Positions 1-64,000 of a stretch of 64,000 nt of DNA are shown here, piece by piece (positions within the stretch are counted from its first letter, which is position 1; every line of letters starts with the position of its first letter). The notes under the pieces were generated by a model. That model ran no database searches, was not told the origin of the DNA, and worked only from the letters and a program-made list of their open reading frames with translations. Made by a program: the position numbers and the translations under genes. The DNA comes from Macrostomum lignano (taxonomy: Eukaryota). Location: NCBI GenBank assembly GCA_002269645.1, contig NIVC01000194.1:134053-198052 (forward strand), read 5' to 3'.

Positions 1-945
1 CTGTCCCACTGCAACATCACCGGCAGCACCGACCAGTGGCGCAGCTCCCTGGCCAGGCGGCGCTCAAAGACGCGCACCTACGAGCTGGTTGCCATGGATA
101 CTGACACTCTGCGGCCTGGCGAGGGCGACGGCGCCATCGCCGAGGACGACGACGAAGGCGACGAAGAGCCTGTGCCGGCGCCCGGGGCGGCGTCGTCAGC
201 AGCCGCGGCTTCGGCCGGTGGCGACGGCCGCTCGCCGTCATCTTCGTCGTCCACCTCGTCAACCGACAGCGCGTCCACCGTCACCCGCGACACGCCGCTG
301 TCCGCTGCCTCTGCTGGCGCCGCAGCTCCCGCAGCCGCGGTGCCTCATTTGAGCCGCGCGGGGGGAGCCAGTGACCTCTATTTGTACCCCAAGAAGACTA
401 CCAGCAGCCAGGTGGTGAAGCCGGCCGCCATGCGCTCGGCCACCGCTGCCGCCGGCGATGCTGCCGCCTCTGCGTCGGGCCAAGCGCCACCACCGCTGCC
501 ACCGAAGCGACGTGGCCGGACGCTGAGCAGCCACTCGCAGCGCAGCGGTGGCAGCAGTGGGGGCAGCGGCGGCGGCAGCGGCAGCGCTAGCAGCAGCCCG
601 CAGGTGCCGCGCCGCCAGATGAGCGCGGGCGCCACCGCCTCCGCGATCACCGTTGGCGCCACCGGCAGCTTGGAGCGGAGCGCGGCGGCGCCGGCCTCGC
701 TGCCCATCGAGTACGAGACGCTGTCGCGGCCGGCGACGCTGGCGGAGTGGCTCGCCTGCCTGCAGCTCGGCCAGTACACCCAGCTGTTCGAGGCGGCCGG
801 CGTGGCCACCGTGTCGCAGGCGCAGGGCCTGACGGACGCGGAGCTGCAGCGCATCGGGGTGCAGGACCGGGCGCACCGCGAGCGGCTGGCCAGCTACACC
901 TGCCTGCCCGCGGCTCTCAAAGCTGCCGCCGGTAAAAACAGTTGA
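1..945 (+). CDS. 3' coding exon of a SAM-domain protein (5' end lies outside the window)
   Basis: Frame is open from base 1 to TGA at 943-945. A low-complexity Ser/Ala/Gly region is followed by a SAM domain (TLAEWLACLQLGQYTQLFEAAGVATVSQAQGLTDAELQRIGVQDRAHRERL). Confidence 0.8.
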   Translation: MSHCNITGSTDQWRSSLARRRSKTRTYELVAMDTDTLRPGEGDGAIAEDDDEGDEEPVPAPGAASSAAAASAGGDGRSPSSSSSTSSTDSASTVTRDTPLSAASAGAAAPAAAVPHLSRAGGASDLYLYPKKTTSSQVVKPAAMRSATAAAGDAAASASGQAPPPLPPKRRGRTLSSHSQRSGGSSGGSGGGSGSASSSPQVPRRQMSAGATASAITVGATGSLERSAAAPASLPIEYETLSRPATLAEWLACLQLGQYTQLFEAAGVATVSQAQGLTDAELQRIGVQDRAHRERLASYTCLPAALKAAAGKNS

Positions 946-1529
946 ATCACACAAGCAGGGCTCAGTAGCCCTGTGTTGGCAGCACAACTGTTCTCATCGA
1001 AGTCTCACCTTTCTTGTAATCGCTCATATAGGAGATGGATGTTGAGCTTTCTTAGAAAAATCTAGGTTGAGAAAATCCCCGATATAACTCTTCATGTCGC
1101 CTGTTGTTCGCTAGTAATCATGCTTTAAAGTGCAAAGCTATTTTTAGTGCCGCTCAGAAGCCTTGCCGAACAAAGACTGCGCACAATTAGCTACAAAGAC
1201 TCGCCTGGCTCAAACTGTGCTATCTGTCTTTGCCGATGTATCCTGTGTTACTTTGTGCTCAGCTCACTGTGTTCTTTTAATCTGTAAATAGTTCAGTTGT
1301 TGTTTTGTTTTTGTTTTATTTTGAGAGTCTCGCGTCAAAGCTAAATCGCGACTTCACACAAGCCCAGACTTTGTTGAGTGCAAATACAATTGCTGGACTG
1401 TCTCCAGCAGCAGGTCAAATATCTGCTTTAGTGACATTGTGACCGCTCCCATGAACCAGCAACTCGAAACTTTTCAGTTATCAATGTTTTCATTTTCTTT
1501 AACAAGGAAAAAATAAATTAAAATTCTGC

Positions 1530-2055
1530 CCTGGTCTACTCCACTGCGCCTGCTCCACTGCACACCCAGCCTACTCCACTGCATACCCAGTCTGCTCCAC
1601 TGCACACCCAGTCTGCTCCACTGCACACCCAGTCTGCTCCACTGCACACCCAGTCTGCTCCACTGCACACCCAGTCTGCTCCACTGCACACCCAGTCTGC
1701 TCCACTGCACACCCAGTCTGCTCCACTGCACACCCAGTCTACTACACTGCACACCCAGCCTACTCCACTGCACACCCAGCCTACTACACTGCGCACCCAG
1801 TCTACTACACTGCACACCCAGCCTACTCCATTGCACACCCAGTCTGCTCCACTGCACACCCAGCCTACTCCACTGCACACCCCGCTTACTCCACTGCACA
1901 CCCAGTCTACTCCACTGCACACCCAGCCTACTTCACTGCACAGCCAGCCTACTCCACTGCACACCCAGCCTACTCCACTGCACACACAGCCTACTCCATT
2001 GCACACCCAGCCTACTCCACTGCACACCCAGCCTACTCCATTGCACACCCAGTCT
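1530..2055. repeat. 21-bp minisatellite (CCACTGCACACCCAGTCTGCT and variants)
   Basis: Direct tandem repeat; explains the 7-aa periodic ORFs at 1474-2070. Confidence 0.95.
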
Positions 2056-2409
2056 CCCTGCACAGAATGAGTGAGCTTTCCCCCTGACAGAAGTGCAGCT
2101 CTTGCGCCTCAAGTTTAGCCGTCGCTGCAATTTCCGCATTTTAGCGGCCCCCCTGTCGCTCGTAAAATCAGAAACTGCTCTGCTAAGAGCTCCAGCTTTG
2201 AGGCTCCGTCAGCAAGACTGAAATCCAATACAGCTGCGAATGAAGATCCGCAACTGTGGCTGGGCGATGCAAAACAGCCCGAGCACTTCAGCTTTCGCTT
2301 TGTCTCTTTCTTGCCTCCCCTTTTGTCTTCTGCTTTCGCAGAATTATAAATAGCACCTGCCTACTTAGACTCTGGGTACTGAAACACCTGCTGCCTCCCT
2401 CTGCTGCTG

Positions 2410-3080
2410 CAACCCATTCACAATCCAGTTTCAACCCGATCACAATCCAGTTCTAACCCATTCTAATCCAGCTCCAACCCATTTCCAATCCAGTTCTAAC
2501 CCATTTGCAATCCAGCTCCAACCAATTCACAATCCAGCTCCAACCCATTCACAATCCAGTTCTAACCCATTTACAATCCAGCTCCAACCCATTTCCAATC
2601 CAGTTCCAACCCACTCAATCCAGTTTCAACCCGATCACAATCCAGCTCCAACCAATTCACAATCCAGCTCCAACCCATTCACAATCCAGCTCCAACCCAC
2701 TCACAATCCAGTTTCAACCCATTCACAATCCAGTTCCAACCCGATCACAATCCAGTTCCAACTCATTCAAAATCCAGTTTCAACCCGATCACAATCCAGC
2801 TCCAACCAATTCACAATCCAGCTCCAACCCATTCACAATCCAGCTCCAACCCATTTACAATCCAGCTCCAACCCATTCACAATCCAGCTCCAACCCATTT
2901 ACAATCCAGCTCCAACCCATTTACAATCCAGCTCCAACCCATTCACAATCCAGCTCCAACCCATTTACAATCCAGCTCCAACCCATTTACAATCCAGCTC
3001 CAACCCATTTACAATCCAGCTCCAACCCATTCACAATCCAGCTCCAACCCATTTACAATCCAGTTCCAACCAATTCACAG
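2410..3080. repeat. 22-bp minisatellite (AACCCATTCACAATCCAGCTCC)
   Basis: Direct tandem repeat; explains the ORF at 2505-3092. Confidence 0.95.
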
Positions 3081-3537
3081 ATGAAAATATAACTAATTCA
3101 GAATCTTGATCTATTTACAATTTTTAGATCCTGTGTGATTCAAGTGTGGAAATGCGTCAAAGGGAGTGAAACCCAGTCAATTAGTGAGCCAGTTATGTCA
3201 TTTTGAATTCTCTAGAAGGTAAAAATGAAAACAATTTTCTTAATTTGGCAAAGCCATACCAGACGTAAAAAGCAAATCTGATATTTAACACTTGAAATTC
3301 AGCGGGCGAGACTTCTCTCCTTTCCACTCTCTCTCTCTTTCTCTCTCTCACAGCTGCATGTACACCGCAGCAGTGCACTCACCGAGTGCGCTGACTCTGT
3401 AACCAAGGTCGCGCAGTTGATTGTACGCGCGCCCATTTTTGAAACAAGCTGGCCATGTCTAAAAATAGACTCGGTGCGCAGCTCTTGTCAATACGAAACT
3501 TGGACGGGGCTCTGGGCGTTGCTTATTAGGGCTGTAG

Positions 3538-5322
3538 GTGAGGGCTCGCACTGCACTGCTCAGCTGTAGCCCCAGCACTGAATCGCGCTCTGAGGCGATG
3601 GTCTCGGAGGCTGCGAGATCTCTGCGCGCTCTGGAAGAGGCCAAGCCGCCTTCAGAAGCTGGTCGGGGTGACCGAGTGAGCAACTACGACGATGCAGGGC
3701 CTCTGGAGTTTGTGAGTCAAGCGGCGGCTGCTGATGATGCAGCGGCGGAAGAAGAAACTACAGGAGAAGCAGAAGCAGAAGCAGCAATTCCAGAAGCTGC
3801 AATTCCAGAAGCAGAAATTCCAGAAGCTGCAATTCCAGAAGCAGCAATTCCAGAAGCAGCGATTCCAGAAGCAGGAATTCCAGAAGCAGGAATTCCAGAA
3901 GCAGTAATTCCAGAAGCAGCAATTCCAGAAGCAGCAATTCCAGAAGCAGGAATTTCAGAAGCTGCAATTCCAGAAGCAGCAATTCCAGAAGCAGCAATTC
4001 CAGAAGCAGCAATTCCAGAAGCAGCAATTCCAGAAGCAGCAATTCCAGAAGCAGCAATTCCAGAAGCAGCAATTCCAGAAGCAGCAATTCCAGAGGCTAC
4101 AGCAGAGGCTGAGCCGGCGGGCCTGGACCCGCTGCTAGTGGAATTCGACAGCGGCGGTCGCAGCTGCCTGGCCCGCTTCGACAAGGCCGCCTTCGACCGT
4201 GCGTTCGGCGCCCACCTGCCCAGCCTCTTCCAGGCGGGCGGCGTCAGCGCTCACCTACGCGACAAGATGCGGGCGCTGCTCGAGGCGTCGCCAGCCGGCG
4301 CGCTGCCCTACGAGTTCTCGCTGCTGTTCAGCTCGACTGAGAGGCGCCAAGTATGCGACCTGCGCGCCGCGGCCTGCCTGGATTATTACCTCGACCGCTT
4401 CGCGTCCTCTTTCCGCGACCTGCCCAGCTCGATCAGAATCGGCGAGTGCGGCATCTGCTTCGCCGAGAGCGTCCTGGTGCGCCAGCGCCGCTGCTGCCGC
4501 CTCCTGGGCTGCTCCGCCTGCCTGGCCGACCACACGCGCTTCGCCCTGGCCAGGGGCCGGCCGTACGTGGGCTGTCCGAGCTGTCCGGTCCTGTTGTCTC
4601 GCGACGAGATTCGCCTGCTGTGCCTGCGCGGCCGGCCGGAATTGCTGCATCGGTACAACCAGCTGCTGGCCGACGCCGAGCGCCTGCCGGACGCAAAGAC
4701 TTGCCCGGACTGCGGCCACGTCTGCCGCCGCGACCCGGACAGAGGGGTCAACGACGTCGAGTGCGAGGCCTGCGGCTTTGCCTGGTGCTTCGCCTGCCAC
4801 GGGCCGCGCCACCCGGGCCGCCGGTGTCCGGACTCGGCCGACTCGGACGGCCAGCTGCTGACCGCCTGGAGCCGCGAGATGCGCCCGGACCCGGACATGG
4901 AGGCCGCCGGGGTCGCCGAGAGTCGTCGGGCGCGCCACTGTCCGGAGTGCCGGGCGCTGATCGAGCGGAACGGCGGCTGCCGCTATGTGAGCTGCACGGT
5001 GTGCCGCACCGAGTTCTGCTACCTGTGCGGCAAGCGGCTCGTGCAGGAGGGCCGCTACTTCGGCCTGCTGCCCAGGCGGCTGCTGGGCGGCCACAGCTCC
5101 CGGCTCAGCGTGTTCGGCTGCAGCGCCGAGTTCCTGCCCGACCGGCCGCGCCTTCGCCGCGCGATCCGTCGAGGCCTACTCGGCGTCGGCATCGGCGGCG
5201 CTGTCATCGTCGCCCTCGCCGCCTCGCCGCTGCTGCTGCTCGCCAGCCCCGTGTGGGCACCAGTGCTGGCTGTCAAGGAGAGGCGGCGGCGCCGGCAGCT
5301 GGGAGAGCAGAGACTGCCATGA
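3538..5322 (+). CDS. RNF217: RBR (RING1-IBR-RING2) E3 ubiquitin ligase with C-terminal membrane anchor, RNF217-like
   Basis: RING1 CGIC...CC...CSAC...CPSC; IBR CPDC...CEACGFAWCFACH; RING2 CPECRALIERNGGCRYVSCTVCRTEFCYLC. The following GHSSRLSVFGC..FLPDRPRLRR plus hydrophobic tail resembles RNF217. The true start is probably ATG 3598 (the track starts at GTG 3538). Confidence 0.85.
   Translation: MRARTALLSCSPSTESRSEAMVSEAARSLRALEEAKPPSEAGRGDRVSNYDDAGPLEFVSQAAAADDAAAEEETTGEAEAEAAIPEAAIPEAEIPEAAIPEAAIPEAAIPEAGIPEAGIPEAVIPEAAIPEAAIPEAGISEAAIPEAAIPEAAIPEAAIPEAAIPEAAIPEAAIPEAAIPEAAIPEATAEAEPAGLDPLLVEFDSGGRSCLARFDKAAFDRAFGAHLPSLFQAGGVSAHLRDKMRALLEASPAGALPYEFSLLFSSTERRQVCDLRAAACLDYYLDRFASSFRDLPSSIRIGECGICFAESVLVRQRRCCRLLGCSACLADHTRFALARGRPYVGCPSCPVLLSRDEIRLLCLRGRPELLHRYNQLLADAERLPDAKTCPDCGHVCRRDPDRGVNDVECEACGFAWCFACHGPRHPGRRCPDSADSDGQLLTAWSREMRPDPDMEAAGVAESRRARHCPECRALIERNGGCRYVSCTVCRTEFCYLCGKRLVQEGRYFGLLPRRLLGGHSSRLSVFGCSAEFLPDRPRLRRAIRRGLLGVGIGGAVIVALAASPLLLLASPVWAPVLAVKERRRRRQLGEQRLP
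3760..4095 (+). repeat. 15-bp in-frame tandem repeat (GAAGCAGCAATTCCA = EAAIP) inside the RBR ORF
   Basis: About 21 units, frame preserved. Confidence 0.95.
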
Positions 5323-5417
5323 CTCTGTCGGAGCATCGGGGATATCCGGCAGTACATTTTGTCCGATTTTTTTACTTTATTTTTCTTTGATTGGCCAAAC
5401 TATTTTTTTGCGGTCTG

Positions 5418-5930
5418 TGGTAGGTCTGGCTGGGGAATAGATAAGGCTGGGGGTCTGGTTGGGGGTAGGTCTGGCTGGGGGTAAGTCTGAATGGGGTAGG
5501 TCTGGCTGGGGTAGGTCTGACTGGGGTAGGTCTGGCTAGGGGTCTGGCTGGGGGTAGGTCTGGATGGGGGTTTGGCTGGGGATAGATATGGCTGGGGGCC
5601 TGGCTGGGGGTCTGGCTGGGGATAGATATGGCTGGGGGTCTGGCTGGGGGTCTGGCTGGGGATAGATATGGCTGGGGGTCTGGCTGAGGGGTAGGTCTGG
5701 ATGGGGGTAGGTCTTGCTGGGGGTAGGTCTGGATGGGGGTAGGTCTGGCTGGGGGTAGGTCTGGATGGGGTAGGTCTTGCTGGGGGTAGGTCTGGATGGG
5801 GGTAGGTCTGGCTGGGGGTAGGTCTGGATGGGGTAGGTCTTGCTGGGGGTAGGTCTGAGGTCTGGATGGGGGTAGGTCTTGCTGGGGGTAGGTCTGGATA
5901 TGTCTGGCTGGGGGTAGGTCTGGATGGGGT
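5418..5930. repeat. G-rich ~16-bp minisatellite (GGGGGTAGGTCTGGCT)
   Basis: Direct tandem repeat just 3' of the RBR stop. Confidence 0.9.
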
Positions 5931-7288
5931 AGGCACTATACTGCAGGGTACGCGCAAGATGAAGAATCCAGAAAAGATTATCACTAATTCGATTAATTAA
6001 TGTATTTTATTACCCGTAATGCTGCCGACTTAATTACCAATGCAATTACTTTGCTTCATCTGATATCCAGCCCTGTATCAGGGGACTCAATACACGTGCA
6101 CAGCTCATTTAAGCATAACTTGGCTCTCGTCTGTCGCTTAGAGGCAGTGAATGCGTTGATTTATGAAAATGCTGAAAACTTTCATAGAACTTTTCCCCGC
6201 GAAATTGTCCTCCCTCTTAAATCCCAATCCAGGGCGGGAGACTGGGGTGTCAGACTGGCAATTCTGACTTCCGCCTCGTCATCAGCTGACACTCCAACCC
6301 AGCTCACCTGTGCCCATTGAGCTCGCGATGGAGCCCCGCAAAGTGCTGCAGGACTGCAGGATGGGAATTAGATAGTGCCAGACTCCCTGGACATCGATTC
6401 CTGATGCAGCCCCGTCCAGCCTCTTCACAAAATCGGCTCAAGTCCGGGACGCGGCCATCCCATTGTTCTCCGATTAGCTTTTATCGGGCGATCAGACTGA
6501 AACTTCTGGATTACCATGGCTGCAGATGAAGAGCTCGCGGAACCGGAAGTCGCCCGGGGGTCCAGGCCATGTGTGATTTTACGGGAAGAGAGTTGGTTGC
6601 GGTGAGCACCGGTAGGACTCGGGAGCCTGCGCTGAGCTGCCCCGATGGTCCCAGGCAGACGGACTGGTTGAAGCAGTTCTAAAAATAAAACCTGCAATTC
6701 AGCTTCCAGCCCCGAAGCTGCCATGGAATCTTGGCTTTGACTGCGGCATTGCGAGGCAAAACAAGCTTGGGAGCAGTGGGCAAAGCCAAGGAAGATAATG
6801 AGGGGGAGGCAGCTCAAACACTGGCCCGTGATCTCGAATAAAACTCTTTTGTTTGCCCTACAAGCATCGCTGGCCTGCTCTCGTTGACAGAGTTGCCAGT
6901 CTGCTGTAATTCCCTCCGCATTCTGGGGCCCAGAAGCCTGTTGGGCCCTGCCAACCTTCCCCGGCTCCCCATGCCTGCAGTGCCAGCCGCCTGTTCGCCC
7001 TGCTCCGTGGAGTCTCCATGGAGACGCGACGCCTCGAGCCCGGGGCGAGGAGGGCCGATTGAAACGCGTCAAAGGTTGAGCAACTGCTGAATTATTTACT
7101 TCTCCCATTGTGAATATTTTGCGCTGTATAATCCTCGCTGTGGGAGTGGGGGGGGGGCGACGGCCCCGCGGCAGCTTCAACCTCTTTGACACGGCCAGGC
7201 CAGAGCCGGCGGGAATTCCAGAAACGAAGAAGCAGCAGTGAAAGCAGCAGCTTCCCCCAGAGCGTCAGCGCCTGTCAGTCAAAGGGCT

Positions 7289-7536
7289 GGGGCGGATTTG
7301 CTCGGGGCGGGCGCGCCTCACCTGCACTGGCCGGTGCCGGGCCGGCGCAGCCAATGCGAGCCGGGCAGCCCGGCCTCCATAAAGTCGGGCACCCGCGGCT
7401 CCGACGCGGCCTTCCTTGCGCACCCCGTTGAGCAATTCGCCTCAAGCCCCGGACTCCTGAACCGCTTGGAAACTCCTGCCTCATTGTCGGTGACTCGTCA
7501 TCGTCCTGCAGCAACAACAGAGCTACCCGGGTGAGT
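7289..7536 (+). promoter_or_regulatory. Putative promoter and non-coding first exon of the neuropeptide gene
   Basis: GC boxes (GGGGCGG at ~7289 and ~7304), CCAAT at 7351, TATA-like CATAAAG at 7378, strong donor CCGG|GTGAGT at 7530/7531, and a matching acceptor TTTTGCAG at 8715 located 24 nt before ATG 8740. Confidence 0.45.
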
Positions 7537-8739
7537 CTGGGAGCTGCTTGGCCTCAGCGGCGCGGGGGGGGGGGGGCGCAGGCCCAATTAGTCAGGACTA
7601 CTTCCTTGCAACCGCATGGAGCGCCAGGAAGAACTATGCAGCCCATTGTGCTGCATAGTTGGAAAATTCGTCACGCATTTGGTCCATTGTTTCTGTTAGA
7701 GCATTGGCCTTCATCAATTTGATGAGGCAGCGTAGGCAGCTGCGGTCTCCGGTTCCTGTTGCCGGAACGGGTCGGGGTCCACATTGGGGGGGGGGGTCCC
7801 TGACCTCCCAGACAACATTTTTTGCGATTCTTCTTCAGACTGCTCTCGTCTGACGCATGGTCCCCGAGGAATTATTTGCTTCCACCGGATAATCCTCACC
7901 AGGCTGCAGGCGCTCTCACCTGTATTTTTCATGATCACAGATTTTCCCCGATCTCTTTTGCCTCTGGGAGAGGCCCCGTCGACTTCATACGGAATAAGTC
8001 AGCACCTGCTTTTGGAGTGAGCTGACCGGTGATGTAGCTTACACGCCCTTGAGCAGCCAGCTTCCTTCATCTCAGATGACGAGCCGTGGGGGGGGCAGCT
8101 GCCAGCCGGGCTGATGAGGCCGATGAGAAGCGGCGATAACCAGCCGGGCCGGGCGCTCATCACTTTTTCTCTTTATCGATCCGGCAGCCTCGGACAAGGA
8201 AGAATTGGAGACAGGATTAGATATTCCCTGTTATCCCTTCATCCCCGTGCCTTTCATATTCATGCTTTTTCCTCTAGCTCTGAAAAGTTGAGAAGTTCTC
8301 CTTTGATGCCTCGTAATTTTCAAGAGTCGAGGCTGAGCTGTTCTCTACCCCCCCCCCCAGCCATGGAAAGGGTCGTGTATGCATCTTTGAGTTTCCAAGT
8401 GCCTTCGCATCGGCATTGTCTTCCCCACCATTGTCTGCTGCTTCTGCCGCTTGTCAGTCACAGCTTCACCTCGGAGACAGTGGCGCCCGTTCGCGCGGGA
8501 ATCTCCGAGGAAATTTTCTTAGGCCTTGCTTCAGAGTGACTGACGCCTCTTTAAGTATTCCCACCTGTGAAGGGATTCATTCCCCAGCCAGCTGGTGGCC
8601 GAGAAGGAACCCAAGGCCTCAGGATGGGGGGCTAAAACTGCCTGAAACTGAGAGCTGCAATCAGGCAATGCCTGTATGGTACAGTGCACGGTCCAAGCAT
8701 GTTCCAATTTTGCAGAACACTCAAGCCCAGACCGACAAC

Positions 8740-9121
8740 ATGAACGGAATCCTGTCGGCCCTGCTGTTCGCCACCGTCTGCCTTGTCTGCCTTGACTCGG
8801 CAACCGCCCGAGCCCGCAGTGAGTTCGCCCCGCGATTCGATTCCCTAACCCCTAACCCGTAACCCTAACCCTAACCTTACTGCTGTTCCAGTGGCGAATC
8901 CCGCGGCGGCCGAGCTGGGCGCGGAGGGCCACTCCGGCCACCAGATCTTTCGGCTGAAGAAGGGCTACCACTTCTTCCGCCTGAAGAAGCCGTCGCCCTC
9001 GGAGCAGGAGGTCTGCGCCATTGACGCCGCCACAGCGCAGGCCCTCGGAGCCGTTGCGGTGAGACTGCTGCCGGCATGCGTCATGGGGCCCAGAAAGAAA
9101 ATCAAATCCAGTCAATCATAG
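8740..9121 (+). CDS. Secreted neuropeptide prohormone (signal peptide + GHSGHQIFRL-KK + GYHFFRL-KK)
   Basis: Exon 8740-8818 (MNGILSALLFATVCLVCLDSATARAR, hydrophobic signal), phase-1 GT-AG intron 8819-8891, exon from 8892 in matching phase. Two related xxxFRL peptides are each followed by a KK cleavage site. The C-terminus is uncertain (possible further donor GTGAGA at 9059). Confidence 0.85.
8843..8880. repeat. Short interstitial telomere-like (CCCTAA)n tract inside a 73-nt intron
   Basis: CCCTAA CCCCTAA CCCGTAA CCCTAA CCCTAA CCTTAC. Confidence 0.85.
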
Positions 9122-11009
9122 CCTAATTGGCAGTTATGAAGCAGGCTGTCACGCAGATGGGGATTAAGGAAATTCGCGCGTGAATTCGGATTAGTTTGGA
9201 ATTAGAGGGGCGTGGAACCGGTGACTAAAAGGGAATTGATGGACGTTGCGTGAGTGCTACTCGAACGCCTCCACCGGGAACAACGAATTTGCAGAGAGCC
9301 GCTCACGAGGGTCGACTGTGCGATGAGGATCGCGAGATGCTGCGCGGCTTCTTGGGCGCCCTGTTTCCATAGAGACCGCGGCCCTCTGGACTTTGGACTT
9401 TGCACCTAAATGAACAAGACAAATGCGCACTGCCAGTGTGAAATCCGAGTAACCAGTTTACTGATTTATTATCAAAGCAAATCGTGCCGCATTGAACATC
9501 TTTGTGACGCTGGGTTGGAGAAATAAACTGAAATGATTATACTGGCCCCTTGGTATCGCATGAGTTGGCATGCATCCCTTTAAAAAGCCACGTGTTTTAT
9601 GAGCTACTTTACTTGGCTTGATTCCAAGCAAACTCAAATTTCTTCTTTGTTCCCAGGTGTTTTGCTTCATGCAATTCAATATGCTTATCATGTGCTTGTC
9701 ATGTGTGCTTGTCAACCGTTGGTAATATTAAACATTTCTGCTTGGAGGGGCCGTGTGCAAGAAGGCGGCTTGAGATTTTCTAGATGAGCAGGATTTCTAG
9801 AGCCACTGCACGATAAAATGTTTGCACCTGCAAGTTCTGCAATTGGAAATTCAGCTACAATTCTTCGTACATCAGCAGCGGCTAGAGCGCACGGCCCCAT
9901 CCCCCTATCAGCCACGCGCATTTCAATTCCCATTAATTTCCAGAGTCGCTTATCGGCAGAGCTGCAGACTTTTGTATAAGTAGGGAGCCAGTTCGATTAA
10001 TGCTGATTTATGGCTATCGGATCCATGAAGGCTAAAACTACAGCTAGCATCGTAAAGGGCATCGATCCCCAACCCAACGTTAGCTTTAATTTGATTGATA
10101 AATGCTAATTTATAAAAATGACACGGAAATAGCAGAGGTTTTAAAAAACAGAAACTGGAAGCCAGATTCTAACAATTAATTGATGGATAGGTTTCTCTCA
10201 TACGTTTTATTAATTCGATCATCTTGGTTGCAATTCGGGCCTTTATGTAGTCACGTAAGAACAGGCAACCGCAACCGTTTTTGTGATATACAATACCTAC
10301 GCGAGATACAGTAACACCATTCACACGTACTGCACAGCAGGCAGTAGCCCTCGTTTATTCTAAAATATGTCATCTGTGAATTATCAACCCAAACTGGAAA
10401 TAATTAGTTCCTTCAATCATAATACCTAGCGCTAAACTGCTTACCAGTAAAATGACAGAACTTAATTCTGAGTGAAGATCAGATAAAGGACAAATTTCTA
10501 CTTAGAATTTTACTACGACAACCGGTAAATCTTCCAGCGATGCAGCATTAACTTAGATTTCTCAATTTGACTTACTATTCACCCTGGACTTTTCCTGCAG
10601 CTTAAATCTGTTCTCAGCAGACGGATTATCCGTTTAATCTAACCATAATTGGATTCTAGGAAAAGTTGCGCCAACTTAAACTTAGCCACAACACTCCGAT
10701 CTTGAAAGGCCCGCTGCCTTCTCGCAAATAGCTAATAATTGTTATTTTATACTTATTAGTTAAAGCTGTTTGTGAATAGGATTTCGTGGATGTTTGATTA
10801 TTATTCTTCATAAAAAAAGTCAAAACTCTACATTTTGGGTCAAAGCTATTTTTTACCACTGGAATGGAATCATGCCCTTAGCGTGGCTTGGGTGGCCAAA
10901 GGCCTTTTTGGCTTTGGCGAGACGATGAATAATAATTTTTTTTGTTAAATAATATATGAATAGGAAAACTTGCTGAAAAGTTATGAATTAAAAAATTTGC
11001 AAAATAGTC

Positions 11010-11770
11010 TATGACTAGCAATCCAGCCCATTTGGGGAGTGCAAAAGGGAAAATGAAAATATTGCTAATATATTAAAGAATAGACCAGTGCTTCCAGTAA
11101 GCCCTGGCATCTTAACGATTCCCCCAGCTGTAAACCTTGACAATAACATCTTAGCAATGCTCCCAGTAAGCCTTGACAATCAATCAGTCAATCAGTTCTG
11201 GATTCAAACAATTCAAGTTGAAGACAAAGAAAGATATCCATAAATTTTACAATTTAAAAAGCTAGGTATAGCTATTTATAACTCATAGCATCAGCTCAAG
11301 AATTGAAGTTTAGTCTATGGCCATAGACATATTGAGCTCTCACTGCAAGAAAAATACACTAATTCAGTAGTGCAACCAGGGGGGGGGGCAAAGCTAAAAA
11401 ATAGCTTTAAGGGGTCTCTGCCCCCTTAGGCAGAGACCCAAAAAAAAATTGAAGGGGGGACCAAGCGAATTTTCACCAAAAACAGAGCCACCTCTCTGCC
11501 CCCCTCCTGGGACTTTACCTTCCAGAATCTGCCCCCCCCCCTCAAAAAATTTCTGGTTGCGCTACTGCACTAATTAGATAGGGAGAATACAGTTTTTCGA
11601 ATATTTGATCCCTTTAGCATTGAGCAATTTCTTAGCCACGACCCATGTACCATCATGGATAAATTTCTGATCGAATGATGCATGCAAGTTTTGTGGAAAT
11701 TGGTTGAGCCATTTTTTCTATTATCTATCACATAGACAGACAAAGACAGCTTAGATTTAGTATATTAGAT
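11010..11770 (+). mobile_element. Helentron/HINE (DINE-1-like) non-autonomous element, copy 1, interrupted by a MITE
   Basis: Starts ACTAGCAATCCAGCCC and ends ...TTGGTTGAGCCATTTTTTC...CAGACAGACA...TAGTATATTAGAT. The 3' part is homologous to 14570-14745 and to the reverse complement of 16162-16345. Family assignment is by resemblance only. Confidence 0.45.
11365..11567. mobile_element. 203-bp MITE with 8-bp TSD (hAT-type)
   Basis: TIR CAGTAGTGCAACCAG / CTGGTTGCGCTACTG (14/15 match). Exact TSD CACTAATT at 11357-11364 and 11568-11575. Confidence 0.9.
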
Positions 11771-11774
11771 AGAA

Positions 11775-14745
11775 GACTAGCAATCTTCGCCCCCCGATGG
11801 GGGACATCTGGATAGAATCTCTGTTCTCTACACGGATCAAAAACACATCCAAATAAAGCCTTCACAAAGACAATATACAAACTGCTCAAATGAAGAGCAA
11901 TGCGAAAAGAAAACATCCCAAGACAGCATGCAAGCATCCCCCCCAGATAGCAAGCACCCCCAGATAGCAAGCACCCCCCCCCATAGCAAGCATCCAATTG
12001 ATAGCAAGTATCTATCCTTAAATAGCAAGCATCCACCAGACAATAAGTATCTAGTGCAACAATTTTCTTAGCTTTATGGTGGCTTCTTTATGATTGGCAT
12101 GACGCTTCTTTTTACGTTTGTAATTGTCTCTTTTATGTTTGGCATGGTGGCTCTTTTATGTTTGACATGGTGGCTCTTTAATGTTTGACATGGTGGCTCT
12201 TTTATGTTTTACATGGTGGGTCTTTAATGTTCGACATGATGGCTCTTTAATGTTTGACATGGAGTCACAAATATGTTTGACCTGGTGGCACTTTACTGTC
12301 TGCAATGATGGCTCTTTAATGTTTGACATAGAGTCACGTATACGCTTGACATGGTGACTCGTTAATGTTTGACATGGTGGCTCTTTAATGTTTTACATGG
12401 TGGCTCTTTTATGTTCGACATGGTGGCTCTTTAACGTTCGATATGGTGGCTCTTTAATGTTCGACATGGAGTCACATATATGTTAGACATGGTGGCTCTT
12501 TAATGTTCGACATGGAGTCACATATATTTTAGACATGGTGGCTCTTTAATGTTGGACATGGTGACTTTTTAATGTTCGACATGGTGACACTTTAATGTCT
12601 GAAATGATGGCTCTTTAATGTTTGACATGGAGTCACGTATACGCTTGACATGGTGACTCGTTAATGTTTGACATGGTGGCTCTTTAACGTTCGACATGGT
12701 GGCTCTTTAATGTTAGACATGGTGGCTCTTTAATGTTTTACATGGTGGCTCTTTTATGTTCGACATGGTGGCTCTTTAACGTTCGACATGGTGGCTCTTT
12801 AATGTTTGACATGGAGTCACATATATGTTGGACATGGTGGCTCTTTAATGTTGGACATGGTGGCTCTTTAATGTTAGACATGGTGGCTCTTTAAATTTTT
12901 TTCATGGTGGCTCTTAAATGTTTGACATGGTGGCTCTTTATTATTTGACATGGTGGCTCTTTAATGTTTGACATGGTGGTTCTTTAATGTTCGACATGGT
13001 GGCTCTTTAATGTTCGACATGGTGGCTCTTTAATCTTCAACAAAGTGGCTCATTTACGTTTGACATGGTGGCTCTTTAATGTTTGACATGGTGGCTCTTT
13101 AATGTTTGACATTGTAGCTCTTAAATGTTCGACATGGTGGTTCTTTTACGTTTGACATGGTGGCTCTTTAATGTTTGACATTGTAGCTCTTAAATGTTCG
13201 ACATGGTGGTTCTTTTACGTTTGACATGGTGGCTCTTTAATTTTCGACATGTTGGCTCTTTTATGTTTGACATGGTAGCTCTTTAATTTTCGACAAAGTG
13301 GCTCTTTAATGTTTGACATGGTGGCTCGTTAATGTTTGACATGGTGGCTCTTTAATGTTTGATATGGTGGCTCTTTTATGTTTTACATGGTGGGTCTTTA
13401 ATGTTCGACATGATGGCTCTTTAATGTTTGACATGGTGGCTCTTTAATGTTTGACCTGGTGGCACTTTACTGTCTGCAATGATGGCTCTTTAATGTTTGA
13501 CATGGAGTCACGTATACGCTTGACATGATGACTCGTTAATGTTTGACATGGTGGCTCTTTAATTTTTTACATGGTGGCTCTTTTATGTTCAATATGGTGG
13601 CTCTTTAACGTTCGACATGGTGGCTCTTTAATGTCTGAAATAATGGCTCTTTAATGTTTGACATGGAGTCACGTATACGCTTGACATGGTGGCTCTTTAA
13701 TGTTAGACATGGTGGCTCTTTAATGTTTTACATGGTGGCTCTTTTATGTTCGACATGGTGGCTCTTAAATGTTTGACATGGTGGCTCTTTATTATTTGAC
13801 ATGGTGGCTCTTTAATGTTTGACATGGTGGTTCTTTAATGTTCGACATGGTGGCTCTTTAATGTTCGACATGGTGGTTCTTTTACGTTTGACATGGTGGC
13901 TCCTTAATGTTCGACATGTCGGTTCTTTTACGTTTGACATGGTGGCTCTTTAATGTTCGACATGGTGGCTCTTTTATGTTTGACATGGTAGGTCTTTTAT
14001 ATTCGACATGGTGGCTCTTTAATGTTTGACATTGAGTCACAAATATGTTTGACATGGTGGCTTTTTAATGCTTGACATGAAGTCACTTATATGTTGGACA
14101 TGGTGGCTCTTTAATGTTCGACATGGTGCCACTGATATGTTTGACATTGTGCTTCTTTTATGTTTAGCAGTTTCATGTTTTCAAGGTGTTTTAATAAAAA
14201 AATTATTTTGCACTACTAAGATTCGAACCTAGGTCGCTACATTAGCATTCCAGTCTGTTCGCATCTGGGCTATCTCTTTTCAATTGGAGTACATCAATTG
14301 TGGCCCTTATAATTCAATTCTTACAGCAAGTCAATTAGAGTAAAAAGTTATGACATAATCAATTTCTCAGTCAGCCAGTATCAGTTTCAATTCAAGTTAG
14401 CAATATTGGTTACGCAATTTAAATCAAGTCGTGTGTGCATTTCTTCGGCACTGTTTTCTACTTGTTGTGATGCAATCTTTATCAGAATTGAAATTCAGTC
14501 AGTCAGGTTTTTTTCTAGCATTCTTACAATGCATTTCAAGTCGAAAATTTTGCTTGACCTTTGCAAAAAAGCATGTTTTTTCGAATATTTAATCCCTTTA
14601 ATATATAGCAATTTCTTAGCCAAGATGCATGTACCGTCCCAGGAAAATTTCTGATCGAATGGTGCAAGTTTGAAGAAAATCAGTTAAGCCAATTTTTCTG
14701 AAATCTATCGCATACCCACAGACAACTCATTTTTAGTATATAGGA
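11775..14745 (+). mobile_element. HINE-like element, copy 2, carrying a ~2-kb 23-bp satellite array
   Basis: Starts ACTAGCAATCTTCGCCCCCGATGGGG immediately after copy 1, then satellite 12090-14160, unique body 14161-14745, and ends TAGTATATAGGA. Confidence 0.55.
12090..14160. repeat. 23-bp satellite (TTTGACATGGTGGCTCTTTAATG), about 90 heterogeneous units
   Basis: Direct tandem repeat. Confidence 0.95.
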
Positions 14746-15006
14746 AGGAAGGAAGAGGAAGAATAGGAATAGGAAAACTTGCTAAAAGTCTTGGCATCCA
14801 ATTGGCAGAATGGCAGTTTAGGTATAGTTACATAGTATATAACCTAGTTAAAACTAGATTTTCAGATAATATATTTTAGGCCTAGTCCTAAACCCAAATT
14901 CCAAATTTTCATAAATAATATATAGAAAAGTTAGGTAGCTATTATAAGTACCTTGTTTTTAATATTTATATTTATTTAATTTTTTTACTTTATAAATATA
15001 TTTTTA

Positions 15007-16069
15007 GGAAGTGCTTATCCCCATGGTCCTATTACCATACAGATAATTCCAATTTTATCCATACAGATCCATGTCGATAATTTCCAGCTTATCCCCATGG
15101 CAGCTTATTAAAATAGCTGCTACCATTTCAAGTCTATAGGCCATGTCAATAATTCCAATTTTATCCACATAGATCTGTGTTGATCATTTTCAGCTTATCC
15201 CCATGGCAGCTTATTATAACAGCTGCCATCATATCATTCAAGTCTATAGGCCATGTCAATAATTCCAATTTTATCCACATAGATCTGTGTTGATCATTTT
15301 CAGCTTATCCCCATGGCAGCTTATTATAACAGCTGCCATCATATCATTCAAGTCTATAGGCCATGTCAATAATTCCAATTTTATCCACATAGATCTGTGT
15401 TGATCATTTTCAGCTTATCCCCATGGCAGCTTATTATAACAGCTGCCATCATATCATTCAAGTCTATAGGCCATGTCAATATTTCCAATTTTATCCAATC
15501 GATAATTTTCAGCTTATCCCCATGGCTAAGATTGTGCAGTTGTTTGTGTTTAGTTTTGTGTATTGACCTTAAATCAATATTGTCATTATTATTAGTATTA
15601 TTAATCATTATTATCACATTTTGAATTTTGAATTTTGCAAGTCTTATTTGCCTCAATCTTAGGGTTGTTTGGTCATTCTAGGCAAAGCTGGCAGCTAAGC
15701 AAATATTTAAAATTAACCCTTTTAATGATGAAAAAGTTTTAATAAAGTTACTCAATATTATTCAGTATTCAGTAGTTTATTTTAATTGGAAGATTTGTAA
15801 AACAGTGAAAACAAATATATAGTTTTTTAACAGATTCATTTTAAGATTCTCTATTCCCATTTGCCATGGCGATAAGTTGAAAATTATCGATACTTTTATA
15901 TAGATCCATGTGAATAAAATTGGAATTTCAGGGAATTATTGACATGGCCTATACCTAAATAGTGGCAGATATTTCAATAAGCTACTGTAGGAATAAGCTG
16001 GAAATTGACACGGATCTGTGTGGATAAAATTAGAATTATCAGTATGGGACTGTGGGGATAAGCATTTCC
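15007..16069. mobile_element. Mutator/Foldback-like non-autonomous element with 9-bp TSD
   Basis: Termini GGAAGTGCTTATCCCC / GGGGATAAGCATTTCC with long imperfect inverted arms. Exact TSD ATATTTTTA at 14998-15006 and 16070-16078. A 110-bp unit is repeated about 3 times in the left arm. Confidence 0.88.
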
Positions 16070-16161
16070 ATATTTTTAACCTATTTTAAATGAGAAGAGA
16101 TTCATAAAAAGCAAAATTTCATAATATTTTCTTAGATTTTATGTAAAATAATATTGTATAG

Positions 16162-17837
16162 TCCTATATACTAAAAATGAGTTGTCTGTATGCATATGGG
16201 TAAGCGATTGATTAGAGAAAAAATGGCTCAACCAATTTTTTTTAAACTTTCACCATTCAATCGGAAATTTTCCTGGGACAGTACAGCATCTTGGCTAAGA
16301 GATTGCTCAATGTTAAAGGGATTAAATATTCAAAAAACATCCTTTTTTACAAAGGTCAAGCAGCTCTTTTGACCTGAAATGCATTGTAAGAATGCTAGAG
16401 ACAAAACTGACTGACTGAATTTTGATTCTGATAAAGATTGTATCACAACAAGTTGAAAACAGTGCCAAAGAAATGCACGCAAGACTTGATTCAAATTGTG
16501 TAACCAATATTGCTAACTTGAATTTGAGACTGATACTGGTTGACTGAGAAATTGATTATGTCTTAACTATTTACTCTAACTGACTTGCTGTAAGAATTGA
16601 GTTATAAGGGCAGCAATTCATATTCTCCAATTGAAAAGAGATAGCCTAGATGCAAATAGACTGGATTGCTAATGTAGTGACCTGGGTTCGAATCTTAGTA
16701 GTGCAAAAAGATTTTTTTATTAATAAAACACCTTAAAAACCAAAAATGTTGAACATAAAAAAGCACAATGTCAAACACAAAAGAGCCACCATGTCAAACA
16801 TAGAAGAGACACCATGTCAAACATAGAAGAGCCACCATGTCAAGCATACATGTGACTCCATGTCAAACAATAAAGAGCCACCATGTCAAGCATACACGTG
16901 ACTCCATGTCAAACAATAAAGAGCCACCATGTCAAGCATACACGTGACTCCATGTCAAACAATAAAGAGCCACCATGTCAAGCATACACGTGACTCCATG
17001 TCAAACAATAAAGAGCCACCATGTCAAGCATACACGTGACTCCATGTCAAACAATAAAGAGCCACCATGTCAAGCATACACGTGACTCCATGTCAAACAA
17101 TAAAGAGCCACCATGTCAAGCATACACGTGACTCCATGTCAAACAATAAAGAGCCACCATGTCAAGCATACACGTGACTCCATGTCAAACAATAAAGAGC
17201 CACCATGTCAAACATACACGTGACTCCATGTCAAACAATAAAGAGCCACCATGTCAAGCATACACGTGACTCCATGTCAAACAATAAAGAGCCACCATGT
17301 CAAGCATACACGTGACTCCATGTCAAACAATAAAGAGCCACCATGTCAAACAATAAAGAGCCACCATGTCAAGCATACACGTGACTCCATGTCAAACAAT
17401 AAAGAGACACCATGTCAAACATAGAAGAGCCACCATGTCAAGCATACACGTGACTCCATGTCAAACAATAAAGAGCCACCATGTCAAGCATACACGTGAC
17501 TCCATGTCAAACAATAAAGAGCCACCATGTCAAGCATACACGTGACTCCATGTCAAACAATAAAGAGCCACCATGTCAAGCATACACATGACTCCATGTC
17601 AAACAATAAAGAGCCACCATGTCAAACAATAAAGAGCCACCATGTCAAACATTAAAGAGCTACCATGTCAAACAATAAAGAGCCACCATGTCAAACAATA
17701 AAGAGCCACCATGTCAAACATTAAAGAGCTACCATGTCAAACAATAAAGAGCCACCATGTCAAACAATAAAGAGCCACCATGTCAAACATTAAAGAGCCA
17801 CCATGTCAAACATTAAAGAGCTACCATGTCAAACATT
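16162..17837 (-). mobile_element. HINE-like element, copy 3, inverted relative to copy 2, with the same satellite
   Basis: 16162-16770 is the diverged reverse complement of 14140-14745 (TCCTATATACTAAAAATGAGTTGTCTG). The satellite at 16770-17837 is the reverse complement of the 23-mer. Confidence 0.7.
16770..17837. repeat. 23-bp satellite in reverse orientation with a homogenised 46-bp dimer
   Basis: GAGCCACCATGTCAAGCATACACGTGACTCCATGTCAAACAATAAA repeated with a 46-bp period (e.g. 16875, 16921). Confidence 0.95.
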
Positions 17838-18726
17838 AAGCAGTAACAGGATTAAAACTAATTTCCACTACATATACATGCATTTTGTTTTGCATAAGCA
17901 GTAAACCAAAAGTAAAAAAGTGAGTTTTGGTTGTACTAAACTTTGTTTTTCTGAATTTTGATTTCAGAAAATTTCAATTTTGATTTTGGAAAGTTATCAA
18001 ATTTCAATTTCTACAGAAAATGCTCTTTTGGAACATCTCTAATAATGCTAAAGCACAATGAAATAATTTGACTCTATTCTAAAGTGTGCATCTGTGGGCT
18101 TTCAACATTTATTCCAATAGGGAAACAGCTGGAAGTGATTTGAGTAAAGAATGGTATTAATTGAGAGCTTATATGGCATTCTTTCAGGTGATGTCAGATT
18201 CAAATAGTTCTGAGAAGCACCCTTTGTATTAACAAACATTTTCTAACATTACATTTTTGCACAACCTGGTATATGTTTAGCTACAGGTTTTTTGATAAAT
18301 ATTAATAAGCTAATCTCAAAGTCATGTATATAATCAATAATATTTTTCAAGGTAGACTTCTAGATTTTTTCCATTGCTACCAACACAATAAAATTAATTT
18401 TTTATTTAATAGATTAAGAGTAACCAAACCAATCTTTATGAGCTAATGCTTTAGTATTTGCTAGGATATCCTTCTATATTTTATCACTGTTAATTTGCAA
18501 CATTTTTGCTAATTTGTATACCGCAATTATGTATATTTTAAGGTTTTCTCTAACCTGCAAATATTATGTGCAAGGACTTCTGTAATTAGCTGATAATAGG
18601 CTTGCTTTGATGCCTGGGACTGACTGTATGTTGCATTCTTGGCTGTGCAGCAGTAACAGCAACCAGCAGCAGCAGATTCTCTGCTTCTATCAAACATTTG
18701 TTAAAACCCCAATTTCAGCTCTCCCC

Positions 18727-21700
18727 ATGTCAGGCGCTGGCTACTCATTCCTGCTGTTTGAAATTGTCTGCGTAGTCTTGCTAACAGCTTCTCTGCTGCA
18801 TCACTATGGCAACTGGCGGAGGCAGCAGCTGGTGGTCACCGGAGTCACATTTCTGGCCTGGCAGTTCTGCTTTCTGATCGTCTTCATACTGCCTACTGAC
18901 ATCAACTGTGTAAGCAATGGGCTGCTGAGTAGTATAAAATGCAGCAGGAATTCCAGCTCACTGAGTTACCGAACCCGCAGACATTCTATGAGGACTGCCT
19001 GATGAGCAACGTCTCCGGCCTGGAGGCCAACGGCACCTCTGCGCCAGCCTGCCGGGAGCCGTGGAACCATATTCCCAGGGCATTTCTGGTCAGCTTCTGG
19101 CGCGTCATCTACTGGTCCTGCCAGTTCCTTACCTGGTGTGTGTTTAGTTCCTATTCGCTTCTGGCCTGGTTATGCCAGATGGTTATGCTAGGAGCTGCTT
19201 TGTAAAGCTTTCGTGATTTGGTATCTCATGCGTTGAGATTTCAGGGTCTGGTATCTCATGGATTGAGATTTCAGGGTCTGGTATCTCATGGGTTGAGATT
19301 TCAGGGTCGGGTATCTCATGCGTTGAGATTTCAGGGTATGGTATCTCATGGGTTGAGATTTCAGGGTCTGGTATCTCCTGGGTTGAGATTTCAGGGTCTG
19401 GGGTTGAGATTTCAGGGTCTGGTATCTCCTGGGTTGAGATTTCAGGGTCTGGTATCTAATTGGTTGAGATTTCAGGGTCTGGTATCTCCTGGGTTGAGAT
19501 TTCAGGGTCTGGTATCTAATTGGTTGAGATTTCAGGGTCTGGTATCTAATTGGTTGAGATTTCAGGGTCTGGTATCTAATTGGTTGAGATTTCAGGGTCT
19601 GGTATCTAATTGGTTGAGATTTCAGTGTCTGGTATCTAATTGGTTAGATTTCAGGGTCTGGTATCTAATTGGTTGAGATTTCAGGGTCTGGTATCTAATT
19701 GGTTGAGATTTCAGGGTCTGGTATCTAATTGGTTGAGATTTCAGGGTCTGGTATCTAATTGGTTGAGATTTCAGGGTCTGGAACCTCATAGGTACGATTC
19801 GGAAATCTGGATTGTATGTCTCATTATTGGGATTTGGCAGCTGGTTTTTATCCTTTGATTTGTGACCAAGCATACCAATTTCTTCCCCAGGATTTTCTTG
19901 CCCATCATGCAGTCCTACGCCAAGGCGGGCGAGTTCAACGTCCTGGGCAAAGTGAAGGTCTCCCTGGTTGACAATGCGTTGTACTATTCGACCTACCTGC
20001 TCATCTTTGCCATCTGCTTCATCTATGTGGCCACTAGACCGGACATTCACATTGATTTGTAAGTTGAACTCCTTGATTATAATTATTTACTATCGGGCTA
20101 CTACTACTAAATAGCTAGGAGCACTGAGTAGCTATCTGAGCAGTGTGAGTAGCTATCTGAGCACTGAGTAGCTATCTGAGCACTGTGAGTAGCTATCTGA
20201 GCACTGTGAGTAGCTATCTGAGCACTGTGAGTAGCTATCTGAGCACTGTGAGTAGCTATCTGAGCACTGTGAGTAGCTATCTGAGCACTGTGAGTAGCTA
20301 TCTGAGCACTGTGAGTAGCTACCAACTAGAAATTCTATAAAGAGAAACGGACCACAAATTCCAGTGCCCAACTCCGCGTGATCGGCATCACGGCCAGCAA
20401 CACCTGGGGCCTGGTGCTCATCGTGCTGTTCCTCGGCTACGGCCTGGTCGAGCTGCCCCGCACCGTCTGGAGCGCCGGCTGTCCGGGCGAGAGCCTGAAG
20501 CGGGCCTACTTCCGGCTGGCCAAGGTCAACTCGGAGCTCATCGAGCACCAGGAGGAACTGGAGGACCTGGCCGCCGAGGCCGTCCAGCTGGCCGAGTGCG
20601 TGCCCGGCCCGGAGCATCCGCTTGCTGCCAATGCCCGGACAGTGGCCGAGCTGGCCGAGAGCAGCGGCTACTGCGGAGGACGCGACGCCGGGCTCGGCCG
20701 GGGCAAACCGACCGCTTCGTCCATCGCGGCGGCCAGGCGGCGGCTAAACGAAGACGAGGACGGCGGCGGCCTCACAGCGAAGCGGCTGGTGAAGCTGCAC
20801 TGCCAGCTAAAGAAGGCGATCGGCCTGGAGCAGCGGAGCCGCTGCCTGCTGCAGGTGCGGGGGTTGCTGGGGCTTCTGCTAATTTGTTGTTCTCCTGACA
20901 TTCAGTTCTTGTCGGATACGAATGTTTAAATTGTTTCTTAGAATTTGATCCAAAGGTGAGAGGCCAAGAATCTGAGATTCTAAAGGTGAGAGGCCAAGGA
21001 TCCAGTATTCAATAAGTAGATTTCTCAGTCCATTCGAAAATCCGCCCCAATTCTCGCTGTCCCAGGAGGCCTACGCCTCGGCCGCCTTCCTGGAGGACAT
21101 CGAGTCCAACCGCGGCTCCCGGCTGCACTTCTTCCGTCGCGGCGAGGGCGACTTCGATAGCGAAAGCGGCGGACTCCTGCGGCGCCTGCTGGGCCCGGGC
21201 GTGGAGTTCTACTGGAAGTGCCACGCCCGCAGCTGGCTGCTCCGCGGCGCCGCCTGCTTCCTGCTGGCCGCGTCCGGCCTCATGCTGTGGTGCGAGTGCA
21301 CCTTCTTTATTAAGTGGCCGGTGCTGACCCGCTGGCCCTGCTGGTGCAGGCCGGCCGCGGCGCCCTGTCGGTGCAGCTGATCTGCCTGCTGGCCATCGGC
21401 TACCTGTGCGCCTGCACCTACTTCACCGTGTTCCGCCTGAAGCTGTTCAACTACTTCCGCCTGGTGCCCAACCACCAGACAGACGAGAACAGCCTCATCT
21501 TCAGCGGCATGCTGTTCTGCCGGCTCACCCCGCCGCTGTGCCTGAACTTCCTGGGCCTGGTGCACCTGGACTCCCACCTGGCCAGCGGGTTGAAGGCGCA
21601 GACGGCCTACACTCAGCTAATGGGCCATCTGGATCTCGTGGCCATCATCTCCAATGGTGTCAACCTGTACTTCCCCATCGCCATCCTGTTGCTGGCCTTG

Positions 21701-22670
21701 GCCAGCTACTTCCGGCTGGGCAGCCGCCTGCTGCACTGCCTGGGCGTGCAGCAGTTCATCAGCTCGGACGATGAGCTCACCTCCGACTTGCTGGAGGAGG
21801 GCCGACTGCTGCTTCGCAGAGGTGAGACAATTGCTGGTAACGCTCAATAGTGACTAGTAAGGGCTAGTAGTGGCCAATAGTAGGTACTAGTGGCTAATAG
21901 TAGCTAGTAGTGGCTAGTAGCTGTAGCTAGTAGTGGCTAATAGTAGCTAGTAAGTGACTAGTAATGCTTAGTAGTGGCTAGTAATGACTAGTAGTAGCTA
22001 GTGGTGGTCAATAGTAGCTAGTAGTGGCTAGTAATGCTTAGTAGTGGCTAGTAAGGACTAGTAGTAGCTAGTAGCGGCTAATAGTATCTAATTGTGGCTA
22101 TCTAATTGAGCCTAGTAGTGGCTAGTATTGCCTAGTAGTGGCTAGTAGTAGCTAGCAGTGACTAGAAGTAGCTAGTAGTGGCTAATAGTAGCTAGTAGTG
22201 GCTAGTAGTGCCTAGTAGTGGCTAGTAATGCCTAGTAGTGGCTAGTAGACGTAGATCAAGAGAAATCCAAGCCCCGCACCAACCACCGACTTTTCACAGA
22301 GCGCGCCAGGCGTAGCCGCGGCGCCCCCGGCGGCAGCAGCTCGACTGGCGGCCTGTTGAAAAGCACCGACAGCGGCGACGAGGAGGACGAGCTGTTTGCG
22401 CGGAAGCCACCGCCAGCGCGCCAGCTTCCCAGGAGCTCCGGGGCTGCCGGCGCTGCTGCGGCACCTGTCGCCGAGCTGTCACCGTCGCCGCCGCGATCGA
22501 GTCGCTTTGAGCGGCTGCTGCAGGCGGACGGCGAGCCGGTGGAGTTCGAGGCCGACACGCAGCCGCTGTTCCCGTCGGCCAGAGCTGCCGTACAGCAGCA
22601 GCAGCTCCGCCAGCAGCCGCCGCCCTACAAGTCTGGCAGCGGGCGGGGCGGATTTTTTGATGATGTCTGA
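18727..22670 (+). CDS. LMBRD2: LMBR1 domain-containing protein 2, 6 exons, with one apparent 1-nt frameshift
   Basis: Exons 18727-18909, 18981-19135, 19891-20058, 20365-20854, 21066-21821, 22300-22670, all GT-AG with compatible phases. Motifs: MSGA..FEIV, FWRVIYWSCQFLTW, LPIMQSY, ASNTWGL, HQTDENSLIFSGMLFCRLTPPLCLNFL, C-terminal FDDV. One C is missing at ~21328-21330. Confidence 0.93.
19215..19780. repeat. 27-bp intronic minisatellite (LMBRD2 intron 2)
   Basis: GGTTGAGATTTCAGGGTCTGGTATCTAATT-type units. Confidence 0.95.
20122..20322. repeat. 21-bp intronic minisatellite (LMBRD2 intron 3)
   Basis: TGAGTAGCTATCTGAGCACTG units. Confidence 0.95.
21850..22250. repeat. TAG-rich degenerate minisatellite (LMBRD2 intron 5)
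   Basis: TAGTAGTGGCTAGTA-type units. Confidence 0.9.
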
Positions 22671-24049
22671 CTGGCTGTCCTGACCTTCTAGTGGACCTTG
22701 AATCCTCCTAGTGCACCTTGAATCCTCCTAGTGTACCTTGAACCCTCCCAGTGTACTTAAAATCCTTATTCCTTAGTAAAACCATATGCCCAAGTCAGCT
22801 GTTGTGGCCCCATGCCTTGCCTTTCTTCTCTGTGATTTATTGGGATCAATTTCTGATTATTTTACCTGTTGTTTTATCTGTGCAAATGTTAAAACTGTTG
22901 GTTGTCATCGGAGAACTCGGTGCGTCTATTGTAGCCTTGTCAAAGCCGTGTTGTTCCAGTGCATTATCGTACAGCAAGTACTCTGTCTTGTTTTATTTTT
23001 AACCGTCTTCCCATGCATATTCCTTATTTAAGCTTGGGATCTGCACTGCTGATTCCGCAGGTTACAAATTTGTAAATTGACGATTCCAGTCACGCGTGCA
23101 TTGTTGTACTCATTTCCGCTGTTTACTACTGTTAGTAGTGTTGTATCTGTGCCGTTGTCTGTCTGCGAATAATTCCATTATTGAGTCTTTATTCATCAGC
23201 TCTTTATCCTTTCTTTAGCCTGTGTTATACGCTCGTACTATATATTAATAAATACACTTACTAAGGCAGAGTGAGAAGACTTATGGCGATTATTCTGAAA
23301 ATTTTAATTTTCGCTTGTCGCGATCTGACTCGTTTTTTTTTCACACGCTACTTGCAGTAGCGCAGTTGGGATACAATAAACTTAAGTTGTCTCAGAAAAA
23401 ATGGAATCAGCTCTGAAATATCCCTCTTTTAATCTATAAAAAGCTCATTAAAAGAACTGCTTTTCTCGCGTATTCTCATCATGCTACTTTTAGTGACGAG
23501 TAGCGTTTGATTTTAAAATCAGCTGTGGCGGTATAGAAAAATAATGAACAGTAATGATACAAGCTAGCATGCTAAGAGATTTAAAAGTCAATCCATGTGC
23601 CTTCAATATTTTAAAGTAGAAGAGTCATCTACAGGAGGTTGCGGTTTTGTCAGGCCACAGTTCATGTGGCTTATGTACACAAACTAAATGTACATGTTGA
23701 CCCGAGGCTGGTTCCTGCATGCAGAGAAGCAAAGCGGTTCCCGTTTCGAATGCTTCTAGTAAAGCTTAAAATAATTTTAAATGCCGATCCATGAGCAAAT
23801 GCAGCAGTGGATTGAATGCAAAGCTTGGGTTCTTCTGGCTCACAGCGGCCTGCTCAGCCAGCCAGACCGGTCCTGAATGCGGCCAATCCCAGTTAGCAAA
23901 TTCTTCGAGTGCAACTAAAGTTCGCCGACGTTGTAAATTACTTTGATCACATCGGCGTGCTGCTCTGAGAAAGTTGGTCCCCGTCTCTCTCTGTCTTTGT
24001 TTTATTTGTGTCCGTCTTCCGTTTTGCTAGTGTCATGTACGGTCTGTCG

Positions 24050-24127
24050 ATCTGTCTGTCTGTCAGCGTGTGTCTGTCTGCCTACCTGTCTGTCTACCTG
24101 CCTGTCTGTCTTTCTATCTGCCTGCCG

Positions 24128-24159
<32 letters not shown>

Positions 24160-24610
24160 GCCTGCCGGTCTATCTATCAGCCCGTGTCTGTCTGTCTGTG
24201 TGTCTACCTGCCTTTCTATCTGCCTGCCAGTCTATCTATCAGCCTGTGTCTGTCTGTCTGTCTGTCTACCTGCCTGTCTATCTGCCTGACAGTCTGTCTG
24301 TCAGACTGTGTCTGTCTGTCTGTGTGTCTACCTGCCTGTCTATCTGCCTGCCGGTCTGTCTGTCTGTCTGTCTGTCTACCTGCCTTTCTATCTGCCTGCC
24401 AGTCTATCTATCAGCCTGTGTCTGTCTGTCTGTGTGTCTACCTGCCTTTCTATCTGCCTGCCGGTCTATCTATCAGCCTGTGTCTGTCTGTCTGTGTGTC
24501 TACCTGCCTTTCTATCTGCCTGACAGTCTGTCTGTCAGACTGTGTCTGTCTGTCTACCTGCCTGTCTACCTGCCTGCCGGTCTGTCTGTCAGCCTGTGTC
24601 TGTCTGTCTT
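24050..24610. repeat. Compound (TCTG/TCTA/CCTG)n microsatellite with higher-order periodicity
   Basis: Explains the Cys/Leu/Ser/Val ORFs at 23943-24716. Confidence 0.95.
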
Positions 24611-25211
24611 TCCCATCAAGGCTCAGATGCCAAAGGAGATGAGGCAGATCTGGAGACTGAACTGCCCGGTCCAGCGTGCCACAGTATGCAATATTTATTC
24701 GCTAAATAGTCCATAGCATCTATGTAAATAGGAAAGTGAGGTGTACGGCCGAAGCGTTCTGATTTAGCAATACGTGTATTATAAATATGCTGTCGGATAT
24801 CGGGCTAATTTAGTTAATGAACAGCAAGCAGCAACAATCTGTTGCGGGTGGCGCCTAAGTGAGAATTTGCCGCACAGATGATGCAGAGATATTCTTTAAA
24901 CGGCTCTAGCAAGTTAGACTATGGATTAATAATTTTAATAGCAATATTTAAAGAAAAACACACAGCAGACGCGGAGGCTGGGCATCTCAAGATGTCGCGC
25001 GTGAGGAACAAAAATGTGACGAGGCAAACAGTTGACGAAGATCAGCTTAACCTAAACAGCAAAACGCAGCCCCAGCCTGATAGATTAAGACATAATCCGG
25101 TCCGGGACGGGGCTTGAGAAATCTTCACCAGCTTACTGGCAGAGCTGCCTTGCATGGCGACTCGGATTCAGCTTGGATACGGGCACAATGAGGCTTCCAC
25201 TGGAATAACAT

Positions 25212-25285
25212 GGGGTAAAATGCGGGAGTAAAAATGACTGCATTTTGATAGGCCAATGCCTCGCCATCTAATTAGCAAGAACCTG
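25212..25285 (+). other. Diverged 28S rRNA-derived fragment (R2 target-site region), copy A
   Basis: GGTAAAATGCGGGAGTAAAAATGAC...AGGCCAATGCCTCGCCATCTAATTAG versus conserved 28S GGTAAACGGCGGGAGTAACTATGAC...AGCCAAATGCCTCGTCATCTAATTAG. Not a functional rRNA gene. Confidence 0.65.
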
Positions 25286-25469
25286 AATAAACATCAGCGC
25301 TTAAGGGAGATTTTTTTGCTTTTAAACTTGACCGCACCGCCAAACCAGGGCCGTTCGATGTGGGGAGAGGCTATCTAGCTCAGTAGCCTAAGTCGTGGAT
25401 TTGATTCCGTGCGTTGCCACATTAATTCGGGGCTCGTGCACTACATCTGGCCTGGGACTTGACCCCCCC

Positions 25470-25545
25470 TCCAAGGCACACAGAGTGTACATACATGACG
25501 GCAAGAAACTCCGGGCCGCTGTACACCCTGTGTGAGCGACTGTCT
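25470..25545 (+). repeat. Short dispersed hairpin repeat (CACAGAGTGTACAT...GTACACCCTGTG)
   Basis: Homologous to the reverse complement of 27185-27273; a partial copy lies at 52030-52070. Confidence 0.7.
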
Positions 25546-26393
25546 CCGTACTCCGCAATTAGATTAGCTAAACCATCGACTTGCACTGCCCTAGCAACCG
25601 TATCCAAGGTGAAATTGCCGCGGGGCAGCAGCGGGGACACGAAAGCAACAAGATGAACATGGCGGGCATTGAAAGGCCGCGCACACACAGAGGAAAATCG
25701 GGCGCAGAAAAAATAGCAGCTTGTCAATCCATCGATCACAAAGTGGCCGCCCAGCAGAGTAAAACTGCAGGCACAAACTGAGGCGAAGTGAAAGTCTGGG
25801 TGGAGGCGGTGAATTAGAAAAAAAAATACGCGGAGAAAAATATGGCAATCAGAACACCAGCATCAACCAGATAAAAATATGAATCCAAACAGTTTACTAT
25901 TGTTGTGAAATCTAACAGCCGCGCCAAAGGCGCTGTGCGGGCGCAGAATAAAAAGGTGCAGAACAAATTCAATAATGAAGAGCAAAAATAGCGGGAGGCT
26001 TCAGCAAAAAAACACATGGGTTAAAGCGGCAATAAAAATAGCAAATATGATTATAGAATTAATTAGCTAATTAATCGCAGAGAGTAGTTAATCCTATTTT
26101 GCCAAGCACAAGAAGGCAGCAAAGCAACTGAAAGAGGGGAATAGAGAAACAGGGACGCGCTGGGGCGGCGGCGAGCGTGCCGGCCGCATTAAAATATTGT
26201 CTAGGTTGAAAGAGAGTTGGACGCGGGCAGGCGAGAGACGGAGCCGCTTGACCTCAGGCTGGGGGGTGACGGGGTGAGGAGGCCTCAGTGAAAGCCCTTG
26301 GTGGGGAGCCAAAGGTTCGGTTGCGCCAACAAAATAGAAAAAAAGATGGCTCGCAGACAGTTGCTATGCGGATGTTGCGGTTGCTAAGGCGGC

Positions 26394-29300
26394 TCACTGG
26401 TACCGGTGCTGCTGGCGCCGCTGGTCAGCCTGGCTGATCTTCTGCTGGATGAGGCGCTCCGCCTTCAGCACGTTCGGCTGCGGGCGGGCGAATTTCAGGT
26501 GGCGAGATTTGGAGGCGAGCGAATCCTGAGCCCATGAGCACATGCAGTTCTGCCCAGCCTGAGCACATGAGCACATGCAGTTCTGCCCATCCTGAGCACA
26601 TGCAGTTCTGCCCAGCCTGAGCCCATGAGCACATGCAGTTCTGCCCAGCCTGAGCACATGCAGTTCTGCCCACCCTGAGCACATGCAGTTCTGCCCATCC
26701 TGAGCACATGCAGTTCTGCCCATCCTGAGCACATGAGCACATGCAGCTCTGCCCAGCCTGAGCACATGCAGTTCTGCCCAGCCTGAGCACATGCAGTTCT
26801 GCCCAGCCTGAGCACATGCAGTTCTGCCCACCCTGAGCACATGCAGTTCTGCCCACCCTGAGCACATGCAGTTCTGCCCAGCCTGAGCACATGCAGTTCT
26901 GCCCACCCTGAGCACATGCAGTTCTGCCCACCCTGAGCACATGCAGTTCTGCCCAGCCTGAGCCCATGAGCACATGCAGTTCTGCCCAGCCTGAGCCCAT
27001 GAGCACATGCAGTTCTGCCCAGCCTGAGCCCATGAGCACATGCAGTTCTGCCCAGCCTGAGCCCATGAGCACATGCAGTTCTGCCCAGCCTGAGCCCATG
27101 AGCACATGCAGTTCTGCCCACCCTGAGCACATGCAGTTCTGCCCAGCGTGAGCACACACAAGCGCGCCAATACTGTACACAGGCCCGCACTCATCACACG
27201 CTCACACAGAGTGTACATCGGCCCTGGCTTTTTAATCGTCAGGCATGTGCACTCTCTGTGCCTTAGAGGTTGGTCCTTCCTTGAGATTATCGAAATCGGT
27301 TGCAGCAAACAAAAGTGCTGGGCCGGGCATTCATCCTACCTGCATGCCGGTGATGGTCACCAGGCGGCTGTGCGACAGAGGCGTCGGGCCCGAGACCCGG
27401 CGGGAGACCTGGATGCAGGTCTGCGTGCTGGTCTGCAGCTGGCTGATGTCGCGGCCCCCCGGCCCGATCAGGGCGCCGATCAGCGGCTCCGGCACGTCCA
27501 GCTCCCGCTTCACCATCGGGCCGCTCATCGCCGCTGCGGCCGCTTTGTCCGTTCCGTCGGCCATGAAGGCGTCGGCGAACAGCGGCGGCGGGGCGGTGCC
27601 GGAGGCGAACATGGCAAAGTCGGCGCCGCTCGTGTCCGGCGGAGGCGGCGGCGGCGGACCGGCGGCTGCGGCGGCTGCCAGAGCGGCGGCCAGCGAGCCA
27701 TGGCTGAGGCTGAATGACGAGTGCGGCGAAGGCGACAGCAGGGCGACGGGGCCGGGTGGTTGCGGCTGCGGCTGAGCCTGCGGCCCGGCGGCCACGAGGG
27801 TCTGCAGGCTGAAGAAGCCGTAGTTCGCCAGGATCAGCATGGCGCCAACGATCTCGTCCACTGCCGGCTCCGTGTAGCCGCTCTGCCGCAGCGAGGTGCG
27901 CAGAGTTTCAAACGACACCGGACAGGCGGCTGCAGCGGCGGCGGCCGCCCCGGCCGGACTCTGCGGCTCCCGGAGGCCGCCGCCAGCAGCCCCAGCAGCT
28001 CCGCCGGCGCCAAGGCCGGTCCCGGAGGCGCCAGAGGACAAGGCGTAGGGGCTGCCAGTCGGGTAGGCGCTGGCCACGGGGCCGCTCATGCTGGAGTAGC
28101 TGATGTTGGGGCAGCTGGCCGACTGCGGGTCGCTGGCGATCTTCTCCAGGATGAGGCTCATGGCAGCCCGGGCCTGCTGGGTCTCGCCGGCCACGGTGAC
28201 GCAGCGCTCGGCGAGGGCCTGCTCCTTGGGCTTCTGCGAGATCTGCACGTACGCGCCGGTGCCGTCCATGATCTCCTTGATGTAGGCGCCCTGCTTGCCG
28301 ATGATCATGCCGGCCGTGCTGTTCGGCACCAGGATTTTCATCTGAGCGAGTTGGAAGCAAAAAAGGCAAGCGTCATCACCTCTCTGCCGCACAGATTGGC
28401 GAACCGTGCCAAATAGCAGACGGTTTCTAACAATTGTGTAAAAATAAACCTGCAGGCTGCAGCTGCCAGCAGACTGGCTGCCCACTCTTTTATGCATCCT
28501 GTCTGAAAGCAGCAAATTTCAAAGCAGAAATTCTAATCTGCCAAAGCCAACAACCGCCCGGAATCCGGGATGACAGGCGCCAAGGTCTCACTATCAATTC
28601 CGAGTTTATTAATGCGCAAATAAGCGGAGGCTGGCCAGAGCTGCTCTAACAAGGAAGCAACCTGATAACCATGCTTTTCAAATGTGAACTGCGGTCTGAG
28701 CTCTTTGTGGTACCATGGTACATCCTGACTTTGATTGTGACATCCTGACTTTGATTGTGACATCCTGACTTTGATTGTGACATCCTGACTTTGATTTTGG
28801 CATCCTGACGTTGATTGTGACATCCTGACTTTGATTTTGGCATCCTGACGTTGATTGTGACATCCTGACTTTGATTGTGACATCCTGACTTTGATTGTGA
28901 CATCCTGACTTTGATTGTGACATCCTGACTTTGATTGTGACATCCTGACTTTGATTGTGGCATCCTGACTTTCTGATTGGGGCATCCTGACTTTGATTGT
29001 GACATCCTGACTTTGATTGTGACATCCTGACTTTGATTGTGGCATCCTGACTTTCTGATTGGGGCATCCTGACTTTGATTGTGACATCCTGACTTTGTGA
29101 CATCCTGACTTTGATTGTGGCATCCTGACTTTGATTGTGACATCCTGGCTTTCTGATTAGGGCATCCTGACTTTGATTGTGACATCCTGACTTTGATTGT
29201 GGCATCCTGACTTTCTGATTAGGGCATCCTGACTTTGATTGTGACATCCTGACTTTGATTGTGGCATCCTGACTTTCTGATTGGGGCATCCTGACTTTGA

Positions 29301-32300
29301 TTGTGACATCCTGACTTTGATTGTGACATCCTGACTTTGATTGTGACATCCTAACTTTGATTGTGACATCCTGACTTTGATTGTGGCATCCTGACTTTCT
29401 GATTGGGGCATCCTGACTTTGATTGTGACATCCTGACTTTGATTGTGGCATCCTGACTTTGATTGTGACATCCTGGCTTTCTGATTAGGGCATCCTGACT
29501 TTGATTGTGACATCCTGACTTTGATTGTGGCATCCTGACTTTCTGATTAGGGCATCCTGACTTTGATTGTGACATCCTGACTTTGATTGTGGCATCCTGA
29601 CTTTCTGATTGGGGCATCCTGACTTTGATTGTGACATCCTGACTTTGATTGTGACATCCTGACTTTGATTGTGACATCCTAACTTTGATTGTGACATCCT
29701 GACTTTGATTGTGGCATCCTGACTTTCTGATTGGGGCATCCTGACTTTGATTGTGACATCCTGACTTTGATTGTGACATCCTGACTTTGATTGTGGCATC
29801 CTGACTTTGATTGTGACATCCTGGCTTTCTGATTGGGGCATCCTGACTTTGATTGTGACATCTTGACTTTGATTGTGGCATCCTGACTTTCTGATTGGGG
29901 CATCCTGACTTTGATTGTGACATTCTGACTTTGATTGTGGCATCCTGACTTTCTGATTGGGGCATCCTGACTTTGATTGTGACATCCTGACTTTGATTGT
30001 GGCATCCTGACTTTCTGATTGGGGCATCCTGACTTTGATTGTGACATCCTGAATTTGATTGTGACATCCTGACTTTGATTGTGACATCCTGACTTTGATT
30101 GTGACATCCTGACTTTGATTGTGACATCCTGGCTTTCTGATTGGGGCATCCTGACTTTGATTGTGACATCCTGACTTTGATTGTGACATCCTGACTTTGA
30201 TTGTGGCATCCTGACTTTGATTGTGACATCCTGGCTTTCTGATTGGGGCATCCTGACTTTGATTGTGACATCCTGACTTTGATTGTGGCATCCTGACTTT
30301 CTGATTAGGGCATCCTGACTTTGATTGTGACATCCTGACTTTGATTGTGGCATCCTGACTTTCTGATTAGGGCATCCTGACTTTGATTGTGACATCCTGA
30401 CTTTGATTGTGACATCCTAACTTTGATTGTGACATCTTGACTTTGATTGTGGCATCCTGACTTTCTGATTGGGGCATCCTGACTTTGATTGTGACATCCT
30501 GACTTTGATTGTGACATCCTGACTTTCTGATTGGGGCATCCTGACTTTGATTTTGACATCCTGACTTTGATTGTGACATCCTGACTTTGATTGTGGCATC
30601 CTGACTTTCTGATTGGGGCATCCTGACTTTGATTGTGACATCCTGACTTTGATTGTGACATCCTGACTTTGATTGTGGCATCCTGACTTTCTGATTGCGG
30701 CATCCTGACTTTGATTGGGGCATCCTGACTTTCTGATTGTGGCATCCTGACTTTCTGATTGGGGCATCCTGACTTTCTGATTGGGGCATCCTGACTTTGA
30801 TTGTGACATCCTGACTTTGATTGTGACATCCTGACTTTCTGATTGGGGCATCCTGACTTTGATTTTGACATCCTGACTTTGATTGTGACATCCTGACTTT
30901 GATTGTGGCATCCTGACTTTCTGATTGGGGCATCCTGACTTTGATTGTGACATCCTGACTTTGATTGTGACATCCTGACTTTGATTGTGGCATCCTGACT
31001 TTCTGATTGTGGCATCCTGGCTTTGATTGGGGCATCCTGACTTTCTGATTGTGGCATCCTGACTTTCTGATTGGGGCATCCTGACTTTCTGATTGGGGCA
31101 TCCTGACTTTGATTGTGACATCCTGACTTTGATTGTGGCATCCTGACTTTCTGATTGGGGCATCCTGACTTTGATTGTGGCATCCTGACTTTCTGATTGT
31201 GGCATCCTGACTTTCTGATTGGGGCATCCTGACTTTGATTGTGGCATCCCGACTTTCTGAAATTCTGAAGGAAAACTGTGTCCACTGCACATGTCAGTAA
31301 TATTATTTCTAAAAATTATTATTTGTGATTCCAATTGCCCAGAATGCCTACTGCTCATTCAGAAAAATAACCCAAACTGCACTACTGTAATTCATGCAGT
31401 TTCTGCTACTAGAAGAAGCTGATTACGCAGCTGACAAAACTTGGCCCGAGTTAGCAGGCTTGATAGCCAGGCAATTAGTCCACAGCAAAAGCAAGCATAG
31501 AATAATAGAAGATTCTAGGCCTGAGTCCGAGGCCCCCGGCAGTGCAACACTGGCTAAAATGGACAAGAGCGAATGAACGAGGAAGAGTTGAGCAGGGGTG
31601 GGGCGGGCAGCCGGTCTGTCACTGGAAGGAGCGAGAGGGGCAGGGGTGGGGCGGGCAAGAGACCTCGCAGCCGCGGCCACCTGAGCTTGAGCGAATCCGA
31701 CTCCCTGTGTCACCCAGCCCGTATTCGAAGGGAGCTCAAAGGACTCAGAGTAAAGGTCGCAAGCAATTGAGTAGGAAGCCTCAGACTGCTTCTCGCCCCC
31801 GCCTACAGGCCGCCCCCCCCCCCCCGGCGCTGATAAGAGCCCCGAATATGGCGAAAAGTGCAGCGGCCAATGCAACTGCGCGGCCAGAGCTGGCAGGGCG
31901 AGAAGGCGAGACTCAATAAATAGATTAAGACTGCACTCGGCCTGAGGCGTGGGAGGCTAGGCTGGCGAGTCTGAATTCTGAGCAGCGCCATGCAGGGAGA
32001 GCATGAAGTGAGCGCTAAGGACTCAAGAAGAAAACAATTAGTCGGAGTTCAGCCATTGTCACCTGTTTGTGCCGCTCAACATTCAGCTTGCCGTCTCCGG
32101 CCAGCTTGGGATTCGGGTCCGGCTTTTCCAGCGTCTTCTCCATCACGTAGAAGCAGACGGCCTTCACCGAGTCCAGGCTGCCCTGGATGAGGCAGACCCG
32201 CTCCGTAGTGCCTGTGGGAAGGAATGAGAGCCACTTGGAAACACAGAACAACCCAGTGAAGCATTCAGGGAGGACAGCAATCACAGTGAATGATAGGGAG

Positions 32301-35300
32301 GCAGCAGTCACAGTGAATGATAGGGAGGCAGCAGTCACAGTGAATGATAGGGAGGCAGCAGTCACAGTGAATGATAGGGAGGCAGCAGTCACAGTGAATG
32401 ATAGGGAGGCAGCAGTCACAGTGAATGATAGGGAGGCAGCAGTCACAGTGAATGATAGGGAGGCAGCAGTCACAGTGAATGATAGGGAGGCAGCAGTCAC
32501 AGTGAATGATAGGGAGGCAGCAGTCACAGTGAATGATAGGGAGGCAGCAGTCACAGTGAATGATAGGGAGGCAGCAGTCACAGTGAATGATAGGGAGGCA
32601 GCAGTCACAGTGAAAAGCAATCCTCTTTAGCATCTGCAGCCCCAAGCTTGCCTGGATAAAAGTCGTTGGACTTGGACATCTTCACTTTGGCACCAGTCTC
32701 TGTCTGAACGGCGGTGATGGCCTCGCCACCCTTGCCAATGATAGCACCAGCGGCGATTGATGGCACGAGAACTTTGAGCTGCACATTGTCCGCTAGGTAA
32801 TAGGAGTTAAAGTGATAATGTGCTGGTGATAGTGATAATATTTTTTCATTCTCTTATTTAAATTTTAACCAAAATCTAACTTTAAACCAAAACCACTTTT
32901 GCATGAAGTATTAAATGAATTCATTGAAGATTCTAGCATCTAGTTGCAATTTAGGTTTTATGTAGTTTTTATAGGTTAAGGCCATAAAAACAGAACACAT
33001 AAATAGCATACAGACAATGCACCTGTGGCATATAGATATATTATCTTACTTTCCTGAAAATGGGTCATATACCATAGTTCAGATCATAGTAGGGATATGC
33101 CAGAATGATAATTCTAGTTTTTTAAAGTAAAAATAAAAAATCTACCAACAATAAACTTGTCTAAATTCCAACTATTTTAAAAATGTATTCTTTTAAAAGA
33201 AGAGTTTTATAAAACTATAATGTCCATTTGTTTCTGCTAATATTTATTTTCAAAAAAGGTATTTTATTGTTACAATGCAAAAAAGGTCCTTTATTGTCAT
33301 AACACCTTTCTGATAATGTCTGGAATATACACTCAGCAACATGTTAAAGTTTCCACCCCAAAGCCAGTGGTAAACTGATGAATTATTCATTAGTTAAATG
33401 ATGGAGGAATTAATGAACTAATTAATTCTTAATCTTATCATTGACAATATACTAATATTCATTTATTTTTTATATCCACTTGATTGCAAAATCAGTCCAT
33501 TTGAGCTTGTGGACAAGGTGTGAATTGCATCACTTGGAGCTGAGATCTGAGGAAAGTTAACCACTGGTTTTGGGGCGGAAACTTTAACATGTTGCTGAGT
33601 GTATATCACAAGTAAATTTGTTTTTCTAGTGTAACCTTGAATTTATAGTGTAGGGGATCACTTTTTTCAGCATACCATAGAATAGATTTAAGAGTATAGG
33701 ATCTTTTGACCTGTAGCCCACTATTCTAATATAATAAACAATTGTGATACTGGTTTTGGCTTTCCCATTATAAATCCCTACTGCTGATACCAAACTGTGA
33801 TGGGCCTAATTCTCCTGTCTTTAATATCCTTTAGCTGCCACCAAAGTTGTTACAGTGGGTTTGTGGGTCTTAATAAATATTTCCTAATTATTAATAGGTC
33901 TGACTATTTCTTAGAAAGGTATCTGGTACATTTCTAGAAATTATTTGCTAATTTGCTAAAAATTAAGTAAACAATTTTTTTGAGTACAAAGTTTAAAATT
34001 ATTTCTTTATTACTCCTTGTATTCCATGTTGATAGTATTATATATATCACGTATTTTATGAAAAGTCACTTTATTTAATCCTAGCATGCACACAAGTATG
34101 TCATAGATATAAGCCAAAAATTTTCCACTGTGTCATGTATGCTGGGATATATGCTGATGTACACTGAAAAATGGCAAGTAGGCCTACCCTTGTTGTACGC
34201 CGGGAAATCCCTACGTATATGTCACCTTTCCAAACTAAAATATATAAGTTGAACTGCTATTAGGTTGCTTGCAAAATAGATGGTTGAGCAGTAAGCAGGC
34301 AGTTGGTTTATTTAATAGCAAACTTACTCTTATTTATACCCAAATTTCCCTAATATAAGAATTACAAAAAATATTCCCCAATTTATTTTATGCATTAGAA
34401 CAAACATTGCTCTTAAAATCAAACTTCAAAATAGGACCACTTCTAAGCATATTTTTATTGTAGCTTATATTCACTTTTGTCATGATCATTCAACTGGTAA
34501 AATTATATGTAGATAATCACAAAACAAAACCAAAAGGGCTTGTAGGTTTTGAATTATGATCACACCAATAGTAAAATTGTATTAGAGGGATTTTATCACA
34601 AAATTGAATGGATTAGTATGGTTCAAAATTCATAGTTGGATCATGTTCATTCTACAAACATGAAGTCTAGTCCACATCAAACAGTATACCTCCATCAACA
34701 ATTGATGCATAGTTGAGAACAAAATTATTCATTATGGTAGTAGGTAATTGCTTTTGCACCCCCTCACTTTTGTTTTACAATACCCACTCAATATAAAACA
34801 TGTCTATTTCACTAGGGGGATTGTAAGATGAAAGTGAGGGGGGCCAGAAGCAGGTGCATTAGTTATAAACATATATGCCCAACACCCATCCGACCTGTCC
34901 CAACCAGATGGGTGAAATGGCTGCCAGCCAAGGTAAGTCGCTAAATTGAAAATGCAAAAAATGAAAATTGGGGCAAGAAAGAAAGGAGAAGAAGAGAAAA
35001 GGAAATGAAAAGAGAGAGAAGAGAAAGAGGGGAAAGAGAAGAGAGAAAGAGAAAGAAAAAAAAGAGAAAAGGCAAGAAAAGTCATACAAAGTGAAAATTA
35101 AGTCACAATATTGGGGGAACTAAATTGTTATCAAGAGGAACTAAGTTGCAATTGAGAGGAACTAAGTCGCAATTGGAAGGAACTAAGTCACAAATCTAGA
35201 CAAAACAAAGTCACACTCACAGATACTAGAATAACTAGATAGGCCATTGAGCACATTTGCATGTAAGTTACTTTCAGTTCAGTAGTAGGTTAAACTGAAG

Positions 35301-37869
35301 CATTTTAATGTATTTTAAAGCCAAGGTTAGTTTATTGGCTCTTCTCCTCACTTAAAACTTCTAACCGCGCCTTTCTACAACACCCCCCGCCCCACCCAAT
35401 TTTTTATTGTCTGTCTCAGAATTCCAGCCTAAAGCTGCCATGTACATTTCAATGGACTGACTAATGTACATTACTGCTAAACCAATTAGCAAGTTGTTTA
35501 CACCTGCAAGCTTGGGACTTCTAAACTTATCAATCATTTCAGCTGACTATTTTTATAAAATAGCTTATGTATTCTTATTTGCTACTGAATTGAGATTAGA
35601 AAGCTGTTTTCAGCTATGCCTGAGTGGCCTATCTAGTTATTCTAGTATCTATGGTCATACTGGAAAAGTGACATTTTGAGGTTGGGCATGTATGGTTATA
35701 AATGTCCAATTCTTGCTTGTGCAGAATGTTCAAGATGTAGCCAAGACAAAATAGTGGGATGTCCATCAGTTGATTAATATACCAATAATTTCCTAAAAAT
35801 TTGAAATATGATCCTTCCAATATAATTTTACTATTGGTGTGATTTTAATTCACAACCAACAAGCTTTTCTGGTTTCATCTTAGGATCACCTACATATAAA
35901 TTCACTATTTAAATGATCATATAACCAATGTTGCGGTTAAGTAACTTACGGTTCCAAGAAAAGCAACTTCTGGCACTTGTTCTAGTACCAGTACTTTATA
36001 AAAAAAAGTAACTTTCAGTACTTCCATTACCAGTCCTTTCTAATTTTAAAGAACTGCTTTTTAAAAAGTGCTTAAAATGCCTTGGTGAAAAAAAGAAAAA
36101 ATATGTGTTGGTCTAGAGTTAAACATGCTTTTATTCCTCAAATAAAGATGCTACATTGTATTTTTATTATTATTATCACATCCAAAATTTAAGGGAATAA
36201 GCAAAACTTTTTACAAAACAAGGATTAACAATATATCAAGATGCTACACTTACAATTTGCAGAAAAATTTCGAAGGCCGATTTTTTAATATTGATTCTTT
36301 TTCTTTAAAAGTATGTATAGAAATACTTCTTCTCTATGTATAGAAATACATACTTTTTGTCCAATAGGTATGTCACAATGAGTAGAATACTTCAGGAGAC
36401 TTTAATTTTGTGTAGGTCATTCTTGTCGCCCTACTACAGATAATTCTTATAGTATTATGCTGTAGTTTTACAGGAGCTATACTTTTACAGTAGTGTAGTG
36501 TAAGTATACTTTTGTACACTGCTGACTCATTTAGAATCAATGATAATCTTCTGGCAGCCTTGGAAATATACCAATTGACAATTAAAAAATATGCCAGGAC
36601 AAAAAATGGCTAGAATTTGATAGATAGACCAATGCACAAGACTTTAAGTAACTTGATTAGTGCTTCTGTGTTGCAATTAGAAAATTATAATTAGCCTCAA
36701 AAGAACTAAAAGTCAAAACACTCTTAGAATATATCACTAATGTTGTCCTATACAAATATCAAAATGAATAAATTGGCCTTCAAAATTTTTTCATGAATCA
36801 CAAATGTAGCATCCTGATGTACCACTATTGATCCTACCAAAAATTACTTCATTCTATGACAAACATAATTTTTAAGTAAAATATAGTATATATAGTCCAT
36901 AGTGCGGAAGGACGGGTATACGCCAGAAATCTCCGTCATACACAGGGATCGCCTGTTGTACATGTCGTACATCGCTAATTTTTGGGGGGCGCTATGTCGT
37001 ACACTGTCGTACATGTAAAAATGTTACATGTCTGTCTGTCGTACACTTGTCAATGTCATACGACTCATACATGAAGTATAGACATAGTTAGTATTCCTTT
37101 GATGGACAATCGGACACCAGTACCAGTTACTCGTAGTCTCATAACTAACTCATAACGTCGTTGTTAACGTATTGCGTTGAAGCAAAAAAGTAAAAATTCA
37201 ATAGTTGCACTTTTCCACTCAAAGGGTAATTTAAATCATTAGTATTATATTCGTACAAACTCTTAGTCTTAAATTTAATTTTATTGGCGCAAAACTATAC
37301 TTGACATTGCAAGCAGAAAAGTACAATATATCTGTTGTTTTACTTTGCATATTAAAAAAACGCAATATCAAGAATTTCCCACACCTACCCACATATTCAA
37401 AAAGTTTTTGCCCGTACCAACTACCAACACCTTACATTACTATGTAAGTGCCACTATTTTTGTCGTACAGCACTTCCTTAAACTCTAACTCTGTCGTACA
37501 ACACTAGTACCATTTTCCAATCCATGTCGTACTGTCGTACAACAGGCCGAAATGAAAATTTACCTTCCGTCGTATACAGAAATCCTTCCGCACTATGGTA
37601 TATAGTATACATTTATAATTTCTTGATATACTGGAGTGTCCTGTTGATTCTTTTAACGGGGATTGTAATACTAAACTGGACCTGCTTGGGGATCATAAAA
37701 TGAAAGAATGCCTTAAAATTTATTTTAAAGTTTTGAACTGAATCATTCCTGCATCTAACAATTAAATTTCCATTTTCTAATTTAATAAAAAATACATTTC
37801 TTAATTTGCAAAACATTTAAACTCACCATCAACACTGCTTTTGTGCACAGAATTGTTGTCGGAATCCAT
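26394..37869 (-). CDS. NOVA: Nova/pasilla-family triple-KH RNA-binding splicing factor, 5 coding exons
   Basis: Exons 37869-37827 ([14 protein letters not shown], inferred from matching phase), 32792-32652 (KH1 [19 protein letters not shown]...SKSNDFYPG), 32211-32063 ([10 protein letters not shown]), 28341-27340 (KH2 [18 protein letters not shown]; KH3 [17 protein letters not shown]), 26477-26394. Intron 2 has a GC donor. Confidence 0.93.
26527..27148. repeat. 25/33-bp minisatellite in Nova intron 4 (22 TGCATG on the transcribed strand)
   Basis: Plus-strand unit CTGAGCACATGCAGTTCTGCCCAGC; copies counted by eye. Confidence 0.95.
28718..31258. repeat. 20/22-bp minisatellite, ~2.5 kb, in Nova intron 3
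   Basis: CATCCTGACTTTGATTGTGA alternating with CATCCTGACTTTCTGATTGGGG; the source of all long ORFs at 28533-31358. Confidence 0.97.
32280..32612. repeat. 27-bp near-perfect minisatellite, 12 units, in Nova intron 2
   Basis: Plus strand CACAGTGAATGATAGGGAGGCAGCAGT; the transcribed strand contains TCATTCAC. Confidence 0.97.
33330..33601. mobile_element. 272-bp MITE with TA TSD (Tc1/mariner-type)
   Basis: ~45-bp TIR CACTCAGCAACATGTTAAAGTTTCC... / ...GGAAACTTTAACATGTTGCTGAGTG flanked by TA on both sides. Confidence 0.88.
36897..37598. mobile_element. 702-bp non-autonomous DNA transposon with 8-bp TSD (hAT- or P-type)
   Basis: Perfect 16-bp TIR CCATAGTGCGGAAGGA / TCCTTCCGCACTATGG. TSD TATATAGT at 36889-36896 and 37599-37606. 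Subterminal TGTCGTAC motifs at both ends. Confidence 0.9.
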
Positions 37870-39173
37870 TATGGCCTGGAGGCCTTTCCCATAAGAAAAA
37901 ACTTACACAAATGTCATTAAACTGCAACTGTTGCTTTCTATGTTTGGAAGGCAAAGTTAATAGTAAAATTGCTATCGATATGACCTACGCGATTGATGTA
38001 AAATAAAAACTAGAGACAAAATGAAAAGATGAGATGAGGCGACGTAATGCGAAAATGACGTCTAAAACACTTTCTATCGTTCTATCCTAGTTTATACTCT
38101 AATGTGTAAAGCTAAATCTGAATAAACTCAGCGATAGTATTATTTTGAAAAAAGGTATAAACATTTTAAATATTGCATTTTGAATTTTCTTCTTTATTTC
38201 GTTAAAGAAAACATTCAAAAAACTTAATAAATGGCTTAAAACGGTTTTTTAAGCTATCAGTATTTATCTTTGCAATGCCTTTTGCTATACCCGACAGAAA
38301 AGCTAAATTCCGGTGTCGGTGTTTGGCTGGGATAATAATGAACAAGAATGTTTTTTCTGATGATTGTCGATGGACCTGTTTATTTGTTTGAGTTTGAAAA
38401 TTGCAAAGGACACCCGAGAGTGGTTGCATTTCTGATCTGCACTTAAATGTTTTGTATGACTTACTTTAAGTATGCTGGTTTTTTTGCTCGACTGTGTGTG
38501 AGTCATTGAGTGTAACGGAACGGAACTAGGGCCTAACTTTTGTACTTTGCTATTTATTCATTTGTAGCTTGTCACTTAATAGAACTGCTTTGCCAAATAG
38601 AAACCTATAGAGATTTAGTTTAATAATATCTATGATAGTAGAGTCAACATTTTAAAATCTTTCATTGCACTGTTAGGATAACTACTAGGATAACTAATAA
38701 ACTGGATCGCCTTGTAACATTTAATAAAATAAGAGTTGTTTCACTTATCGTTGTTAATATTGTCAATATGTGACTTTAAACGTTTTTTTCGCTTTTTCCA
38801 TGTTTTGAGCTCAATCTAGGTTTTATCCCTATTTATTTAGTCAGTGTATTATATTAGTCTGCGTTTGCACACAAATTCACAGAAAGCTCAAGTACAGATT
38901 CAGATATTTTTTAGGGCACCAACCTATACAAGGCATTAACTGTTGTCCTTTATGAATAAAAAATAATAGCCATAGGCTTAGGTCTAGGACCTAAGTCATA
39001 AAGTGTCAAAAAAATTTGAATAAATTTTGCAAATATTTCAGTTTTTTCATTGCTGATTGTTGCTACTAGGCCTATCTAGTTGTTATAGGCCTATAGTGTT
39101 CTATTGTTGGTTCCTTGTACAATAAGCATATTTGCTGAATTTGCATTTTTTGCCTCTAGACTCTTTCTAAAAA

Positions 39174-40031
39174 GGGTCCATGAGAATTGCCCGCAAACAA
39201 ATTGCCTACCAAAATTTGCCTACAGGGGATTTGCCTATCAAGATTTGCCTACCAAGATTTGCTTGCAGTGCATTTTGCCTATAATATAAGCAAAATGCTT
39301 GTGCTGTGGAGATTTGCCTACCAAGATTTTCCCACAATGCATTTTGCCTGCAAATTGCCCACTGAGTTTTTTCTTGCCAAGGTTTGCTGCAATGATTTTT
39401 TCCTATAACACATTTGGCCACACAATAGATTTTGTCTGCATTGCCTCTGCAATGCTTAGTATGTCTTAATAAAGAGATTTACCTAATCAAAAAGTTTTGA
39501 TAGTAACTGTATTTCATTTTTTTCATTTTTAAAATCTTTTTTAGGATGGACAATATAGTATAGATAAAATCTAACTGCCAAATATGCTGCTAAAAAAAGC
39601 ATTATGGGCAAAGCTTGATGGAAAAAAACTCAGTGAGCAATTCACTTGCAGGCAATTATTTGTAGGTAATTCAATTGTGGTCACACTTGCAGGCAATTCA
39701 CTTGTGAGCAAATTGCACTATGGGAAAAATCTTGATGGGCAATTCTTGGTAGACAACTCTTTATAGGCAATTTGCTCATAGGCCAAATGCACTGCGGGCA
39801 AATCTCCTATATAGACAAATCTTGGTAGGCAATTTGCTCATAGGCCAAATGCACTGCGGGCAAATCTCCTATATAGACAAATCTTTATAGGCAATTTGCT
39901 CATAGGCAAAATGCACTGCGGGCAAATCTCCTATATAGACAAATCTTTATAGGCAAAATGCACTGCGGGCAAATCTCCTATATAGACAAATCTTGGTAGG
40001 CAATTTGTCTGTGGGCATTTCTCATGCTCCC
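39174..40031. mobile_element. 858-bp Mutator/Foldback-like element with 9-bp TSD
   Basis: Termini GGGTCCATGAGAATTGCCC / GGGCATTTCTCATGCTCCC with long inverted arms of TTGCCTAC/GTAGGCAA motifs. Exact TSD TTCTAAAAA at 39165-39173 and 40032-40040. Confidence 0.88.
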
Positions 40032-40210
40032 TTCTAAAAAAGGTATGCATACTAAGGACAGATTAAAGGGATAGGATGTAAAAGTTGGTTGTTCCCTCCC
40101 TTTGTGGCTGGCAATCATACATGCGCAACTTCTGAAATTACGCTGGCCGTGCGACTTAGTTTTCGATAAAAAATGCAACTTACCTATGAAAGAGCCAAGC
40201 AAAAACTTTA

Positions 40211-40275
40211 GGTAAACGGCAGGAGTAACTATGACCATATTTTTAAAGCTAAATGCCTCGCCAGCTAATTAGTGC
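40211..40275 (+). other. Diverged 28S rRNA-derived fragment (R2 target-site region), copy B
   Basis: GGTAAACGGCAGGAGTAACTATGAC (24/25 to conserved 28S), an 11-nt altered core, then AGCTAAATGCCTCGCCAGCTAATTAGTG (25/28). Confidence 0.8.
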
Positions 40276-40584
40276 TGCGTGCAGATTTCGCGTTTTTATA
40301 ACAGCTAATCAGTGTCATCTAGTGGCGGCATGAAGCAATTAGTAAATTGTCAGTACAGTGTAGTGAGCATACTACAAAAGTCATGATTCATGAATGTCCA
40401 GAAGTAAGTGAAGTGAATATAGTGTGACCTATAGCTCAAGAACGATTTGCTAGACGATTTGGCATGGAAGATGAGAGCCCTGATTCAGATGGCTCATCAG
40501 ATGCAGAATACGAATCCAGTAGAGATACAAGCTGTGAAAACCCACAGATTTTTAAACCACTGAATTCTAATTCCCGTAACTACC

Positions 40585-41200
40585 CTTCTCTATTTCCTCT
40601 CCTCTCTCCTCTCTTTCCTCTCCTCTCCTATCTCTTCTGTCTCCTCTCTACATTCTTATCTCTCCTCTCGTCTCTCCATTCCACTCTACTCTCTCATCTT
40701 ATCTTCCCTCTCGTCTCTCTCCACTCTACTCTCTCATCTTATCTCTCCTCCCTTTTCTACTCTCTCATCTCTCCTCTCTTCACTCTCCTCTCATCTCCTC
40801 TTTATCCTCTCTTCTCTCATCTACTCTCTCCTCTTTCCTCTTTCCTCTCTTCTGATCTCATCCATAATCTTTTCTTTCCTCTTTCCTCTAATCTCCTCTT
40901 CTCTCTCATCTCTTTTTCCTCCCTCAGCTTTTCTCTCCTCTTCTATCTTTTCTCCCATCGCATCGCTCGCCTCTCCTCTGTTTGCTTATCTCTAATCTTC
41001 TATTCCCTCTACTTTGAAGTAAGAAAATATGCACATATTTTTGCTGAAGATAAGAGGAGAGAAGAGGGCATTGAGGAGAAAGGGTAGAGAGAAAGGGGGA
41101 GAAGAGAGGAGAGTAAAAATGAGAGGAGAGAGAAGAGGGAAAAGGGGGGAGAGAGAGAAGAGGTGAGGCAAGGTAGAGAAGAAGAGAGAGATGAGAGTTG
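40585..41200. repeat. CT-rich tract followed by GA-rich tract (low complexity)
   Basis: Polypyrimidine at ~40585-41010 and polypurine at ~41055-41200. Confidence 0.9.
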
Positions 41201-42539
41201 AAGAGACACCAACCTTGCTGGTTAGGAAGTTTCAAAGAACCCGAGGGGCGAGGGCCAGATAGAGGGGCTTTGCGAGCCGGAGTTTGCCAACCCCTGCTCC
41301 AGAGTTTAAGAAATCAATGAGAAACTGTTGACGCGGGCTTCTGATTTCAAAGATCTTGTCTGTGGTTGAAGGCTTCTATTCTGTTTTTGCTCTCCTGCCA
41401 CACTTGCACCTACTACCCCCTGATTGCCTCTGATTGTGACTTACTTCCCTCTTATTGCGACTTAGTTGCTTCTTTTTGCGACTTACCTAATCCTTTTTGC
41501 GACTTACTTAATCCTTTTTGCAACTTACCTAATCCTTTTTGTGACTTACTTAATCCTTTTGCGACTTACCTGACTCTTTTTGTGACTTAGTTTGCTTCTT
41601 TTGCGAATTGTTTTTTTTTTGCTTCACCATTTTCCCTGAACTGCTCTTTCTTTCGCTTTCCTCTTGCCTTTCTTGGTTCTTGTGTTTTTCTGTTTTTGGT
41701 TGACTCAATTTTGCGACTTACCCCTGGTCAGCCACGATTTACGGTGGCCGGATCGGCCAGGTCGGCCAGCAGTTGCGCATGTATGCTGGCAATGATAGTA
41801 TTCCTTTTCAAAATAGGTCCTCACTGTGCCTGCTTTTAGTTTGCTCAGTATAGCATATCTCTAGTGTATATTATTATTATTGTGCCTTGCTTTTATAGGT
41901 AAAATCTACCCTCTCATTTATATTTATAAATTTATCTCTGGCATACATGATTTGTAATGCCATATTGTCTAATTTATTTTAAAGCAAACATTGTTTAAAG
42001 TTTTTGCTTTTGACCACTGCTATTATGATTCAAACTTGCAATGGCATTTAAGAACTGAGTTATCCCCTGTTTTTTATTTATTTTTTCCCTAGGTCCCTAA
42101 GAAATGATAGCAAATTCCCTAGTGTCTCCAATAAGAAAATTCCCCAGATACTAGACATCCTTTAAATGCATATATTTATGTTGGCTTTGCTTTTTTAATT
42201 TCTTTTTTTGCTAGAACTTACCATTTTTGTTCAATGTATTGTTTCAATATTGATTTATAACAAATAATGTTTTAATATGAATATTACCAGATCTAATTTA
42301 AACTAATCACTGTTTATTTAGCCTATCCCCTAATGAAGGCTATATTATATAGAATAGCAATATATAATCCAATAATAGTAATCCTTTTAGTTTCAAAGTA
42401 GGCTTGATCTATAGAGTTGGCCTATAATATTGTCAATATAGCCATGAAAAACATGCATTTTAAGAAATATATAAAATATAATATGAAAATATTTTGGTAT
42501 ATCTTATATATTTTTCAATATGTTTATTTTTTCAGGTTG

Positions 42540-45500
42540 ATGTCATTTGCAATCAGGGCTTTAGTGTTACTAGGCTGTATCTGGCCAGCATTTTGTGGAG
42601 CCAAGTTGCGAATCTTTGTTGTAAGTATTTTATTGGACCCTTGCCTTTAGCCATTGAGTGCAAATATGACCAATAGCCATGAATCCTGATTCCATTTTAA
42701 ATATGCAGGTTGACAGCACTACTAATGATACTGTGGACTCCTGCTATGCTGAGCCAGCCAACTTTGGCCCTGTTCAACTCCTTGGCAGCTTTCGTGTAAG
42801 AGTTTGTTGAATGGCTGGGTTGGTCTGGAGTCATAGGTATTTTTAGTGTAAATGGATGGTACAGCAAAATCGTTACCAGATCAGAATTTCGGGATTTAGG
42901 GTTAAATACTCTGGGGATCATAATCCCCAGGATTTGGGATCAGAGTCCCCAGGATTCGGGATCAGAATCCCCAGGATTCGGGATCAGAATCCCCAGGATT
43001 TGGGATCAGAGTCCCCAGGATTTGGGATCAGAGTCCCCAGGATTCGGGATCAGAATCCCCAGGATTCGGGATCAGAATCCCCAGGATTCGGGATCAGAAT
43101 CCCCAGGATTCGGGATCAGAATCCCCAGGATTCGGGATCAGAATCCCCAGGATTTGGGATCAGAGTCCCCAGGATTTGGGATCATAATCCCCAGGATTCG
43201 GGATCAGAATCCCCAGGATTCGGGATCAGCATTTCACGGCCTGTCTATCCAGAAATCCTCAACGTCTATCTCCCCCTATCGCAGGCGCTCCCTCTGAGCG
43301 CGGAGCCGATCAACGGGTGCGCCAACATGCAGCGACCGCCTCATAGCCTCAACGGCACCGCGGTCCGCTGGGCTGCTGTCATCAACCGGGATCTGCCCGG
43401 CCGGTCGGCCTGCTACTTCGACACGAAGGTGCTGAACGCCCAGGCTGCGGGATTCGGCCTGGCGATCATCGTCAACTATGAGGAGGCGCTGAGCGGCATG
43501 GATGCCTCAGATCGTGAGCCCCTCGCTGAGAACCAGTTTCGAAAATTGCCCATGGAATCTCCCCACTACAAAATCGACCTTGAGAATCTCCTCTCCCCTC
43601 TACAAAAATCGACCTTGAATAATCTCACTACAAAAATCGACCTTGGGAATCTCCCCACTACAAAAATCGACCTTTGGAATCTCCCCACTACAAAAATCGA
43701 CCTTGGGAATATCCCCACTACAAAAATCGACTCTGGGAATCTCCCCACTACAAAAATCGACCTTGGGAATATCCCCACTACAAAAATCGACCTTGGGAAT
43801 CTCCCCACTACAAAAATCGACCTTGGGATCTCCCCACTATAAAAATCGACCTGGCTAATGCACTACTGATCTCCACAACACTGAAATCGTCCTGTGGAAT
43901 ATTCCCACCACTGAGGCCGCTGGCTTGGGTAGAACTTCTCTCGGAATTCCAGGCTCATATAAAGTCTCAATGAATATTTTACGTATGAAATTTGCCCAGA
44001 TAATGTCGTTTTTTATAAGGCTCCGACTCCAATTTCACTTTTCACTGCAAAGCCCATTGCTGTTTCAAATTGCTAAGTGAATTGCGATAAGCGTGCCACT
44101 TGCCTCCGTGCGCTTATCTGGAGCTGAGGCAGGGGTTGGCAGAATAATTTCCTAACCAATACTCTGTTTTTTTCAAGCGCGGTAGCTAGCCTAAATTCTC
44201 GCTGTGGGTTCAATCTTTGACCTCCGGACACAGCTAGAGTGAAAGTGAAAGTGAAACTGGGCGTCACTTGCAAAACACTGAAGGGCTTTTAAGTTAATCA
44301 GGTGATCTGTGCATTTCTGAGGTGGCCTGAAAATTAGGACGGTGTAAAGTAAGAAAAGCAGGCTGTCAGCCAATCAGAGTGAGGGACACTGAACAGTAGA
44401 CTTGGGGTGGGTTGGATGTCCAGCCAATCAGAGTGAGGGACACTGAACAGTAGACTTGGGGTGGGTTGGATGTCCAGCCAATCAGAGTGAGGGACACTGA
44501 ACAGTAGACTTGGGGTGGGTTGGATGTCCAGCCAATCAGAGTGAGGGACACTGAACAGTAGGCTTGGGGTGGGTTGGATGTCCAGCCAATCAGAGTGAGG
44601 GACACTGAACAGTAGACTTGGGGTGAGTTGGATGTCCAGCCAATCAGAGTGAGGGACAGTAAACTGTACTCTTTGGGTGGATTGGATGTCCAGCCAATCA
44701 GAGAGATGGGCAGTTAACAGCAGTACGATGCCTCCCTTTTTACTTAGACGGCAACAGAGTGCAAATTCCGGCTGCCATGGTGACTGAATCCTGCGGTTAC
44801 CTTTTGCGCCAGTACGCCCGACATAAAGAACGATTCTACCTGACCTTTTGGCTGGCCTTCCCGTTGGACTTTAGGGCCTATGTGATTCCCTTCATCACAA
44901 TCGTCAGCGTGTGCTTCTTGTTCTTCACCTCGCTATGGGTGAGTAAATTGCTTTTAAAAAATAAAAGTATACCAATACTGTTTATTTGGTCAAACAAATG
45001 ATTATCTTTTAAGGTTCGAGTGGTTTGAGGTCACTGGAAATGTTTGGGGCTAGAGAATCTGTGGTTGTAGTTCGGGTTAGGGATTCACTGCTTGTATTTC
45101 GAATTGGGGATTCCGGTGTACTTCGTGTTGGGGATGCCCTTGTGTAGTTCGGGTTGGGGATTCCCTGGGTGTATTTCGGGTTGGGGATACCCTTGTGAAG
45201 TTCGGGTTGGGATACCTTTGTGTAGTTCGGGTTGGGATACCCTTGTGTAATTCGGGTTGGGGATTCCCTTGTGTAATTCGGGTTGGGGATTCTCTTGTGT
45301 AGTTTGAGTTGGGGATTCCCTTGTGTAGTTCGGATTGGGGATATCCTTGTGTAGTTCGGGTGTTGGTGATTACCTGGTTGTAGTTCAGGTCTGGGATTCC
45401 CTGGATATATTTCGAATTGGGGATTCCCTGGTTTTAGTTCGGGTTGGGGATTCCGTGGGTGTAGTTTTTTGTACTTTTCCAGTAAACCTGAATCCAGAAG

Positions 45501-46857
45501 AATAGGACGAAATCCCAAAGGTTTACGCCACTAAAAGTTTCACCCAATGCAATGCGCAGATTGCAAAGTGGTACCGGGACTGGCGGCAGCGCCAGAAAAA
45601 CCGACTCACCCGGTCCAGCCTGAAGAAGCTGGAGCAGAAGAAGTTCGACAAAGCCACGGATCCTTACGAGTGCTGCGCAATCTGTCTGGAGGACTATGAA
45701 CAGGGCGACAAGCTCAGAATTCTGCCGTGCAACCATGGTTCGTTGTGCTTGTGATTGCTTTCAGCTTGCTTGGCCGTCTCAAACTTGCTCCACCCATCAC
45801 TTGGACACTGGCCCATCTCTCGGACACTGACCCATCACTCGGACACTGACTCATCACTCAGTCACTGACCCATCACTCAGACACTGACCATCACTCAGAC
45901 ACTGACCATCACTCAGACACTGACCATCACTCAGACACTGACCATCACTCAGTCACTGACCATCACTCAGTCACTGACCCATCACTCAGACACTGACTAT
46001 CACTCAGTCACTGACCATCACTCAGTCACTGACCCATCACTCAGACACTGACCATCACTCAGACACTGACCCATCACTCAGACACTGACCCATCACTCAG
46101 ACACTGACCCATCACTCAGACACTGACCCATCAATCAAACACTGGCCCATCACTCGGACACTGACCCATCACTCAGACACTGGCCAATCACTCGGGCACT
46201 GACCCATCACTCAGACACTGACCCATCACTCAGTCACTGACCCATCACCCAGTCACTGACCCAACCATCGCTCGCACTCTGACCCTCACTAGGACAGTCT
46301 GCCCTCAACTCTGATCCCTCGCCCCCGTCTCCGCAGCCTATCACCAGGCCTGCATCGACCCCTGGCTGTTGAAGAGTCGCAGCGTCTGCCCGGTCTGCAA
46401 GAGGCGCGTCTTTCCGCGCCAACCCGGCAGCGACAGCGAATCCTCCGAGACGGAAGATGCCGCCGGTGGCGGCGGCGGCGGCTCCTCCGCGGCTGTCTCC
46501 AGCGACGAGCGAACGCCCCTCCTTGGCGGCAGCGGCTCAGGTGCTGAGGGCGGCAGCAGCGGCGGCGGAACGTTTGATGCACCAGGTGAGAAAATTAAAT
46601 TGCTGCATTTCCAGTCTCAGAGAGCTGAGCATGGCGAGCGCGCGATCACCGGTCACGTGATTACCTTGTGCTTAAATAAGCCTGTTATACATAGTCACGT
46701 GATCGCTGTGCAGTGGTATCACTATTTGTCTCATTATTCCCCAGGTCCGTCCTCCAGTGGCGCGCAGCAGCAGCAGCAGGTGACAGTGCAGGTGAGCGTC
46801 CATCACGAGTCTGCGCCGGCCAGCAGCAGGCAGCGCGGCGGCAACCACCTGGTGTGA
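42540..46857 (+). CDS. RNF13: PA-TM-RING E3 ligase, RNF13/RNF167/godzilla family, 7 exons
   Basis: Exons 42540-42620 (signal peptide), 42709-42795, 43285-43513 (PA domain), 44748-44938 (TM), 45560-45737 ([21 protein letters not shown]), 46337-46585 ([22 protein letters not shown]), 46745-46857. All GT-AG with compatible phases. RNF13 versus RNF167 orthology is not resolved. Confidence 0.92.
42910..43225. repeat. 21-bp intronic minisatellite (GGGATCAGAATCCCCAGGATT)
   Basis: RNF13-like intron 2; its frame-preserving period creates the false N-terminus of ORF 42856-43842. Confidence 0.95.
43555..43850. repeat. 30-bp intronic minisatellite
   Basis: GGGAATCTCCCCACTACAAAAATCGACCTT units. Confidence 0.95.
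44365..44705. repeat. 54-bp minisatellite with an AGCCAATCAG box in each unit (7 boxes)
   Basis: Boxes at 44368, 44422 ... 44692. Confidence 0.95.
45070..45470. repeat. ~21-bp degenerate intronic minisatellite
   Basis: TTCGGGTTGGGGATTCCCTTGTGTAG-type units. Confidence 0.9.
45795..46310. repeat. 18/19-bp intronic minisatellite (CTGACCCATCACTCAGACA)
   Basis: Fills the intron that splits the RING domain. Confidence 0.95.
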
Positions 46858-47560
46858 AGCTCGGAAGCGGCCAGACCAGTCCTCGGCTCGATTCTCATTG
46901 TTTTTAAAGCTTTAATATTTTTTAGAATGCAAAAACAAAACTGAGCAGACTCTGAGGCGCACATCACTGCTACACATGATGTTTATCTGGCAGTCGGTCT
47001 GTACAGCGCACTATTTTATACTTTGTTTTGCTTTGGGTCTGTCCCCCAATCGCCATTGTTAACCGGCCTATTGTAACCTTTGTCCGCCCCTACCGGACCG
47101 ATTTTTTAAATTTGGCACCATCAACCCGCTCTCTCGCTCTGCAGTCTCCACACGTCGCTTATGTTTTTGTTATTCTCGCGCTCTACTATTAGTAGGTAGA
47201 TGGTTTATTTTTTTCATTTTTCTTATTCGTATCAATTGCTGTTGTATTTTAGCGTACACTTTTTTACACCGGCCCGTCAAATATTCTACCGAATGCCCGG
47301 GCGAGGAGAAAGTTCTCAACAGTCGTTTTGTTTTATTAATCTCTCTCTGTTATCTGTGCATAGAATTGAATACAAGCCTGTAATTCTCGGATAGTGGAGG
47401 TTCAGTTCAGAGCTCAGACGCCATTTTCCTTTTCTATCAACTGCTTTGGCGAGCAAAACTAAAAAGAGGAGCCCCGCAGACTGCGGCTTGCTGTGTTCGG
47501 CTTTGCTTTCTTTGGTGTGGACCGCTGGCTGGAACAGGCCATTCAAAATCTACAGCATTC

Positions 47561-48874
47561 ACGAGGGGTGTGCGGAAAGTTTAGACACTTACCAGAGCAA
47601 AAACGGAAGCAGCTGCTAGCACAGCAATTCGTTATAATGAATTCAATCTGCTATAAATGATACTTTGGGCACTCCATTAAAAATATGCTTGTAAAGTCAT
47701 AGGAAGCTGTTGATGGTCTGACAGCTGGTTTGTCCTTATAGAAGCAAATTGTTCTCTGTCTCCGCATATTGCAACGTACTCCTCCCATTGCTTGAGCATC
47801 TCCCGTCCCGGCCGACCTGTAACAGCTATGAAGATAAAACTTTCAGAGCTTTTCAAAGTACTCTCCATCAGCTTGGATGCACCGCCTCATCCGCTCAAAC
47901 CAACTTGCAAAGCAGTGGCGCCACTCTGAGTGTGATACCCCTTCAACGGCCGGTCTATAGGCAACAACAGCCTCTTCGGCGGAGGAAAATCGCCACCCTC
48001 GCATGGAGTTCTTGATGGATGGAAACAGAAAAAAGTCGGTGCCAGGTCAGGAGAATACGGCGGATGACAGCTGTTGGAAGCCCACCGTCTGTATGAACTC
48101 TTGAGTTCGGTTCGCCGTGTGCGCACTGGCGTTGTCCTGGTGCAGCCAGAGACCTCGAACGCCGCACTTTGGCCGCGCTTCTTCAAGGCTGCTGATGACA
48201 CGCGGCAGATGGTGCAGTACCAATCTCCAGTCACTGTGCGCTGGCTCTCGAGTGCTATACAGTCGCAATGTGGCCGGTCTTTCGGAAGAAAGTTTCCACC
48301 ATTTGCTTGCCAGTGCTGCGACCCCTGACAACCCTTGGTCGGTGGGGTTTCATCTTCAAAAGCCCACACACGCGACTGGCATTTGCGCTCGGGTTCGTAG
48401 CAATGCACCCACATTTAATCACATGTGAAAATGTCTGTGACAACCTGTCTAGCATTTCCTGGCACCAGCTCATGCGGACCTGTTTCTGCTCGGCCGTGAG
48501 CAAATGCGGCACCCAGCGACTGGTCAGCTTGCGGACAGCGAGGTGATCGCGAAGGATGGAAGCAACTGTCGGCGATGAGATGCCAAGACATGCCTCAATC
48601 GTTTTTTACGTCACTCGCCGATCAGCTTCAATCATGCGCCGCACGCGGTCGACAGTTTCAGGCGTCGTCACTGAAACAGGTCGGCCGGTCCGACCTTTGT
48701 CTTCCAAGCTGTCTCGGCCACGCTTGAACTCGCGGAACCAGCCGGTGACGGGGCGATAGATGGCGCAAGGTTGGGAAAGGCGGCAGACAGCCGCTCGTGG
48801 CACTGGTGAAACGTCAAGCCGCTCTTGAAATCATAAAAAATCATAGCACGAAAGTGTTCACGACTGAGCTCCAT
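47561..48874 (-). mobile_element. Decayed mariner (DD34D) element; transposase pseudogene 48874-47843
   Basis: MELSREHFRAMIFYDF, WFREFKRG..SLED..RTGRP, WVHCYEPE, HQDNASAH, HPPYSPDLAP, C-terminal ADGEYFEKL*. Several frameshifts and a TAA at the conserved D-E position. TIR-like ACGAGGGGTGTGCGGAAAGT at 47561; the partner TIR was not found. Confidence 0.92.
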
Positions 48875-49354
48875 TGCAGTGCTGAAAGAGTCACAGACCT
48901 TGTTGAGATAAAATGCGACAGTGAGGGAATGGTGACAATTAGACGCATGAAACTTTGGGGATTATGGGAACACTTCTTATTCAATATGCTCAGAAAATAT
49001 GGCCTAATTTAAATAAACGGTTTGGCTCAGAGGCGTCGCCATGGATTTCATGGTGGGGGGGGACGCCGTGCCCCCCCCCCCGTGGTGACACCCCACCTCC
49101 TGGGTATCAGCATTTCACAAACAGTAGGAAAGTTTACAACGTCATGGCTAAACTGACTAAATGCTACAATAATGCTACTTAATACATATTAGGTAATCTT
49201 TGCGGAAGTGACATCAAGTGCATAGACACTATGAGCGGATCTATGGTACGAGCTAGGCACAACATTCCATTCACTTCGCTCGTCCATCCCAGGCGCAGAT
49301 GCCACTGTCGGGAGCTGCATTGCATTGCATATTAACATTTCTGCCGATATCGCC

Positions 49355-49948
49355 ATGCGGGACCAGCAGAGCCGCTGCGAACTGGACGACGGGGTTGCGG
49401 AGCAGCGGAAGCGCCGGTACCTGCAGTGCGAGCACCAGTCTCGGCGTCTGCAGCAGCCTCCGCTGGCGAGGCCTTCGCACAGGTCGCGGCACAGACCGCC
49501 AGTCCAGCGGCAGCCACAGCCGCAGGAGAGTCAAGGCCACCAGAGCAACCAGCAGAACAGCGGCTCTTCAGCGAGGAGCCAAACGCCCAAGCCGACACCC
49601 CTGTGCAACATGGCCACCACCGTGAGCTACCCGACCGGGGCCAGCAGCTGCGAGATGATTGGCTGGCACGTGGCCAACATGGACGCCAAGCTGAACGCGC
49701 TGTTCGACACGATGAGTGAGATCTACAAGGACACGGCGATGCTGGCCGGGGAGAGCGAGGCCTCGGCAGCGGCCAGCATGCAGGAGCTGGTGGAGCCGGG
49801 CATGTTCACCCTGCTGCAGCGGGAGAGCACCAGCTGGGACCCGTCCGTGATGAACAAGAAGGTCAGCCAGCTGGTGCTCATCGGCAGCTGGATTTACCAC
49901 AGGACTCAGAGCGTTGTCAACGGCTGCTGCGAGGCCGGCTTGCCGTGA
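49355..49948 (+). CDS. Intronless orphan protein, 197 aa, unknown function
   Basis: GCCATG start and strong C/G third-position bias like the neighbouring true exons. Gln/Arg-rich N-half and predicted-helical C-half; no family recognised. Confidence 0.6.
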   Translation: MRDQQSRCELDDGVAEQRKRRYLQCEHQSRRLQQPPLARPSHRSRHRPPVQRQPQPQESQGHQSNQQNSGSSARSQTPKPTPLCNMATTVSYPTGASSCEMIGWHVANMDAKLNALFDTMSEIYKDTAMLAGESEASAAASMQELVEPGMFTLLQRESTSWDPSVMNKKVSQLVLIGSWIYHRTQSVVNGCCEAGLP

Positions 49949-51258
49949 CAGCGGAACTGCTCGCTGCTGATGCTGCTGTAGTAGTTACTCTCCGGCAAAT
50001 CATTGACGGCACCGATATCGATACAAAATATCATATTAGGGACTTAAGCTCTACTAGGAATTTCTGTACCAATACACCGATTTTAACAGACTTTTTTGGG
50101 CTGCTTGAAGTGACTTGCACGTACCAAGTCACCTGCGGCTCCGCTAAAACACGTTTTCCTTTGACTGATTCAGAAATGCGCACCTGAGCTGCTTGCTCTT
50201 TAGCGCTCTTTAGCAGTCGTCGCCAGTTTTAATTTTGGTCCATCTGCTTCTAAATTGCCAGCAAAGCTTCCATCGCTCACAGACTCCTGATTTTCTCAGG
50301 CACGAGAGCCACTGTTGTCAATCATCTTTGTTCTACTGGCAAACCCCGAGCTTTCTTTCACTGATGAGGCTGTGTGTTTGGAGTAGAATAGTTCAGCAGT
50401 CGTTGAGGAAACCAACGGAGACGAACAATTCCCTCATTCTGCATGCTCAGTCACTGACTCGACATTGAGCTACGAGTATTTTTCTATTTCAATAACAGTA
50501 CGAGATTGCAGAATTCCAGACCGTCAGACCACCCCCGCAAGTAGCAGCGGCTCGGCTTGCGGCAATGTTTTTGCCTGACTAATTCGCTGATGAGTGGAGC
50601 TTTCTCCCCTGGCATTGTGTTTGACATGCATCGGAAAATAGCCCGTCCGCTGCACCTGCCCTGCTCCTCCGTCGGCTCACCTGCCCGACGTCACTCGCTT
50701 CTCTTCCAAGACAGCCAACAAACACGCGAAGTCCCCCCCCCAGTGCCTGCAAGTCTTGCCCGCATTTGGCTTAGAGATGGACTGGGGAGAGAGGCGAGGG
50801 ACCAGCTGCTGCAGTTGCTATGGCAACGCTTGCATTGTTTCTGTGGAATGCACTTGGCCGTGGTTGGGACGAGGCCGACAAGAGCCGCTTGCCTGTGTTT
50901 GCTCCCAGCCGGAGTGCTGCGGCGGAGAGCGGAGCGAGCAGAAATTTCTGGACGGAAAAAACTTTTTCCGTCTCCATCGCGGGGAGGCCGCTTGGAGCAG
51001 CCCAGAATCCACTGGCGGCTGCAGGGCCGGAGGCTGAGGAGTGAATGCGGAGTAGCTGGGACAAAAATCGATATTCCGCCCGCCCCGCTAGCGCACTAAA
51101 GCAGGGGAGCTGCTTAAAACAATAGGAAAGCCGGCTGCAGCCAGAAAGCCTCTCTTAGCTCATCAGCCCACTCTGCCTGAGCACTCAAGCACACGACGGA
51201 AGCGCTCGACATCCGAGAATCCGATTTCTGCTCGCCTGACTGACCCGGACCTGTCGGC

Positions 51259-54200
51259 ATGACCCACAAGGACGACCCTCAGCAGGAGGACGAGGCGGCC
51301 GTCTCACCCGCCGGCTCGGCCTCCGAGCTGCAGCAGAAGCGGCCGGATACCGCCGAGGATCCCCGGCCGCCGGGGAGCCCCCAGCGGCCGAGGAGCCCCA
51401 GCGGCCGAGGAGCCCCAGCGGCCGAGCCCGAGGCTGGCGAGGAAGAGGAATTTGCTGATGAAGAGGCGGTTGAACCGCAGGAGCCGCCGCCGCCCACCGC
51501 CATGGAGGAGATGAAGGAAATCCTGGTGGGCCTCACGGATGAAGGACTGGACCGGCTGCACGAGCTCATCCCGCAGCTGTCCGAGGCTGAGGTCAACTTC
51601 AAGGATAAGAACGGCAACGGCTGGCTGCACTGGCTAACGGTGTCCAAGAACCTGCAGTCGCTGGACCCCGGCCGGCTGGTGTCCTTGGTGTACGCGTACT
51701 CGCTTGCGGGCATCAACTACAACATGCGCAACCTCACTAAGAACACCGCGCTGCACTTTGCCGTGGCCTGCTCGGCTCCGCTGCCCCTCATCAATGCGCT
51801 GCTCAAGGTGAGTCAATCTGAGTGAACCTAGGATGGAATTGCCGGTGTTTTCAGGGCTGTACATGTGCGAACGCAGGCACTCAGCGGTGTACATCTGCCC
51901 TCCTTGGAACTGTCTACCTTGGTGGCTGTCCCTCGTGGGTTTAAAGTCTTAAAATCCCTTTGTATTGTTTGGAGAGGAGCTTCAGGCAATGCCGCAAATC
52001 ATAGCGAAATTTGACCTTGACTTTCTCCTTGTCAGGCATGTGCACCACTCTGTGCCCTTAGGGGTTGGCCTCATGGGCCTCATGTGCCGCTGTAATTTGG
52101 CACGAGGCCAATCTCTCCCATTGACTACATGTGCTTCTGGTGGTCCCTGACAAATGACATTAGAATAAACATCTTCGCACCCCTGCCGCCGTAGATCGGG
52201 GTGGACCCCGGCTTTGCCAACAGCAAGGGCCGCACAGCTCGCACGTGCACCACCAACCGCGCCGTGCTGAAGACCCTGGAGATGTTCACGCCGCCCCTGG
52301 ACGAGGCAATCAAGGAGGGTGACATGCAGCAAGTGGCCGAGCTGGTCTCCTACTGGGTGAAGGTGACCAACTATCACCTGGACATCTCCAAGCGGCACCC
52401 GGAGATTCGCGACTACCTTGTTGAGATGCGCCCGACCGTGACGCTGGTGCACCGCTGCCTGGCTGGTGACGCCTCGGCTCTTCGGGCCGCACTGGAGGAG
52501 AACCCGGACCTGCGGCTGGACCTGTATGACGAGAGCCGCCTGAACGAGGACGGCAGCGCTGATCGGCAGCCACTGCTGCGGCAGCTCATCGACTGTCAGT
52601 ACAGCCTGGAGGCTGCGCAGCTGCTGCTGGAGCGGACCAGGCCGGATGTGGACTTCCAGGTCCGCTTCCGGGAAGATGAGGAGGATGGCAGCATGATGGT
52701 GCCGTTCTGGATTGCCTTCAAGGTGAGTGCCTGCCGCGTGGGCTCTGCTTGCCGTGTGGGGAGGCGGTTGAGCTCTGCGTGTGGGGAGGCGGTTGAGCTC
52801 TGCGTGTGGGGAGGCGGCAGAGCTCTGCTTGTGGGGAGGCAGCTGAGCTCTGCTTGCCGTGTGGGAGGCGGCTGAGCTCTGCTTGTGGGGAGGCAGCTGA
52901 GCTCTGCTTGCCGTGTGGGGAGGCGGCTGAGCTCTGCGTGTGGGGAGGCGGCTGAGCTCTGCTTGTGGGGAGGCAGCTGAGCTCTGCTTGCCGTGTGGGG
53001 AGGCGGCTGAGCTCTGCGTGTGGGGAGGCAGCTCAGCTCTGCTTGCCGTGTGGGGAGGCGGTCTGGAGAGACTGCGTGTCAAAAGAGCTCGAATTCCTGA
53101 CTGACGCAGCTTAAATTTACTCAACAGGCCTCGAACCACGTCAACAAGGACATCCTGCTGCCGCTGGTGCAGAACTGCGTGGACTACAAGACCTCCTTGG
53201 CCTCTCTGGACCACGAGATCATGCTGGCCTTCCTTGCCCAGGAGCGAGAGATCTTCGACCACCTGGTGAAGATGGGCTACCAGTTCTGGAAGCCGGACAG
53301 CCGGATGCGCACCCTGGCTGATCAGGCCATGCTGAACGAGCTGAAGCGGCGCGACGAGTTCGACGCCTCCGCCATTCTCGACTCGCTAGAGGAGCTGGAC
53401 GCCGCCCTGCTGCCGGCTCTGCGGGCGATGTCCGACGAGGAGCTCCGGGCGACCTGCCTGGGCACCGGCTACTGGCCGTGCATCGGCTGGCGGAACCTCG
53501 CCAAGCTGCGACACAGCAAGGCCAAGGCGGACAAGAAGCTGGCACAGCGGCTGGAGCAGATCGAGAAAGTCTGGGTGGGTAAACAGCGTGGGTTAATACT
53601 GTATAATGCCTCGTCAGCTAAAAAGTTTCTGTTATCAATTCATTAATAGAGTTGACTTTACGCTTGAGGAGCCGAATGCCACCAGGCTTCCCATTTCCTA
53701 TTCCCACAGCTATCCCATCCAACCGGCTTCCCAATGCAGTGGGAATACTGTCTCACAACAGGAAAAGTTGACAATGAGAATTTTTTCTCAGTACAAAGGA
53801 GAGAGGAGTGGGGGATGAACTGCATCGACCCGCCATTATTGCCGATTTCGCATCCCACGCGCAACCCCCATCTCTGCATCTCTGCTCCCCATCTGCTCCC
53901 CGGCAGGTGGGAGGCCGTGCCTGTCAGCAAAGCGGCTCCTCAGCCAGTTATCCGCACTGGCGGTTTTCACAGACTCTGTCAACTCAGCTGGGGAGGCGGT
54001 GGGGCGGGTGGGAAGAATGGCGGAGCTCTGCTTCTCGCCAAATCACCCGGTTGCTAGGGGCAACGGGGCGCGTGCCTCGCCCTACAAGCTGAATTTGTCA
54101 AGGAGCCGAGTTCGAATCCTTATGCCTCGATTGAATGTCTGAGATCCGCTCGTAGAACTTTTATCTCAGGGATTGAGATTGGGACTCAGGTGTAAGATTA

Positions 54201-56909
54201 ACCCAGTTTTTTCGTATAGTGAGGTTCTTTTCTTGAATTTTAGGGGTGTTATTTCCTGATTTAGATCTTAGGGGTGAGATTCCTTAGTTCAAATCTCAGG
54301 GGTGAGATTCCTTAGTTCAAATCTCAGGGGTGAGATTCACTAGTTTAAATCTCAGGGGTGAGATTCCTTAGTTCAAATCTCAGGGGTGAGATTCCTTAGT
54401 TTAAATCTCAAGGTGAGATTCCCTAGTTTAAATCTCAAGGTGAGATTCCCTAGTTTAAATCTCAGGGGTGAGATTCCTTAGTTCAAATCTCAGGGGTGAG
54501 ATTCCCTAGTTTAAATCTCAGGGGTGAGATTCCCTAGTTTAAATCTCAAGGGTGAGATTCCCTAGTTTAAATCTCAGAAGTGAGATTCCCTAGTTTAAAT
54601 CTCAGGGGTGAGATTCCTTAGTTCAAATCTCAGGGGTGAGATTCCCTAGTTTAAATATCAGGGGTGAGATCCCCTGTTTCGCAATGTCCCAGCCCTTCCC
54701 GCACCGCAGATTCTGTACCGGAATCTCCGCAAGCTGACAATACTCGGCAACACGGCCGGCTTCAGAGATACCGCCACCCAGGAGGCCTGCGAGGTGGTGG
54801 ACAAGAAAGGCCAGAGCCTCATCCACTGGGCGGTCATCTACGAGCGCCGGTTCATCCTGAAGCACATCCTGGACAAGCACCCGGGCCAGGTGGACCTGCG
54901 CGACCACGTGAGTTTCTATTTGAAGTTGGAGCGGATTTTAGCAACATCTCTAATAGCGCTACTAATAGTAGAAATCTTATGTTCGCCGCTTTGTAAATGA
55001 TCCGCGCCACCATGCAGAGCACCCGTACTGCGTTGCACTACGCCCAGGGCATCGACGAGGAGTTCATGTATAACAATCTGGTGCGCGCCGGGGCCGATCC
55101 CGAGCTGCCCGACAATGTGAGAAGCGGTCACGTGATCCTATGCACAGATTGTTTTACTATCTTTAATATGCCGTATACCCTCGCTCAGATCAAATCCACC
55201 CTCCCTCAGATAAAATCCACCCTCACTCAGATCCCATCCACCCTCACTCAGATCCCATCCACCCTCACTCAGATCCCATCCACCCTCACTAAGATCCCAT
55301 CCACCTTCACTCAGATCCCATCCACCCTCACTCAGATCCCATCCACCCTCACTCAGATCCCATCCACCCTCACTCAGATCCCATCCACCCTCGCTCAGAT
55401 CCCATCCACCCTCGCTCAGATCCGATCCACCCTCACTCAGATCCCATCCACCCTCACTCAGATCCCATCCGGCATCCACCCTCACTCAGATCCCATCCGG
55501 CATTCACCCTCACTCAGATCCCATCCGGCATCCACCCTGACTCAGATCCCATTCGGCATCCACCCTGACTCAGATCCCATCCGGCATCCACCCTAACTCG
55601 GATCCCATTCACCCTAACTCGGATCCCAACCCTATCCGCCCTCAGTCCGCCAGCGCCGGCTCAGACAATCGCAAGTCAACCGGCTACCCGTTGCTAAGCA
55701 ACGCGGACATGGTGAAGTCGCACTACCGGCAGGCCATCAAGGTGGAGCGCAAAGACACGAGTGGGCACTCGCACTACCTGCTTGCCGTCTACCTGAGCCT
55801 CTGCGACGCCATCGAAAAGAACAACGAGGAGCTGTTCGACCAGATCACTGAGACCTTCTGGCCGGACCTGGCCTTCGAGGCGCTGGCCAAGCTGAACAAA
55901 ACCTTCCCCAACCAGCCGCACCGGTTCAGAAACCTCATCACCCTGTGCATCGAGAAGGAGAGGGAGGAGTTCGGCCGGCGGCTGCTCAAAGCGGGCATCC
56001 CGGTGCCGTCCGAGGTGCGCTTTGATCGGGGGAGGGGGGGGCAGCTGGTCTTCCTTTGATTGGGGCAGCTGGTCTTCCTTTGATTGGGGCAGCTGGTCTT
56101 CCTTTGATTGGGGCAGCTGGTCTTCCTTTGATTGGGGCAGCTGGTCTTCCTTTGATTGGGGCAGCTGGTCTTCCTTTGATTGGGGCAGCTGGTCTTTTTT
56201 TGATTGGATTGGGGCAGCTGGTCTTCCTTTGATTGGGGCAGCTGGTCTTTTTTTGATTGGATTGGGGCAGCTGGTCTTCCCGACACCCGAGTTTCCTGAC
56301 ACCCAGTCTTCCTGACACCTGATCATCCTGACATCCAGTCTTCCTGACACCCAGTCTTCCCTGACACCCAGTCTTCCTGACACCCAGTCTTCCTGACACC
56401 CAGTCTTCCTGACACCCAGTCTTCCTGACACCTGATTATCGTGAGACCCAGTCTTCCTGACACCCAGTCTCCTGGTGCCTGACCATCCTGCCTACTGACA
56501 TTTTCCGATCTCCTTCGTCCCGCAGGTGCACTCCGGTGACCAGACCCTGCAGGCGGACGAGTTTGCCCGCACAGCCGGCATGGACCAGCTGGCCGACGAC
56601 ATCGAGCGGCAGCGCAACAACCGCCGCAGCGAGGCCTCCGGTGCCGCCGCAGCCGCCGCTGCCGCCGCTCCCAACTCGGCCGGCGACACGCGGCAGCCGC
56701 CGCGGTCTGATGACTTCTCCGACGAAGGCGAGACCATCGTCTCCGTGGACACGCAGAACTCGGGCGCCACCCCGGAGGAGCCGGTCAAGAAGCCGAAGAA
56801 AAAGAAGAAGAAGCACCATCACCACGGAGACAAGGCCAAGGGGGGCAAGGGCAAGAAGAAGGCCAAGAACAACAAGGTGGAGGAGAGCGAGGTCTGCGCC
56901 ATTCTCTGA
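51259..56909 (+). CDS. Ankyrin-repeat protein with polybasic tail and CAAX box, 7 exons
   Basis: Exons 51259-51807, 52195-52722, 53128-53574, 54710-54907, 55018-55116, ~55646-56014 (acceptor uncertain), 56526-56909. Ankyrin motifs KDKNGNGWLHW, NLTKNTALHFAV, DKKGQSLIHWAV, STRTALHYA. Ends KKPKKKKKKHHHH...VCAIL*. Confidence 0.85.
52735..53065. repeat. 25-30-bp intronic minisatellite
   Basis: GAGCTCTGCTTGCCGTGTGGGGAGGCGGCT-type units. Confidence 0.92.
54270..54675. repeat. 28-bp intronic minisatellite (GGGGTGAGATTCCTTAGTTCAAATCTCA)
   Basis: About 14 units ending ~35 nt before the acceptor at 54709. Confidence 0.95.
55175..55640. repeat. 21-bp intronic minisatellite (CAGATCCCATCCACCCTCACT)
   Basis: Direct tandem repeat; explains the QIPSTLT ORF. 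Confidence 0.95.
56040..56475. repeat. Two adjacent intronic minisatellites (24-bp, then 16-bp)
   Basis: GGGGCAGCTGGTCTTCCTTTGATT at 56040-56280 and CTGACACCCAGTCTTC at 56283-56475. Confidence 0.93.
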
Positions 56910-58671
56910 CTCGCTTGCTGAACTTTTTCTGCTACTTTCCCCCCTCAGCACCCACCGACTCAGCACTTGAGGACTCTGGCCGCGACCCGAGCCCAGTGTA
57001 GGTTGTTGTACATGCGCACCCCTGCGTCATTCTCACCCCTCTCTCCGCTCTGATTGGCTGCTCCGCTTTGCGCCTCAGTTGTAGCTGAGCTGCCATGCCA
57101 AAACTGCGTCTGCGGTGGCGGGCTCAATGCAGAATCAAATTGGCGTACGCATCTGTCCGGGGTCAGGGGTCAGCGGAGTTGGCAGGACTGCTTGCCTCCT
57201 AGCTGATTGATCGGCTGTGATTTGCGGTAGCGCCCATGCAGAGCCCCCAGCGGCTAAAGGACCCCCCCCAACGCTGGCTCACGCAATCACCAAATTTTTT
57301 ATCGCTCGAGGTTGAGCGGCAATTTTTTCATTCTACATTTTTATTGTTTTTTTTAACTTATTCAAAGTTTTCTCGGCACCAGTTTCTGTAAAATAAACTC
57401 TACCTGTGTGTGTAAAAAACTTTGTTGGTTCTATTCTGATCGCACCTAACCGGCCTCCTGCGGCTGCGGCAGTTCCGGTTTTCTGCCTCCGTTTTGCTGC
57501 AGCCGCACCTGTTCAGCACGGATTTATTTTTGCACAGAACTACTTTGTGGTTTGGTGTTGCCACGTCCTACTATGGAATCGATATATTATTTTTTCAAGC
57601 TGAATAAGTGTCACGTGCAAAGTTTGCTATAAAAAATTTGCTTATTCGCCTTCTTTTGTGCTTTCCTAGAATCTTTCTTGGTGTTGTCCCAATCTGCAAT
57701 AAATAATATTTGTGTTGGCATCCCTTTTTTGTCCCGTTGATCAATTTTGAGCTATAATATTCTCGTTGAAATATATTATATACTCGTACTACAATATTAT
57801 ATATTGTTACAATCCGCAATATACTACTTACTGCAAAACAGTATATTTCAGGGACTCCACGGAGGGAGGAGCAAAGACTCCTTCACTTGCTTCTAATCCA
57901 GTGGAGCTCATATAGGTGTCCCGGGTTCGAATCTGCCCTCGGCTTCTCCATTTGAAAGTCCCAATTCGTCTTGCATGCCCACCCCTCCCTGGGGAGAAGT
58001 TCGCTTGAGCCGACTAGCTAATTAAGTTCGAGTAAAGGTAGTTATTATTGGCCTAATGGCAGGGCGGGTGACGGTGTGATTCCGCTGTCATATGAGATTT
58101 ATTGGGTCCGGGATGAGCAGATCGCTGTCGGCTGGGCAGCGGTGAGCGGATTAAGCACCCCGCGGGCTCACTCCACTCCCCTGACACGGCGGGGATCTGG
58201 CAGGGAGAAGGGGATGTACGGGATAGGACTGGTGAGATTTCGGGGATTGGACGATGCGACATTGCCCTTCATTGCCAGAAATTGTTCGACTTTGATTTAG
58301 TCAGTAAGTGCCTGCGAGTGTGCGAGGTCCCTTGGGCTTGGTGGCCCTGAAACCCTAGAAAGCGACTCCTGACACTCAACATTCTGACAGCCCTGACACC
58401 CCAATCATATTAATATATGAATAATAATACTCGTAGCAGGAGGGCTGCATGGACACCCTTCGGTGACATTGTCTCACAGCCGGCTCTGAGACAATTCTAC
58501 CCACTCTGCTGACTCCTGATTACCGCTGAGCTGCTCTGCCCCCTAACACCCTAAATAGCGATTCTTGACACTCAACACGGAGCTCTGACATCCTGACATT
58601 CAATTCATTGCTGCTGTTGACACTGCTTCTGATGGAGCCCCTGGGTTACCCTTTTTGTTTGATTTTTTGGG

Positions 58672-60848
58672 AACCTAGTTCCACCAGTGAACGAGCCGAG
58701 CCCGGCGCCGCCGAAGGCGGCGTCGGGCGAGAGCGAGAGAACCCGAGGCCCCGCCAGGGGCCGAGGGCGAGTGAATAATTTCTACCCATGGCGGCCGAAG
58801 GCCGACATGGGCTAGAAAGTATTTACGAGTAAATAAGTTAGACTCTTATGCATTTTGAAATTTCACGTTTTTTTGCTAAAAAATGCTCCTGTTTTGCAAC
58901 CACTGCACCGATTGAGTTGAGTGAGGTGTCGATCGATAGAAAACTTTTAGATCTATCGAATGAATGTACTTTTAAATGCAGAGATTTTTTAAATGAGCCG
59001 TAAATTAACTGGAAAGACGATTTTTTCAAAAGTGCTTCTAGGAGATCTCAAAATTCTGGTACACCTTACGAGATACAGCTTCGACATCTGAGGATCAAAG
59101 TTGTAAAACTAAATTTCCTACAAAATGGTATATGGCGCTTTGATTTATTTTGGTATCTTTATGTAGTTTTGGTGGGTTTTTTGGGTAAAAAAATGACCCT
59201 CATTTTATTATTTCCCCACTTTTTCCTACGAAGCTTTTTGAGTTTCGGCTTCAAAGCAGTGCAGTTGGATGCGCAATGCAAATATCTACAAGTGTCTACA
59301 GCTTTGTTTTCCTACGCTTCTGCAGTGCTGAGAAAATTGACAAAAATCGATTTTTCAAAAAATTACATGACTTTCGCATTATTGCTCATTATAATTTTGA
59401 GAACATGGTGCGAATAATCCGACTTCGAATTTCTATAGCATAGTTGCTATACTATATTGGTGTAAATTGCTGCCGTCTGCTTTCGCTGCTTTCGGATTGA
59501 AAAATCGATCAGAAATCGATAATTTGTGATTTTTGGCTGATTGGGTGCCAGAAAAATGGGTGATTAAAATTTTAAAAGAATGCTAGATCAAATGCGGATA
59601 CTGCAACGAGTTGTACTAATGTCTGGCTAAAATTGACCAAGTTTTTGAGTGTCTGCAACAAGTGCTCATGTGTCAAAAGTGATTGGAAATCGATCAGAGT
59701 AGTGATTTTTTAATATTTTGCTTGAAATCAGGCAAAAAAACGCAATAAGACGGCATTATTTTTATGACGGCTGATTTCCCAAAAACGAGGCATATTTGTG
59801 TGCAATTTCTAGAGATTCGGTTTATTGAGTAAAAAATTATCGATAAAAAACTGAAAACTTGACTTTTTACTTTTATGTTAGTTCCGGGGCTATTTAAACT
59901 GGAAATGGTAAGAATTTTGAACTGAAACCAATGCACAGTATTCCATACAGCTAATTTAACAGATTTCTTGAGTTTCATAACCATTCGATGTTCTTTTGAG
60001 GTAAAAAATGCATTTTTTGCACCAAAATTCATCAGATTCATACCGCTTTGCATAATTTGCATTTGCATGCGATTGCTTGCATGGCTTTGGCGTTGGGCTG
60101 AGTTAAGCTGGTTAGAAAGGAAAGGAAAGGAAGGAATAATCGTACATACAATGTACACACCCGTCCCTTCCAAGTGGGGTTGTGGCAACGCGAGAGGGCT
60201 TGGCGGCTTGGTTTGGAGGGCGTGTAATAGAGCTTCATTTGACTCGCACACAGACCAAGGAAAATTAGATCGATAAACGGGCGTCACGTGATTAGAATTT
60301 CGTATTAAATTTAGCTCTTTAACTGCACATTTGAATTGCAAGCCCAGTACAAAGTTTGTCGGGCGCAAGATCCAAGTCACTACGTGTACAATCCTCCCCC
60401 GACTAAAAAGTCAGGCGATACGGCTTCTGAAGTAGGTATGTACAGTGTTTTGGAAAGACTTTATTTATAGCTTTCTTTGCAAAATATAACCCTGCTACGC
60501 TCTGGAGTCATTAGAAATTTTTTTATATCGAGGCCTTCTAAAGCCTATTATAGAAGACTCGATTCCAGCTCATGGCTGCGGGTCAGATGAGAGAGAAAGA
60601 GAATAGAGAAGAGATAAGACTAAAGAGAAGATAAGAGATAAAACGAGAGCTAGAAGCGAGAGGAGAGGAGAGGGGAGACTAGAGAGAGATTAGAGTGGAG
60701 AGAAACAGAACAGACAAAGAGAGAAAATGGGAGAAGTAGAGATTTAGATTTTTATTGAGCTTCTCAAAGTTCTTTTTCATCGGTACAAAACTAGGTTTAT
60801 CAAGTAGTATGAAGACCCACGTCTAAAAAGAAGCCCGTTCACTGGTGG
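58672..60848. mobile_element. Possible Helentron-like non-autonomous element (boundaries uncertain)
   Basis: 13-bp inverted pair CCACCAGTGAACG (~58682) / CGTTCACTGGTGG (~60836), GCCGAAGGC hairpins near the left end, and a GA microsatellite near the right end. Confidence 0.35.
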
Positions 60849-62602
60849 CAAAAAGACGTGTGCGTCTTCATACTACTTGTTGCCTTCTGTGGGGCATGGC
60901 ATATACGCATTGCTTGAGCAAGCCATGTCCGCATATACATTCAACTCGAAAATTTGACCATAAATTTATGTTATATTCCAGTGGAACTCCAAATAAAAGC
61001 ATAGGAACACTCGAAGCCTCTATTAGTGTTCCAAATTCTACCCAATATAAAGACTTCTTCATTAAACAAAACGCTAGGAAACCTCTGTAGGCGCATTGCA
61101 GTAAATCAAAAGTGTCAGCGAGATAAGAGCTCAGCCGTGCCGAGCTGCGTGCCTGCGTGCTGTATCTTAGCAAATAAAATTTTCAATAATATCATACTCG
61201 AATTGGGCAGCAGCCACAGCCAGTTCGCTATGAAAGCTATTAGTAGTATACGTGGCTTTTTTATTGTACAAGTTCCATTTTTATAGCTGAAAACATTGTG
61301 TGCGCAAATGGCACAGTACATGACACACAGACAGTACGTAGCACTCATGTAGCAGTTTTGCAGTGTCAGATATTGCTTAAATTTCCGCACAGCGCAAGTT
61401 TCCTTCCACCTGCAGCAGGAAGTAGCGAACCAACCCCTCCACACCACCGCAGCCACCGCAGATACGCCAGCAATGCTAGCTTAGTGGCAGTGGCCGTCAG
61501 CCACTTTGTGCAGCAGGGCATGCAGACTGGGGAGGAGTTGAGGCTGAGGGGTCTGCTTTCTGTCTCTGGCAGCTTTGGCAGGCATGCAATGCTTCTTCAC
61601 TTCAGTGGCAGGGGCAGGGCCCAGAGAAGTTCTTCCTGTTCGCTGCAAGTTTGCGTGGAGGACTGCGGGGACATGGATAGGGGTTTGGGGTAGGGCCGTA
61701 GGGGAGAGAGGGGCGCTGCGCAGTTTTGCCCCACTCTCGCGCAGAATTGGCCGGACAGACAGGCACAGGAGTAGCGGGCAGGAATAACTGCAGTGAACAG
61801 GGCGGGCGGAGCGAGATGGATAGGGATGAGGACTGAGGGGGTGGCGGGGGCTGATAGGCGACGACTTAATTAGAAATAATGCGGGGCAAATAGCAAAGCA
61901 CGAGAAGGCGCTTCGTGTCTCCCCAGCCCCGTGCGGTACGCGCAGAAGGGAGGCCTCGCGCGCAAAGTTATTGATCCGTGTGGGATGGGGGTTGGGGGGT
62001 TTAAGCACGTGCGCTGCGGCCCGCCCCCTCCGCCACCAGCACGCTTTCCCCACCCCCGATTCACTGGTGTGGCGAGCGATTCCGATCGATAACTTTCTGT
62101 CAGGGGCTGGGTCGTGCGCAGCCCCCCAAAATCTGAAGTCCTTTCCATACCCTCCGATCCACCCCAGTTCACCCCCGTCCTAGACTGCACTCTCGTCTCT
62201 CCACAATTCTAGCGAGGGTTATGTAGAGGGAAGAAAAGAGTGGAAAGGCAGTAAGGAAGAGATACCCCCCAGGGTACACCCGAGCCTGTGTCTGTTTTCA
62301 GCCGGTCCAGATTTCCCTTCTTCCCTTGCTTTAGCGTTAGCCGACTTCTCAAGGCGAGTGGGGAAACAGGCCGCTCCGCATACAACAGAGTCAGGGAGGG
62401 TGAGCTGAGTTCACAGACTCGAGAGGGGAGCAAGCCAAGCAGGAAAATCTGACACTCCGATATTTTCTTTGACTGCCTAACTACAGCTTTAAGCCTGCTT
62501 GCACCCCTGAGCTGCGCAGTCTCGGACTTTATCGCCAGCCAAGAGGCGCCCCCAGAAAACAAACCGACAGCTGCGGCCTGCACAGTGAGAAACAGCCAAG
62601 GC

Positions 62603-63642
62603 ATGGACGATGATCAGCCGTGCGAGGAGGAGCAGAAGCTCATGGAAGAGATCAAGGAGATGAAGGCAAAGATCAAGGTTGCGCGCAAGGAGGTCGCCGA
62701 CGCCGACTACGTGACAGCCACCGAGAACCAGCAGCCCCTCGGCCGGCTGAAGTTCAAGGTGCGCAAGGAGCTTCACGGTCACCTGGCCAAGCTGACAGAT
62801 CTGCAGTGGGGCAACGAGTCCACCAACCTTATCACAGCCGGTCAGGATGGCAAGATCTTCCTGTGGGACGCGTTCTCCTGCGCCAAGCTGAACGCCATCT
62901 TCCTGAAGACTGCCTGGGTCATGTCCTGCCGGTTCAACCCGACAACACCCGGGTGGCTAGCGGCGGCCTGGACAACCTGCTGTCCATCCACAACCTGGAT
63001 GACACTGAGGCAGAGCCGGTGGAGCTCACAGGCCATGATGGCTACCTGGCCTGCATCCGATTCACTGACGCCAAGCACTGTGTCACCTCGTCAGGCGACA
63101 AAACCTGCGCCTTCTGGGACCTGGAGACCGGAAAAATTGTGCACCGCTTTGAGGGCCACGATAACGACGTGAACGCGCTGGCACTCGCCGACAGCCACCG
63201 CCACTTTGTCAGCGCCTCCAGCGACCACACTGCCAAGCTGTGGGACTTGCGCGAGCGCCACTGCCGGGCCACCTACGAGGGCCACGAGATGGACGTCAAC
63301 GGCGTCGACTACTTTCCGCAGTGCGACTACGCCTTCGCCACCTCTTCCGACGACGGCAGCTGCCGCATGTGGGACATCCGCGCCGATCAGATGCTCGCCA
63401 ACTTCAGTGACGAATTCATCCAGTGTGGTAGCACGTGTCTGTCCGTGTCCCGCAGCGGCCGCCTTCTCATTGCAGGTTACGACGATTACAACTGCCACGT
63501 GTGGGACACGCTGCTGGAAGAGCGGGTAGGCATCATGCTGGGCCACGACAACCGCATCTCCTGTCTGGGCATCAGTCCCAGCGGGCTGGCTGTGGCCACT
63601 GGCGCCTGGGACAACAACAGCTTCATCTGGACTGCCAAGTGA
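62603..63642 (+). CDS. GNB: Divergent intronless G-protein beta subunit (WD40), one apparent 1-nt frameshift
   Basis: Coiled-coil N-terminus, GHLAK, QDGK, WVMSC, then in the next frame GGLDN, GHDGYL, SGDKTC, GHEMDVN, SDDGSC, AGYDDYNC, GHDNRISCL, GAWDN. One C is missing at 62938-62940. Confidence 0.93.
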
Positions 63643-64000
63643 CACCTGTTCGTTCTCTCTCTCTGTCCACTTGTTTCGGTTTTCGCCAGTCGCTGGGACT
63701 CGGAGCTGCCTCTCCCTTGTCTCCAGGGACCATTGCTGTCATATATTCAACACAAACCCAACTCATATAGGTATCTTACTGATATTGACTCAGCACTTGA
63801 TCGTGGACGTTCTCTATTGCAATGATCTGTATACGACGATTAATTTCAGTGCTTTTTATTTTGATTGTCTATATCTATTTACATATTGCATACTTCATAG
63901 ATCAGATAAGATTGAGCTTACTGTAGACGTTTCTTTGCAAAGATCGACGAGGGCAGTACACATCAATAGTCATACGATTGCCCTCTTCATCATCGCCAGT

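Follow-up and report, generated by a model that had tools for sequence, protein, structure and literature searches.

A member of the FRL-containing prohormone family in Macrostomum lignano and its apparent relation to a GnRH-like precursor

The FRL-containing prohormones have been described in planarians, where grh-1, spp-18 and spp-19 were grouped under this name (Collins et al., 2010; PMC2953531). According to the same report, Smed-SPP-19 is arranged as MNGTVILCTLIVLLASFPSDGSDDLIVKR-KHIGHQIFRL-KR-GYHFFRL-RK-DEKC...LCGSDKSFLAELASLL, Smed-SPP-18 holds one GYHFFRL and Sma-NPP-28 one AYHFFRL. The peptides KHIGHQIFRL, HQIFRL and GYHFFRL, the last of which is encoded by both SPP-18 and SPP-19, were detected in the planarian by mass spectrometry (MS) (Collins et al., 2010), and the masses tabulated there for them (1247.73, 812.47 and 938.48, in this order) equal those computed for the free acids and not those of the amides. 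The conservation of the family between planarians and schistosomes was published in the same report (PMC2953531), and the planarian spp-18 and spp-19 genes are known to mark discrete subsets of neurons (PMC4214590).

The precursors of the family differ in their layout. In the grh type (Smed-grh-1, BOX15_Mlig008027g1 of Macrostomum lignano and GnRH-2 of Stylochoplana), a GnRH/corazonin-like peptide and GKR come directly after the signal peptide and are followed by two FRL peptides (FRL-1 and FRL-2) and a tail with two cysteines; the GnRH/corazonin-like peptides of these precursors read QQFHFSHG(VN)GWKPG, QSYHFSNDWLPG and QNMHFSNGWQPG. The SPP-19 type consists of FRL-1, FRL-2 and the tail, and the SPP-18/NPP-28 type of FRL-2 and the tail. 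In the latter group (Smed-spp-18, Schistosoma npp-28 (Smp_043650) and homologs), [GA]YHFFR[LI] is located between dibasic sites, an amide donor is lacking and the tail has two cysteines; the heptapeptide is the single FRL peptide of the precursor, without the upstream GHQIFRL copy that is present in the gene described here. The FRL family and its planarian-schistosome conservation have been known since 2010, and what is new is a functional name for the M. lignano member. A literature search, which included the gene identifiers, found no description of this member, and an earlier one may exist.

All positions given below are those of the window, i.e., the whole 64,000-nt stretch of DNA that was analysed (contig NIVC01000194.1:134053-198052, assembly GCA_002269645.1). 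The window is eukaryotic, with a patchy GC content of 32-66% and many minisatellites, and an adjoining open reading frame (ORF) for an IBR/RBR ligase is 97% identical to a Macrostomum lignano protein. The locus studied here is the M. lignano gene BOX15_Mlig013730g2, with four exons, three of which are coding:

7262-7489, + strand: non-coding 5'UTR exon, with an approximate 5' limit and a GT donor at 7490 (GTGACT)
7490-8715, + strand: 5'UTR intron of ~1.2 kb, from the mapping of the UniRef model P0018, with GT at 7490 and AG at 8714-8715 (acceptor TTTTGCAG)
8716-8818, + strand: exon in which the final 24 nt of the 5'UTR precede coding exon 1, the latter beginning at the ATG at 8740
8819-8891, + strand: coding intron 1, 73 nt, phase 1, with the donor G/GTGAGT, a pyrimidine tract and a CAG acceptor; it includes a degenerate telomere-like CCCTAA run
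8892-9058, + strand: coding exon 2 (residues 27-82), encoding the linker, the two FRL peptides and the N-terminal half of the tail
9059-9294, + strand: coding intron 2, 236 nt, phase 0, with the donor GCG/GTGAGA at 9059 and the acceptor TTTGCAG/ at 9294
9295-9372, + strand: coding exon 3 (residues 83-107), encoding RAAHEGRLCDEDREMLRGFLGALFP with Cys91 and the motif LCxxD[RK]xxL, and the stop at 9370-9372
9522-9527, + strand: AATAAA, a candidate polyadenylation signal 150 nt 3' of the stop

The start ATG is read directly in the window, with an A at -3. Coding exon 1 (8740-8818) provides 26 codons and the first base of codon 27, and the reading frame is kept where exon 2 takes over at 8892 (A + TG = Met27); without splicing, the frame meets stops within intron 1. 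For the junction from 8818 to 8892, which had been proposed in a sequence-only reading of this DNA, donor, acceptor and phase can all be read, and the earlier model holds over the first two-thirds of the gene; its end at 9121 has to be given up, as the gene runs to 9372. The three-exon product of 107 aa matches exactly GenBank PAA88377.1, "hypothetical protein BOX15_Mlig013730g2". The gene called in GenBank occupies window positions 8740-9372 on NIVC01000194.1, and the locus fetched for this protein is identical to window 7240-10872; the gene is, in other words, not hidden, as it had been called, but annotated without a functional name. A second, independent annotation (UniRef A0A1I8... entries) has the identical two coding introns and the 5'UTR exon, and the N-terminus of the 191-aa UniRef models (P0017 and P0018) is translated 5'UTR that maps to 7274-7489 and then to 8716. 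The two annotations give the transcript indirect support. In the protein collection, three GenBank accessions and two UniRef entries correspond to the 107-aa product. The location of the conserved second Cys and of LCxxD[RK]xxL in exon 3 gives independent support to the three-exon model.

In a Pfam-A hmmscan (E <= 10) of the 107-aa protein, of the model P0017 and of the Mlig008027 protein, no family was found, and the name "BofC_C domain" carried by UniRef A0A1I8HZR7 and A0A1I8GL14 has no Pfam support and looks like an automatic mislabel. A Rfam scan of the window found no RNA family, and no further gene copies or F[RK][LIM][KR][KR] motifs were present in a plausible ORF within the window.

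The spliced product starts with MNGILSALLFATVCLVCLDSATARARMANPAAAELGAEGHSGHQIFRLKKGYHFFRLKKPSPSEQEVC... and continues as MNGILSALLFATVCLVCLDSATARARMANPAAAELGAEGHSGHQIFRL-KK-GYHFFRL-KK-PSPSEQEVC.... Its parts are the following:

8740-8808, + strand: predicted signal peptide, residues 1-23 (MNGILSALLFATVCLVCLDSATA), from hydrophobicity, the -3/-1 rule and the family alignment
8895-8912, + strand: ANPAAA, residues 28-33, opposite WKPGKR of the paralog (coordinates hand-derived from the codon frame)
8936-8956, + strand: residues 42-48, GHQIFRL, the core of the first FRL peptide; KK comes next, at 8957-8962
8963-8983, + strand: GYHFFRL, residues 51-57, between KK at 8957-8962 and KK at 8984-8989
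8990-9058, + strand: first part of the tail (PSPSEQEVCAIDAATAQALGAVA), with Cys68; the whole C-terminal tail has 48 residues

The N-terminus is predicted to be a cleavable signal peptide by a hydrophobicity heuristic and by alignment: the hydrophobic core covers residues 4-18, with a Kyte-Doolittle 11-residue mean of up to 2.95, the small residues A-T-A at -3/-1 make a cut after A23 likely, and the sequence aligns with the annotated signal peptides of Smed-SPP-19, Smed-SPP-18 and Sma-NPP-28. Downstream, KK-GYHFFRL-KK (residues 49-59, window 8957-8989) has dibasic sites on both sides. The sequence ...FRL-KK occurs twice and Gly is absent before either KK, so both FRL products are predicted to be free acids, as had been suggested from the sequence and in agreement with the free-acid masses tabulated for the planarian peptides. 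Since no dibasic site precedes GHQIFRL, but only R24-A-R26, the N-terminal limit of mature peptide 1 is uncertain, and possibly no short form of it is released; an example of an extended form is the predicted 22-mer MANPAAAELGAEGHSGHQIFRL (M 2276.11).

The three-exon protein aligns end to end with the family precursors, and K49, YHFFRL, K59, C68, I70, C91 and D94 are invariant in a 4-sequence alignment. It combines a signal peptide (by heuristic), a dibasic-bounded [GA]YHFFRL, the absence of Gly, a 2-Cys tail and similarity to the named members. In the family, two conserved Cys stand ~20 residues apart, the second within LCxxD[RK]xx[LI]; Cys68 and Cys91, the latter within LCDEDREML, provide this feature in the three-exon model and not in the two-exon one. 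The upstream ...GHQIFRL before GYHFFRL and the lack of a GnRH-like peptide after the signal peptide are those of the SPP-19 subtype. In a single BLASTP comparison, the window protein matched Smed-SPP-19 with E = 6e-13 (45.8 bits), and the presence of two identical heptapeptides in equal order and with equal dibasic spacing puts this resemblance, as judged from the sequences, far beyond chance. The gene can be assigned on these grounds to the flatworm FRL-containing prohormone family, with the SPP-19 layout. The likeness to planarian HQIFRL and GYHFFRL products that had been pointed out in the sequence-only reading turned out to be exact, these being the SPP-19 peptides of Collins et al. (2010), and the homologous precursors whose absence would have spoken against a prohormone were found (SPP-19, SPP-18, GRH-1 and NPP-28). 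The prohormone interpretation, with a signal peptide and dibasic sites freeing two ...FRL peptides, is supported by the reading of the sequence and by homology, while the gene model is corrected.

Smed-spp-19 (UniProt E3T7U8) has the same order of parts as the window gene (signal peptide, linker, GHQIFRL, dibasic site, GYHFFRL, dibasic site and 2-Cys tail), and both proteins start with MNG, lack a Gly donor and have an LCxxDxxFL tail motif. By contrast, the linker of the window protein is longer and no dibasic site precedes its peptide 1, where SPP-19 has KR-KHIGHQIFRL; in the window protein, moreover, five extra residues are inserted ahead of Cys1 and the C-terminus extends further. Its tail is identical to that of the grh-type paralog Mlig008027 at 12 of 41 residues and to that of SPP-19 at 8 of 39, and the window gene may not be a strict ortholog of Smed-spp-19.

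Macrostomorpha are an early-branching lineage of rhabditophoran flatworms. The spread of the family was followed by two profile searches. In the first, a profile of literature sequences was run on a word-indexed collection; in the second, 1.84 billion representatives were searched exhaustively with HMMER, using a profile built without the window gene. The latter retrieved the cluster representative of the window gene (P0017) with E = 5.6e-4 among 1.84 billion proteins. Matches were found in planarians and other free-living flatworms (Schmidtea, M. lignano and the polyclad Stylochoplana pusilla, "gonadotropin-releasing hormone-2" BCO16381.1) and in parasites (Schistosoma species, Trichobilharzia, Opisthorchis, Fasciola, Fasciolopsis, Calicophoron, Paragonimus and Spirometra/Sparganum), so that the recovery of Macrostomum, planarians, a polyclad, trematodes and cestodes bears out the earlier suggestion of a family conserved across distant flatworm lineages. 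All the trematode and cestode matches have the SPP-18/NPP-28 layout, and precursors without a GnRH-like peptide are the only form detected in these two groups. In the exhaustive profile search no match at E <= 0.001 lay outside Platyhelminthes apart from P0029, a 556-aa repeat protein from ENA that looks like a false positive. When the spliced product was used as a single query against a 5.8-billion-protein collection, nothing was obtained at E <= 10, with database-scaled E values that are harsh on 100-residue proteins and with the window's own protein apparently outside the scored set.

The tail is the only part of the precursor that is predicted to fold. In an AlphaFold2 model built on a 15-sequence alignment the peptide region is disordered (pLDDT ~50) and the tail forms a helix-loop-helix (pLDDT 94-95; helices 72-86 and 92-105), with Cys68 and Cys91 just before the two helices. 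This position and the conservation of both residues suggest that a Cys68-Cys91 disulfide probably staples the helical hairpin. A Foldseek search of the tail against the PDB gave no significant fold match (best E ~6, meaningless). The C-terminal piece with a cysteine, earlier put forward as a possible third product, proved to be conserved and predicted to fold, with two conserved Cys and not one. It might be asked whether the folded tail is itself the functional product, as a small secreted protein hormone or as a sorting/chaperone domain in the manner of an associated peptide, and the FRL peptides are by-products. Besides its predicted fold, the invariance of Cys1 through the phylum, the presence of Cys2 in every full-length member and the Asp after Cys2, invariant in the four aligned sequences and common in the wider family, are in favor of a role for the tail. 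We consider it nevertheless unlikely that the peptides are by-products: no other stretch in the family is as conserved as YHFFRL, with a heptapeptide nearly identical from Macrostomum to cestodes, which is unexpected for a spacer, and the short peptides reach MS-detectable levels in planarians, with no tail peptide among the MS peptides considered here (Collins et al., 2010). The two readings are, moreover, not mutually exclusive.

In all likelihood, then, the gene encodes a 107-residue FRL-family preprohormone of SPP-19 layout that is secreted and processed to FRL peptides. The signal peptide (residues 1-23) would route the precursor to the secretory pathway in a subset of neurons, where a PC2-type prohormone convertase would cut on the C-terminal side of K49K50 and of K58K59, and perhaps of R24-A-R26 as well, and a carboxypeptidase would trim the lysines. 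Three free-acid products would result, i.e., an N-terminally extended ...GHQIFRL, GYHFFRL and the 48-residue helix-loop-helix tail, and the short peptides would most likely act on one or more G-protein-coupled receptors. The PC2 homolog of M. lignano has neural expression and is indispensable, its knock-down being lethal (PMC4490696). For the window gene, neuronal expression and peptide processing are inferred by analogy with the planarian genes, the only ones for which both have been shown.

A close relative within M. lignano is the grh-type paralog BOX15_Mlig008027g1 (PAA94807.1 and copies), whose product is composed of a signal peptide, QQFHFSHGVNGWKPGKR, GLAEEGHAGHQIFRL-KK-GYHFFRL-KK and a 2-Cys tail. 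The window protein matches it with a BLASTP E = 7e-22 (70.9 bits). GYHFFRL and the shortest GHQIFRL forms are common to both, and the 75 nt coding for the peptides are 89% identical at the DNA level. The Mlig008027 locus has three coding exons, with intron positions and phases equal to those of the window gene, namely a phase 1 intron just upstream of the linker and a phase 0 intron eight residues before Cys2. The window gene and the grh-type precursors thus have FRL-1, FRL-2 and the 2-Cys tail in common, but the GnRH/corazonin-like peptide with GKR that directly follows the signal peptide of the latter is absent from the former, whose exon 1 encodes the signal peptide alone. A GnRH-like HFS or GWxPG motif is absent both from exon 1 and from positions 5000-12000 of the + strand, a search of the window revealed neither a GnRH-like peptide nor an alternative first exon, and the signal peptide is not followed by the GnRH/corazonin pattern pGlu-x-[FY]-H-F-S-x-(x)-G-W-x-P-Gly and then GKR/KR. 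Between the splice site and the Gly-His that immediately precedes GHQIFRL, exon 2 of the two genes can be aligned gap-free, and this places ANPAAA of the window protein opposite WKPGKR of the paralog. ANPAAA would accordingly be the positional remnant of the C-terminus of a GnRH-like peptide with its Gly-Lys-Arg amidation/cleavage signal. Because the GnRH-like peptide is absent and ANPAAA is found instead, the gene is best read as derived from a precursor of this kind, rather than as a GnRH-like hormone gene: it appears to be a duplicate of a grh-type gene in which the GnRH-like peptide was lost and the rest was kept. The link between the FRL-peptide family and GnRH-like precursors had not been noted in the sequence-only reading.

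The GnRH-associated peptide (GAP) of the GnRH/AKH/corazonin precursors of other animals likewise comes after the hormone and its GKR site. The FRL peptides and the 2-Cys tail would be the associated-peptide part of the flatworm GnRH-like precursors; unlike the GAP, the associated region of flatworms is cut into conserved short peptides, and in the exhaustive profile search it had no sequence relative outside Platyhelminthes at E <= 0.001.

The loss of a hormone from a duplicate may also be the beginning of its decay, and in M. lignano, which became polyploid recently, redundant copies are numerous (PMC12896417). The disappearance of the GnRH-like peptide and of its GKR signal, with ANPAAA in the place of WKPGKR and no GnRH-like motif near the gene, would be compatible with a pseudogene in the making that yields no functional product. 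We hold this to be very improbable. A syntenic copy on NIVC01001143.1 (L002) has, at the expected place, a called 107-aa gene one residue off the window model, a variant that corresponds to PAA71739.1 and PAA88328.1 (g3 and g1, respectively), and neither the ORF and splice sites nor the two FRL peptides, the four Lys and the two Cys show any damage in the DNA of the window and of L002 or in the proteins g1, g2 and g3. Between window and L002, the 324 coding nt differ by 3 substitutions (2 synonymous and 1 Phe>Leu), with none in the 167 nt of exon 2, whereas the two coding introns (309 nt) differ by 5 substitutions and 1 indel and the 1 kb flanks (1000 nt) by 16 substitutions and 8 indel columns. 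The lower number of differences in the coding sequence than in introns and flanks argues against a decaying duplicate and, within the limits of such small numbers, these counts point towards purifying selection on the window gene. The coding sequence has, in addition, a GC3 of 0.82, and SPP-19, with the same layout devoid of the GnRH-like peptide, is produced and cleaved to peptides in planarians, as documented by MS (Collins et al., 2010), while precursors lacking the GnRH-like peptide are the only form detected in trematodes and cestodes.

That the two-exon gene (8740-8818 + 8892-9121; 102 aa with one tail Cys) is the real product, alone or as an intron-2-retention isoform, can hardly be credited: the frame is open from 9059 to a TAG at 9119-9121 and an intron-retaining mRNA would give the 102-aa protein, but this sequence is absent from the 15-billion-protein collection in which the 107-aa one is present, its last 20 residues, the read-through tail VRLLPACVMGPRKKIKSSQS, are translated from the first 63 nt of intron 2 and lack the second-Cys context LCxxD[RK]xxL supplied by exon 3, and intron 2 has the same position and phase in the paralog Mlig008027.

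Returning to the three-exon gene as a member of the FRL family derived from a grh-type precursor, its greater closeness to Mlig008027 than to Smed-SPP-19 gives a hint, and only a hint, that the layout without the GnRH-like peptide arose independently in Macrostomum and in planarians. The neighbour-joining tree and the identity matrix used in this comparison comprise ~60 sites, without bootstrap, and are suggestive only and not proof of independent loss. A broader and tentative proposal, which we judge possible though not probable, is that FRL peptides and helical 2-Cys tail form an ancestral, phylum-wide module that came from a GnRH/corazonin-type associated peptide and was freed repeatedly and independently, through duplication followed by decay of the GnRH-like peptide, in Macrostomum and in planarians (spp-19 and spp-18). 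If true, such repeated freeing would mean that the module has a receptor and a function of its own, apart from GnRH-type signalling.

With this assignment, a "hypothetical protein" of M. lignano gains a functional name and the "BofC_C" UniRef label is corrected. The FRL family is present in Macrostomorpha, polyclads, planarians, trematodes and cestodes, with a heptapeptide that is almost unchanged. No receptor for any FRL-family member was found reported in the literature; the conserved, non-amidated GYHFFRL is a clear candidate for receptor deorphanisation, and M. lignano is a transgenic, RNAi-amenable model. As the same peptide family is present in parasitic flatworms, the receptor could be of interest for parasite neurobiology. 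The apparent remnant of the GnRH-like C-terminus would offer an example of a multi-product hormone precursor shedding one of its products after duplication, and it is this evolutionary relation to a GnRH-like gene that we regard as the most interesting aspect of the locus.

The prohormone gene of the window (BOX15_Mlig013730g2) stands among other recognizable genes, and the order SHIP-like phosphatase, RBR ligase, prohormone and LMBR1 is common to the window and to the syntenic contig that carries the second copy of the prohormone gene (NIVC01001143.1), in which the SHIP-like gene is complete. The neighbouring genes in the window are:

94-945, + strand, SHIP-like inositol phosphatase gene, SAM-domain C-terminus
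3538-5322, + strand, IBR/RBR-type E3 ligase ORF, 97% identity to BOX15_Mlig024448g1
20378-21850, + strand, LMBR1-like membrane protein exons
27331-28515, - strand, KH-domain RNA-binding protein gene
62585-63642, + strand, gene for a G-protein beta subunit (match to Pfam WD40_Gbeta at E = 2e-83)

The ligase ORF holds an in-frame minisatellite, with about 25 copies of (A/G)IPEA in the coding sequence (about 3717-4184). In the G-protein beta gene, about 140 N-terminal residues lie in a different frame from the remainder, and the switch near 63000 points to either a frameshift or an intron of very small size.

Coding intron 1 of the prohormone gene contains a degenerate interstitial telomere-like run, CCCTAACCCCTAACCCGTAACCCTAACCCTAACC (8843-8877), which takes up half of the 73 nt of the intron and includes the sole tandem (CCCTAA)2 in the window. 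The run is kept in the second copy of the gene, and it is lacking from intron 1 of the paralog on NIVC01000001.1. The two 191-aa UniRef models of the prohormone, A0A1I8HZR7 and A0A1I8GL14, include translated 5'UTR and have no start codon; both are labelled "BofC_C domain-containing protein", a name that is probably an automatic mislabel, because Pfam finds no BofC_C domain in either model.

Minisatellite arrays are very numerous in the window, and on either strand they open several reading frames over long distances, producing spurious ORFs. They occupy:

28533-31358, about 2.8 kb
1474-2063, 2505-3092, 5400-5984, 19218-19676 and 23943-24716
26394-27308, 32015-32630, 42856-43842 and about 55000-56400

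The syntenic copy has an expanded version of the array at 1548-2064. A dispersed repeat at 35230-35610, probably a transposable-element fragment, is 74% identical to positions 16472-16843 of the paralog's locus, the contig of which is otherwise unrelated.

This paralog, BOX15_Mlig008027 (10001-10877 of the same locus), is a GnRH/corazonin-like precursor gene of M. lignano that bears no functional name and is present in at least four copies (proteins P0008, P0019, P0020 and P0021). The hormone peptide varies among them, being QQFHFSHGVNGWKPGKR in P0008, P0019 and P0020 vs QQFHFSHGWKPGKR in P0021, the latter having the usual length for invertebrate GnRH-type peptides. The extra VNG in the hormone may reflect either a mis-called splice site or a real variant.
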